In this document: piece after piece, positions 1 to 64,000 of the stretch
Layout: each line of letters opens with the position of its first letter
How positions within the stretch are numbered: position 1 is the stretch's first letter
NCBI GenBank assembly: GCA_030704615.1
Contig: CM060732.1
Span: forward strand, 37,944,001-38,008,000
Length of the DNA stretch: 64,000 nucleotides
Source of the DNA: Takakia lepidozioides
Taxonomy: Eukaryota; Plantae; Bryophyta
Reading direction: 5' to 3'
Program-made: the position numbers and the translations under genes
Notes under the pieces: generated by a model
The model's database searches: none
Seen by the model: the letters and a program-made list of their open reading frames with translations, nothing else
What the model was told of the DNA's origin: nothing

Positions 1-2099
1 CGATTGAGAACTGCAAATCTGCTGATATAGGGTCCAAGAATCATGTGCACTGTCCACAATACTTGAACTGATGTGCTCAAATGGCACCTGCTTTTATGGA
101 CACAGTTGCCCATCAAATCAGGAAGCACATCGCTCTGAGCATTGTCTTATACATGTACCCATCATCCAGTAGTGTTGAAGATAAATGATCATAAATTCAA
201 TTGTACTTCTGAACTCATATCAAACGTGCTTTACCAGCTTCGCAATTGGCAAACCATGTCGGCCATCCCACTCCGCCAAGTCTTCGTCATACTTTGTGGC
301 CTACAAAAATGTTCAATGAATACCACAATCAAATCTCATTTAGAGGCGCCCTCCTTGCCTGCATGTTGACTCCTCATCTTGATTACCCAGGCAGCCCAAA
401 ATTCCTAAGCAATGTCGTTTTTGAGCTGGTTTGGACCGAGGCCCATTCAACAATATCTGAGCAGCTTCAACTTAAGTTTGTTGGATCTCAAAACATAATC
501 AATCCCTTGTTAGATAAGGTACACATTAGCCGTATCTTGTCGCTTGGTGATGCTCAAATGAGCAGTAGCTAGATTCACATTCGCCCAAATTATTCTTCAA
601 GATTGCATATGTGGTTTGGGGTTCTGAGTGCCTACCGGGTAGAGTGGGTCAATAGCTGCATCCTTCCCGTTGAGTCTAAGCGCCAAAAGAGTATATGCAT
701 CCACAGCTGCTTCGGCTGTCGGAAAGTCACGGACGGAGGGAGGATCGTGCTTTTTCGATCAGATGAATGTGGACATAGCACTAATTCAGCTACTATAATA
801 GCGCTAGGTAATGAATCTTCCATAGACATGGGGAGACTCTGTTCAGTCCACAGACGAAGGTGCTTGACGTCGAGAAGGAAATAATGAGTGCTTTGGAGAA
901 TGTCAAGCTATATAAAGAGGGCGATTAGCTGGACGTCGAAATCGAACTTATGAACTCTTTGGAGAGTCCCTACCGTTTCACCCGCTTGGACAATTTTGGC
1001 TTCTTGGTAGCTCTTTCTACGCTTTGATTTAATTCAACTGCACATCTGGGACCACGCCGTCCATTTGTCGGAGGTTCATGTGCGTTCGGCACGTCAGGTA
1101 AATCCTAAGCACTCATTATTTCCTTTTCGACGTCAAGCGAGTCATCACTTTCTTCTGTGGAATGAAGAGAATTTCCCCACGTCTCCATTGGCCCAAGTAC
1201 CACTTGCATCGCAGAGTTTTCAACTCCAAATACACCCACTTCAACACGTTGTTGCAGCAACCTTTTGTAAACGGAATTTTCGGTACCATGACCCAACACA
1301 ATGGGAGTTTGAGAAATCTTCGGTGCAGCTTGTTTTACGGGACCCACGGATTCAGTCTTCTCTCCGAGATGCATTGGTGAGAGCCCCTGAACTATTTTCA
1401 CCATGTCAATAGTGGAGCAATAGTGAAATCGGAAAAGGAATCTTGGACCACACGAATAGGTCTTTGTGCATCCTCCCGGTCCGGCGAAACCTAAATCTTA
1501 GAGGAAGAGGACTGTTGATCCTCACGTTCACCATTTTGGTAGAATCCCATGCATTCATGAATCAATGTCATCCTCAATACAGATCACATGGTTCGATGGC
1601 ATTTTTCATGCTGACGCGTGGTGAATCCTGCAACATCCCACTGATATTGCTCGAGGACGTAGGAAACAGAGCCCCAAGTTTGTTCAAAGATCTCCCACAT
1701 TGACGCACACCAGAGAATTCGATGGGATCGAAATGGAGGACGTCGGAAAAGAGCCCCAAGTTTCTGTTTCAAAGACCTCTTCCATTGATCGCACACCTAG
1801 AGCATTCGCCAGCCGGGGGTCGAGCACATACTCTTATTCAACCCACATTTCACTGAGATCGTCATCTTGTGGACGCACTTCTGAATTCTCCAGTAGTTAA
1901 TTTGTTGCAGGCTCCACATTATTTTCAAAAATTTAAGAGAAACCAGCGCCAATCAATTGGGGATGATCGATGTGCAGATGATCTATGGAACTCCAAGCCC
2001 AAATTACTAGTCACTCTCTGCTATCCCCGCAGACGTAAGAAATTCCTCAATCCAAGATTCTCTGCTCTTGTTTGACTTCATATTGGAATAACTTCAGGG

Positions 2100-3470
2100 A
2101 ACGCAAAGCTAAGAGCGATGGCAGTAGATTTACAACCTGTAGCACAAACTTGTTAAGACAGTACAGCTCATCTCGACCTAACTCAATTCTCTGATCCCAG
2201 GTGAGATCAGGAGCACTGTGCTGCAGCGAACACAACACAACGAGAATGAGCGAGTAAAGCAAACTTGAAATCTCTCTTACAGCACAAGTGCAAAAGAGAC
2301 GATGCCCACTAGTTCCGAACTTCACTCCCCAGACCTTGGGATACCTACCGTCGATTGACACTATCGGACGGCCACAGAAAAAGGAAAATTTCCCTCAGAC
2401 AATATGGGTAGTTCCCGAACTTCACTCCCCAGACCTTGGGAAACGTACCGTCGATTGACACTATCGGACGGCGAGAGAAAAACACAATTTTCCGTTACAC
2501 AATACGGGTAGTTCCGGAACTTCACTCCCCAGACCTTGGGAGACGTACCGTCGATCGACACTATCGGACGGCGAGAGAAAAACACAATTTTCCGTTACAC
2601 AATATGGGTAGTTCCCGAACTTCACTCCCCAGACCTTGGGATACGTACCGTCGATTGACACTATGGGACGGCGAGAGAAAAACACAATTTTCCATTACAC
2701 AATATGGGTAGTTCCCGAACTTCACTCCCCAGACCTTGGGATACGTACCGTCGATTGACACTATCGGACGGCCAGAGAAAAACACAATTTTCCGTTGCAC
2801 AATATGGGTAGATCCCGAACTTCACTCTCCAGACCTTGGGAAACGTACCGTCGATTGACACTATCGGAAGGCGAGAGAAAAACACAATTTTCCGTTACAC
2901 AATACGTAGTTCCGGAACTTCACTCCCCGGACCCTAGGAGACGTACCGTCAATCGACACTATCGGACGGCGAGAGAAAAACACATTTTTCCGTTACACAA
3001 TATGGGTAGTTCCCGAACTTCACTCCCAAGACCTTGGGATACGTACCGTTGATTGACACTATCGGACGGCGAGAGAAAAACACAATTTTCCGTTGCACAA
3101 TATGGGTAGTTCCCGAACTTCACTCCTTGGGATACGTACCATCGATTGACACTATCGGGCGGCGAGAGAAAAAACACAATTTTCCGTTACACAATATGGG
3201 TAGTTCCCGAACTTCACTCCCCAGACCTTGGGATACGTACTGTCGATTGACACTATCGGACGGCCAGAGAAAAAAACAAAAATTTCCCTTAGACAATATG
3301 GGACGTTAGGTCGACAATCGAACGGTGAGCAGACAATCGCGTGTGCCGCGGTAAAATCTCAAATCCCCTCGTGGGGAGGGCGACGGCGATTGCAACTCCT
3401 CGCATATATTAATCGCTCCTTCTCATTTGCTTCTGATCACTGACATGTTGTGTGGGCTGGCTCTCTGATG
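2100..3470. repeat. Dispersed repeat of an unclassified family (copy 1), related to 10885-11570
   Basis: 2100-2300 (gcaaagctaagagcgat...acaacgagaatga...aaagcaaact) and 3301-3465 (ggacgtta...aatcgaacggtga...gtgggctggctc) match 10885-11570 in the same order. Boundaries approximate. Confidence 0.75.
2309..3302. repeat. Tandem array of ~10 copies of a 100-bp unit
   Basis: The unit gtagttcccgaacttcactccccagaccttgggatacgtaccgtcgattgacactatcggacggcgagagaaaaacacaattttccgttacacaatatgg recurs; gacactatcgg-type anchors fall near 2358, 2458, 2558, 2658, 2758, 2858, 2956, 3056, 3148 and 3250. Confidence 0.95.
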
Positions 3471-3883
3471 CCACGGGATGTTTGTTTTCGGCTCCTCACA
3501 CTTCAGCAGAAGAAGGGCTCTTGAGAACTTGCAGGACCATTCCAGCTAGTCCACTATTGGCAACCTGAGAAGAGATGGAAGTGACTAGCCAGTACTATGA
3601 CGTCCTTTTGTTCTTCGATTTGGGAGCTTATTGATCAGGCTGAGATCAAAGGCAATGCAGTTGTTCAAACTTTTCCGCGAGGGTTGAATTAACCGTTATT
3701 GCATTTGTCCAGGGATCCATGATCATAAAAGAGGTTTTGGTGTTTGGTTTTGCTACGCCACATTCCAGCCAAGGCTGCATCAAGGTCTTGTACCGGCTCG
3801 TCACTTCCATCGCTTCTCATCAGGTTGCCAATAGTGGATACGTAGACTAGCTCGAATGGTCCTGCAAGTTCTATAGAGCCCTT

Positions 3884-4121
3884 TGTAAGATTCAGCATAC
3901 TGGAATACTTTACTAAGGAGGAACATCAGGAATACAATACTCTTAACGGGTTCCCTATTTATCTAAGAGCTAGCATTGATTGCCGGTAGGTGGCACTAAA
4001 CCCGATTAGCTGGAATTCAGCTAATGCTTACCAACTGGATGACTCTTACTTAATAAAGGGATAAAGCAAACATGTGTCACCCTGGTGGGACCATGCTGAT
4101 ATTAGCTTTCTAAATCTAACA
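3884..4121 (-). repeat. 3' LTR of copia element (238 bp)
   Basis: tgtaagattcagc...aaatctaaca; differs from the other LTR by about 3 substitutions and 1 indel. Confidence 0.95.
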
Positions 4122-4132
4122 CCCCCTCTCAA
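4122..4132 (-). promoter_or_regulatory. Polypurine tract of copia element
   Basis: ccccctctcaa (minus strand TTGAGAGGGGG) abuts the 3' LTR. Confidence 0.85.
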
Positions 4133-4134
4133 TA

Positions 4135-7100
4135 TCAGCATCTTTCTTCTAGGGTTCTGCACTTGAGTTTCGAAAGACTGCAAACACCTAGAGCTGCTCT
4201 AAATTTCTCGAATTTCTGTCTGCCAAGAGGTTTAGTCATAATATCTGCAACTTGTTCTTGTGACGCAACATGCACCAGGTCGACTTCTTCACTTTCCACT
4301 TTCTCACGAATATAATGGTAATGAACCTCGATATGTTTTGTACGAGCGTGAAATACTGGGTTGCGAGCAATTTTTGCGCTACTATGATTGTCACAGTTTA
4401 TAACAGTAGGACCATCCTCCAAAATTCCGAGTTCTTTATAGAGTCTTCTTAACCAAATTGTCTCCTTAGCACCCTCGGTGAGTGCACGATACTCAGCTTT
4501 TGTTGAGGACAATGCAACGGTAGGTTGCTTTTTCGAACTCCAAGTTACTGCACCATCACCCATTCTGAAGACATAACCTGAGGTTGAGTGTCGACTATCA
4601 TTATCGCCAGCCCAGTCGGCATCTGTGAAACCACTTAAAGCGATGTTCACTCCTCTCTTGTATAGCAGCCCGTAGTCAACTGTTCCAGCCACATATCGAA
4701 GAATGTGATCAACAACATCCATGTGAGCTGTTTGTGGCGACTCCATGTACCTACTCACTGCTCCGACAGGATACACAAGATCAGGTCTTGTGTTTGTCAA
4801 GTATACTAGCTTGCCAACTTTCCTCCTGTATAGAGTTTGATCAGAAGGTGCAGTGCCCATATCCATAGAGAGTTTAAGGTTCTCGATCATGGGAACAGTG
4901 TGAGGATTGCAATCAGAAAACCCAAACTCCTCAAGCATTTTTTTAATATACCCCCTCTGCGTGATCATGATGCCTTCTTCAAGGTGAGCCATCAGCCTTT
5001 TGCTTCACTTTATACACCCATTTCGAAGTGATTGGGGTTTTCCCAGAGGGCAAATCAACCAGCTCCCAGGTCTGGTTCTTCGCAATTGAATCCATTTCGG
5101 ATTGCATTGCATCTTGCCACCCTGCAATCTGTGAAGCTTCATGGAAGCTCTCAGGTTCACTGATCTCGGCAATGTTGACATAGTCATCAAGAAGACATGG
5201 CCGTCGTCGAATCCTCCTTGATTGACGTTGAATTTCTTGCTCTGGATCAGGTTGAGCTGGTAGCTCGGGTGCTGGCTTGACATCAGCTACAGGTAATTCC
5301 CTCTCAATCGGCAGATTGTTCTCAGAGTCGATGTCAAGGTCAACATGTATATCAATAGCAAGGGGAAATAAGGGTTCGGGTGGAACCTCAACTGGCTGTG
5401 ACAGTGTGCCAGACAGATCGTCTTCTTCATGTTGCTCTTGGAGTGAAGCTGAATGTCTTTCTAATATAGGGATATCTCCTTGTGCGGGAATCCTCTCAAT
5501 GAATATAACATCTCTACTAACAAAAACTTTTCTAGTAGAGGGATTGAACAGTCTGTACGCCTTGGTTTCTGTATCATAACCCACTAGCATGCAAACTATC
5601 GACTTAGCATCAAGTTTTCCTCTGTATTGTTGGTCAACATGAACATAAGATTTGCTGCCAAATATCTTAAGATGAGATAAGCGGGGTTTGATACCTGAAA
5701 TTTTTTCATAGGGTGTCATTTCTTCATTGGCAGATGATGGACTTTGATTGAGAAGATATGTAGCTGTGTTGACAGCTTCTGACCACAAGTATTTGGGAAG
5801 ATCCGCCTCCAAAACCATACTTCTTGCTCTCTCTAGTAACGTGCGGTTCTTGCGCTCAGAAACACCATTTTGTTGTGGTGTTCTAGGTTGTATCAGCTGG
5901 CGTGTAATCCCATGGGACTGCAAGTAAGCACTAAATTCGTGAGACAAGAACTCGCCTCCGCGGTCTGAGCGTAAGCACTTTATCGTCTTCCTTGTAGCAT
6001 TTTCTATCATCTGTCGGAAGATCTTGAATTTCTGCAGTGCTTCGTCCTTTCTTCTCAGAATTATACCCACGTATATCGACTAAAATCGTCGGTTATTGCC
6101 ATGAAATATTTTGATCCTGAGAGAGATGGGACTTGCAGCAGTCCACAAAGGTCTATGTGCAGCAGCTCAAGGATTTCGGTAGCCTTGTGTTCTGCTTTCT
6201 TCGAAAATTGTTTTCGTTGGTGCTTTCCGAGCAAGCAACCTGTGCAAGATTCTATGAGGAGGGGTAGATGAGGTAAGCCTATTGCTCTTTGTTGTGTGGA
6301 CATTTTGTGAAGGCCTTGAAAATTTAAGTGTCCTAGTCGTCTATGCCAGAGTCTAGCCATTCTACCGTGATCTATTTGTTTCACAAGCATTTGCTTCTAT
6401 CTTTCTACTGGAATCTAGAGAATTGACAAAGCTGCTGGTGTCTAAATTATATAAGCCATTTCTCCTATTTCTAGATCCATGTGCTACTATTCTCTTAGTG
6501 TTATTTTTATCTACAAACAAACACTTTCTATTGTCAAAGATAGCCACGTGACCACTGTCACAGATTGCTCCAACTGAAAATAGATTCCGCTTCAGACTCG
6601 GTACGTAAAGAACATTAGATATCTTCGTTATTGATCCGTTCATGTTTACCTTGGCATGGCCTTTGCCAAGAATAGTATGTGCATGCCCACCGGCAGAGCT
6701 AACATTGTGTTGTGAGCTTCCTGATGCTACTACATCATGCACCAGATCTGGATTTCCAGTGATATGTCTCGAAGCACCAGAGTCAACAATCCACTCTGTT
6801 TCGGTGATCTCAGCAGAGAGGGCCTCATCTTCGTCTGCTATTTCTATTGCCGCTAAAGCTGCTTCAATGACATCGGCTGCATCATTGTACTCACTATCGC
6901 TGTTCTCCTCAACAAGATGGACTCGCAGATGTGCACGAAGTTTGAGTACTTCGTCATATGGAACTGCACAATCTTTCACCCAGTGACCGATCTTTCCACA
7001 TCGATTGCAGGTTGATGTCTTCTTGTCATGGGATGTGTGTCCAGAAGCTCGTTTGTTACCAAAACGTCTGCCGGGAGCCTCCATCTTTTGAAACTTGACG

Positions 7101-7720
7101 AAAAGAGCTTCTGTGTCTTTCTGTTGCCGGCCTCTTAGCTCTCTGCGATTTTCTTCTTGGAGCAGTTTGGCAGTGAGCTCGTCCATGGTTGGTAGGTCCT
7201 TCTGGCTTGCCACTGCTTGCACATAGTAGTCGTAACTCTCGGGTAAGCTGTTAAGCACCATTTTGACCAGCATTGTATTGTCAATCTTCTCACCACATCC
7301 TGCAAGCTGGCTCACAAGATCAGACACATTTTCCATGAATGATTCCATGGTCGTTCCTTCTTCCATTTTGAGGTTAGCAAGACGGTTTCGGATTAGCAAC
7401 TTCCTGGAGATAGACTTGACTTCATAAAGCTCACAAAGTTTGAGCCACATTTTCCTTGGACAGTCAATATCTTGAATGTAAGGAATGACTTTGTCAGAAA
7501 AGTTCCTACATATTAATGCAAGAGCTTTGTGGTTCCTTTTGTTATGGACCTCTAGTTGTCCCTCAGGAGGTGAGACATCAGACTCCAGAAATGTAAGCAA
7601 GTCATCACTAAGAGCTAGAGTACGGAGTTTAAACTTCCATATGCTCCAGTTGGACTGTCCAGCAAGTTTGCTGGATTCTATAACATGCAAGTGGTGGTTT
7701 GCATCTAGAGGGAGAGACAT
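4135..7720 (-). pseudogene. gag-pol: Copia gag-pol polyprotein, frameshifted and internally deleted
   Basis: Gag UBN2-like region and CNRCGKIGHWVKDC knuckle; protease WIVDSGAS; LWHRRLGH GAG-pre-integrase; integrase HIDLCG/DDFSR/LRSDRGGEF/PQQNGVSER; RT start (WELVDLP...KWVYKVK) joined directly to RT end (TRPDL) and RNase H (FTDADWA, RTKHIE, ADIMTK). Frame breaks near 6365, 6062 and 4985. Confidence 0.95.
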
Positions 7721-7941
7721 CTTGAGATATTTATCGACACAGATAAGAAGGTTAGTACAGAAGACAAAATTATAAGAACAACAAGCAACGTTAGCACGAT
7801 CCGAAGGTTAGTATGATAACAAGAAAAAGAAATATGATAAAAAAAAATCTGACTCCTAGTCAGTAGGACGAAGCAGAGCTCCCACGCCCAGACAAGTCTT
7901 CCTACAGCGACCTGTGAAGCACTTCGATTTCCACGGCCCTA

Positions 7942-7953
7942 GCTCTGATACCA
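7942..7953 (-). promoter_or_regulatory. Primer-binding site (initiator tRNA-Met)
   Basis: gctctgatacca = TGGTATCAGAGC on the minus strand, adjacent to the 5' LTR. Confidence 0.95.
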
Positions 7954-8192
7954 TGTAAGATTCAGCATACTGGAATACTTTACTAAGGAGGAACATCAGG
8001 AATACAGTACCCTTAACGGGTTCCCTATTTATCTAAGAGCTAGCATTGATTGCCGGTAGGTGGCACTAAACCCGATTAGCTGGAATTCAGCTAATGCTTA
8101 CCAACTGGATGACTCTTACTTAATAAAGGGATAAAGCAAACAGGGTGTCACCCTGGTGGGACCATGCTGATATTAGCTTTCTAAATCTAACA
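7954..8192 (-). repeat. 5' LTR of copia element (239 bp)
   Basis: Near-identical to 3884-4121 and followed by TSD CCCTT. Confidence 0.95.
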
Positions 8193-8746
8193 CCCTTCTC
8201 CGACTGAAGTGTGAGGATTCAAGAACAATGATCTTGTGGCATCGGGTTCCAGGTTGAGCAAATTTCTAGATTGCTTATAGACACCAAGTAGGACAGAAAA
8301 GTATAAGAAGGAGATCAGCGACTCATTGCAATGTACTTCAACAGAACTGACCAAAACTACGGCGACTAACTCCGTCTGTAGAAGACTAGAAGATAAAGTT
8401 TCTTGTCACTCTGTACTAGTGCTTCACCCCCGAGCTCTCTATGTATGGCAGTTGTAGAGGCGGATCCCGAAGTAGTTGCCCCAACCACGAAGGATTGGGT
8501 TTACCAATCCGATCACCCGGTAAGGTCAATTTATTAACCGTATTACTACCAAATCCTCGTATTTGGTTTCTGTGCGCCGCTGTCTCTTCTCCATCGATTT
8601 GGCATATCTCTTGATGTGTAAATATCTCTATTTGTTGAACCTACCACAACCATCCAGAATTGACGAGTCACTCGTGGTGATAGAAGGAGACTGTCTATTT
8701 ATAGTGACTAACTTCTTAATAATTAAATGTTCACTTACTACGTTTT

Positions 8747-9125
8747 TGTAAAATTCAGCATACTGGAATGCTTTATTTGTGAGGAACATAAAACCGGAAT
8801 GCAAGACCCTTAACGGGCTCCCTATTTATCTAAGAGCTTGCATTGATTGCCATTAGGTGGCACTAAACTCTATCAGCTGGATTTCACCTAATACTTAATG
8901 CAAGACCCTTAACGGGTTCCTATTTATCTAAGAGCGCATTGATTACCATTAGGTGGCACTAAACTCTATTAGCTGGATTTCACCTAATACTTACCAACTG
9001 GTTGACTGCCACTTAAATACAGGAAAGAGATAAAGCAAACAGACGGTCACCCTTCTAGGATCATGCTGATATAGCTCTCTAAAGCTATCAATATCAGCAT
9101 CTTTCTTCTAAGGTTCTCTACTTGA
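8747..9125 (-). mobile_element. Diverged truncated copy of the same copia family (3' LTR plus end of coding region)
   Basis: tgtaaaattcagcatactggaat... matches the LTR, with an internal ~97-bp tandem duplication (aatgcaagacccttaacggg...cacctaatactta twice). It is followed by atatcagcatctttcttcta as at 4133. Confidence 0.85.
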
Positions 9126-9589
9126 TTAAGGTAGAAGATGGAAATTTAGAAGGCTATTTCTTGTAACACCTAAGTTATCATAAAAAATATCTTTACCCTA
9201 AATTCTTTTTGTTATTGAGTTTAAAAAAAATGGAGTCTATGTGAGGATGACCTCCGACGATTCAGTATTCGGTTATCAAACAAATCCAAAGTTTATTTTA
9301 ATCAAATAACATAATAAAGATAATAGAAATAATGTAAGAACTTCATGCACACGTGCAACCTTTGAGCTCAGCCAGCATGATATGCGGTTTTTGTCAAAAC
9401 TTCCCCACCCTCTCTTGAGAATGACGTGGAACTCAAGGAGTGTAAACTTCAGTCAGGGTTATATTGGGTTACACGACGAGGTGTATTACAAACATAGTCA
9501 TTTTACACTAACCAACACACTTATTACACATACATGCACAACATAAGTGGTTTGATTGTATATAACCATAACAAACTTTGAAATATAAA

Positions 9590-10043
9590 GAGTGTGACAC
9601 GTCTAGTCATAGTCATATATACCGTCACAGTCCCACTCATGTAGTCATGTGAGTCATGTAGTAATACATGACTATGACATGTCATCCAATCATAGACATG
9701 TGTACATGACACCTCATCCTATCTTAGACGTACTCATGACTTTTAGTTGTATGTATCGTGACATGTCATCATATCCTAGACATGCACATGACTGTTAGTC
9801 ATATTTCCTGTGACATGACATCATATCCTAGACATGCACACGACTGTTAGTCATATGTCCCTTAACATGTCATCACATCCTAGACTTGCACATGACTGTC
9901 AATCATATGTCCCGTCATATGTCCGTTTGGGAAATATTTTATTCATTTCTAACTGCATTCACGACTGCGTAGTCATGCATTTAGTCAGATGTGCCATGAC
10001 TACGCGAAAGCCGCAGTCATGAAACCCAGCTTCTCGTGTAGTG
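9590..10043. mobile_element. CACTA transposon end with subterminal repeats
   Basis: Dense catgac/gtcat repeats (~52-bp period) end in ttctcgtgtagtg, whose reverse complement is CACTACACGAGAA. No partner end found. Confidence 0.55.
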
Positions 10044-10249
10044 AATGGAGTTTATGTCAGGATGCCCTCCGGCGGTTTAGTATCCGGTTATCAAACAAAT
10101 CTAATTTTATTTTATAACATAAAATAGCCCAAACTAAAAATCTAATGTATTAAAATTATACTAATGAAAAAATGTGTGCCCCTCTGAACGTGAGGAGTAG
10201 AAATGAAATGAAGACAGACTAGCTCATGCTAATGGCCGCCTCCATTATG

Positions 10250-10531
10250 TCAATTAAATGAATAACTGGCTTTGATCCAGATTATAACCTCCGGTTTTCA
10301 ATGCCGGGTATAACCTGCTTCTTTTGGCCATTAGTTTTGGTTCAAATCAAATTTAAAAAAAATACAAATCACCAGTTCTCAGCCGGATCCGCTTATCCCA
10401 TCTTTTTAGATCCGGCGGTTCTTATCGGAGGCGGATATTTGATTTTTTGACCTCCGGCAGATCCATATTTATATATCCGGGTTGGGACCTGTCGGGGGTT
10501 TGCGGCTGAATCAAATATCCGCGCAACACTG
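10250..10531. mobile_element. Possible hAT-derived MITE end
   Basis: Many ccgg/atccg subterminal motifs ending in gcgcaacactg (reverse complement CAGTGTTGCGC, hAT-like). Other end not identified. Confidence 0.35.
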
Positions 10532-10884
10532 GTAGCACCTTATGTGCGGTGGCAATTTTTTTTTTAAAGGTAATTATTTTGATTTTTCACCTTGGGGGTC
10601 ATTTTTTGCAAGAAATTCAAACTTATCCACTGGGCGCTTAGGGGTTAGAGAGAGAAGGAAGCCCATGCAAATGTATGACTCATGTGGACTGGCATACATG
10701 AGGCAAGAAGCGTTAAGTTATATATACATTACACGAGACCTCATATCCAAGTCTTCACTCCCTTTTTAGTGTTTGCACTAAGTGCTCTACTCCCACAAGC
10801 CTAACTTGCATCTCTATGCGTTGAGACGGTATGTGGGCAATGCCTTGAGGTTTGTGAGATTTTATGGTGACTACCGATCTTGAT

Positions 10885-11570
10885 ATCTCTCTTATAGCAC
10901 AAGCGCAAAGCTAAGAGCGATCATAGTAGATTTACCACCTGCAGCAGAAACTTGCTGAGACAGTAGAGCTCACCCCGAACTAATTCAATTATTTGATCCC
11001 ATGCGGATCAGGAGCACTTTGTTGCAGCAAACACAACACAACGAGAATGACCGAGTAAAGCAAACTCGAAATCTCTCTTATAGTACAAGCGCAAAGCCAA
11101 GAGCGATCAGAGTAGATTTACTACCTGTAGCAGAAACTTGCTGAGATAGTAGAGCTCACCCCGAACTAATTCAATTCTCTAATCCCATGCGAGATCAGGA
11201 GCACTGTGCTGCAGCAAACACAACACAACGAGAATGACCGAGTAAAGCAAACTCGAAATCTCTCTCATAGCACAAGCGCGTCGGATGGCAAAAGAGACGA
11301 TGCGCACGAGTTCCCAGTCCCCAGACATTGCGATCCAGACCGTCGATTGACACTATCGGACGGCCAGAGAAAAATGAAATATCCTTTTACACAATTTGGA
11401 CGTTACGTCCATAATCGAACGGTGAACAGACAATCTCAATCCCAGAGTGTGGGGAAGGCGATGGTGATTGCAAGAGAGAGCTCCTCGTTAATATTAAACA
11501 CTCCTTCTCATTCCCCTCTAGACACCAAACTGATCATTGACATGCTCGGGGTTTCATATCGTGGGCTGGC
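10885..11570. repeat. Dispersed repeat copy 2: tandem ~195-bp duplication plus a single copy of the 100-bp unit
   Basis: tctctcttatagcacaagcgcaaagc...aaagcaaactcgaaatctctc occurs twice, then cccagac...cgtcgattgacactatcggacggccagagaaaaa once (~11310-11400), then the same flank as 3301-3465. Confidence 0.8.
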
Positions 11571-11704
11571 TCACTGTCTATGTAGATTCTATCAGTTTTG
11601 TTGAAGTTCATTGCGATCAGTTGGTGTTCTCCTTCTTCTTCTTCTTTTATTTGGTGTCTATAGAGACTTTCAGCCTTCTCGGACTGTACATTCACTTGGG
11701 TGAA

Positions 11705-12437
11705 TGCAGGGGTTGACTGAACCAAAATGGACGTTACCAGCACAGTTTTAGATGACTGCAATTGATGGTGTCATCAATTGAAATTGAATTAGCTCATTAA
11801 AACCAGAAAATATATATGTCATTGGATTCCTAGCTTCAATACGCACCCATAGCAACTCTCCAATCATGAATCCGATAAGAAATGACTCCGCTATGGACTT
11901 TTGAACACCGTCATTATGGACTATTACCACAATAAATGGAATTACAATGGACTCAAGTTCTCCTATGTGCCATTGATGAATTCCATTGAAATTTGGACAT
12001 AAGGTGGCCATTTTGGTCCACATCATAGGTATGGATTTGAAGTGGCAAAATCATTTGTCATTTGACTCATATGGACTAGTATATGTCAAAAAAATAGGCG
12101 TTTTTTGAAAAGTCCATAGCTCATCTTGATTTTTGGATTTTGGGTGTCACTTTTTTTCTAGAAGTATAAAAACCTATAATCTTCAATGGCTAGGTGTCAT
12201 ATTGAATTTGTTTTGTAAACTCTTACTTTTAGTTTTTCATCATTTCTCTAAATAATATACTAAAATATTTAATGAATTATATATTTAATATTTGGGGTAG
12301 GACTCTTTACTAAATATGTTCAGTATACCATTATCTATCACTAAAAAAAATTTTGGGATAGTATCCTCAACTTTTGTTTTTTGGTCATGGACTTTCATGG
12401 AGCAGGATCTGCCGTTTTTGGTCCACTCAACCCTGCA
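11705..12437. mobile_element. MITE-like element with imperfect TIRs
   Basis: Left tgcaggggttgactgaaccaaaatgg; right ccgtttttggtccactcaaccctgca (reverse complement tgcagggttgagtggaccaaaaacgg). AT-rich interior; no clear TSD. Confidence 0.45.
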
Positions 12438-13950
12438 ACTGCCCACTTATCAACGCAATCTAGATGAGCTGTCAGAACTTTGCTCAAACTTGTGTGTAAG
12501 TTTGTTCTGAATACTATCTGCAATCATAGAAGCGTCGTGACTGTTACCAAGCAATGACTGGTTATTATCAGCTGTCTGATGAGGTTTAACAAGCGTTGGA
12601 AGATTGGGTGGTACCGGAACTAGATCTGTGGAAGCATATGGAATCAATGTTGTCTCTCGATGACAGCATGGATTGCGTAGCAAGCCTGAAGGAAAACGAC
12701 TGCGACCTTACCTTTGCATGCTCTAAAGCCCAAGTACGAAAAGACAACAAAATACAAGGGGGTCTATCGGTAAGTCATCCCCAATTAGACCAGAATGGAC
12801 TCGTCTTCGGCCATTGAGTTCTGGCTTGCATACTCCCTTCAGTTGGATACCCGGACAATGACATCTCCATTTTTAGCTACTAGGCCATGGAGTAACTTTG
12901 ATTTAACAAAACGTGGGTCTGCACCTATCTGCAGGCACCCCACATCAGGATTGTATGGGGCACATGTTTGGAATAGCAATGGCCAAATCAAAAACAGGGC
13001 GAAGAAGGGTAAACAAGGTAATACAGTTCACAATCTACAGTCTAGAAATGCCTTTTTCAGATTTTACGACATTACTCTCATAATTTAACCGATCCCAGTT
13101 GAATTCATGAGTACATGATTTTCAATGTAGACCACAGGGTGAAATTCAATTAGTCCCTAGTTGATTTCTACTTCTGTCCATAGTGGACTGGTTCGACCTG
13201 GTTAACCGTGGCCAACCCAGATTTGTATATATATGTGAATATGTGTGATCAATATTTTTCCGCACGGGGGGTTTTGAAAAAAAATTCTTGTACGAAATAT
13301 ATGTATGGGCAGGGATATGACTCGTCAAAATGTTTAAGTATACGTAGGAGTAATGCATTTATATAAACTTTACAAAATTTTATAAATACATATGTCAAGT
13401 TAAATAAGCACAGTGTGAAAACAACTAAAATAAAGCTAGTTATTTGTATTTAACACTTGGATTTAGGTCAAGTGTTAAGTCAGGTGTCAAGTTTAGTTTG
13501 ACATCTGAACCGCCTTATCTTCACGAGAGCGGCAGTCGCGCAGCTCATCTCTCTCGAGTTGAGCCTGCGCGACCGAGCTCCTTCATGCGTTTAGATCTGA
13601 GTGTGCTATGATGGGAGTGTAGGTTGTTGTGGGGTGGAGTCCCCATAGCTTGGGGTGCCCCTGGCTCGACTTCTATTTTAAAGAGTGATAGCGATGGATT
13701 CATGTTATTTCTTGTGTTGAGAGTGTGTGTCCTTTAACTTTTGTTTATCACTCGAGAGAGATCGAACTGTATCTAGTTTTCTAGTGCTAAGCTAGATGTG
13801 ACGTTCCTGTTTTTAAGCACTATTATAATATAGCTTGGTTATGAGAGCCTGCAGGTAGACTGGCTATGTGTGCCTACTGGAGCATAACAGGAAGGCGGGA
13901 ACCACTCGAAGTGTTGCTGCAGCAGTTCAAAGCCAACAATATTCTCGTCC

Positions 13951-14170
13951 TCCTGGCAGGCACTGCAGCAGGCTGTCTGCCTTGTTCTGAAAACGTGGGG
14001 GGCATGTCCTCATCAACAGTTGCAGCATAGGGATGGCTTCTGCCGCTGCCATGGCTTGTGCTTTTCCCATCTCGGCAGGACTGGAGGACCAGGCTTGACG
14101 TAGTAGGAACAAAGCCTCAATTGCTGCTTTCTGTGCTCTTTCATTGCCAGCCTTTAGTGCACCCACCAGC
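13951..14170 (-). pseudogene. CSI1: Captured fragment of a CELLULOSE SYNTHASE INTERACTIVE (CSI1/CSI3-like) gene
   Basis: [70 protein letters not shown] resembles the CSI segment just before the C2 domain. Confidence 0.85.
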
Positions 14171-14364
14171 TGCGCGATACTATCACATGCAGGGAAAATC
14201 GACCGTAGCGACCGTAGCTGCCAGGGCCTTGGTGACTCCCGCTGCAGGCGTGGATGCTATGCGGCAGCAGAGGTTGCTGAGTGGTCGGGCCTTGCGAGTG
14301 TTGTCCGTGCCCTCCAAGATTGGTGTTGGGGCCCGTGGATTGTGGGGTTATCTCTTGCTCAACC

Positions 14365-14830
14365 ATGACAAGTGATGCTCCTGTCCCCAAGCTGCCATAG
14401 GTAGAAGGCTTAGCTATTTCTGCCACTGGGCAATGCCCTGAGCTTTTAGAATCCTCACCTTGAGTGATCTGGGGACTGGAGACTGGCCATGTCCGCTTGT
14501 TTGTCAACGTGAACCCAAATATCTTGCAGTCTTGCTCCACCTGCGGGCTGGGTGTGCAGACCTGCTGCAGCTCTGGCTGTTTGGGGCAAACACCTACTGA
14601 CAAAGAGTGTCCTTGCAGACCAAGCAAACCGTTCTCCGTCTGAGTTTGATTGATGGGCAGTGACCGCTCAGGCATTCCAACCACTTCACGAGATGAAGAT
14701 GCTGATTCATTTGCTAATGTGAACCAACTAGATAAATAATCCTGCAAGGAAGGTTGTTGCGAGGATCCAGTAAACGACTGCCACTGCAATTTGTTGCTCG
14801 ATGGCTCTGTTACAATGTGACTACTATACG
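14365..14830 (-). pseudogene. Captured fragment resembling an ARF middle region
   Basis: S/P/Q-rich stretch containing CKIFGFTL, like the (R/K)LFG repression motif of B3/ARF proteins. This motif is the only support. Confidence 0.4.
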
Positions 14831-15230
14831 AAAAATTCAAACCTGCTAGGTTTATTTCAAGATCCTTCACAAAGAAAGCTCTACCGTGCAGCATGGAGCA
14901 GCGCTGGCATGAGTTGGATAACCGCAGTTCGCAAGGGAGGGGCTGGCAAGCTGTGAACGCTGATATCTGCACTACCACAACGTCCCTAGGATGAATACAA
15001 AGTGCCTGGAGTGAAATGGATAGCTGGAGAGCTGCTCAGGCCCATACATTTGGGGAGTTAAGAGTCATATCATCTACATTGAGGGCGGAGGCCAGGCATC
15101 GGAAATGGACCACCTTGTGTGGAAGCTGATCGCAGGCATGATGGAGCGTGTGGAGAATAACCGAGTTGCACTCACTGTCAATACTGGTTGGGGTCGACTT
15201 GGGTGGTGATCGCAGGCATGATATGAACAT

Positions 15231-15405
15231 GTGGAGGATGACAATGCCAGTCAAGCACAGCGCTACACCAAGCGTGACCAGAGCACATGCTTGCGCCACA
15301 GTGAAAGTGGCATGATTGATCAGGTTCTCTTGACAACCAATGCTGATGGACTACGGTTTGTGAAGATCAGGGTTAGGGCAATCCAAATACCTCAAATAGG
15401 AGATG
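15231..15405 (+). pseudogene. NRPB2: Captured fragment of RNA polymerase II second-largest subunit
   Basis: [48 protein letters not shown] corresponds to the conserved RPB2 segment before PQIGDKF. Confidence 0.9.
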
Positions 15406-15468
15406 CCCCCATGCCGCTGATGCCAAGGACGCGGTGATGCCCTGTGCTGTTGTTGTAAGTCCCGCCAT

Positions 15469-15470
<2 letters not shown>

Positions 15471-15517
<47 letters not shown>
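15471..15517. repeat. (CT)n microsatellite
   Basis: ~23 CT units; the homologous site in copy B (~18667) has only ~7. Confidence 0.95.
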
Positions 15518-15520
<3 letters not shown>

Positions 15521-15892
15521 GAAGACTGCTGCTGTGGAGTGCGCTCGGAAATGGGGCAGTAGTGTGCTCACAGTGCGAGGGGAACGGCCTCGGGAACCCG
15601 TAGATAACCAGGGAATAGGAACCAAGACAAGTATTTTTTTTTTAAAAAATTCGTTCTTTGATCTAATTTAAATTAGATAGAGCCTGTTTGGCCATAACTT
15701 TGGCCTACCAAGGCCGTTGGACCCAAAACTTGCGCAGGGACCTACAGAAAGGGGAAATCTACCTATCTAGACTTGGTTTTTGTTTTTGGGACTCTGCTAA
15801 AAATCTATGGAATTTTTAGAGTGTGAGTGTGCCATGAAAGATCCACAATCCTGTTTCTAGATGAGAGATAAATCTGGGGATGTACTCCTTGT

Positions 15893-16520
15893 ATGGCTGG
15901 GGGAAATGAGGATGTAATTGAAGGGCAGGTCTCTTCTCTTAGCCTGTGCACCCAAGGGGACAAGATCCCAAGGAACTCAGACTGATTTGAGTGGAGAACA
16001 GTTGGACGAGTTGATTGCATACTGGGAGTCAGGCATTAGCAGTGGACAACAAACTGATGTAGTTGGCGTTGAGGGCCTCAATATTGCTTTGGACAGTCAG
16101 AACCCTGTTGGAGCCAGCAATTCTGCAGCTTTAGGTGGAATACCAAAGTGGGTGAAAGCTAGGCTTGGAACACAGCCAAAGACAGCCCTGGGGACCAAGG
16201 TGTTCAGCCACAAGGCCGTGGTGTATTGGAGTAGAGGAGCAGGAGCTACACAAGTTTGTGCAATCAGACAGCGTTGCAGCCGGACACGCTCTGCACAAGG
16301 CAACCACGAGCGGGGGTTCATTAGCGAGGACAAGTTTGTTCTGTTTGAAGGAGATGCAGTCATTCGCAATGAGGACACCCGCAACCGTCTCAAAGCTTTC
16401 GAGTTGAGAGACTATCAGACCCTACCTTTGTTTTCTTTAGTGTTCAGTGAGCGGGAGATAGGGGAATATTGCTTTGTTTCTACTTGGCAGAAAGAGGATG
16501 AGGGTTGGTTAGAGCGAGCT
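15893..16520 (+). pseudogene. ORF-X homolog in copy A (frameshifted, truncated)
   Basis: Near-identical to 55025-55660; ~8-bp deletion near 15966; homology stops at gagcgagct (16520). Confidence 0.85.
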
Positions 16521-16528
16521 GTACTAGT

Positions 16529-16903
16529 GGCCTTCCAAATGCTGGAACAGTCCCTTCCACGCCATGAATGGAGTGAACAGTTGTGGATTGCGCATCTGCT
16601 GCAAATCACACCAGCTGTCGAACTCCTGGATAAAGTCATCCAGCTCAATTGTGCCCACAGCTCCAGAGTACCTACGAAAGTCAAGACTCCACCTGTAGCC
16701 CAATCCCATGATCGGAAGAGGGTGCAATTGTGGAGTAGGGGCGTTGAATGAAGCACGCACCCTGTCACACACCATGCACCTAGCCACAAATTGTTGCACC
16801 TCTGTGTGCATACCACGCCACCAATACTGCCCCTGCAGTAGACTATGAGTGCGTCGCACCCCAAAATGCCCCAACTCCTCATGGGCATGCCACACTAACC
16901 GTG
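16529..16903 (-). pseudogene. Inverted integrase fragment fused to an inverted gag fragment
   Basis: Minus strand HAHEELGHFGVRR...WSLDF (matches ~62369-62595) runs directly into RRYSGAVGTIELDDF...QHLEG (matches ~56543-56690). Confidence 0.9.
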
Positions 16904-17559
16904 TCAAGTTAAATAAGCACATTGTGAAACTAGCTAGAATAAAGCTAGTTATTTGTATTTAACACTTAGATTTAGGTCAAGTGTTAAATCAGGTGTCAAG
17001 TTTAGTTTGACACCTGACCCGTCTTATCTTCACGAGAGCGGCAGTCGCGCGGCTCATCTCTCTCGAGTTGAGCCTGCGCGACCGAGCTCCTGCATGCATT
17101 TAGATCTGAGTGTACTCATGATGGGAGTGTAGGTTGTTGTGGGGTGGAGTCCCCATAGCTTGGGGTGCCCCTGGCTCGACTACTATTTCTAAGAGTGATG
17201 GTTTGGTTTTCATGTTTTGTGTCAACAGTGTGTTCTTGGGTTTTCTTATCACTCGAGAGAGATGACCTCTTACCTGTGAGTGCAAGGTAGGAGTTGAGGG
17301 TTAGCACTTGTATGATTACCTCTGTGAAGTAATGCTTAGTTTGAGAAGCTTAAAAAAACAAAAAAAAAACAAAAAAAAACATTCAGGTTTCGATCATCTC
17401 TGGTTTCTGGGTATATAGATGGTCCATGGAGGCAGGCTACATGTCAAGCAGGGGCAAAGAACTGGTGTCTTTCCACTAGTAAGGATAGCGTTGGTTCTGG
17501 CATGAGGCCGCAGGGGCAGGACGGAGCTATACTGCGAGGAAGCAGCCGTCGTTCTGGTC

Positions 17560-17725
17560 AGTGAGGGCGTGAACAGCTCACAGTGGGTGCGGCAAGCATT
17601 GGCGAAGCCAGAGCTGGCCAGGCAAGTTCTTGATGTGAACCTGCTAAAGACCACATGTATTGACAAGCTGCTGCTGCAGCTGATGGATGTGGCCATGCTT
17701 TGCACACACGAGGTGCCTGATAGAT
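17560..17725 (+). pseudogene. Captured C-terminal fragment of a receptor-like kinase
   Basis: QWVRQALAKPELARQVLDVNLL...LLQLMDVAMLCTHEVPDR resembles RLK subdomains X-XI. Confidence 0.6.
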
Positions 17726-18779
17726 GTTTGGGCGAGCTGGTGTTCGAGGAGTGAGCAAGGTTGGTGTTGTCCCTGGTGTGGTGTCGACGATTGCACTGTG
17801 TGATTACTCATTGGCGACGTTGTTTGCTGCTGCAGTAGGGCCCTGTGTGGGGGCGTTGGTGATGCGCAGGTGGTGGCCTGGCCTGGCGAGCAACGTATGG
17901 GCTGGCCCTGTTACTGCCTGGGCCAGAGGTGAATCAGCAATGTTGAATTTTGGAGGAGATATATGCTGGAGTTGAACTACGGGAGCTGACGGTGTAAAGT
18001 GCAGTTTGGGCTGGCTGATAGGAAGAAGAGATAGGAAGAAGGTGCTGCAAACCGAGAGCACTCGAAGCGGCCTGTGAAGAGGAGGAAGGCTTCAAAGATG
18101 TACAAGCGAACTCGGATACTCTGTCGAACGACCCAAATTGTGATTGAGATAACATTTCTTGAAGAAGAAGCTGCCTCAGCTCTCTGCCCAACCGTGCGAG
18201 AGGATTAAAGGGAGATATAGTTGTAACCTGCGAAAAGAGAAAGAATGAAGCAGAGGGAGGGACATGCTTGACCGGTGCACGAGACCCATCACCAACACTG
18301 AAGGCACTGCCAGGGAATCCAGTCGGTTGCCAGATTGCAGGCCGGAGAAGCAAGCCTGGACGGAGGCCACTCTTGCAACCTTCTTGCTTCCGGACAGAGT
18401 GGGAATGCCAGTGGCCACCCAGGAAGATGCAGCACAGGCAGCCATTATTGAAGCAAACCGTATCAAAACCTGCACAAACTAGAGGATTGATGAGGACTGA
18501 GAGGATTGATGCATGATCCATTAGGGCAGCCGAGCAGCATTTGCAGAGGAGGTTGCTCCATGCGAGATCGCCCTTACTGTGAGCTGCACCTGAGGACACC
18601 CACACCATGCCGCTGATGCCAAGGACGCTGTGATGCCCTGTGCTGTTGTTGTAAGTCCCGCCATAGCTCTCTCTCTCTCACGGAAGATTGCTGCTGTGGA
18701 GTGCGCTCGGAAATGCGGTGATGGTGGTCCTCCGCAGTGTAGAACAGGTCGGGGGCGTGTGTGCGTCCAGACACCACAG

Positions 18780-18860
18780 TCCAGCAAAGTCGATAGCATT
18801 CTATGCTCGAACTGCACCAGAAATGGGGCAGTAGTGTGCTCACAGTGTGAGGGGAACGGC
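18780..18860 (+). pseudogene. Captured DnaJ-type zinc-finger fragment (BSD2-like)
   Basis: SKVDSILCSNCTRNGAVVCSQCEGNG shows CxxCxGxG repeats; partly shared with copy A (~15548-15590). Confidence 0.6.
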
Positions 18861-19227
18861 CTCGGGAACCTGTAGATAACCAGGGAACAGGAACCAAGAC
18901 AAATATTTTTATTTTTATTTTAAAAGAGTTTTCTTTGTATTTGTTGTCTTATTATAAAATATAAAAAAAGGGGGAAAGAAAAGAAAAATGTGTTAGGTTT
19001 AAAGAGCCTGGTTGGTCATATCTTTGTCAAATGAGCTCCGTTTGACTCAGTTTTTGGGGGGATAGCTGCAGAAAGGGGATATCTACCTACCTAGTTTTTG
19101 TTTTTGGGACTCTGCTAAAAATCTATGGAATTTTTAGAGTGTGAGTGTGCCGTGAAAGATCCACAATTCTGTTTCTAGAACCTGTTCTGGTCTATTTGAG
19201 AGACAAATCTGTGGATGTCCTCCTTGT

Positions 19228-19833
19228 ATGGCTGGGGGAAATGAGGACGTAATTGAAGGGCAGGTCTCTTCTCTTAGCCTGTGCACACAAGGGGACAGGA
19301 TTTATGTTTCCCAAGGAACTCAGACTGATTTGAGTGGAGAACAATTGGACGAGTTGATTGCATACTGGGAGTCAGGCATTAGCAGTAGACAACAGACTGC
19401 TGTAGTTGGCGTTGAGGGCCTCAATATCGCTTTGGACAATCAGAACTCTGTTGGAGCCAACAGTTCTGCAGCTGTAAGTGAAATACCAAAGTGGGTGAAA
19501 GCTAGGCTTGGAACACAGCCAAAGACAGCCCCGGGGACCAAGGTGTTCAGCCACAAGGCTGTGGTGTACTGGAGCAGAGGAGCAGGAGCTACACAAGTTT
19601 GTGCAATCAGACAGCGTTGCAGCCGGACACGCTCTGCACAAGGCAACCACGAGCGGGGGTTCATTAGCGATGACAAGTTTGTTCTGTTTGAAGGAGATGC
19701 AGTCATTCGCAATGAGGACACCCGCAACCGTCTCAAAGCTTTCGAGTTGAGAGACTATCAGACCCTACCTTTGTTTTCTTTAGTGTTCAGTGAGCGGGAG
19801 ATAGCAGAGTGTTGCTTTGTCTCTACTTGGCAG
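19228..19833 (+). pseudogene. ORF-X homolog in copy B (3'-truncated)
   Basis: MAGGNEDVIEGQ...CCFVSTWQ is open and nearly identical to 55025-55630, then unrelated sequence follows. Confidence 0.85.
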
Positions 19834-22089
19834 TGTGTAGGAGGGAACTCCAGAAGATCTCTGACCCAGTGGCAGGGCCAAAGACTCCCTGGGGGCACCA
19901 CCAGTATTTTTACTGCAAGGAAGCGGCAGACTACCTATATTGTGAAACCATGGAAATCAACTAAAAGTGTGTTTTTTCTTCCCCAATTCCCTTGAGATTT
20001 TATAGGCAGCTACAAGGCATCTAATTATAATTTTTCACCAAGTTTGGGGATTTTTGGAGGTGAGGAAAGATGGCATCAAATTATCAAGCCGGAGGCAGTT
20101 GCGAAAGGCGATTAAATGGAATTCTAGTTAATCCAATGGATGAAAACTGGAAATTCGACCTGCAAGCTGGATGGATGAGAAGACAACCTAGCGCCAAATG
20201 GTCATCCATTGGATGGATGAAAAACCAGATTTATCATTAACACCAAGGTTTTCCATCCATAGTTATTATTTTATGGTGTTCTATCGTTTTTAAATTATAG
20301 ACTCATGTAGGAAATAATAGTTTAAGACTATCCTTCACTAGTTTAAGAGGCCCCAAAACCACAATAAAAGAAGAGCAGGCTCCTCTTGTTCTTTCTCTAG
20401 TCTCATTTCTTTGTTTTGGCCTCTTGCTTGTGTAGTTAGTTTTGAGCTTGAGGGAGCTAGATCCTAGAGGGTTGAGCTTGTGGCTCTCTAGTAGTAGAAG
20501 CAAGCATAGTGAGAGCAGGATAGTCCTAGGTCAAGGCCTTGTGGCCATTTGAGACAAGAAGTAGAGAAAGCGCTCCATGAAGTGAGAGACTTGAGGACGA
20601 GTTGGAGTGCCGGAGGAGGACTAGATTTGAGTACCATGCTACCGAGCGATTTAGTGCATCCCAAACACCACTTGTTTCAGAGGGTGACTTACCATATTAT
20701 CTTGACCTTTAAATTCATTTGTTTCATTTGTTGTTCAAGCTTGTTCCAAGAAGGGACCTTATAACATTGCTTGCTAGAAATCTATAAAAACTAACCCTCT
20801 TTCAAAGAGGATGTGTGTGCATCTCTATGTGCATGTGTGAAGAGCACAGGTGTGAAGCCCCAAGAGACAGGGCCTTAGGAATCTAACCCAATTACTTCAT
20901 GGAAGTGAGGTAGATGTCAATTATTATGTTTAAGGAGAGGGCGAGCTTACATGAAGTGGCGAAGCTCTTGTCAAATTTCCCTTTCTAGCTTAGTGACAAC
21001 GGCCATATTGCATGAGACGACGAAGCTATTGCCAAAATTTCCAAATTATTAAGTTCATATCTATGTTCATAAGCCCCCTGGCCATAGAGGACCATGGGAG
21101 GCAGTGCTAACTAGCTTTATAAGTGGTTAAGCTATTTTGTAAAGTGCCGGCGCCTTAGGCTGGAGGTCAACCAAGAAGGTTGCCTAGATTTGCCATGGAA
21201 AGGCCCATCTAACACTGGTGGCCAAGAGAAGTTTCTTTCTGCTCCTCCTCCACATCATGCAAGCGAGTGTCGGGTCGAATTTGTTCCAGCTTGGCGTCTT
21301 GCCCTTTGGAAGAACTTTTGGCACAGCCTGGCCATTCGGGATGTCGAGAATAACAATGTCAGCCGCAAATGTTTTCTGCACACCGCACGCGAAGGTGGGA
21401 CCAGTGCTCACCTGCAACAGACATGTTTATTTTAAGAACGATGGCAAGAATGTTTTCAAAGAACCAAACTGAAATACTGCCAATGAAACTTACAGATAAA
21501 AAGGAAAGAAACTTGAATTCTCACCAGATTGAGGAATGAGATTATGTTGTCCAAGGTAGGCGAAGGCACCCCAGTGTATCATCTCTTTCGACTCTGCATC
21601 ATCGCCAGCCAACCCTCATTGACAATTTTAATCTCTCCTGCCGAATCAGAACGGGAAGGGTGTGGCTTGGCATCGAACACGCACTGAACTGTGCGGGTAT
21701 ACCGTCCAGCAGTGATGTCCTGCCCACTCTTCTTTTCCTTCTTCATCTCCTTTTCTTTCTCCTTCCCCTTGTCCTTGGACTTGTCTTTGTCCTTTGGCTT
21801 TGCTGGTGAGATAGCTATGACATCAGGAGCCTTGTCTTTTGGTTTGCGCCCCGCCTTCTTGCCCTTCTGCGGCGTTCCCTGAGCATCAGGCTCCTTGGCA
21901 GCCAATGTTGCTATGTTTCTTTGGAACTGCTCGTCAGTCAGAGGCGCCAGCATTTCAGCATTATTGTTCAAATATTTCATGTGCTTTTCTTGGAAGGTCG
22001 TGTGCTCCGGTGGGCAGTCAAGGTACCAGCCACAGTCTCTGAAGTGAGAAGGACTCCAGTCCTTCAATATCCCTGCAGTGTACATGGTT

Positions 22090-24150
22090 GGATCGTTTGG
22101 TTGAACGAGATGTGGTGTTGTGGAGTGCGATGATTGCATGATATGCACAGCAAGGGTGCGGGATGGAGGCTTTGCAAACCTATAAGCAAATGATGTGCAA
22201 AGGGGTGAAGCCCAACCACATCACATTTGTTTGTGTTTGCAGTGTGTGTGCAAGCCTGGCAGCTCTGGAAAAGGGGAAAGAGGTCCATGGCGACATCGTC
22301 AAAGCTGGAATTGTACCAGATGTCATCTTGAACACTGCCCTGGTGGACATGTATGCCAAATGTGGGTGCATTAAGGATGCGAAGGGAGTTTTCAAGACTA
22401 TGGCTGAATGAGATGTGGTGTCATGGAACTCAATGCTTGCAGGGTATGCACAACAGGGGCGTGGGATGGAGGCCTTGGAATGATGTGCGAAGGGGTGAAG
22501 CCCGACCACATCACGTTTGTGTGCGTTTGCACTGGGTGTGCAAGCCTGGCAGCCCTAGAAAAGGGCAAAGAGGTGCATGGTTGCATCGCCAAAGCTGGAA
22601 TTGTACCAGATGTGATTCTGAACAATACCCTCGTAGACATGTATACCAAATGTAGGAGCATTGAGGATGTGGAGGGAGTGTTCAACAATATGGCTGAATG
22701 AGATTTGGTGTCATGGAACGCCATGCTTGCAGGATATGCACAGCAGGAGCGCGAGATGGAGGCCTGGGGGAAGGGTGAAGCCCGACCACATCATGTTTGT
22801 GTGCGTTTGCAAGCCCAGCAAAGAGGTGCGCCATGGTGACATCATCAAAGCTGGAACTGTACCAAATGTCATTCTGGACGTTGCCCTGATGGACATGTAT
22901 GTGAAATGTGGGTGCAGTGAGGATGCAAAGTGAGTATTTGACAATATGGCTGAATGAAATTTGGTGTCGTGGAATGCGATGATCGCAGGATATGCCCAGC
23001 ATGGTTGTCATAGGGAGGTCCTGCAACTATTTGAAGGAATGCAAAAGAAAGGCTTGAAGCCGGACAGTATCACCTTTATATATGTTCTCTCTGCATGCAG
23101 CCACACTGGCCTTACTGAAATCCAGATGTTGTGGTGTGGAAGGCTTTGCTTGGTGCCTGCAGAATCCATGGCAATGTGGAGATGGCTGAACGTGCGGCAA
23201 TATCTATCATCTAGTGGGATGAACAGGATGGCGCGACTTATGTGTTGCTATCAAACATCTATGCCGCAGCTGGCAGGTGGGATGATACTGCAAAGGTGAG
23301 AAGAATGATCAAGGTCAGAGGGGTTAGAAAGGAGTCAAGAGCCAGGTCGTTGCTGCATTGAGGTTGGCAACAGGGTGCACACCTTCATTGTAGATGACAA
23401 GTTGCATCCCAGAAACATCTATGCCGCAGCTGGCAGGTGGGATGATATTGCAAAGGTGAGAAGAATGATCAAGGTCAGAGGGGTTAGAAAGGAGCCAGGA
23501 GTCAGGTCGCTGCTGCATTGAGGTTGGCAACAGGGTGTACACCTTCATTGTAGATGACAAGTTGCATCCCAGAATTAAGGAAATCCATGCTGAGCTGAGA
23601 AGATTGTCTGGGCAGATGAAAGAGGCGGGGTATGTGCCTGACACGCGCTTTGTATTGCGAAATGGGGGAGGAGGAAAATGAGTTTTCTCTTTGCCACCAC
23701 AGTGAGAAGCTGCCAATGGTTTTGGGCTGATCAGCACGACCCCTAGGACGCCTCTCCGTCTCATCAAGAATCTTCGAGTGTGTGGTGACTGCCACACCTC
23801 CACCAAATTCATCTCAAAGATTGTTGGCCGAGCAATTTTTGTATGGAACGCTAACCGCTTTCACCACTTTGATGATGGGATTTGTTCTGGAGTGCGATGA
23901 TTGCAGGATATGCTCAGCATGGGTCTGGTAAGGAAGCTTTTGAGATCTATGAGCAAATGCTACAGGCAGAGGTGACCCCTGATTTGGTCACCTGGCAGCT
24001 CTGGAAAAGGGTAAAGAGGTGCATGGCAGCAATTGTACCAAATGTCATTCTGAACAATACCCTCGTGGACATGTATGAAGGGAGTGTTCGACAATATGGC
24101 TGAACAAGATGTGGTGTCGTGGAGTGCGATGATTGCAGGATATGCACATC
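22090..24150 (+). pseudogene. PLS-class PPR-E-DYW pseudogene cluster
   Basis: Repeated DVVSW/AGYAQ/KPDHITFV/ACASLAALEKGKEVH/NTALVDMYAKCG motifs. E domain (LSNIYAAAGRWDD) is duplicated. DYW remnant at ~23630-23890 ([28 protein letters not shown]). Many stops and indels. Confidence 0.92.
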
Positions 24151-24391
24151 GAGTTGGGATCCGCCAAGGATTTGAGGCAAAATCTAACCTCCACTCAACA
24201 TTAGTACACACCCTAAATAAAACACACCATTTTTATTTCTTATAATTGTCAAATGATATAGAATAAATAAACAATAAAATAACAAACAATTATTGTTCCA
24301 ACATCTGTCAAATAGATTGTATACTTCCGACATGTCTATTTGAGGAATTGAATGAAAAGATGAAATACAATAAAATTGTTAGTCAGTATTC

Positions 24392-25660
24392 TTAGCATTT
24401 ATACGGAGCAAATCCAATTCTGTTCAGAGACAAATCAAACACAACTCCTGTCTGTTGTTGTTGAAAACCGCCAAAAATACTGAAATCATACGCGCCATGG
24501 CAGTTGAAAGCTAAACAAACTTCTGGATAGGCATCGTATTGGTGAACAAACACAACTTGATTTGTATTCAAATCTAGTACCACTGATTCAAGGTTCTCAA
24601 ACATAAATGTCACCATCGGAAAGTCGGGAAAATTTTGGCCAGGTCTCACAGTCCAACACGTGTCAAAATAAGTATATGTTTCTTGGCCATCGTGAGGTGG
24701 CATTTCAGGCCCATTAGCCATTTGTGCTTCTGCAGCAATAAATGCATGCCTGAATGCCGAATATGTGTATGGAGAGCCGTTGTCATTAACACACCTCCTT
24801 GACCGTCCTGGTCGATGTCAAAGATGCCAGGAGGCATATTAACTACTTGGCCCGCCACCCAAATTTATGCAAAAGAATTTTATTAAGATAACGTCTATAT
24901 GTTTCAAAACATAATTATGGTCATAATCGGAGTACAAGTCAAAATCCTAATGTGGGTCTCTTTTTCCACACTTTTCATGACAAAAATGTGACTCGTAATA
25001 TATTTGTGAGATAAAAAAGAAAGATTCATGTCAAATCAAGCATAACTTTTGGTGTCCCTCCACCCAGGTGACTGTTGCCTTCAGTTTGGAGGATTGGCGT
25101 CTTCTAACAACCGAAACCAAGGTAGTGCAATTGCACCCCCCTCCCTAGTTAGGACTCAAAAATCCCCACGTACCCCACATTACAGTTTCTACCGCTTGAT
25201 CCGGGTACCCCTTTTGTAGCTAAATTAGCCATAATATGTGATATCCAACAAGTACACCTATGTGAATTTGAATCCATGACCACTCGTAAAGATGGAATGG
25301 TGCCCCTACTCTTTGGACTATGATCTGTTGGTTCATGCTTGTTTCAAATAGACACTTAAATGAAATGAAAATTTATGTATAATATTCATGATCTCCATAA
25401 CAATTCAGCAACCTCACGAGAGGAGAAATTGAACATACATGCGACTATGGCCGAGGCACCAAAGATCAACAACCCACTCGTTGCGCTCTGGGTTTGTGGC
25501 AAACAATAGGTGAATTGATTGGTGATTTGTGAATTCTGGGAGAGTTGGTATGGTAGGGACAATGCGGATTGTCCACCACCTCCAAGGCCCAAGATGCCGG
25601 AGGCTATCGGGATCCACGTCATCGTTGATTGATCTTCCCCTAGTCCAATCACAATATCTG
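24392..25660 (-). pseudogene. Nepenthesin-like (A1) aspartic protease pseudogene
   Basis: GILGLGGG...SLPYQL...FTYCL...LIFG (25386-25652) and C-terminal CLAF...SIFGGFQQQ...VVFDL...IGFAPYKC (24392-24721). Second DSG motif is disrupted and frameshifted. Confidence 0.85.
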
Positions 25661-25859
25661 CAGAATAAACAACATTACAAATATATCAAGTGGAGAATAC
25701 TAGGAATAATGTAAGAACTTAATGCATACGTGTGATTGTCTAACATGACGCTAAGTCAGTTCCTAGCATATCAAATCTTTTCTATCTGCTCTCGAGAGTG
25801 ACAGTGAACTGAAGCTGGAATAACGGTCAATTGGGTTACACAAAAGAGAATGATCATGA

Positions 25860-27610
25860 AGCCCCATCCCGCGCCCCTGCTGTGCACACCCTGCAAGCAT
25901 CGCGTTCCACGACACCACATCTCGTTCAGCCATAGGTTGAACACTCCCTTGGCATCCTCAATGCTCTCACATTTGGCATACATGTCCACCAGAGCAGTGT
26001 TCAGGATGACATCTGGTACAATTGATGATGTCACCATGGATCTCTTTGCCGGGCTGCCAGACGCACTGCAACCGCACACAAACGTTATGTGGGCTGTTTC
26101 ACCCCTTCCCCCATCATTTGCTCATAGGTCTCCAAAGCCTCCATCCCGCACCCCTGCTGTGCATACCCTGCAAACATCACAATCCACAACACCACATCTC
26201 GTTCAGCCATAGTGTTCAGAATGACAGGTGATCTGACAGGCATTCACCTTTTCGCCTCGGTTGTCCCACCATTGACTGGGGTCAGAAAAATATTCATTCC
26301 ACAGCTTCTCCTCATCTCTGTTACCTCTTTTAGGATACTTTCCTGTTGTCAGTTGGGAATATCATGTCAAAGTCACTCCAAACTATCAAAGATTCACTCT
26401 GAAGAAGGTGCCTTCATTAGCAACGCTTGGTTTTATCAATTGTGCCGCTGCTGCTGCGGCTTCCACTTGACCATCTACCCATGCAGGTTTCTTGTAGGTA
26501 ATCATAGGTAATCTGGAAAACCGCTCCTGGCAAATCACCTTCATCTTCCCAGACAATCTTCTCAGCTCAGCATGGATTTCCTTAATTCTGGGATGCAACT
26601 TGTCATCTACAACGAAGGTGTGCACCCTGTTGCAGCAGCGACCTGGCTCCTTTTCAACCCCTCTGACCTTCATCATTCTTCTCACCTTTACAGTATCAAC
26701 CCACCTGCCAGCTACAACATAGATGTTTGATAGCAACATAAGTCGCGGCATCCTGTTCATTCCACTTGAGGATAGATGTTGCCGCACGTTCAGGTCCACT
26801 GCCTCATCCAGTTGTCCCACACGTCCAAGAAGGTCCACCATGCAGCCAAAGTGCTATATTGTTGGAGTTACTCCATGATCTTGAATCAGGAAATCGAAGT
26901 AGCGTCTTCCTTCATTCAGAAGACCAGTGTGGCTGCATGCAGAGAGAACACATACTGCTTCTAGCCGTTCTTTTGCATTCCTTCAAATAGTTGCAGGACC
27001 TCCCTAGGACAACCATGCTGTGCATATCCTGCGATCATTGCATTCCACGACACCACATCTCATTCAGCCATATTGTCGAACACTCCCTTTGCATCCTCCA
27101 TGCACCCACATTTGGCATACATGTCCACCAGGGCAGTGTTCAGGATCACATCTGGTACAATTCCAGCTCTGACGATGTCGGCATGCACCTCTTTGCCCTT
27201 TTCCAGGGCTGCCAGGCTTGCACACGCACTGCAAACGCACACAAATGTGATGTGGTCGGGCTTCACCCCGTCGCACATCATTTGCTCATAGGTCTCCAAA
27301 GCCTCCATCCCACGTCCCTGCTGTGCATACCCTGCAAGCACCGCACTCCACGACACCACACCTCGTTCAGCCATAGTGTTGAACACTCCCTTTGCATCCT
27401 AGATGCACCCACATTTTGCAAACATGTCCACCAGGGCAGTGTTCAGAATGACAGCTGGTACAATTCCAGCTCTGACGATGTCGCCATGGACCTCTTTCCC
27501 CTCTTCCAGAGCTGCCAGGGCAGTGTTCAGAATGACGTTTGGTACAATTCCAGCTTTGATGATGTCTCCATGCACCTCTTTGCCCTTTTCCAGGGCTGCC
27601 AGGCTTGCAC
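25860..27610 (-). pseudogene. PLS-class PPR-E pseudogene fragments, inverted relative to 22090-24150
   Basis: MVDLLGRVGQLDEA, LLSNIYVVAGRW, VHTFVVDDKLHPRIKEIHAEL, ITFVCVCSACASLAALEKGKEVH. Confidence 0.9.
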
Positions 27611-28530
27611 AAGCATTGGTGATTCCTCCAGCAAATTGCTCAGGGTTGAATTCAAGGGCATCCTCACCCCACAGCTGTGGATCGTGATGCATTTGGACAT
27701 GGTTGGTGATAATAGTAAGTCCTTTTGGGATGAGCAGATTGCCCAACCAAAGGTCTTTTGCAGCCTGCCGAGACAGATGCGGAACAGGAGGGTAAAGCTG
27801 CATAGATTCATTCAACACCATTCCAACCTGCAGACAACAGAGTCATGCTCATGTCAATTAAATAACATTACTCCAGAACTCAAGCCTTCGCGAGGATGCC
27901 AACGAACAGCCGAGTGCAATACTGTTACTAATCCAGTTTCAGATTACCAATTGAATGCACTGACGACATTTGTGAAACAGTGTACACCAAAACAACAAAT
28001 CAGTCCCTAGTCTTGTATACAATGTAGAGGGCAGCATAGAGAGAGGAAACCCTGATAGCTTGATAGACGAAAGAGAATCTAGACACTTGCTCAAGATAGT
28101 TTGATATTTGAGGCTCAGAACTCACAAGTTTCAGCTTGCCAAGTGTCTGGCTATCAGGAGGAGCGCCTTTGCAAACCTCCTGCACTTCTCTACACAGACA
28201 ATCCTGCCACTCGGGATATACCAACAGCAACATCAAAGTACATGTCAGAGAAACCGCGCTGGTTTCATGGCCAGCAAAGAAGAAGGTCTTGCACTCATCT
28301 ACCACCTGCTGGTTTGTGAGTCAGGCTTGTGTAGGATTGGCCTTGTGGTTGTCCCGGGGGTTGTCCTCACTTACAGACAACATTATACCTAGCAGATCAT
28401 TTCCAAATTCGGCACTTTTTCCAAGAATCACAGAATCGCGCAGGGCTTGGATGATCTCTCTGAGACCCTTTGTGATCTCGTTTTCTGCTTTCCACAGTGC
28501 TCGATATTTTTGGACAGGAAAGAACCTGCA
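27605..28530 (-). pseudogene. Cytochrome P450 (CYP72 clan) fragment, two exons with an intron
   Basis: DLLGIML, DECKTFFFAGHET, GT..AG intron (~28125-27828), VLNESMQLYPP (ExxR mutated), MHHDPQLWGEDALEFNPEQF (PERF mutated). Heme motif absent. Confidence 0.92.
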
Positions 28531-28694
28531 AATGTACCCAAAGAACACTTCAAAACAAGTAGCTTGGCAAAGAGAGAGGTTACGATACTAAGCTTAAAAT
28601 TGAATTGCCCTAACATGAGCAGAAGTAATCGCTTTTCAACTACTTTCTGGAACTTCCAATGGATAGCTTAAGACATAATTTGAAGATAATGGAT

Positions 28695-29960
28695 TTGACG
28701 ATGTCACCGTGCACCTCTTTGCACTTTTCCAGGGCTGCCAGGCTTGCACACACATTGCAAATGCAAACAAACATCATGTGGCTTCACCCCCTTCGCACAT
28801 CATTTGCTCATAGGTCTCCAAAGCCTTGCTGTGCATATCCTGCAATCATCGCACTCCAGGACACCACATCTCGTTCAGCCATACTGTCAAATGACATTTG
28901 GTATCTGACACAATTCTGGCTTGATAATGTCAGCATGGATCTCTTTGCCCTTCTCAAGGGCTGCCACACTGGCACAGACCTTGAGAACCCACCTCCAATG
29001 TAGCCTGTAATCATGGAGCATAATACAACATCTCGTTCCGCCATTTTGTAGAACACTTGACGCGCATTCTCCATGCCCCCGCATTTGACAAACATGTCAG
29101 TGAGGGCAATCTCCAGAATGCTATCTGCTGCAATTTCACCTCTGATGATATCAGCATGATCCCTTTGCCCTTCTCTAGGTCTCCTAGACTGGCACATGCA
29201 TTGACCACAGAAGTGAAAGTGACCCTGTTGGGCATCACCCCCTACCGATGCATTAGCTCATAGATCTCGAAAGCTTCCCTAACACACCCATGTTGAGCAT
29301 ATTCTGCAATCATGGCGTTCCATGAAACCACATATCGTCCAACCCACCCCTTCGGCCAGCATTTGCTCATAGGTCTCCAAAGCATTCCTACCACACCCAT
29401 GCTTGGTGAATCCTGCCAACATTATATTCCACGTGATCAAAGATCGTTGAAGCATTATGTTGAACACTTGGTGAGCATCCAGGATGCTCCCGCACTTAAG
29501 ATACATGTTGACAAGGGTGTCGAGTAGAAAAACTTTTGGCGCAAATCAGCTAACTTGCAGAATTCAATATGGATATTTAGGGCCGATTCTGATAAGAGGG
29601 AAAAACAGGGTGAAATCTTTGGATAATGTGAGTGTGCATCTGCTTTCCAGCTTCCAGACCTTCCATCTTGATGCACTTAAGCAAGAGACAGACATATGTA
29701 TCTGAATCTGCTGAAATGCCTCCTTGGTTTAAAGTCTGTAGAGGCTCTGTCAGACTGCCTGCCGCACAAAGCATCTTCACATGCCCAGAAGTGCCATTCT
29801 CTACGATCCTAATGACTTCAAGCCCAACAGGGAAACAAACCCTACAAAAATGCCATGGGCTTCCATTACCTGACCCTTCACTTTCAGATTAATGTGTCCT
29901 CCCCCCTCCAAAGGCTTCTTCTCCTCCTCGTTGTGAATTTCTCCTGCATTGTTGGTGCTA
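28695..29960 (-). pseudogene. 5' part of a PLS-class PPR pseudogene
   Basis: LCAAGSLTEPLQTL...TYVCLLLKC...GKQMHTHII, MYLKCGSILDAHQVF, PNRVTFTSVVNACASL; frameshifted. Confidence 0.88.
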
Positions 29961-30722
29961 TCCCTCCACACCAGCCATGATTCCAGCAACCACTCCTAGC
30001 GCACAAAGGCAGACGTGCACAGAGACACGCAAACACAAACGAAGCGAGCGAGAAAGAAGCAGCAGCGCGCGCGCGTGAGTGACAAGTTCGGGCATTTCGG
30101 GCAGTTCCGAAAACGTTGGCGCGGCAATTTCTATTGGCGTATTTCGGGGTCCGGGCAGACTCGACATAATTTGACGACGAAACGTGGCACTTTGGTACCC
30201 TATTCCTGCTCTACGCTAAACTAGCTTCCAACCTTCGGTCATCGCTAGAACTAGGGCTTTGCTTTGCTCCGCACTACTAGCGACGAATTCCAAGAACTAC
30301 ATTCAATTGGCACAAAAAGGAGCGGGTCATCCCCACGCATACAATGTTTCTTTTGACAATTGGAAATATATACTATGCAGAAAATATGAGGAACAATGCA
30401 AAAGTATAACCGTCATAGGCATACCCCTATCTATGCCCAAGAAGTGAGGGGGATTTGAACCCCTTTTTCTCCCCGGTATGCAAACACCCCCCCCCCCTCC
30501 CCCTCCCCCTCCAATTCCCTCCGTCCGTCCCTCGCCCCGTCCCTCCCCAAGCATCAGACATCACATCAAATAACCACCCCATGTAGCTGCACTGATCGTC
30601 CCTTGAAATAAGGAAAGAAAAAAACATCCAGAAAAATCGAGAAACCCAAGCCCTCCGTAGCATCCCGACACCGAGCCTCGAATGAAACAACAAATACCGA
30701 CGCACACTACACCATTTTAAAT

Positions 30723-31424
30723 TTAATGTTGTTTTGGAAATGGCTCAATTCTTCGATTGTTTATGCAATCTCTCAAGTGGGTTCTCATGGTGGATGTTGC
30801 GTATCGGGAATGTGCGGGATTTAATCCGAATGCTATATCCGTGGCATAAGCTATTGCAAATACGCCACAGGATGAACAGTCAGTCTGTTGCATGACATCG
30901 GCATAGATATAATTGAAGTGTGGGACTGGGATTAATTTCGCGAGATGTTGTTCTATTTCGGTCGGTAGCTTCTTATCCGCGGGCATGCTGGAATCAAACA
31001 CCGTACATTGATAATTCGTTTCGTTCGGAATTATCATTGTTAGAATCCAATGGTTGTTGTTGACGAACACGTGCTGCAAACACTTCTTGGTGTATTTCGT
31101 TCTGCCCAGTAGAGTCGAATACGCATGTTGTTGGTAGTTTTGTGTTTCCAGTTCTTGATCAAATAGTATTTGCATCCCGGCCGCCAAATGCTGGTCACAC
31201 AACCATCCATTGTCATCCAAGATGATTTGATCGTCGTGCGCCGTCAAGAGGAGATCTTCGTGCCAATATGTTTCTTGGCGGAAATCTGTGTTTACTATGT
31301 CGGATTGTTCGTCTTCGGAATCGATTTCTATGATTTCGAGTGGTGTGGGAGTTAATTCTGAGCAAGTTTGGTTTTCATATGATAATATCGGTGTGGGATG
31401 TTCGGCTTCAGAATTGGTTGGCAT
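30723..31424 (-). CDS. Ulp1/C48-like cysteine peptidase, Helitron-associated
   Basis: WLCDQHL, VNNNHWIL (His), VFDS (Asp), QQTDCSSCGVFA (Gln/Cys); lies just 3' of the helicase remnant. Confidence 0.75.
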   Translation of the reverse strand: MPTNSEAEHPTPILSYENQTCSELTPTPLEIIEIDSEDEQSDIVNTDFRQETYWHEDLLLTAHDDQIILDDNGWLCDQHLAAGMQILFDQELETQNYQQHAYSTLLGRTKYTKKCLQHVFVNNNHWILTMIIPNETNYQCTVFDSSMPADKKLPTEIEQHLAKLIPVPHFNYIYADVMQQTDCSSCGVFAIAYATDIAFGLNPAHSRYATSTMRTHLRDCINNRRIEPFPKQH

Positions 31425-31559
31425 TTTTTATTTCTCCGTACGTGTGTCTTGGTTGGAGCGTTTTGGCGGCAAGGTTTGTATTCACCGTGCTGATGTGTTC
31501 CGTGGTCTTGTGTGATTTTTGTTTTTGGACATTACAATCGGCTTGTGGAGCCATGAACT

Positions 31560-32060
31560 CTAGTGAGTCTGTCTGAATTTGGCTCCTTGGATGTCGTCGA
31601 ACTTAATATCCCGAAGTGTTACTAATCCTTGTAGGGAACACAAACGAGACAGTGTGACGTAAATGTTGTGCATGTTCAAGAGGTGTCCATTTGGTGGTTT
31701 TTGCAAGTCGATTATTATCCTGTCGAAAGTTTTGCCTTGGCCTTTGTAGTCGGTTAGGCAGTATGCGGGTATCAGAGGCAATTGGGGTCTGCTGATTTTG
31801 AATTTCTTTGGTTTTTTCAGTTCATCCTCCGTGTGGTGATAATCGAACGTTCTCGAAATGGGTGTGATGGGCACTATGTTTTCTGGGAGATTTTCTAAAT
31901 TTATGTTGCTCAATGTTTGGTGTTGACTGATGAATGCCCCGAAATCGATTAATACGTGATTTGGCGGGTGCATTAAATTTTCTTCCCGTACGATCCAATC
32001 ATATTCTGTTGTCGAGATCCCCACTATTTGTCCGACTGCACCGTTTACAAGCCCCAATCT
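31560..32060 (-). pseudogene. Helitron PIF1-type helicase, C-terminal part
   Basis: GLVNGAVG, QLPLIPAYCLTDYKGQGKT, YVTLSR. Confidence 0.9.
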
Positions 32061-32074
32061 AGGATACGAATACG

Positions 32075-33389
32075 AGATCTCAAGCTAAATTTGTACACAT
32101 CATCGTGAACGCAGTTTTCAAATACCTACTACGTGTCAGAGAGACCGCCAAAACTTCCACAACAAATACAGGAGTACTTGGGAACATTAACACATATTAC
32201 GGTTGTTACGAAACGGCGAAAAATGGTTCACTTCACATACACACATTGTTATAGCTAGAAAATGCCCCAAATCCAAACGAACTCGTACAAAAACTGAAAG
32301 ACGACGAAGAATTCAAACGAAAAATGTTGGCATATTTGGACAACATCATAGTACGCGACTTGATCCAATTCAAATCCGAAATATCGGTTGACGACAACAT
32401 TCCAACCACTACCATTGACCCCGACATGGAAGAAAACAATGTAAACACTGAAATCCATCCGTGCACTACCAGACCTCCCGATGTTCTCTCTAAAACATTT
32501 CATACCGACTTTGCGCGCGACGTCTTGAAACTACTGAATGTATGCAATCGCCATGTGTGCAATCTCGCGTGCTACAAAACCAACGAAGAAGTTTTAAAAA
32601 AGAATTGTAGATACGGATTTCCCGCTGTCTTGGTTGAAGAAACGCATTTCGACGACGAAACTGGGCTGTTGCACATAAAACGAACCGACAGATGGTTGAA
32701 CAACGCAAATCCATGGATGTTAGTATTAGGAAGATGCAACCACGATTTGAAGTTTATCGGTGCTTCAGGGAAAGACGCAAAGGCACTGATATACTACATC
32801 ACGGATTACATCACAAAATCTTCCGTCTACACATCACACAAACTGAAAACAGGTTTCTACCAATGTCCGGCACGTGCATAACGTTATGTAGAACCGCTGT
32901 GTCCCGCTCTTGCAAATAGCCGTAAAAAAAATCCAAACGACTTATGACGATCTATATTCCGAACATTCAGTCGACAAGAACCGGAAATTGTTGATTCGAT
33001 GTTTGAACACGATTGGATCCCAACAAGAGATATCGGTAACAAGAGCAGTCAACATGTTGAAATATCCAGACCATTTGACAGACCACCAGTTTGCATATCT
33101 ACCGTGGTATAGTTTATCAGCATGGATCCGTGAACAAGAACAATTTCGATCGAACGAAGATGGAAACAACGATCTAAACAACACACCTGACGATAACGAC
33201 CCCGAAAACACATTCGAAACGTTCAAAGTCGAAAGATCCGAACATAACGACAAATTGATTATGTATAATTTCCGCATCGACTACCAAAGCAGGCCACACA
33301 AGTTCGGGGAAATGTCACCTTACAAGTTCTGCAGCAAATCATGCAAGCTGAAAAACCCGTACTATTACAAATTCGTGCATGAATTATGA
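32075..33389 (+). pseudogene. Helitron Rep domain fragment (opposite strand to the helicase)
   Basis: NRHVCNLACYK...CRYGFP, WLNNANPW, RCNHDLKFI, YYITDYITK (two-tyrosine motif), QQEIS; frameshifts. Confidence 0.85.
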
Positions 33390-34608
33390 GACCTGGCCGA
33401 ATCTGCAACCTCCTCCTTCAATTTACAACTCCCATTTGTTTTTCATTTTGTTCTTTCTTCCTTGCAATAGAAGTGTGTCTTTCATCATGTAACTGTGTAT
33501 AGCTCGTACATGTGACACGGTACTTGGAGAAAGTGTCTGGAAACAGCCGTCATTGAAAACTGGAAGCAACACTGTGGATGCATCATCATTTCCATCATCC
33601 TCCAAAAAAACTGAACCAGGAACAAGTTTGAATCTATTGCAAAACCAAGGTTCTGGGATAATGCACTTGTTTCCATTGCATTGAGAACGAACCACTTTTG
33701 CATCAGGTGGACATGAAAGCAATGCATATTTTGGTGCAGACATTTGACAATGTCCTCAAAGTTTGAGAGGAGATGCAGAATGAACGAAAGCGCACATCTT
33801 GCAAGACCTTATGCAAATACATTAAATGGCTTACATTACTTTTGTTTATCATCAATCCAGAAGGTCCAAATTTTTTGAGATATGTACTCCATCCATATTA
33901 CTCTCTGACAGAAACAACTAAATGGCCTATCCCCTATTTTTAAGACGACGCCGCCGTTGTTGAGATCTTAGAATCCAATGTACTGCCTTCTTCTTATGAA
34001 AATATGAAACATAAATGTTCTGCATGTTTCCATTTATTATACCACCTATCGTTGATTAATCGTCCAACTACGAACTGATACACTAGACGACACAATTTAT
34101 TTACAATCAAATCCCATGACATGTATGTTGATTTGTTCTCTGATTACTCATGTATGAATAATGAGTACAAGTATTTGTGGCGACAATTGACTCCAAAACC
34201 AATAAATTGATTAAGACACCCATAACAAAATATTCAGTTACTTTATCACTTACTTTATATTGTCTTATGAAGGGACTGCCACAAAGTAACATGTCAATCG
34301 TACAACCATCTTATGAGGATCCACGTGTAACCCATCCACGCGTAACCCATGTAGTCCATTAGTATAATTGACAAAAAAAATGTCTTGTTTAAAATGTGTT
34401 TGAAAAAAACCTAGACAAATAGTATTAAAATTTTCAGGTTTGAGTCAAAATAATTTCAGATTTGAGTCTACCAGAAGTTTAAGACGATTGACATGATGGA
34501 GCCATTGGTTTCAAAAAGCACTAACGCTACAGAGTATTAAAAAAGTTCACATTTCAAAATTAGCCAATTTGGCCTTCGCCCTCGCCCCCCTTACCCCCGC
34601 TCTCCTTG

Positions 34609-34673
34609 GTGGGCACAGGTTTGAACCCGCAACCTAGTGGATAATACACCACAACCTTACCACCAAGCCATGC
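34609..34673 (-). other. tRNA-derived (SINE-head-like) sequence
   Basis: Minus strand TGGCTTGGTGG (A-box) ... GGTTCAAACC (B-box) at tRNA-like spacing; no convincing cloverleaf. Confidence 0.45.
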
Positions 34674-36848
34674 TCTATTCAATAAAACCTCTACTTTTTT
34701 GTTAATAAACTGTTTCTATTCAGCTAAACTTGTTGTCATTACTATATGACTAACCCGGTCTCATTACTACACTAACGTAGTCTAGTATACTTGCACATTA
34801 TCCCTTGCCTTTCACTCCCCCAAACAAACACACACAAACTACACAAGCACTTAACACGTCTCTAGTTTCTACACCCTGGAGGCTCCCGTTGCGAAGAGGA
34901 GACGGAGGCGCCGCATCTCGTCCTTATACTATACCACCCCAAGGCAACGAGCTGCTGCGGCGATGGGGAGGAAGAAGGACTATAGTGTGAATATGTGGTT
35001 ATTTTTGCAGCTGTTCGATGGGCTACGTACTTAAGATTTTACAACATTTAAGTAGTTGGATGAATGGTAGTAATGGATGAATTATAACTCATTGGATGAA
35101 GACATCCGTCCGCCAAACATCCATGTGCCCTAGATCGGCGGGATTGATGAGTGACGACGTTCTTCATGCAAGCACACAAGCACGGGTATGGCGAGCTCCT
35201 GACACTTTGTATTCTGGAGCAGACATCAGCCTACATGCTTTAGTTTTTGGTTGCAATTTACTTTCATGTTCCTTAGTCAGTATCTGCGATGGCAGCTGAG
35301 TTAGTTTTCTGGATAGAGCTAGTTGATATGATCGACTATATGAGCTGCAGGTGTAGTAATTGCACATGCAAGTGGGGTTTGGGTTTTAAGGCAGTTTTTG
35401 GTGAGAAGGCGGATCTTCTTACTTTCGGCAGACGGTAGTGAGGTAGCGAAGGGAGGTGGTGATGGTGACGTGAAGGAGAGACTGGAGCTTCAAGCTCGAG
35501 ACTCGGTATTTTTGGTGTAGAGGAAGAATTATGCTGATGAAGAAGTAAAAATCAACTGTTTGGATCACTGCTTGGTTTTTGTGTATGGAATCGCATTTGC
35601 ATGATGCATTAGTTCCTGCATTGTTGCCATGAGGGAAGTCTAATTGCAGCTCTGGTCAGTTTGAGCATGTATGTAGTGCATCACTCAAATCACCTAGTGG
35701 GGAGATTCCACATTGCATAGATGGAATATTAGGGTAGATCTGTAAAGTGACAGCATTGTTGTTTGTTTCCAGAAGATCAGTCGAACCCGCAGCTCGTGCG
35801 TAATTGACGAGTGCATTTGGATCTGACCCTTAGACTAGAGAGGTAAAAGATGAGAGGGAGTGAGAGAAAATGAGCTGATGCCAGGTAGTCTCGGGTAGTT
35901 CGATCAGGCTGTCTGACGGGGTGCCATGAATACAGGAGGGTGACGGCTCTTCACGGGCAAGGCCCACCTTTCAAGGGGGAATCTGTGAAGGCTCTGCTGG
36001 GTGTTTGCAGCATGCGGGATCTCATGCAAGGCAGTTGTTAATCTATGACGAATGTGTGTCCTACCTATGTCTTCTCTTTTGCTGCGGCATGGGTGGGACG
36101 AAATGGTACTATGGTGACTTGAAGTGAATGTCGTGGGTCCCGAAATGTTTTGCCCCTTTCTTTTGTATCAGAGCTGATGTCATTCTCTGGCTCTGTTGAT
36201 TTCCGTGGTGACAGATTGCTTTGTGCATGTGTGAATATATAGCCTGGATCGTGTTGATTTAACCTACTTGTAGTTACGAAGCAACTTGCAGGCTGTTGGG
36301 TCTTTGCTGTGAACAAGAAACTCTACATGTTGGGTCTTCAAGGAATCCAGGTTCAGAAGGGAATACCGGTAAACAAGGGAAAGTCCGAATAGTTCGCATC
36401 TGAGAATCTTCCACGGGCCAGGCTTTCCACAACAAGCCCTTAGACAGCGGCAAGTGCAACTCCAGAAAGACGGAGGCATTAAAATTGTTGAATGAATAGC
36501 TGGACGTGAAGAAGTAATCGGCTAAGCAAACAACGGACATCCTGAGAAGACCGGTAGCGGCTGTAGTGGTGCATGAGGGAGAAACGCTAACTGGAGGAGA
36601 GATTGTTCAAGCAAAAACTGGCATTCACAAGGAGCCTTTACGAAACACAGGAGGCACTGGGAATCACAGGTGAAGGGGGTATTGTGAGCAAAGATAAGCT
36701 CGAAACAAGCACCATGCAAAATACCGTCAGCCCCGCTGGGGTGGGTGTCCCTTCTTCTGGCTCTCGATCCGAAGATGTGGTGGTATGGTTTGAAAGATTG
36801 CAAGGGGCCATGGTTTAGGCGAAGATAAGTAAAGATAAGCTGTCCAAG

Positions 36849-39800
36849 GTGGCGAGACTAAATTTGTTTGGGAGGGCTGATGCCTGGTATAGAATGCAAC
36901 AGCCACGCCCATCAAACTGGAATGAGTTACAGATCGGGCTTTTGAAGAAGTTCGGCTGCACGAATGAGGAGAAGCTTGCTGCTGCTACATCAAACCCTCA
37001 CGAGGAGATGGCACGGAGGCAGCCGTTGAAAGGTTCAAAAGAAGGAAAGCAAAATGATCTTGGTGGAAGGATGAAGTTATCAAATCCCAACAGGGACAAA
37101 GGCGAGCTGGCTGGCTCACTAAATCAGGTATGGAAGCCGGGAATCATGGCATCTAAGGAAGCCTACACTGATGGGCAGCCAGCAGCAGCTGTAGTAAAGC
37201 TGCTTCAGGAGGAAGAAAGAAGCCATGACGCTCCGTTGGCAATCAGCAATCTGCTTTCCACTTTGCAGTTAGGGCAGTACCTGCTATGGTTGGTGAAGCA
37301 GCTCGTTTTGATGAGGTGTTTTGTGATGATGAAGATCACATGTTGGCCTGCATAACTGCTACATTGAAAGAGCAAGACGCCAATGAATTGAGAATTCTTT
37401 GTGAAGATAATTCACTGACAGCACGCCCTGTAGCTGAGAGGGGACATTATAGCAAGGGAGAGACACAACACTTTAACAGTGGCGATGAGAGATGTGAGGC
37501 TCTCTCCAACTCTGGGAAAGGTGGAGATTTGGAGGATGGGGGGACGATGCCAGCCCACCAGTTGACTGGTGGCCCTCCACAAACCTTGTATCAGCAAAAG
37601 GAAGTGGCTTTGGGTGCAAAAGAGGATCATGTTAGTCTGCGTGAAGCGGCCCCTGAAACTGATGTGCAACGGTGCAATGCCACTCATGGTCTGAAGAAAA
37701 GGTGGATGCAAGAGTTCGAGGTGGCAGCCATGAACTCTGACAAGGAGAAGATGGAGCTAAGGCAGCAGCTGATGGCGATGGTTAATTATGAGTGCGAATT
37801 GCTTGCCAACCATGGGCGCAGCACGACCCCACAACTGAGGGAATTAGAGACTCACCTGGGCAGCCCTCAAGGGATCAATGCAGCCATCACAGAAAGGGGC
37901 GATGCCCCAGAACCAGTAAGTACGCACCACCAAACCTGGAAGCTGTCTCTAGAGTTTCAATGCTGCAATGCGGTGCTGAGCAAGTCAAAGAACAGGAAGG
38001 GACGATCAGACATGTCAAAGCCAGGGAAGAGGCCGTCCGGAAGCCAGCTGAATGGCAAAAACATGAAACGGAGATGTCACAATCTACACACTCCCAAGGG
38101 AGCTGGGAAGCATGTAAAGAATTGCAGGAAGAGAAGAAGAAGTTGGGAACGATCAACTTACTGAACAGCCTCCACACACAAACGGGGACCACAAGCCAGT
38201 CAAGAAAAGGGAAGGGTGCCAGTGGAATACAAAGCAAGCTGAAGGGTGTTTCCAGGCTGTGGAAGCGGTTGAGTGGAAGAAAGGCCAAGGATAGAAATGT
38301 CTCTGGCCATCAAGAGGGGGGAATGGATATCGATACCAGTACAGGCACTTGTGAGCATGAATGCCTGGAGAATTCCAGAGATGGATCTGCAACGGAGTAA
38401 GGGAGCCTTGTTTTGCCAAGAAGCTCAAGGTCATGAGCCAGTATTGGTGGCTATGAGTGAGGCCTTATCGGATATACAGCCAATATGCCAACCCGGTGAA
38501 GGCGAGTGTTATGCCGTGGTCTGGAGGGCTGCACACATGCAGAAAGGCCCATATGCTGCAAGCAACGTGCAAATCGGAACCAACAGTACAATGATGTATA
38601 GGGACAAGGAGAGAAAGAACTCCAAGGGTTTCTTTCTTCTTGAGATAGTGATCTCTCTAGGGTATGCACATGCTAGATTGTATTGTTGTGGGCAGGAAGG
38701 TAAGAGGCTGGAGTCTCAAGTTTCCAGAGAGGTGTGGTATGAATTAGACCCATGCAGTCTTGCTTTTAAGAGAGAAGAGTATCAGACGAGCGTGTGGGCG
38801 TTTGGGTACTTTAGGGAACAACTGGAGGGGCAACATTTCTATGTACTAACTGATCTAGACCCATACAGGTGGCTCTGGTCAGGGCACCATAAGGGCAAGA
38901 ACGTGCTGGAGGATTTTGTATTTGAATTTGTAGAAACCAGAGAGAGAGGCACCTAGAGGAAGGTGTCACTGTCAAGGGAGGCGTGAAAAAAACGGGCACC
39001 CTTGGGAGCACAGCCCAAAATGAGATGAAAAGAGTGAGTTTGGATGGCAATGAAGTGTTGCAAAGTGTCATTATAGCGAGTGAATGTGAGAAAGCTGAGT
39101 GTGAAGATTATCTGGCAGGAAATCTGAAGTGCAGGAAGGTGAAAGCTGCACCACATGAAGGGCAAGTAGCAGTGATTGGTGAGGCAAAGGAATCTGTCGC
39201 ACCATGAGCAGCCAAGGGTAACTGCACTTGTCACTTGCAGGAGCTATAGCAACGGCCTACCTTTTGGCCACACGGTGGATGAAAGGCAGCCTGCACTGGA
39301 TAGGGAAGAGGCAAGAATGCGTGATGAAGTAAGGGCGGCTGTTGAGCCTAACCATCATGACGGGTGGCAAGTGGTGTCTGCACAATCCACCAGGGAAGTG
39401 AGGGGCAGTGCCATACCCACGATTAACATGATGACTATAGGGCAGAAAGAAACACAGACGGACAAGGGGTGTGACAAGCCACCAGCTGCTGGTAGAATGA
39501 TCAAGACTCTGCCAACAGTGGTAGGCCCGCCTGATGGAAGCCATAACCTGGCCGAACAATTTGATGTGGAGAAACTGAATGATGAGGAGGGTGTGTGGAG
39601 CATGATGCCCCTCCTGCACGGTGTAATTCAGAATGTGGAGGGTGGCCAGAGTATACAAGGGAATACAGCTCAGGCTAATACACGGGAGATGGACATGCAG
39701 CCTGTTGTAGCTATGGAGGGCTTTCTGTTGTCAGCATAGGCTCCAGGTGACAACAGTCTTGGGAAAGGCAAATCTGAGCTAGGGCATTGTGCCACTGACA

Positions 39801-41590
39801 TTGGCTCCAATGAAAACATGACTGTTCGAGAGAGACCTGTGGAGGATGATTGGAACCAGCTGGAGTTGAGGCCATACCATGATTCAGTGGGTGGAAACCC
39901 GGAACTAGGGCATGAAGCACGGAGGAGACTGCAACTCTATAGATGCTGCAACCAGGGCAAGGAACAGAATGCAAGCACCTGTTTCTTGTCACCCACAAGC
40001 CATGAGGCTGACTCTGAATCAGCGATAAGTGCAGTGTGCAGGAAGCAGAGTGAACAGAAGGAGAGATCATCACTTGATTGGGAGCCCAGTGCGTTACCCA
40101 CAATTAATGTGGTTCAAACAAGAAAAGGGAAGCAGCGATTGGAGGAGCTGCATGGTTTCGCCACACAAGGAGATGACACCAGCAAGTGTACAATGCCAGG
40201 AGTGGGTACCCCTCTCTCAGAAACTTCTAGCAGTGGCAGCAGCCATAAGGATCAGGTAAGACAGCTAAGAGGAGAAGGCTGCAGCAGGGGCCTGTATTCT
40301 CAGGCAAGGTCTCCAGCCAGTATCATGGAAGACAAAGTCCACTGGCAACGCAACCTAGAAGAAAGGCATCACACCAGGGCCAGGGATGATTGCGAATTCC
40401 AGTTGTCAAAAAGGAGTGTATGGACAACCCCCACCAAGAAAGAGCAGATGAAGTTGCTGTTGGAAGCTGAACACTTGGGAGGAGAAGACAGCCTGCATGG
40501 TGAGGAGGAGATGGAAACGCCGCCCATAGAGGAGACACAACCTGACATCCTAGATGACGTTGGATGCATGCACATTTTAACGTTTGGGGAGCCAAATGAC
40601 TATCTAACCAAGGAGGAGAGGGCAAGAGCTGTGCGTAGGGCCAGGCAATACTCCTACGCAAAAGGGGAAGTCTTCTATGAGGGCAAGCTCGTACCACCAA
40701 AGGCAAACCGCCAAGCGATAATTCTGGATCTGCACACCATAATTGGGCATTTGGGAGTGCGAAAAACACAAGAGGAGATTTGCAGGAGATACTTCTGGCA
40801 CAACCAAACCCAGCTGATCCGCAACATGCTGCTGAAGTGTCCAGAGTGTCAGAGTGCCAGTCACAAGGGCTTGGTACGTTCAGGTTCATCCAGACTTAAT
40901 AGCATTCCCATTGTTGATCTGTTCTACCGAATAGCCATTGACACGGCAGACCCTTTTCCAGTCACCAAAAGAGGAAACAAATATGTATTGGTGGCCATTG
41001 ACCACTATGCCGAGTGGGTGGAGGCATGCCCAGTGTCAGGACATTCTGCAGCTCTAACGGCCAGATTTTTGGAAGAAGAGATAATTAGCAGATATGGGTG
41101 TCATGAGGTAATTCTTTCTGGATCTGAGTGGGGAGGTGAGTTTGCCAAAGTATGTGACAGATTTGGGATCAGACGAGAACACAGCGCACCGTATTGGCCA
41201 CAATGCAATGGGATGGTCGAGAGGATCATCAAGACCTTGAAGCAAAGCATCACAGCACTGGGAGTGCTTGGGGATGCCGAGTGGGACCAGAATTTATACA
41301 GGGCGCTCTTGGGCTACTGGATGTCAATACAATCTACCACACGATTTTCTCCTTTTCAGGTGTTGACAGGGCGAGTGCCAAGGCTGGGTGTGGATAATAG
41401 GTTATAAGATCTCACCCAAGTGGTGAATGCAGTGATTCGTCGGCAGCAATTGCTCGGCAGCTACAAGACAAAGTAAAGTTTTTGGCTGAACTAGATGCGC
41501 AGCTCAAGGCTAATGTTAAAATGGGACAAAGACAGCGGGCCAGGGACTATGAGAGGAGGCATAAGACGGCCATGAATATGCTGCAAATGG
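36849..41590 (+). mobile_element. Degenerate Ty3/gypsy element (gag, RNase H remnant, integrase)
   Basis: Gag-like LFGRADAWY...WNELQIGLLKKF; RNase H-like VWAFGYFREQLEGQHFYVLTD; integrase H..IGHLG...YFW...CPEC, RIAIDTADPFP, KYVLVAIDHY, PQCNGMVER. No RT seen. Possible PPT/LTR near 35973-36327. Confidence 0.85.
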
Positions 41591-42300
41591 GGGGGGGGGT
41601 TTGCGACTCCAGCCGCGCCTCCACGCCCCGCGCGGCGTCGATCGTGCGACGCCAACCCCGCGGAGCTTGTTTGCGACGTCAGGCCGTCGCAGCCAAACCC
41701 CGCGGGTCGCCACGTGACGTCGGGGCCAGGCGGCGACGCCTGGCCGTCGCACGGACGGATGAAGGGCAGTAGGCAGCCCTTCCATGCGACGCCCAAGCGC
41801 CGCCTCCAGCGAAGGGTAGAAGACAGCCCTTTCTGGCGACGGCCGGTCGTCGCAAGCCGAAAAAAAAACAGCCCTTTCTTGCCCTTTTTTTCATCGCAGC
41901 CCTTTCTTGCAACGCCCGGCCGTCGCATGGTGGCATGAAAGGCAAAAGCCCCCTGCGACAGCCGGGCGTCGCAAATAGCCCGGCTGCCCTATTCTTTCAA
42001 AACAAAAAAAACATGTCACAGTTTATGACGGCTTGCCGTCGTCGTTTGAGACCCCCGGCCTCATAAATTTATTCTTTCAAAACAAAAAAAACAGGTCACA
42101 GTTTGCGACGGCTTGCCGTCGCCGGTTGCGACCCCCGGCCTCATAAATCCAAAAAATCGTGTCGTAGTTTACGACGCGTGGGGGTCGCAGGCAGCAACGG
42201 CAGGGCTTTCTAGGTTTAGGTTTAGGGTCTTTGGGGATTCCTAGTTTTTTTTTTTTTCATATGGTACTGGGGTAAGGTGTTTGTTTTTCTTTATGGTTTA
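41590..42300 (+). repeat. GC-rich cgacg/cgtcg repeat segment of a TE, related in inverted orientation to 50035-50400
   Basis: gcgacggc..gccgtcg repeats, tagggt telo-box-like motifs, and catatggtactggggtaaggtgtttg...ctttatggt mirrored near 50038. Confidence 0.6.
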
Positions 42301-43499
42301 GCTTGTTATTGTGGACCTTTTTGTAGATTGTGACATTCATCTGTATGTGTTGTTCCAACATATTCATTGTCTCTGCCTTCTTTTTTGAAAGACTACCAGC
42401 CACAGCCATATTTGATCAATCATATAAATAAACTATAATATGCATGTACATGTACAATCAATCGAAGAGATGGGTCCAGTTCGGTGCGAGAATGTTATGT
42501 AGCTTTGATTTTGTGTCTAATCAACTTGAACATCATCATCCGGAGCTTCTTCATCCTCATCAAGCTGCAAATTTTCTTGGTCATCGGAGTCATCGTCATA
42601 AATGGTCCAGCCCTCAAAAAACACCTTCGAATCATCGTCCACCTTGTTGTCAATGGCCGTGTCTTCGTCTCCTTCTCCAACATCCGTATCTTCTGGAGCT
42701 TCATCATATAGGGTCCATGATACATTGTCCGAGGCGTCATCATCCTCTTCTACCCCCTCTACCCAAACTTCATCATCAGCATCATTATGACCAGTCTCTC
42801 CGTCCACCGCAATTGCCTCACCCAATGGAGATCCGAGACCATGATAGATACGTCTTCCTCTTGGCTGAGCATGCACAACCACCTTCCAATTTGTCGAGCG
42901 GCTTTTACTCACCCATCCCTTCGCTATCCGAGGTGGAAACTCCAAGATAGAAGAGTTGGATATCTCTAAGCACTCAGCCCGCTCAGAACAATCAGTCATG
43001 ACCTACAGCTAGTGAATCATGGTTGTGCTTCCTATTTGTATTCCTTCTTGCCTTCATGTTATCAATTTATCTTACCGTGTATACTGAAGCATCAGATTGC
43101 TCCAGTATCTACTAAGTTCCAATTAATCATGCATTTATTCCACAACTTCTCTCGTGTCTCTATACACAGTATGTTTGTATCGATTCAGTATCGGATTAAG
43201 ATTAATCATGTATCATGCCTATGCCATGGTGTCTCTATTCTACCCTACTGTATAATTTTACAGCTTGCATGAACTAAACCTCATTCAAGTCATCATCTCC
43301 TCTTCACTGTTTTCCGCTCTCCGTTACGTCTCTTCCTCCCCTGAACAAATCGTCTTCCTCAAGAAGTGGTCCATTCCTTTTGCCGTTCTGCCTAATCTAC
43401 CCGCAAGCTGTTCTAACAACCTAACTAACTAACCATCACCCCTGAAGTAATACGTTCCCTCTGCAGATGTCGTTCCCTGTCAATGATAACTGTTCCTCA

Positions 43500-43670
43500 T
43501 GTACTGTGACACGCTGTGTCAAGCTGTACCGAGCTGTGACTGGCTGTGTAAAGCTGTGTCGGGCTGTGACTGGTTATGCAAAGCTGTGTCGGGTTGTGTG
43601 AAGCTGTGTCGGGCTGTGACTGGCTATGCGAAGCTGTGTCGGGCTGTGTAAAGCTATGTCGGGCTGTGTA
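43500..43670. repeat. gctgtg-type tandem minisatellite
   Basis: aagctgtgtcgggctgtgactggct repeats; a similar ctgtg array lies at 48060-48182. Confidence 0.8.
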
Positions 43671-43789
43671 ACCCCCCTAAAGCCTGCTTCTGCCACCCCT
43701 AAGGCTCATGTTGGTCTCAGTCTGCGCAAAAATTAAGGGTACCCCACAGAACCCGTAAAAGCATCTAAGTCCCAAGCAGCCCTCTAACA

Positions 43790-43806
43790 TTACCCCTCCC
43801 CCTCTC
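43790..43806 (-). promoter_or_regulatory. Polypurine tract before the putative 3' LTR (LTR starts at 43789 and runs leftwards)
   Basis: Minus strand GAGAGGGGGAGGGGTAA followed by TGTTAGAGG. Confidence 0.6.
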
Positions 43807-44292
43807 AAAAAGCCGTGTCCTCACGGTTTACTGTTTGGGATCAGCAAACCTTTGTGAGCGAGCACCCTTTTGTCGAAGAGAGTCTCGTGAAGGACTCCGT
43901 GTGCGAGCCCGAGTCCTGTCACTGGCTGATGGAAATGATTGAGCACTACCTGGAAATGTCTGACCCTCCTTTGGCTGATAACGAGGTAACCTCTTAGGCA
44001 TAGGAGATCACCGTCGTTTCTTCTCTGCCATCTGAAGTGCATAGTCCTATGCCATGTCAAAAGAGTCCTCTGAAGAAACAGTAGTATCAGAATCCTCGTC
44101 CCCCCTTAGGTGTTTTAACGGCCGAACTTTAAGTGGAATCCTGCGTGGCATACAATGTAGGCCCACTATGTCTGGAAGTTTAAACTGTACAACGTGTTGT
44201 AAGCGCTTGCAAGCAAAATTAATGAACGCCCTGAACTCTTTATCCGTATAGGTGAGAGGTGTGCCAATGACTTTGGAACAGTGTAAGTATTT

Positions 44293-47200
44293 CTAGGCTT
44301 CATGTCCCTTAAAGAAAATATCCTCAGGGCCGAATTTCTGTGTTGCCAAATTGTTCCAAGCCAAATTAAACCATGAACGAAGTTGGGAATCCTTCTGCAT
44401 CATAACTTTTGCATCATACAGGTACATATGAGGTGGCACTGAAGGTAAGACCCAATGATCCCCATTGGAATAACTCAGAAATCGTGATTGCATCTTCTGC
44501 TGTTCAATGTGATAACGTGCCATAAAACAAGCAGCATAGTATAATCCACAGCCCATGACAATACTAGATACCTCCTTGGTCTTGGTATAGATGTACCCAT
44601 GTACAACCTGGAAGGCAATTAATTCCTTCAGCATGGTACCTGCCTCAGACCAGTACCTTGCAAAGTGATGATCATTAATGGGTCGATTGTTCGGAAGAAC
44701 CTTAGTCCGAGTTGCCACTGGCAACCAAATGCGCATGATCTGATAGTAATGTGTCAACGACTGCATAGGACTAAATTCTTTCCAAGCCAAATCCAGCACA
44801 ATGGGAATTTGGTTGAAGGGCATAATCATAGCCCGACTGTACTCCCGTGCAGCAGGAGTCCTAGGTGGGTTAAAAGCAACATCCCCCCATACCTCAGGCT
44901 GTGGTTTTGCTGTAGTAGCAACAGGGTCAGCTACCTGCACAAGCACCTGCTGTGGTATTGGTACCATTGGCCCTTCTACCACTGGCATCTTCTGTACCCC
45001 GTGCGAAGAAGACTGAAAAATTAGAGTCATAGCATGTAAATAAGTAGCCATCAGCTGCTCCTCAGGAACAAAGACTCTCTTGTCAATATTTGAACTCAGG
45101 TCATCCACTTGAGTCTGCAGACCTTCTACATCCTCCTGTAGCTCCGCTATTCTAGTATAGACATTGTCTATAGTAGTTGTGGCAATGTTCTGCACCTGCA
45201 ATCTAAGCTCATTCATCTCGCCCTGGGTGAGCTTCCTTGGTGCTTTACCTTCTACCGGCCTTTGTGCTAACCATACCTACATAAGGGGTTATCCACCAAG
45301 TCCTGTGTGACACCCCTGAGAGTCTGCTCCTTCGTGAGTCTGTACACATCTAACTGCTGCTGTAAAGCCTCCATGCGCTTCGCATGAGGTTCAACCAGGC
45401 CCGCATAGGTAGCAGCCAGATTATTGGCTTCCTTCCAAGCCTTGTTAGCCACAGAGAGTTCATTTCTGTTGACCATGACTGTTTGTTGCAACTCCAGGAT
45501 GTACCTCTCTTGGTCAGCCTCAACCTGTCTATACTGTTGGAAAGTATTCTCATTGCGATAGATTGTAGCCTGCAAATCAACAATGAGTTTCCCTTGCTCT
45601 ATTATCTCAGCTTCTGTCATCATACATCCCTCCCCTTGTCTGTTAACTTCTAATGCAGTTTACTCTAGAGCAGTTGTTAGTGTAGCACATTGTATGGTCA
45701 TCCTCTGATGTACTGCCTCCAACTCTGTATGTAGTACGTTCACTTCTTGCAACTTGCCCTCATGCTTCACTTGCAATTGGTATAACTGTTGCTTATGTGC
45801 TTCATGCAACTGGTCCTGCTCGAGACTTGCTTCAATCAAATGTCCCTTAGCCAACTGCAAGGCAGCCTTTGTGTCCTCCAACTCTTGTTGTAAGTTGAGA
45901 TTGATCTCCTCATCTACCTTATTAGCACACTCAGTGGCAATTCGAGTCTCAAACTCCTTCCTGAGTTCTTCCCTCAAAGCTGCCAATTGTAGATGAAACA
46001 TGGGATTTCACATAAGTGCCCAACAAATTGAGTGTCCTGCTTACGGAACTCATAAGCATGGCCTGCTGGGGGTCATCATGGTGAACTTGCTGCTGTTCTC
46101 CCTGATCCTCCACAGTGTGATGCTTCACCAACCATTCAGTCCATTGCCGCACCAGATCCTCTTCCTGAACCACCTCATCATCCACAGGTGCTGCAGTGTC
46201 CTTATATTCTACCCCTGGTACCTCCGTCACAGGTGTGGGTATTACATGCACAGCAGGGATTTCCCTAGACAGACTCTGCACCTTTGGTACCACTGATTCC
46301 CTGACCAAGCCAGAGTTTTCATAGAGAAGGTCACCCTTCTCAATTTCTGCCACGACCTGCTCTGTAGTGGCTCTGGTGGAACAGCATGTATTAACTAAGG
46401 TACCTCTGAGACAACCGATTCAACTGGCTGTGATAGTTGTGGTACCGAAGTGACTTCTTCTTCCATCTCCAAAGGTCGTGCTTTTAGTAATAACAGCCCT
46501 TTGTGCTCCTGTGCCCCATCCTGTACAAGAGCTTGGGAAACATCATCTTGCGGCTTTCTTGAAGCCAGTGGATCCGCCACTACAATCATACCCCTCTTCT
46601 GTCTCTTAGACTGGTATTGCTTTGTCAGTCCACCATCACTATGTGAAGAATCCTTCTCCTCCATTGCAGTGGTTGTTGCCTCAAACACTCCCATTTCCTT
46701 ACGTTCTCACGCATCAAGTATGCAAGAGTCAAGAATAATCTGAGCAATGACTGGGCCAGACACGATGAGTGCCCTCTAACCTCTTCATCTCTTCCACCAG
46801 ACCATTATACATTAACTCTGCCCAAGCTACATCCTCTCCCCTCAAAGCTTTCAGGATCTCCTCTGTGAATAACTTGCTCAAATATTGTTGGTTCTGTTTC
46901 ATGGCAAACATAATGTTCAATATTTGGCCAACTTCTCTGAGCCCTGGGTACTCGGCTTTGGTACAAGCACAACCTTGAGTCTTAAAGAAACTCCCTTCTT
47001 GGAACAGATTCCCTATCTGCAATCTTGCCCTGTGCTCATCCACATCCACATGACCCGATGGCAAATCAAACAATTGCTGCAGGTACTGGGGAGTAATTTC
47101 TATATCTACTCCCCTCACCTGGGTTACTCCCGTCCTAGGCTCAAAGTTCTGAAGAAATTGAAGCATATACTGCCGATGATGCAAGGACCAGTCCTTGCGT

Positions 47201-47991
47201 AGCAGCCCCTCCAATTGCAACTCCCTCGGCAGCTGCACTGCCTGCGGTGTAGCAATTGTTTGCTTCTGCAGTATCGTGGTGTTCTTCACCCTGATATCCT
47301 CCATTCCCCTCACTCTCTTCATTCTAGACAAACAAAAAGGCCTTGTTTGAAACAGCTGAAGAAAAGCTTGCAGGACACAGAGCTTAAAGGTATGGTTGGC
47401 ACAGAATGGAATAGGTAAGAGCGTGTAAGCCTGTGGGGCTTGCAAGTATCGAGTGAGAGAGAATGCACTCTCAATTCGTTCGTCCTTGCGCCACTGCGTG
47501 AGTAGTAAAGCGAGCGTGTAATCCGTTATATCCGCCATAGCTACAAAGCTATAGCTTTGATTGCCCCTCCTGTCGAGACACGGGCTATTCGGAGCCACCC
47601 CGACTCTTCCGCTCATAACTCTTCCGATTTCTTGTTCTTGTTTCTTGGAGGGAACTACCTGCATAGGTAACTTTTTAATTCTACCCCCCTCCGTGGACAT
47701 TCCCACCTGGAATGTCCAGTAGGACAGCACATGTGGTAAAAATCCCTCTTTTCTGTACTCGGAAAGGGTTCCGTTACCCCTGCCCCGAATGCAAAAATGG
47801 GCCCACAAATAGTTTTGGCTGATGTACCGGGTAGGTACTTTGACGGCCCGATTTGTTCTCTTGCATGATGATACCCACTTCTGCAATTTATGCACAGCGG
47901 TGTGCTTCGCCCTAGTGATCACGTGTTCGTTTTTAGACATGCCTCCGACTTCCCCTGTTTGCGTGGCACATTCTCCGAGTTTGACTTCCAA
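44293..47991 (-). pseudogene. Long extra ORF downstream of integrase (env-position), broken by stops and frameshifts
   Basis: Successive same-strand ORFs. N-terminal LQFLQNF...VRGVDIEITPQYLQQLFDLP resembles the Athila env-like/Transposase_32 domain; long coiled-coil at 45267-46001. Confidence 0.6.
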
Positions 47992-48239
47992 ACTTCTCTT
48001 TCACTTGACGGCCACTTTTCTGACGTTAACCCGCGTCCACCTGTCACTGACCCAATGGACTGTGTAACCCGCATGGGCTGTGTTGGGCTGTGACAGACTA
48101 TGTCTAACTGTGGTGGACAGTGATAGGCTGTGTGACACTGTGATGGGCTGTGTGATGCTGTGGTGGGCTGTGATAACTGTGCGAACACCCATGTTCTCCG
48201 CTCAGGCCATACACATTCGGCTTTACGACAAGTGCTTCA

Positions 48240-49030
48240 TGCTCCATTGGTATTACCGGTACAGCCCGTGACTGTGTCTGTGTTTCAATATGCAAATCGT
48301 GTTGCAATGGTTTGTCGTGGATACCACTATATCCTTTCAACTTATTGGCATTGACTCTTCCCAACATCTCTTTGTTGATGGTTTGTAACATGGCGGTGTT
48401 GTTATCATACATCTTCTGTATGACATAAGGTCCTTTCCATGGTGATTTAAGCTTAGAAGCCTTAATCTTCCCCTCCTTCTGCAACCACAGAACCAAATCA
48501 CCCGTCTTAAAAGTTTTCAGTTTACCTTCATCAAATTGATCCTTCCTCTTAATCTGAATTCTGGTCATGTTATCTGCTGCATCAGCACGTACTTCTTCCA
48601 CATGGTATAATTCATGTTTCCTGACCTTAATTGAATCTTCCAATTCCATTCTCCTTCCCCATTCCGTTCTCATGGTAGGTAACAAGAACTCCACTGGAAG
48701 TAAAGCTTCCATACCATAAACTAATTGGAATGGTGTATACTTAGTGGTGACTTTATATGAAGTCGTGTATGACCACAAAGCCGTCAACAGCTTTGTATCC
48801 CAATCTGTTCTGTTTGCATTGACTATCTTAGCCAAGATAGTACATAGTATTTTGTTGGTAGCCTCTGCCTGCCCATTACCCTGTGGGTAATAAGTTGTAC
48901 TCTTCCTATGCACAATCATGAACTCTTTAGTCAATAGTTCTATGGTCTCATTAATGAAGTGACTTCCCTGGTCACTGATAAATTCCAGGGGACAGCCAAA
49001 TCTTGTCAGTATGTTCTCATACAGGACACC
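48240..49030 (-). pseudogene. Ty3/gypsy integrase, core and C-terminal part
   Basis: RFGCPLEFISDQGSHF, YYPQGNGQAEATNK, TPFQLVYG, LKSPWKGPY; 5' truncated. Confidence 0.92.
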
Positions 49031-50034
49031 TACGATCCCCCTCGACCCTACGCATCTCATCTACGTACTACTGGGGGAACCAACTGGTCACATCGGGCAC
49101 ATGCTCTGGCACAAATTCTACAAGTAGACTGGCGCGAAATGCCTCCTGTGCAATGTGATTGCGAGCTTGGGCATCAAGCCGTGGCTGCAATATGCGTAGT
49201 GAATGACGCATCAATACTTATGTCGTAATTTGGATTCATGTATGCTTACCAATCATACTATATTATTAGATAAACCTAAATGTACCTTAAATGAATGTTA
49301 ATGAGAGGGGTGGGAAAAACACTCACCTTTTTCGCATTCACAATCTTGTTCTTCTTGTAATGTTTTTCTTGACAACATGCGGTCGTCGCCTCGGTGGTCT
49401 GGTGCCGCCCGGCGGTATCTGTTCCCAACATTTAGTGCACCAACACTCAATCCTGTCCGGGGGGGGGGGTCAAAGGTGGACGTGGTTGGACGGGGTGGCC
49501 CGCGAGGGGGCAACCTACGGCGTGCCCGACTCGATCCCGGAGTGTCAACATCCTCCGCATCACCGCCCCGGTCCCTTCTACGATTGTGCCCGGTAGCCTG
49601 TATTGGATCAGGTGCAATGGGTGGCTCCTCGCCACGAAAAACAGTCGCTCTAGGACCACAATCGATATGTGGTACTACCTCCCCATCCTCGAGGGAGACG
49701 GGTCAATGTTTCCTCACCATCGCATCCTAATTAACACACACCACCAGCACTTTTATTTCTCATAAACCGTTGGGGAAAAAAACCCTTTGCCTCAGCCTCG
49801 AGACTTTCAAAATTGGTAACCAAAGGTGGAGCATCCCTATGGTGCTAGAGAGCCCAAGACAATAAATCCTTCCTCACGTTCTATCTTCAGGATGCCCACA
49901 CCATGGAAAAATTTGTTGAGACCCAGCACTTTGCGCTTATCAGATTGAACCACATTTGGGGTATGTGAATCCTAATTACACTGTTTATCCTTTCAACCCT
50001 AAGACCCACAACTAGAATCGCCAATCCAAAACCC

Positions 50035-50400
50035 AGCACCATAAAGAAAAGCAAACACCCTAACCCAGTACCATATGAAAAAAAACAAAATCAAAATAAA
50101 AACTAAGAACCCCAAAAGGCCCTAAACCCTAAACCCAGAAATGTCGACCGTCGCCTCCTGCGACACCCTCGCGTCGCGTTTTTTTCAAATTTTTATCTGG
50201 GGGTCGCACCCCGCGACGGAAAGCCGTCGCAGGGGGTGACGTGTTTTCTTATTTATGGGGCTGGGGGTCACAAGCAGCGACGGCCCGCCGTCGCAAATAC
50301 CATTTTTACATTTAAAAAAAAAGGCGAGGCGCAAGCGTACGACGGTCGGGCGCCGCGCCCTTTTTTTCCCCCTAAGTGCTTGAAGCACCTCTTTCCCCTC
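50035..50400 (-). repeat. GC-rich TE segment related to 41590-42300
   Basis: accataaagaaaagcaaacaccctaacccagtaccatatg...ccctaaaccctaaacc, then cgacg repeats. Confidence 0.6.
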
Positions 50401-50859
50401 CCATTTTCGTTTGTTCTTGGGGAGAGAGGTAGTTTTGAGAGTGGGGTTTAGGGTGGAGGAGAAACGCACTTGCTGCTGAGCCCGAGGTGGTCGCAAGGCC
50501 CTAAGGAGTTTGCCCCAACACCGCTCCAACACCCAAGGTAAGCACCGCCTCCTCCCTCACTTTCTCTCTTGCTTTCTTGCCCTAAGCGCGGGCTGATCTC
50601 TTTCTCCCCTATGTGGTAGGAACACCACGCAGAGGCGCAATCTAAACGAGCTGAAGAGAGAGAGAGCCGTGGTGAGCGGGGGAGAGTCGCCCTGCAGCGG
50701 CGGGGACCCGCGCCGTTGGTAGCCACGACAGCACCGCAACAGCTCGCTTGAAGCACCACCACCAGCAGCAGAGGTACGTCAGGGCAATTGCACTCTCCCT
50801 TTTCTTTCTGCTTCTGTTTACTGTTCAAAGGTAGTCTTCCTGCCCTAAGTTTAAATTTC

Positions 50860-52558
50860 GGTCTAGTGCCAAGAGTGGGATAGATCCTTGAGCGCATCCA
50901 TGATGTCCTCCCCCATGTCACAGACTGAAAACAGGTTCAGGGAAGTTTTCTTCCTAACTTCATTTTCATCGGACAATTTTCTGGTAACAGACATGGCTTT
51001 GGACACTACACTCTCTAAGTCATGTTTATCCAGCAGGGTCAAGACTTGCGGGTCCAGATTCAGATCTTTGAGAATCTCTTCTACTCTCTTCTCCCAGGGC
51101 TTACCCTGTTTGACAGGGCGGTCTCGTTTCCAAGATATAGAGTCAATTAACTTAGGATATCTGGTGTTGGACATATGTTGCAGCTGAACCCACCATCTGA
51201 CCTTGAATTTATCTCGTCGGGAGCTTAAAAGAGAGCAGCACAGAAGAGAGAGAAGATACTTTTTGTCATGTCAAGACAAAGACAGGACCCCTAGGGTCGT
51301 TATCATGAAAGAATAATCAGACATATTAGCCACTTCACAGTGGTACCATCCATCAATCATCAAGCTTAGAAAATCCAGAATTACATCCATGCACAGTAAT
51401 GTGTTCATGTCAGTATTATTCATAACCCAAAGAGTATGCCACTGATGCTGATTGACCACCAGTCATGATCATGATATACATTCAGAGGTCTGGGTGGGAT
51501 GGCGGGTACTTGGCCATATTTTGGCCTTGATGTGGTGCAGGTCAAATGGTCATACAGATTTACTGTCTGCAAGCTGTAATCCAAGCATACTTACTCAAAC
51601 CCCATGGGTGTCATGGAGGGTTTTTTTTTAAAAAGAACAAAAAGAACACTTGGATATCACAGATTTAAATACAGTGCTGACAGTATCATATACTGTCACA
51701 TGATGTGTATGCAGTCCTTATCTTTATCTTGCTGGGTCATGAACCTTGATTTTCAGCTGTAGCAAGAAATAAAGGTATAGGGGTATTCTGGAAAACTTAC
51801 CATACATATCCACCTGCCCTGTGGGGGCAAACTGTGCTGCAGACCAGTCTAAACAAATACTGGCAGGGCAAGCCCTATTCATATCATTCCACATTTGACC
51901 ATGTCATTACACCATGTCCAGGGGGTATTTCCACTTGACTATCCTGGCTGCCTCAAAAACCAATTACCAGTTATATATTGCTGCCATATTTCATTGTCAG
52001 CCGAATATCCACAGGTAGAATCTTCACCATACCCTGGCCTAAGCATCTAGCTAACAAAGCCATCCGGGTTGGAACATAACAGGGGCCAACATGGGTACCC
52101 GAATAGCTGCAACAAACAGTTCTTTGCAGCCTCTCACTTAGTTTCCAACTACCATAAGGTAAGCAAAGCAAACTAGGGCCTGGAAAACAGATGTGTGTCT
52201 CTCACACAAGCCATCATAAAACTAGGCTGTCACAACAAAGCAGAGGTCTTCCACTGGCTGGGCCGAAAATAGCCCATCGTAGAAAGCATTACACTTGTTC
52301 TTCAAAAATAAAAGAAGGAAAGAGGTAGGATCAAGAAAAACCATAGAGTAGTTTAGTTTTTCAACATTTTAAGATGAGTCCCTGGCAAGCGATTCCTTCC
52401 CCTGTTCTGCAATCCCATTTGACATCCAGCAGCACCTAGACATCAGAATATTAAGTGGAAGCCCTCACCTGTGCCCGTCCCAAAACCAACCACAACGCAT
52501 TGTGAATTAGTGAGGATACATGAGGTGAGTAACAGGCTTCCACACTTGCTATCGAGGT
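50860..52558 (-). mobile_element. Possible highly degraded LINE remnant
   Basis: Minus-strand frameshifted KY-LGLQ motif (~51590) and a downstream RYPK...W...V region like LINE ORF2 C-termini. Weak support. Confidence 0.3.
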
Positions 52559-53010
52559 TGTCAAGTTAAATAAGCACAGTGTGAAAACAACTAGAATAAA
52601 ACTAGTTATTTGTATTTAACACTTGGATTTAGGTCAAGTGTTAAATCAGGTGTCAAGTTTAGTTTTGACACCTGGTCTGTCTTATCTTCACGAGAGCGGC
52701 AGTCGCGCAGCTCATCTTTCTCGAGTTGAGCCTGCGCGACCGAGCTCCTGCATGTGTTTAGGTTTTAGTGTGCTTATGTAGGGATACAGGTTGTTGTGGG
52801 GTGGAGTCCCCATAGCTTGGGGTGCCCCTGGCTCGACTTCAGTTTCAATGAGTGATAGCGATGGATTTCATATTTCTTGTGTTGGAAGTGTATGTCCTTT
52901 TTAGCTTTGTTTATCACTCGAGAGAGATCAGCTTGCATTGTCAGTGCTAGATGTGAGTTTTTAGTTAGCACTAGTATACTTGTTTTTGTTTCAAAGCTTG
53001 TTTGAGAGCT
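52559..53010 (+). repeat. Conserved hairpin-rich terminal/leader region (LTR or part of it)
   Basis: Shared with 13393, 16902 and 63977; stems at 52614-52646, 52647-52674 and 52702-52740. Confidence 0.85.
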
Positions 53011-53974
53011 GGTGAAGTGGAGAATTATGTAATCCATATATATATCTGTCGAGAACAGAATGCTTTGCTTTGTACAAGGTTGTTGGAAGGGGCTGAACTG
53101 AGAAGCCCATATTGTTGAAAGAAGGTATTGCTTCCCGTAATATAGGTTAACCGGTGCATTGCCGGACACTGAAGGTCGAGCAGGTTCAATCTTCACCATG
53201 GGGGCCGGTCCAAGTACTAGTGGCATCTGAAATCACCGAGTCGAGCACAAGTAGAAGCATGTATTGGGGCTAGTGAGGCCACGAGAATGTAGAGCAGGCG
53301 GTGACAGTGTGCGGAACTGCTACCTGGGCATCGTGTTGGATTGCACGTCATCAGCCAATGCGTGCAGATGTCGATTGTACTTATTGGTGATGTAATGCGT
53401 CAACTCTTGAGCAATATCATTTCACTGGGACGTCTCTATCACTGCGATTTTCTTGTGGAAACAGGGTAGAGCTTTGTATTATTCTGATTTTCACTGCATC
53501 GGGTGTATCATTCGGGGAAGCTGGAAGATTCCCGCCCTTCTTCATGCCTGCTAGGCTCAGGGTGGAAGGTTCAAACTACTGCGGGCTACTGATCTGGATA
53601 GGTATACAGAGGGGCAGCGATGTAGCTCAAAGGAAAGAGGAAGCGTCGCTGGCAGTTTCATAAGAGATCGGTGACCTGCATTTTATTTCAGGGCAGACAT
53701 GACTTATCCATTGGAGCTTGGTAACCTATGCAACTGCCAGAGCAGGAAGCGGTGCCGGCTTTGTCTTGATGAATCCGTGACTCGAGAATCGCTGGAAGAT
53801 AAGCTTACAGGGAGGTAATGCTGAGGCTGTGGGCAAGGAGATGGCGAACGCTGTGAATAGTATGTGACTGGATCAACTCGGTTGGTATCTTAGTAAATTG
53901 ATTAGCAGCAAGGTGTAAAGATAAGGGATAGTCAGTAGAGTGGATGGGCAGACTGTGCTGCTCCAGGGTAGCAA

Positions 53975-54100
53975 GCGGTGCTGCACTGCTTTGATACTCT
54001 GCATAAAAAAAAGGGTCTTGAATGCAAAGGTACCCAACCAAGGAAGCCAGCCAGTTGGGTTAACAATTACTCCCAAATGTACCGTGCGAGAATACAATTT
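53975..54100 (-). pseudogene. Captured pectin methylesterase C-terminal fragment
   Basis: [29 protein letters not shown], then YAEYQ after a frameshift in an A-run. Confidence 0.75.
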
Positions 54101-54167
54101 CCAGGGTCGCTCCAGATACGTTGGGAACTGGTCTGAATTCTTTGTGAGTTGGGTTGTTCCACCGAAG

Positions 54168-54395
54168 GCGGAGTTGATCGGATATTCGGCAGGTGAGACT
54201 AGTCTGTTCCTGGTTTACGAGTTGGTTGAGAAGGGAGCTCTCACCGATCGTCTTCATAACGCTGCTGCAAATGGGCATCGGCCATTACCGTGGTCAGGCA
54301 GAGTGCAGATAGCCTTGGATGTAGCGAGGGGGCTGGAGTACATCCACGATTACACCAAGGCCCACTATGTCCACCGTGATGTCAATTCTGCTCGA
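54168..54395 (+). pseudogene. Captured LysM receptor kinase (LYK-type) kinase-domain fragment
   Basis: [29 protein letters not shown]...[33 protein letters not shown]. Confidence 0.85.
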
Positions 54396-55024
54396 TGGCC
54401 TCTTCCGTGCTAAGGTGTTCATCTGACACAATGTGAGAGGGAGGGGGCAGGGTGGGGGGCTAGCTAAGAAGACATGATCAGTACAAACGACCGAAGCAGT
54501 TGCTTGAAGGGGCTCCATTGATTGAACAAATCACGCAGTTAAGACAGGATCTTGGGCATTAGGCCATCGCTGTTTGGAGTGGTATTCGTGACGCTTGGCA
54601 CCAGACTGCGAAGTTTTCTTTCCTACACCGACCAGTAGCAAATCCCCGACTCCCAGTTTTAAAGCTCCTGCATATGTAGAGATCCGTCCTCGGAATTACG
54701 GGTATTCGCATGAAACATGTAGGGTACGCCAAAAATACTTGTATTTATTGAAATACATTTGGAGCTTTGCTTTGATCCAATTTAAATTATACAGAGCCTG
54801 TTTTTGCCATAACTTGGTCATACAAAGGCTGTTTGACCTCAAATTTGCACAGGGACCTACAGAAAGGGGAAATCTACCTATCTAAACCTGGTTTCTGTTT
54901 TGGGGACTCTGCTAAAAATCTATGGAATTTTTAGAGTGTGAGTGTGCCACGAAATATCCACAATCCTGTTTCTAGAACCTGTGCTGGCCTATATGAGAGA
55001 CAAACCTGTGGATGTACTCCCTGT

Positions 55025-55774
55025 ATGGCTGGGGGAAATGAGGATGTAATTGAAGGGCAGGTCTCTTCTCTTAGCCTGTGCACACAAGGGGACAGGATCT
55101 ATGTTTCCCAAGGAACTCAGACTGATTTGAGTGGAGAACAGTTGGACGAGTTGATTGCATACTGGGAGTCAGGCATTAGCAGTAGACAACAGACTGCTGT
55201 AGTTGGCATTGAGGGCCTCAATATCGCCTTGGACAGTCAGAACTCTGTTGGAGCCAGCAGTTCTGCAGCTGTAGGTGAAATACCAAAGTGGGTGAAAGCT
55301 AGGCTTGGAACACAGCCAAAGACAGCACCGGGGACCAAGGTGTTCAGCCACAAGGCCGTGGTGTACTGGAGCAGAGGAGCAGGAGCTGCACAAGTTTGTG
55401 CAATTAGACAGTGTTGCAGTCGGACACGCGCTGCACAAGGCAACCACGAGCGGGGGTTCATTAGCGAGGACAAGTTTGTTCTGTTTGAAGGCGATGCAGT
55501 CATTCGCAATGAAGACACCCGCAACCGTCTCAAAGCTTTCGAGTTGAGAGACTATCAGACCCTACCTTTGTTTTCTTTAGTGTTCAGTGAGCGGGAGATA
55601 GCAGAGTGTTGCTTTGTCTCTACCTGGCAGAAAGAGGAGGAGGGTTGGTTAGAGCGAGCTACTGTAGCTTGGGACAAGGTTAGTGGCAGGTTTCTGGACA
55701 TAGATATACCTCCTACACCTTACCATCAAGCAGAGCGAGGTACTTTGAGAGAAGTCTGGAAGTTGATAGCATAG
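55025..55774 (+). CDS. ORF-X, element-borne 249-aa protein of unknown function upstream of gag
   Basis: Open ATG-TAG frame conserved in three copies; no family recognised. Confidence 0.7.
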   Translation: MAGGNEDVIEGQVSSLSLCTQGDRIYVSQGTQTDLSGEQLDELIAYWESGISSRQQTAVVGIEGLNIALDSQNSVGASSSAAVGEIPKWVKARLGTQPKTAPGTKVFSHKAVVYWSRGAGAAQVCAIRQCCSRTRAAQGNHERGFISEDKFVLFEGDAVIRNEDTRNRLKAFELRDYQTLPLFSLVFSEREIAECCFVSTWQKEEEGWLERATVAWDKVSGRFLDIDIPPTPYHQAERGTLREVWKLIA

Positions 55775-56293
55775 ATCAGGATTAGATCTTGCTTGGGCGG
55801 GCTTCTATTCTTCCCCTCCATCTATGTACTATTTTCATTACCTTGTACTTGTAGTTGCCAAAGCCTCTCTTGGTGGAGGCCAGTCAGTCCGGGGTTTTGG
55901 GCTGGGATATTCTGCAGGATCAACATTGCAGCTGGATTTTGGTGTGGGGGTGTTGATGTTTTGATTTCTTGTGTTTGGATCCCCCCCAACACCTGCATGC
56001 TTGATTGTGCGCCATGTTGGTTTTGTGTGGGCGCTTGCTTTCATAGGGATTAGGCCGGATTTGATCACCGGTCAATCCTAGAGTATGCTGTCGGTGGTGA
56101 GGCTGGAGTGATGACCAGCAAGACCACCAGTGTTTCTTCTATGGTGAGGCTGGGTTGATGACCAGCCAACCATAGGAGTTCTTGCGGTGGATGCAGGTGC
56201 AGGTGCCCTGAGCCACTGGGATATGACCCTTAGACTGCAACAGGTGCCCACCCGTGTCACTATTAGATTAGTACTAGAGCCTTATAGTGTCAC

Positions 56294-58219
56294 GTGGAGG
56301 AGGTGCACATTGTGAGTGTCATTACGGAGTTACCCAAGGGTTTTGAGGGGAGTACGGCTACAGGCAGTAACAGTGAGAGTGGGTTCACAAGACGAGGTAT
56401 TCGGTTCAGACCACCTTCACCGCCACCCTCAATTACTGTAGAGTCAGACACAGGCTCGGAGGCTTCATCAACAGGTGTGCACTTTCATTCGCCATTGTTG
56501 TGGGACGACATGGAGGAGATGTATGGAGCTACCAAGGGGCCTCGTAGGTACTCTGGAGCTGTGGGCACAATCGAGTTGGATGACTTTATCCAGGAGTTCG
56601 ACAGCTGGTGTGATTTGCAGCAGATGCGCAATCCACATCTATTCACCCCATTCATGGCGTGGAAGGGACTGTTCCAACATTTGGAAGGCCCGCCTATGGA
56701 CGATTACCACGAGTTCAGGCGAGGACATGAAGCAGAGATTGAGGAGTGGAGGATGTATTGGTCACCTGACTACATCTCCATTACTCGAGGCATGACGCGA
56801 CCAGTAGCTGCATCAGTACCAATAGCTCCCACTGCCAGCACTAGTAGTGGAGCAGGTAGTGCTGGTACTTCTGCAGGTGGTACCAGTTCAGAAGGTGCTA
56901 CTACTCCTCCTGCCACAGCTACAACACATGTGCCTAGATTCAACCCGGTGGTGGAGTTCTTCCAGGAGTTGCGGAGGAACTACCAAGGTGTACGGACAGA
57001 GAAGCTGCGAAGTTTGCAAGACTTCCAGCGCAAACCCAGTGAGAGCCTGCGAGAGGCGTACACTCGTATGAGGCGCTTGATAAGTGTGACCCAAGGGGTT
57101 ACTGAAGCTCAGGCAATCCAGTTTTGGTATGGAATTCTGGACAAGGAGCTCAAGAGAAGGGTGCGAGATGCAACCCTGTTACAAGCAGCCCAACCCACAT
57201 TAGCAGATGTGTTTCTGCTGGCTGAGCGGATTGAGCTCAACATGGTGGAGGAACGAGTTGTTACAATTGGATTTGGCAAGGACATGCCTGTACGGGGCAC
57301 AGCTGTCAGCCCACAAGCACAAGGGACTGCCCAACAGCGTGGTCAGGGCGGCAAGGTTGCCCAGCCCAAGTTCCATGGAGCTTACAGGGGGCCTCAGGTG
57401 CAAAGGCCCGTGGCATCTTTTGCAGGCCAACAGCAACCAGGGGTGATATGTTGGACATGTGGAGGACCCCATGTCAAGAGAGATTGCCCAGAGAGTGGCA
57501 GAAGGCCGGCACAAGCACCGCCTGCACAGTTGCAGTGTGGGCATTGTGGCAAGTATGGGCATGGAGATGCCCAATGTTATGACTTGCATCCTGAGTTGCG
57601 CCCAGGCCAGTTCCAAGGGAACAATGGTGGCCGGGGGCGAGGTGGACCAGCCCAAAGAGGACGAGGTGGTCGGGCACGAGGTGCAGGCCAAGGGCAAGCT
57701 CCACATGGCCAAGGACGCGGAGGTCAGGGTGTTGACCAAGGCATGGCCAATCGGCTTCAGCAGCTAGAGCAGAGGCTCGCTGCCATGGCTATAGCTCAGG
57801 CGGTACCGGCTCCCAGGCGGGATGGTCCACCTCCTGCTCCTGAGGGAGGAGATATGGGAGGCATGGGATTCATGTGCGGAGCAGCACTACCACTAGAGCA
57901 AGTGGAGTCTGCTGCAGCCGTGACTCGAGGAGCAGCACGAGTTCCTGAGCCACGAGGTGCAGAGGTGGAGTTGGATCCACAACGTGGGGAGGCAAGCCGT
58001 CAGGCGAGGCTGCCTCAGTCATTCACCTTGGCGGAGACAGTGTCAACGCCATCCATGGCACCTAGTTCTCGCCCGACTGTTACCGAGGCGGAGGTTACTA
58101 TGCCATTGGGAAGAGCTACCCGTGCAGCACTGACACCTACTACCAAGCTAGTGCAGCCGGTGTGTTATTGGGAGCAGCCACCTCTGTGTGTCAAGCCCCA
58201 TTGTTCTCGGCAACCATGA
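56294..58219 (+). CDS. gag: Gag (capsid-like region, two CCHC knuckles, RG-rich tract); first in-frame ATG at 56510
   Basis: QRKPSESLREAYTRM (MHR-like), CWTCGGPHVKRDC, CGHCGKYGHGDAQC, GGRGRGG. Confidence 0.9.
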   Translation: MEEVHIVSVITELPKGFEGSTATGSNSESGFTRRGIRFRPPSPPPSITVESDTGSEASSTGVHFHSPLLWDDMEEMYGATKGPRRYSGAVGTIELDDFIQEFDSWCDLQQMRNPHLFTPFMAWKGLFQHLEGPPMDDYHEFRRGHEAEIEEWRMYWSPDYISITRGMTRPVAASVPIAPTASTSSGAGSAGTSAGGTSSEGATTPPATATTHVPRFNPVVEFFQELRRNYQGVRTEKLRSLQDFQRKPSESLREAYTRMRRLISVTQGVTEAQAIQFWYGILDKELKRRVRDATLLQAAQPTLADVFLLAERIELNMVEERVVTIGFGKDMPVRGTAVSPQAQGTAQQRGQGGKVAQPKFHGAYRGPQVQRPVASFAGQQQPGVICWTCGGPHVKRDCPESGRRPAQAPPAQLQCGHCGKYGHGDAQCYDLHPELRPGQFQGNNGGRGRGGPAQRGRGGRARGAGQGQAPHGQGRGGQGVDQGMANRLQQLEQRLAAMAIAQAVPAPRRDGPPPAPEGGDMGGMGFMCGAALPLEQVESAAAVTRGAARVPEPRGAEVELDPQRGEASRQARLPQSFTLAETVSTPSMAPSSRPTVTEAEVTMPLGRATRAALTPTTKLVQPVCYWEQPPLCVKPHCSRQP

Positions 58220-60495
58220 TTGCGACGCCGGGAGTGAGACCAGCTGCAGTGTTCAGACTAGCAGCAACACTCTGCGAGAGTGGAGAGGTCACTTCATCTT
58301 CTGCGGAGTTAGTGGAAGGTGTAGTGGCAGAGGGATCCTCGGATTTGAGGGTCAAGACTGCCACGGCAGCGCCCTGGCAAGCTGCAGCTGCCAGATTGAC
58401 GGAGCTGCCAGCTAGGCCAGCCATTGAGCGCGCCATGGTGACACCTGGAGTTGTCTTGTTAGACAACCAGGGAGGCATTTTCACTTTGAGTGGACCGGCA
58501 GGCAAGAAGTACCGGCCACTGCGGGTCTTGTTGGACTCAGGAGCTCAGCCACTGATGTTGGGCAGAGCTGCTATTGCAGGTTTGGGCCTCATGGAGGCGG
58601 ATATGGAGCCTTGTCCTTTCCAGATACAGACATCTCTGGGAGGATCAGAGCAGGCTCGCGGCATGACACGGCATCAGTTGGCTATTAGACTGCAGCCGGA
58701 TCATCCTGTAGATGGCTCAGTGATGCGAGCCAAGGCCATTGTGACAGACGCGGTCTCTTACGATGTCCTCGTTGGTGGGGCAGTGTTATACCCCATGGGC
58801 TTCACCCTGGATTTCTGGGAGGAGTCAGCATCCTACAGGCCTGGATGGCAGTCAGGGGATGGTCGCCGTGCACAGCTCCCTGTGACATTCATTGGGGGTA
58901 TTGCAGCTGCTCAGCGGGGCAAGATGCCAACACTAGCCGCCTTCACAGCTGCAGTTAGTTGGCCTGGAGAGTTGCTGGAAGGCAATGCCCATGCAGAGGA
59001 TGTGCCACCTCCAGCAGAGCAGGATGACATGCATGGTACGGCGGAATTGCCTGCCATGGTTGCTCACACTCCGTTGTGGGGTACGAACAAGGATTTGCAG
59101 CAAGCTGCTGATGGACGGGTGCAACAAGCTTGGGTAGAAGCTTTTGTACCGTCAGGAGAGGAGGAGAGTGCGGTGATTGCACCAGGGCCACCTCAGTTGT
59201 CGCCATTGGACACCACACCTCTTGTGTGGCAGCGGCCGGATGAAGGCATTTGCCTTCTGGACTTGTTTGGCGGGATCAGCACCGGATTGGCTGCTGTGCT
59301 ACAGGCAGGTGTGCGGGTAAGGCGTTACCTGTATGTGGAGAGGGATGAGACTGCACGACGCGTCTCACTGCGCCATGTGGCTCAGATGGTGCAGCAGCAC
59401 CCTGAGTTGTTGCAGGTGTCTGCAGTTCGTGGATATCAGCAGGCCTTGCCAGCAGACATTTCGTTGCTGGGGGCGCAGGATTTGGAGCGGGTTGGCTCCA
59501 TTGATCTGGTAGTGGCAGGTTGGCCCTGCCAAGGGCATTCATCAGCCGGGCATGGCAATGGATTGCGAGACTCGAGGACGGGTCTGTTTTGGGAGATGGT
59601 GCGGATTTTGCGCCACTTGCAGCTTCATCAGGCTGTATCTCCGGCATACATCTTGGAGAATGTGCCACTGATGGGTGATTCTCGGGCCAGGGTGATGGCC
59701 AGTGTGCATCAAGTCCGGTCGTGGCTTGGGTCAGCAGTATTGCTGGATGCAGCTGCAGTGGGGTCACGGGCTCATCGTCCACGACTATGGTGGACTAACT
59801 TGATGCCACCCGCACTGCTCAAGCGTGCATTTGATGGGGTGCAGCGGCCAGCACACCTCACCGTGGATGGCATTTTGGACACAGGAAGGCAGTCTCAACG
59901 TGTGAGACACGATGACCGTTCGCCTTTGGCAGTGGTCAACAGAGTGGGTCAACCACGAGCAGCATTACCTACACTGCTCAGCTTCCCAGGATCCCATGCT
60001 TTTCGGGATGGTGGACCTGGCCTCCTGTGGGATGCTCAGTTGCAGCAGTTAGTGGAGCCTAATGCCGACGAGCGAGAGCGGGCTATGGGGTTTTCCACTG
60101 GGACCACGGCGGTGCCTTCCCTTTCTGACGCATCACGTCGTCAGGTGTTGGGGCAAGCAATGGATCTCAATTGCTTGACCTGGATTGTCAGCTTGGCTAT
60201 GGCTGAGCAACGTAGAGTGCGGAGTGCACTTCCCTTGATGGTCTCTCTGCCTACCGAGACGGTACAGGCAGCGAGTGGGGGCGAGCCGGTGAGGACCACG
60301 AGGTGTAGACATCCATGGCACATGTGGGAGGTGCTCGAGGTTCAGAGGGAGTTGGCAGCGAAGGCAGCTGTGATGGATGAGGTTGGGGATTCTTCTCGGG
60401 ATGAGGAGGTTCTCAATGATGAGATGATGGGGCAGGATGAGGCCTTGTCATTGACTGAGCAGGAAGGGGGTACTGCTCAAGAGGTTGCAGCATAG
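58162..60495 (+). CDS. Aspartic protease plus DNMT3-like C5 cytosine methyltransferase
   Basis: LLDSGA (DSG at 58534). MTase motifs: I LDLFGGISTG, II YVERD, IV VAGWPCQ (PC at 59524), VI ILENV (59656), VIII AHRPRLWWTN, IX ERERAMGF, X RRQVLGQA. Confidence 0.95.
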   Translation: MLLGAATSVCQAPLFSATMIATPGVRPAAVFRLAATLCESGEVTSSSAELVEGVVAEGSSDLRVKTATAAPWQAAAARLTELPARPAIERAMVTPGVVLLDNQGGIFTLSGPAGKKYRPLRVLLDSGAQPLMLGRAAIAGLGLMEADMEPCPFQIQTSLGGSEQARGMTRHQLAIRLQPDHPVDGSVMRAKAIVTDAVSYDVLVGGAVLYPMGFTLDFWEESASYRPGWQSGDGRRAQLPVTFIGGIAAAQRGKMPTLAAFTAAVSWPGELLEGNAHAEDVPPPAEQDDMHGTAELPAMVAHTPLWGTNKDLQQAADGRVQQAWVEAFVPSGEEESAVIAPGPPQLSPLDTTPLVWQRPDEGICLLDLFGGISTGLAAVLQAGVRVRRYLYVERDETARRVSLRHVAQMVQQHPELLQVSAVRGYQQALPADISLLGAQDLERVGSIDLVVAGWPCQGHSSAGHGNGLRDSRTGLFWEMVRILRHLQLHQAVSPAYILENVPLMGDSRARVMASVHQVRSWLGSAVLLDAAAVGSRAHRPRLWWTNLMPPALLKRAFDGVQRPAHLTVDGILDTGRQSQRVRHDDRSPLAVVNRVGQPRAALPTLLSFPGSHAFRDGGPGLLWDAQLQQLVEPNADERERAMGFSTGTTAVPSLSDASRRQVLGQAMDLNCLTWIVSLAMAEQRRVRSALPLMVSLPTETVQAASGGEPVRTTRCRHPWHMWEVLEVQRELAAKAAVMDEVGDSSRDEEVLNDEMMGQDEALSLTEQEGGTAQEVAA

Positions 60496-63400
60496 CAACC
60501 ACGGGACGCGTCCTCTACCTCTAAGCCCACTGGACTTAAGGTTGCAGTTACGGAGGACAATTGGGAGCCTGATATTGGACCCATTGTCACCGGAGGAGAG
60601 AGACGACGTATACGGCGGTTCCTGAGGGCTTACAGGAATTGCTTTGCCTTCAGTTTGAAGGACTTGGGAGCACTGAAGGGTCAAGAGATCCGTATTGAGT
60701 TGGCCACTGACACGCCAATCTTTCGGAGACCCTATAGATACAGTGACATGGAGAGGTCTTTGATTCAGATGAGGACTCAAGATCTCTGGGAGGCAGGTTT
60801 GGTGGAGCTCTCTGGTGGAGAGTATGCTTCAGCCACAGTGATGCCAGCTAAGAAGGATGTCTATGGCAATTGGACGGAGAGACGTATGTGCGGTGATTAC
60901 CGGCCTGTAAATCGTCAGACCAAGTCCGATAGGTATGCCATGCCAACACCAGAGGAGATCTTTGATGCCATTGGGCATTCCAAGGTCTTTAGCACGTTGG
61001 ATTTACGATCCGGATATCACCAGTTGCCGATCAAGGAGGCGGATAAGCAAAAGACGGCATTCTGGGGGATCAATGAGCACGGGAAGGATTGCCTATACCA
61101 GTGGCGGTTCTTACCATTTGGGCTTAAAAACGCTCCCGCTGAGTTTCAAAGAGTCATGGACAGGATTCTAGCAGGGGTGGAGTTTGCTCGGTGCTACATA
61201 GATGACATCATCATCTTTAGTGCTACGGTGGAGGAGCATGAGAGACACCTTCAGGGGGTATTTGAGCGCTTGAGGACGCACGGATTGAAGTTACATCCGG
61301 GCAAGTGCAAGTTTTTCCACAACCAGATTGAGTATCTGGGTCACATGATATATCCTGGAGGATTGGGGGTACAGCAGACTAAGGTAGAGTCCATTGCACA
61401 GGTTCCACGCCCCACGGATGTGAGCCGAGTTCGAGCTTTCATGGGGTTAGCAAACTATTACAGACGGTTTGTTAAGGGATTTAGTGCCATTGCAAAGGCT
61501 CTAACCAAGCTGACCAAGGTGGACCAGGAGTGGCAGTGGGAAGATGAGCAAGAACAAGCTTTTCAAGAGCTCAAGGCGAGGTTGACCTCGGCGCCCATCT
61601 TGAGACGACCTATCAGGGGGCGTCCTTTTCAGCTGCATACAGATTGGAGCATGCTGGGGCTTGGAGCGGTGCTCACACAGGTGGATGATGAGGGAAGAGA
61701 GTTCGTAGTGGCTTATGCTAGCCGCTCGAACAATGCTGCAGAGTCTAAGTATAGCTCATATGAGGGAGAATGCTTAGCTGCAGTGTGGGCCGTGGCACAC
61801 TTCAGGTGCTATTTATACGGCAATCTCTTCACCCTTGTCACGGATCACCAACCACTCAAGTGGTTGATGGAGTCAGACAAGCTTACGGGGAAGCTTGCAC
61901 GGTGGGCACTCATCCTTCAAGAGTATGACTTTCAGGTGGTGCATCGACCGGGTTTGGTCAATCGAAATGCAGATGGGTTGAGTCGCAATCCATGCACGAG
62001 CCAGCAGGATGACACTGGAGCTCGGTGGCATGGTGAGACGGACGAGGAGATGGTGCCCGGATGGCATGCATCTGCATTTCTGTGTATCTTGGCAGCGGAA
62101 GGCCAGGTTGGACCTACAACAGGGATGACTGTAGATCAAGTGTCTGAGGACCCTGAGGCCAGCAATGAGCAGGGTGGCGCCAAAGATATACATGAGGATT
62201 CAGTTGTGTTGGACTACCTCCGCAGTGGAGACACGGCAGCCACTATGACTGCCAAGGAGAGGGATCGGATCCTACAACGAGCCAAGAGGTTCAGGTGGGA
62301 GGGGACACACCTGCTCCGAGTGTGGGAGGATGGTCGAGTGAGGATTGTGCCTCACCCAACACAGCGGGCACGGTTAGTGCGGCATGCCCATGAGGAGTTG
62401 GGGCATTTTGGGGTGCGACGCACTCATAGTCTACTGCAGGGGCAGTATTGGTGGCGTGGTATGCACACAGAGGTACAACACTTTGTGGCTAGGTGCATGG
62501 TGTGTGACAGGGTGCGTGCTTCATTCAACGCCCCTACTCCACAATTGCACCCTCTTCCGATCATGGGATTGGGCTACAGGTGGAGTCTTGACTTCGCAGG
62601 GCCGTTGCCACTGACCATGCGCCACCAACAAGTACGTGTTGGTGATGGTGGAGCACTTCCCAAGTGGATTGAATTGGTTCCATTGCCTGATAAGGCTAGT
62701 GAGGGAGCTGCGTATGCATTCCTGGATTGTGTGCTTAGCCGATTCGGTGCTCCAGCTGAGGTACTCACGGACCAAGGGAGAGAGTTCTTGGGGGAGTTTC
62801 AGGCTTTGTGTGACAAGGCCTTGATAGACCACCGCACCACTTCTCGGGATCATCCTGAAGCCGATGGCTTGGCAGAGAGAGTTGTTCAGACAGTAAAGAG
62901 GGGTTTGCGCAAGTATGGCTTGCAGAAGGGACACCTAGGAGATTGGGACCTTCAGTTACCCTGGTTAGCCATGGGCTACAGGTTCAGCAAGCAAGCATCA
63001 CTTGCCTCCTTCTCACCATACTTTCTTCTCTTTGGCCGAGAGCCGGATTTGCCTACATCCATTCGCAGAGAAGCTGCTACAGTTCTTAACCTTGACGATC
63101 CGGACGTGTGGGCACGTGCATGTGAGCAGCGTGCAGAGTTGTTCAAGAGAGTCATGCCTATGGCTTTCGAGAACCTTGCCATTGCACAACACCGTGATAC
63201 GTTGAGGTATGCTACCATACGTGGTGGGGGCTATCGTCCTGGGGTTCGGAGATTCAACCCTGGTGACTATGTCTATCTGCAGCAGACTGCTCCTACGACC
63301 CTGGATGTGACTGCAGGACGTGTTATTTTGAGGGTTCGAGAGGTCTTGCCCTCAGGCGTCTTGGTCTTGGAGGGTCGGGATGGCATCACTTGGAAGGACC

Positions 63401-63630
63401 ATGTGCGTAATTGTGCGCCATGTCACCTTCCGAATGTCGATGGCAGGATTGACCCAAACCTGGCAGTGGTATCTGCAGGTTTGAGGTGCATGTTGTGTGG
63501 GTCTGCTAAAGGGGCAGCCACCATGCTGGTATGTGATCGGTGCTCTAGAGGTTGGCATATGGGATGCTTGACTCCACCTCTTGAGATGGTTCCGGATGGG
63601 GATTGGTTATGTCCACATTGCATTGGATAG
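60496..63630 (+). CDS. pol: Pol: RT - RNase H - integrase - PHD finger, in frame with the upstream ORF after a single TAG
   Basis: DLRSGYHQ, LPFGLKNAP, YIDD (61195); HTDWS, YEGECLA, TDHQPL, NADGLSR; HHCC, WSLDF, LTDQGREF, GLAER; C4HC3 PHD at 63487-63621. Confidence 0.96.
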   Translation, partial: QPRDASSTSKPTGLKVAVTEDNWEPDIGPIVTGGERRRIRRFLRAYRNCFAFSLKDLGALKGQEIRIELATDTPIFRRPYRYSDMERSLIQMRTQDLWEAGLVELSGGEYASATVMPAKKDVYGNWTERRMCGDYRPVNRQTKSDRYAMPTPEEIFDAIGHSKVFSTLDLRSGYHQLPIKEADKQKTAFWGINEHGKDCLYQWRFLPFGLKNAPAEFQRVMDRILAGVEFARCYIDDIIIFSATVEEHERHLQGVFERLRTHGLKLHPGKCKFFHNQIEYLGHMIYPGGLGVQQTKVESIAQVPRPTDVSRVRAFMGLANYYRRFVKGFSAIAKALTKLTKVDQEWQWEDEQEQAFQELKARLTSAPILRRPIRGRPFQLHTDWSMLGLGAVLTQVDDEGREFVVAYASRSNNAAESKYSSYEGECLAAVWAVAHFRCYLYGNLFTLVTDHQPLKWLMESDKLTGKLARWALILQEYDFQVVHRPGLVNRNADGLSRNPCTSQQDDTGARWHGETDEEMVPGWHASAFLCILAAEGQVGPTTGMTVDQVSEDPEASNEQGGAKDIHEDSVVLDYLRSGDTAATMTAKERDRILQRAKRFRWEGTHLLRVWEDGRVRIVPHPTQRARLVRHAHEELGHFGVRRTHSLLQGQYWWRGMHTEVQHFVARCMVCDRVRASFNAPTPQLHPLPIMGLGYRWSLDFAGPLPLTMRHQQVRVGDGGALPKWIELVPLPDKASEGAAYAFLDCVLSRFGAPAEVLTDQGREFLGEFQALCDKALIDHRTTSRDHPEADGLAERVVQTVKRGLRKYGLQKGHLGDWDLQLPWLAMGYRFSKQASLASFSPYFLLFGREPDLPTSIRREAATVLNLDDPDVWARACEQRAELFKRVMPMAFENLAIAQHRDTLRYATIRGGGYRPGVRRFNPGDYVYLQQTAPTTLDVTAGRVILRVREVLPSGVLVLEGRDGITWKDHVRNCAPCHLPNVDGRIDPNLAVVSAGLRCMLCGSAKGAATMLVCDRCSRGWHMGCLTPPLEMVPDGDWLCPHCIG

Positions 63631-63976
63631 TGGGAGTGGATACAACCATGGAGGCTAACAAGAAACGCAAGGCCCAGCTACTAGGAGACCTTGAACACAC
63701 GAGATCTTGGCTCAAGTTCATAGATTGCAAGACGGCGACTAACGATGGGGCTACTCTTGTACCCGGCCTCTTGGTTGATAGAGTTTGAGCACGATAAAGA
63801 CAGTGATAGAGGACTTAGTACGGCTGTGGCTATTACATCTTGTAGCTATCTGGAGGTAGAGGGACCTATCCACCAGCTAGGGGGGCGATTGTGCTAGACT
63901 ACTTTATTGTGCATATATGTGTGGTGTGGTTTGGACAGCGATGTAGTTGTGTAGCGATATGTATGCGCACGACAGC

Positions 63977-64000
63977 TGTCAAGTTAAATAAGCACAGTGT
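63977..64000 (+). repeat. Start of a fourth TGTCAAG terminus (3' LTR or next copy)
   Basis: tgtcaagttaaataagcacagtgt is identical to 52559-52582. Confidence 0.9.

Follow-up and report, generated by a model that had tools for sequence, protein, structure and literature searches.

The closest described system to the element reported here is KnitGypsy-Dnmt3 of Klebsormidium nitens, for which the passages describing it give gypsy domains, an unpermuted intronless Dnmt3, purifying selection, and a DIRS-like repeat layout, all shared with our element (PMC5890265). It gave no methylation in yeast, a result its authors call inconclusive, as DNMT3B also failed (PMC5890265). Gypsy-DNMT3 is named again in a preprint (bioRxiv 10.64898/2026.05.21.726589), where the DAM-LTR/EpiLTR elements likewise carry a DNA methyltransferase, but with DAM or DNMT4-like domains rather than a DNMT3-like one. 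SymbioDIRS-Dnmt3 of Symbiodinium combines a retrotransposon-borne DNA methyltransferase, with de novo CG activity shown, and an A-coding-B-A-B layout; however, it uses a tyrosine recombinase, as a DIRS element, whereas the kind described here has a DDE integrase and 4-bp duplications (PMC5890265). A primer site that pairs with the element's own repeat is a feature of the self-priming Tf1/Sushi, Tcn1, and TAR elements, and Phygy is a described non-chromovirus clade of mosses; compared with all four, our element is without a chromodomain and has split repeats and a methyltransferase (PMC6317226). Lastly, CAR YYA is the readthrough signal of tobacco mosaic virus (TMV), with 6 to 10% readthrough in Arabidopsis (PMC2754532). 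Our element shares with TMV-type systems an in-frame UAG followed by CAA-YYA but differs in that the predicted signal lies between a methyltransferase and a reverse transcriptase (RT) (PMC2754532, PMC2194720).

We analyzed a 64,000-nucleotide stretch of DNA (the window) and confirmed that it contains a Ty3/gypsy retrotransposon with its own DNMT3-like cytosine methyltransferase (DNMT), running on the forward strand, as do all features below, from 52559 to beyond 64000, with its own right end outside the window. The alignment with Klebsormidium protein KFL_013780020 covers protease, linker, and DNMT (31% over 569 amino acids, E 1e-60), and the neighbor of that protein, KFL_013780010, holds the RT, the pair being annotated as two genes. 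Because of this protease-DNMT collinearity, we assign the element to the published Gypsy-DNMT3 kind rather than to a new capture. It differs from KnitGypsy-Dnmt3 in its probable land-plant host and very high abundance. Moreover, the paper on that element puts the DNMT in the Pol frame, whereas in the family in the window DNMT and RT are separated by a conserved stop, and the passages describing KnitGypsy-Dnmt3 do not mention self-priming, a junction palindrome, target duplication, or a PHD finger (PMC5890265). The novelty is one of anatomy: the conserved DNMT/RT stop, split repeats with 4-bp duplications in relatives, and a likely self-priming site. Our overall reading, to which we give a probability of roughly 60%, is that this is a Gypsy-DNMT3 element whose DNMT lies ahead of a leaky stop and whose packaged enzyme methylates the element's own new DNA.

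The methyltransferase and the element that carries it

Domain and motif searches of the window recovered the Gag-PR-RT-RH-INT order of Ty3/gypsy, and Pfam matched the integrase domains rve and H2C2 but no tyrosine recombinase in the element, which therefore lacks the hallmark of DIRS. The gag frame (56288..58219, first Met at 56510) has zinc knuckles at 57449 and 57536. It is followed by a stop-to-stop frame of 809 amino acids (58066-60495) for protease and DNMT. The retroviral-type aspartic protease (58441..58890, DSG type with LLDSGA at 58528) has only a weak Pfam match (E 0.004, under the curated cut-off) and is 50 to 64% identical in relatives. The DNMT3-like C5 cytosine methyltransferase (59242..60204) has motifs I to X unpermuted: LDLFGGISTG at 59257, YVERD at 59332, GWPCQ within 59503-59541, LFWEMVRIL at 59584, ILENV at 59650, AHRPRLWWTN at 59770, ERERAMGF at 60070, and LGQAMD at 60148. 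These positions and a PF00145 match (E 8e-13) bear out the sequence-only reading, which had described intact C5-methyltransferase motifs in canonical order. That reading had also called the domain DNMT3-type and not a permuted DRM, and every comparison agreed. The top solved-structure matches from a single sequence were DNMT3A/B (E 9e-11); a profile search placed DNMT3A/B (E 5e-25) ahead of the best DRM-type plant entry (2e-10), HhaI (1e-7), and DNMT2 (2e-4); and the predicted structure (pLDDT 94) had DNMT3A as its top Foldseek match (E 7e-20). Thus, sequence, profile, and fold searches all place the domain nearer DNMT3 than DRM, DNMT2, or bacterial enzymes.

Across 92 aligned domains, the catalytic Cys is conserved in 85, the Glu of ENV in 90, and two Arg residues in 81 and 82. 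Between the window and 11 loci, pN in the DNMT was 0.17 to 0.21 at a pS of 0.71 to 0.76, compared with a pN of 0.15 to 0.24 for RT and 0.27 to 0.32 for protease. Read as a comparison between families with saturated synonymous sites, these values show purifying selection on the DNMT and conservation equal to that of RT. The related loci include redundant entries and are in most cases decayed: of their 35 full-length DNMT domains, 3 were stop free, and mean dN/dS among the loci was about 0.5. Stop-free homologues from Marchantia include Mp4g09160. The CpG observed/expected ratio was uninformative: the element (0.45 to 0.61) showed no extra depletion compared with the remainder of the window (0.58) or with other elements (0.32 to 0.57).

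The element is highly repeated in the host, and contig depth, which is not a copy count, is about the same over DNMT as over RT, at 100 to 2000 times that of the low-copy leader stretch. Its relatives come from Marchantia, Calypogeia, and Sphagnum, as well as from streptophyte and chlorophyte algae, and the same architecture recurs across many species and loci. In trees made with FastTree alone, with weak deep nodes and no host DNMT3 outgroups, the window sequence was sister to a group with liverwort and Sphagnum sequences for both DNMT and RT, and the window RT grouped with Klebsormidium and Closterium elements in a single clade (support 0.95). The profile used for a wider protein search also spans RNase H and integrase positions, so that its 727 matches at 1e-30 are not DNMT counts; among its best 150, all 144 new proteins carried the DNMT domain, and no host DNMT3 was identified among them, which is why the DNMT tree has no outgroup.

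These results bear on whether the DNMT was captured once and neutrally or arose as an assembly artifact, or whether the contig is algal. Low-copy host-gene scraps in the leader of the window copy and the 69% identity of a Coleochaete RT polyprotein to the element would suit such an origin. Set against this are the recurrence of the architecture in many species and loci, the selection, and the high depth, by which we reject neutral capture and artifact; an algal contig is countered by DYW, E/E+, and PPR fragments in the window (Pfam) and by the sister position to liverwort and Sphagnum sequences in both trees. We regard this explanation as very improbable. The sequence-only reading had named a domain confined to one copy, neutral evolution, and a contig from outside land plants as outcomes that would undo it; we found many copies by contig depth, constraint on the DNMT, and PPR-type fragments. 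The host is likely a land plant, as that reading held, although the gene fragments on which this rests are broken. Its statement that such elements are unreported in embryophytes also holds in the literature searched, where we found no published land-plant copies, and the accessible parts of bioRxiv 10.1101/363937 and PMC12885004 contain nothing on transposon DNMTs.

The copy in the window itself is defective and likely non-autonomous. A one-base frame break at 58146, where relatives are in frame, leaves the tail of the gag frame past about that point out of frame and severs the DNMT from gag; in relatives (e.g., P0001 and P0007), Gag, protease, and DNMT form a single frame. Contigs of host sets X5 and X6 differ from the window here at full depth, and those of X1 and X2, where the local depth is low, differ at roughly a tenth of it. 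The host contig table and split tblastn matches also reveal two one-base indels in the integrase core (62625..62659) that compensate for each other. The leader contains low-copy cargo (52977..54770; summed contig depth of 6 to 11 in X1, versus >8,000 downstream) with a protein-kinase gene fragment (53925-54413; Pfam kinase E 1e-8). An extra frame of 279 codons (54935..55774), of high depth and repeated at 15918 and 19156, belongs to the host family; it had no Pfam match and was not present in 80 related loci. We rejected its identification as TraN as a chance resemblance (Atlas TraN scores all <0.9).

A conserved stop between methyltransferase and reverse transcriptase

The sequence-only reading had placed the DNMT between the protease and RT of a gypsy element. 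The order stands, but a single open frame with RT does not, for TAG at 60493-60495 separates the two. Downstream, a frame at 60496..63630 encodes RT, RNase H, integrase, and a C-terminal PHD finger, with its first Met at residue 85 and no in-frame ATG ahead of the conserved RT start in the window. The stop is followed by CAA CCA, giving a predicted readthrough site of the CARYYA type (60493..60501); of the 1487 TAGs that the window contains, 3 stand in such a context. No variants were listed at 60491-60502 at a 3% threshold in four host runs, while neighboring positions vary. Among related DNMT/RT junctions, 63 of 71 have a stop (38 TAG, 25 TAA), kept across families with differing flanks, and CAA follows directly in 46 of the 63; the full CARYYA is present in only 8 of those 63. 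Some relatives are without the stop (P0232 and P0093). We rejected a nonsense mutation, since host copies show no listed variant of the stop and it recurs in related loci. Taken together, the alignments show that the junction stop, with its TMV-type CAA-CCA context, is characteristic of the family.

UAG-CAR-YYA-type (type I) readthrough is a feature of the retroelements SIRE1 and RIRE2. Because the stop is a family trait in this context, RT and integrase are probably made by TAG-CAA-YYA readthrough, in which case the DNMT would be about as abundant as Gag. We weighed this against splicing across the stop, as occurs in Ogre elements, reinitiation, or an internal promoter. Public gene models (P0004, P0008, P0009, and P0031) link DNMT to RT with a shortened linker, but their modeled junctions disagree among themselves. 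In the largest, Sphagnum-like family, CAA CCC after the stop is followed by an in-frame ATG, so that reinitiation is possible there, but in the window the first ATG comes at residue 85. Against these other routes, intact loci keep stop and RT in frame, with CAA after the stop. The yeast element Tca2 has an in-frame stop for which readthrough was undetected (PMC2194720). An X5 contig, perhaps RNA, spans the stop without a gap, and we counted it neither for nor against expression or splicing. Two folds, made without shuffles, gave no evident downstream RNA structure common to the families. On balance, these other routes are unlikely.

Split repeats, predicted self-priming, and a possible integration route

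The left end of the element is a 5' repeat A (52559..52916) that starts with TGTCA, identically in copies at 13393, 16902, and 63977, and ends with TCA, an end fixed by the priming-site analysis and a contig joint (52915->63888). Just 3' of A lies a predicted primer-binding site (52917..52928) without a tRNA-type TGG start, and we saw no tRNA-type site by eye in the element. It is complementary to a predicted self-primer within A (52714..52725), with 11 of 12 positions paired in the window element and all 12 paired in the 13393 and 16902 copies; 2000 random 12-mers paired at no more than 10 of 12. The pairing is preserved, despite different sequence, in the window and 8 of 14 loci. We therefore think it probable, on these pairings, that reverse transcription is self-primed.

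At the right, a polypurine-tract-like motif (63873..63887), found directly ahead of B in 6 loci, precedes repeat B (63888..63974), which ends with CGACA, matches B of related loci, and is joined behind A in contigs of other host copies. A 10-bp palindrome (63971..63980) spans the B-A junction; it is perfect in L001 and L008 and has one to two bases changed in L007, L041, and L046. A second repeat A (63977..64000), cut by the window end, is identical to 52559-52582 at 24 of 24 positions. The window layout up to its end is thus A...B-A; related loci L007, L008, L041, and L046 and a second family have B-A-B. On this pattern, the element in the window is predicted to continue through A and then B as far as about 64,420, with a duplicate of the 4 bases that precede 52559 after it. 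Comparison of A/B repeats in related loci led us to abandon two readings, namely that an ordinary 3' LTR starts at 63890 and that TGTCAAG marks a nested element. Instead of simple terminal direct repeats formed by two equal LTRs, relatives have A-coding-B-A-B, with TG...CA ends and a target-site duplication: all three related insertions with both ends visible (L013, L028, and L041=L046) have 4-bp duplications, which do not match the NCGN preference described for Phygy (PMC6317226).

One tentative model, at somewhat less than even odds, is that the true LTR is B+A and that circular cDNA is inserted by integrase at the LTR palindrome, giving A-coding-B-A-B. We found no A-B-A-coding-B form (B precedes none of the 13 5' A copies), and the circle model leaves this absence unexplained. 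A wider proposal, which we consider rather unlikely as a whole, is of a DIRS-like, green-plant-wide gypsy clade that would be self-primed and would insert a two-LTR circle at its palindrome by DDE integrase, and that in land plants would fill its particles with Gag-like numbers of DNMT3 through a leaky stop, its new copies being premethylated on arrival.

Possible targets of the enzyme and implications for bryophytes

In the mechanism that we favor, Gag, protease, and the DNMT3-like methyltransferase are encoded ahead of the conserved stop, and RT, RNase H, integrase, and PHD would be made solely by occasional readthrough. The DNMT would then be made in bulk and packaged in the particle. Its substrate, by a slight preference, may be the element's cDNA or circle, methylated to pass as host chromatin or to be damped on arrival. 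Chlorophyte-type relatives keep the DNMT, but there it follows RNase H and precedes integrase; its retention accords with a function bound up with the particle and its DNA.

That same position, adjoining integrase, could also suit an enzyme acting mainly on host chromatin near the insertion, guided by the PHD, or in trans on the genome. The PHD at the integrase end is preserved across the clade and resembles the CHD4, KDM5-PHD1, PHF21A, and UHRF1 fingers. These fingers are readers of unmethylated H3 tails, like the ADD domain of DNMT3. However, the lineage in the window has the stop and RT-RNase H between DNMT and integrase, and the K. nitens methylome is described as ordinary and plant-like (PMC5890265); we consider action on host chromatin improbable. 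We give a similarly low probability to a DNMT domain kept for RNA methylation or a non-catalytic job, such as nucleic-acid binding or particle structure. In its favor are the fit of Gag-like abundance with a structural or binding role, the lack of extra CpG depletion in the element, and the absence of activity of the algal homologue in yeast (PMC5890265). Against it, catalytic Cys, ENV, and RxR are near-invariant clade-wide, and de novo CG methylation is shown for related DIRS-borne Dnmt3 domains (PMC5890265). Methylation of the element's own DNA remains our preferred reading.

With these findings, DNMT-bearing retrotransposons are no longer a matter of a few algal copies but include abundant families in liverworts and mosses, Marchantia polymorpha among them. 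DNMT counts in bryophyte annotations run too high because of such copies, which standard LTR finders probably overlook. The conserved stop suggests that the element controls enzyme dose, and the split ends and target duplications are signs that integration follows an unusual route. As M. polymorpha is a genetic model, the use of a silencing enzyme by a transposon is testable there with methylation mutants and long-read methylomes.

A DNMT3-like methyltransferase in a multicopy gypsy element

The 809-amino-acid frame at 58066-60495 carries a retroviral-type protease and, behind it, a C5 cytosine methyltransferase (DNMT) whose main motifs are all present in their canonical order, as the sequence-only reading had described. 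Gag (56288-58219) precedes it, and the region after it (60496-63630) encodes RT, RNase H, integrase, and a PHD finger. The order gag-protease-DNMT-RT-RNase H-integrase-PHD is that of a gypsy element, and these flanking domains confirm the earlier placement of the DNMT between protease and RT of a gypsy retrotransposon. The proposed parallel with DNMT3, not DRM, also held: DNMT3A/B was the top match by sequence, profile, and fold searches alike. DNMT3A/B reached a profile E value of 5e-25, whereas the best DRM-type entry stood at 2e-10 and HhaI at 1e-7, and the predicted structure (pLDDT 94) returned DNMT3A/B first in Foldseek (E 7e-20).

We found that the element belongs to a large family that retains the DNMT, rather than being a lone copy. 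Summed contig depth, which is not copy number, was 19,500 to 24,000 over the DNMT versus 6 to 11 over a low-copy stretch in sequencing run X1, and 740 to 1,060 versus 4 to 9 in run X6. Depth over the DNMT resembled that over RT. Runs X1 and X2 represent a single sample, possibly the window's own source. The window copy itself is likely nonautonomous. Gag, protease, and DNMT share one frame in relatives, whereas the window copy has a one-base offset between gag and protease near 58146; in its integrase, two indels near 62625 and 62659 compensate each other. At these sites, contigs of other copies differ from the window copy.

The leader, between terminal repeat A and gag, holds a low-copy kinase fragment. 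Two tandem derivative copies at 13393-19833 each consist of repeat A, the primer site, differing host-gene-like scraps, and then a 279-codon region; the first also has pieces of gag (16529-16677) and of integrase (16678-16903) in inverted orientation. Together with 52977-54770, these are three distinct cargoes at the same leader place, which resembles a gene-fragment capture site.

The window also carries DYW, E/E+, and PPR fragments, P450, and a TAXi-type protease scrap, which we take to be typical land-plant content. At 22000-29700, PLS-type PPR, E/E+, and DYW fragments are jumbled on both strands among P450 and aspartic-protease scraps. Elsewhere are a 100-bp tandem array (2215-3300), a copia element (4135-7807), Helitron-like frames named by eye (30723-33389), and a 10-bp repeat array (43494-43683).

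The stop codon between DNMT and RT

The protease-DNMT frame ends in a TAG at 60493-60495, ahead of RT. None of the four runs covering other copies listed a variant at 60491-60502 at a 3% threshold, while sites around it (60464, 60469, 60489, 60490, 60503, and 60513) varied in the same runs. Among 71 junctions from related metagenome loci, 38 had TAG and 25 had TAA in the stop column, and the remaining 8 were gapped or unlike; the 63 stop-bearing loci are redundant and do not represent 63 independent events. The site is common to at least three families with dissimilar flanks. Thus, a stop before RT is a family trait. It is truly absent in some relatives, such as the database protein P0232, and for Marchantia what is seen is where the proteins end.

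Readthrough of this stop probably yields the RT part, as its sequence context suggests. The window has TAG CAA CCA, fitting the CAR YYA context described as driving readthrough in TMV (PMC2754532, PMC2194720) and found at 3 of 1,487 TAGs across the window. CAA comes next in 46 of the 63 stop-bearing junctions; the full hexamer occurs in 8 of the 63, and the largest family has CAA CCC, then ATG. Reinitiation after the stop could instead supply RT; the first in-frame methionine of the window RT frame is residue 85, deep in sequence conserved among relatives. An internal promoter is another candidate source, as is splicing across the stop. Of database proteins with protease and DNMT, 23 are fused to RT, and 48, a redundant set including two gene models that actually continue, end without it. 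Three fused land-plant entries are gene models with shortened linkers.

Split terminal repeats, priming, and integration

The terminal repeats are split into A (5' copy at 52559-52916, second copy from 63977) and B (63888-63974). Loci L007, L008, L041, and L046, plus a second family, have the layout A-coding-PPT-B-A-B, and A is joined to B in host contigs. Four family-1 loci retain both outer ends and represent three insertions; all three have 4-bp duplications and TG...CA-type ends (one start mutated). Loci L013, L028, and L030 end in a single B (A-coding-B), with 4-bp duplications intact in L013 and L028; they are either one-LTR-circle insertions or deletions between two B copies.

In all three window copies, the 12 bases past A are complementary to a segment within A at 12, 12, and 11 positions, whereas 2,000 random draws reached at most 10 of 12. 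In the Sphagnum-like family, 8 of 14 loci show pairing at the corresponding place with another sequence. The pairing is of the kind known from Tf1/Sushi and Tcn1 (PMC6317226), and the element probably primes itself in this way.

Because B begins at a polypurine tract and the primer site marks the end of A, the functional LTR would be B+A. A 10-bp palindrome forms the B-A junction in the window and in L001 and L008. In retroviruses, integrase cleaves circle-junction palindromes. We infer that a two-LTR (B+A) circle opened at its inner palindrome would give the A-coding-B-A-B layout. B precedes the 5' A in 0 of 13 copies, which this circle model leaves unexplained.

Lineage and proposed function

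De Mendoza et al. 2018 (PMC5890265) described KnitGypsy-Dnmt3 of Klebsormidium nitens with a DIRS-like repeat layout and considered it to have been acquired in the K. nitens lineage. The Klebsormidium protein KFL_013780020 aligns collinearly with the window frame across protease, linker, and DNMT (31% over 569 amino acids, E 1e-60), and its neighbor KFL_013780010 falls in the window's RT clade (support 0.95). The two elements are one lineage. Both trees place the window as sister to a group that includes Marchantia, Calypogeia, and Sphagnum or Sphagnum-like sequences. At 69% identity, a Coleochaete polyprotein is close too, so the element by itself is no proof of a land-plant host.

A protease-DNMT search gave 70 proteins from 7,995 scored candidates, with named matches in Marchantia, Calypogeia, and Sphagnum. 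Metagenome matches numbered 599 stretches, 96 of them confirmed; most of the best 80, used as loci, share the domain order, and the main locus family clusters with Sphagnum proteins. DNMT or RT relatives were also named in Riccia, Coleochaete, Closterium, Klebsormidium, Tetraselmis, Chromochloris, Monoraphidium, and Tetrabaena; word-limited searches, a weak test, named no DNMT-bearing member from a fern, lycophyte, hornwort, or seed plant. A land-plant branch of Gypsy-DNMT3 is well supported. Passages of PMC12344493, citing the 2018 paper, and of bioRxiv 10.64898/2026.05.21.726589 mention streptophytes only. Full-text searches of a literature with few subscription papers returned nothing on copies in land plants, on the stop, or on the priming site. 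Three features are unreported in the literature searched: the conserved DNMT-RT stop, the predicted self-priming site, and the split ends that come with target duplications.

In a large sister clade (P0081, P0085, P0097, P0099, P0196, and many of P0348-P0491; named members Chromochloris, Monoraphidium, and Tetrabaena), the DNMT lies between RNase H and integrase, and Tetraselmis and Closterium relatives have it ahead of RT. Thus, the module reaches across green algae and is not confined to Klebsormidium, where it had been published. A more distant gypsy relative, the PHD-bearing polyprotein P0214, has PF05869 (Dam-type adenine methylase) among its precomputed domains, fitting the elements of the DAM-LTR preprint. 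P0250 (CAA9586175.1), in the plant-retrotransposon clade, is labeled uncultured cyanobacterium and is likely plant or algal DNA inside a metagenome bin.

The DNMT shows purifying selection, not the neutral evolution that the sequence-only reading had named as a refutation. Between the window and 11 loci, DNMT pN was 0.17 to 0.21 at pS 0.71 to 0.76, with synonymous sites saturated; RT pN against 8 loci was comparable (0.15 to 0.24). Among decayed loci, DNMT, protease, and RT all had a mean ratio of about 0.5, and 3 of 35 full-length DNMT domains were free of stops. Across 92 aligned domains, 85 keep the catalytic Cys, 90 the Glu of ENV, and 81 and 82 the two arginines of RxR; this conservation speaks against a noncatalytic role, a rival explanation for the domain's retention.

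Most likely, Gag-protease-DNMT3 would be the main product, occasional readthrough would add RT-RNase H-integrase-PHD, and protease would release the DNMT within the particle to methylate new cDNA or a circle of it. We found no extra CpG loss in the window element, which counts against cDNA methylation, and a yeast test of the algal homologue KnitGypsy-Dnmt3 was negative and inconclusive (PMC5890265). Alternatively, the DNMT could act at the target site with the PHD finger, which resembles those of CHD4, KDM5, and UHRF1, assisting. Across green algae and plants, the DNMT is kept at two different polyprotein positions, as would be expected of a particle-linked role.
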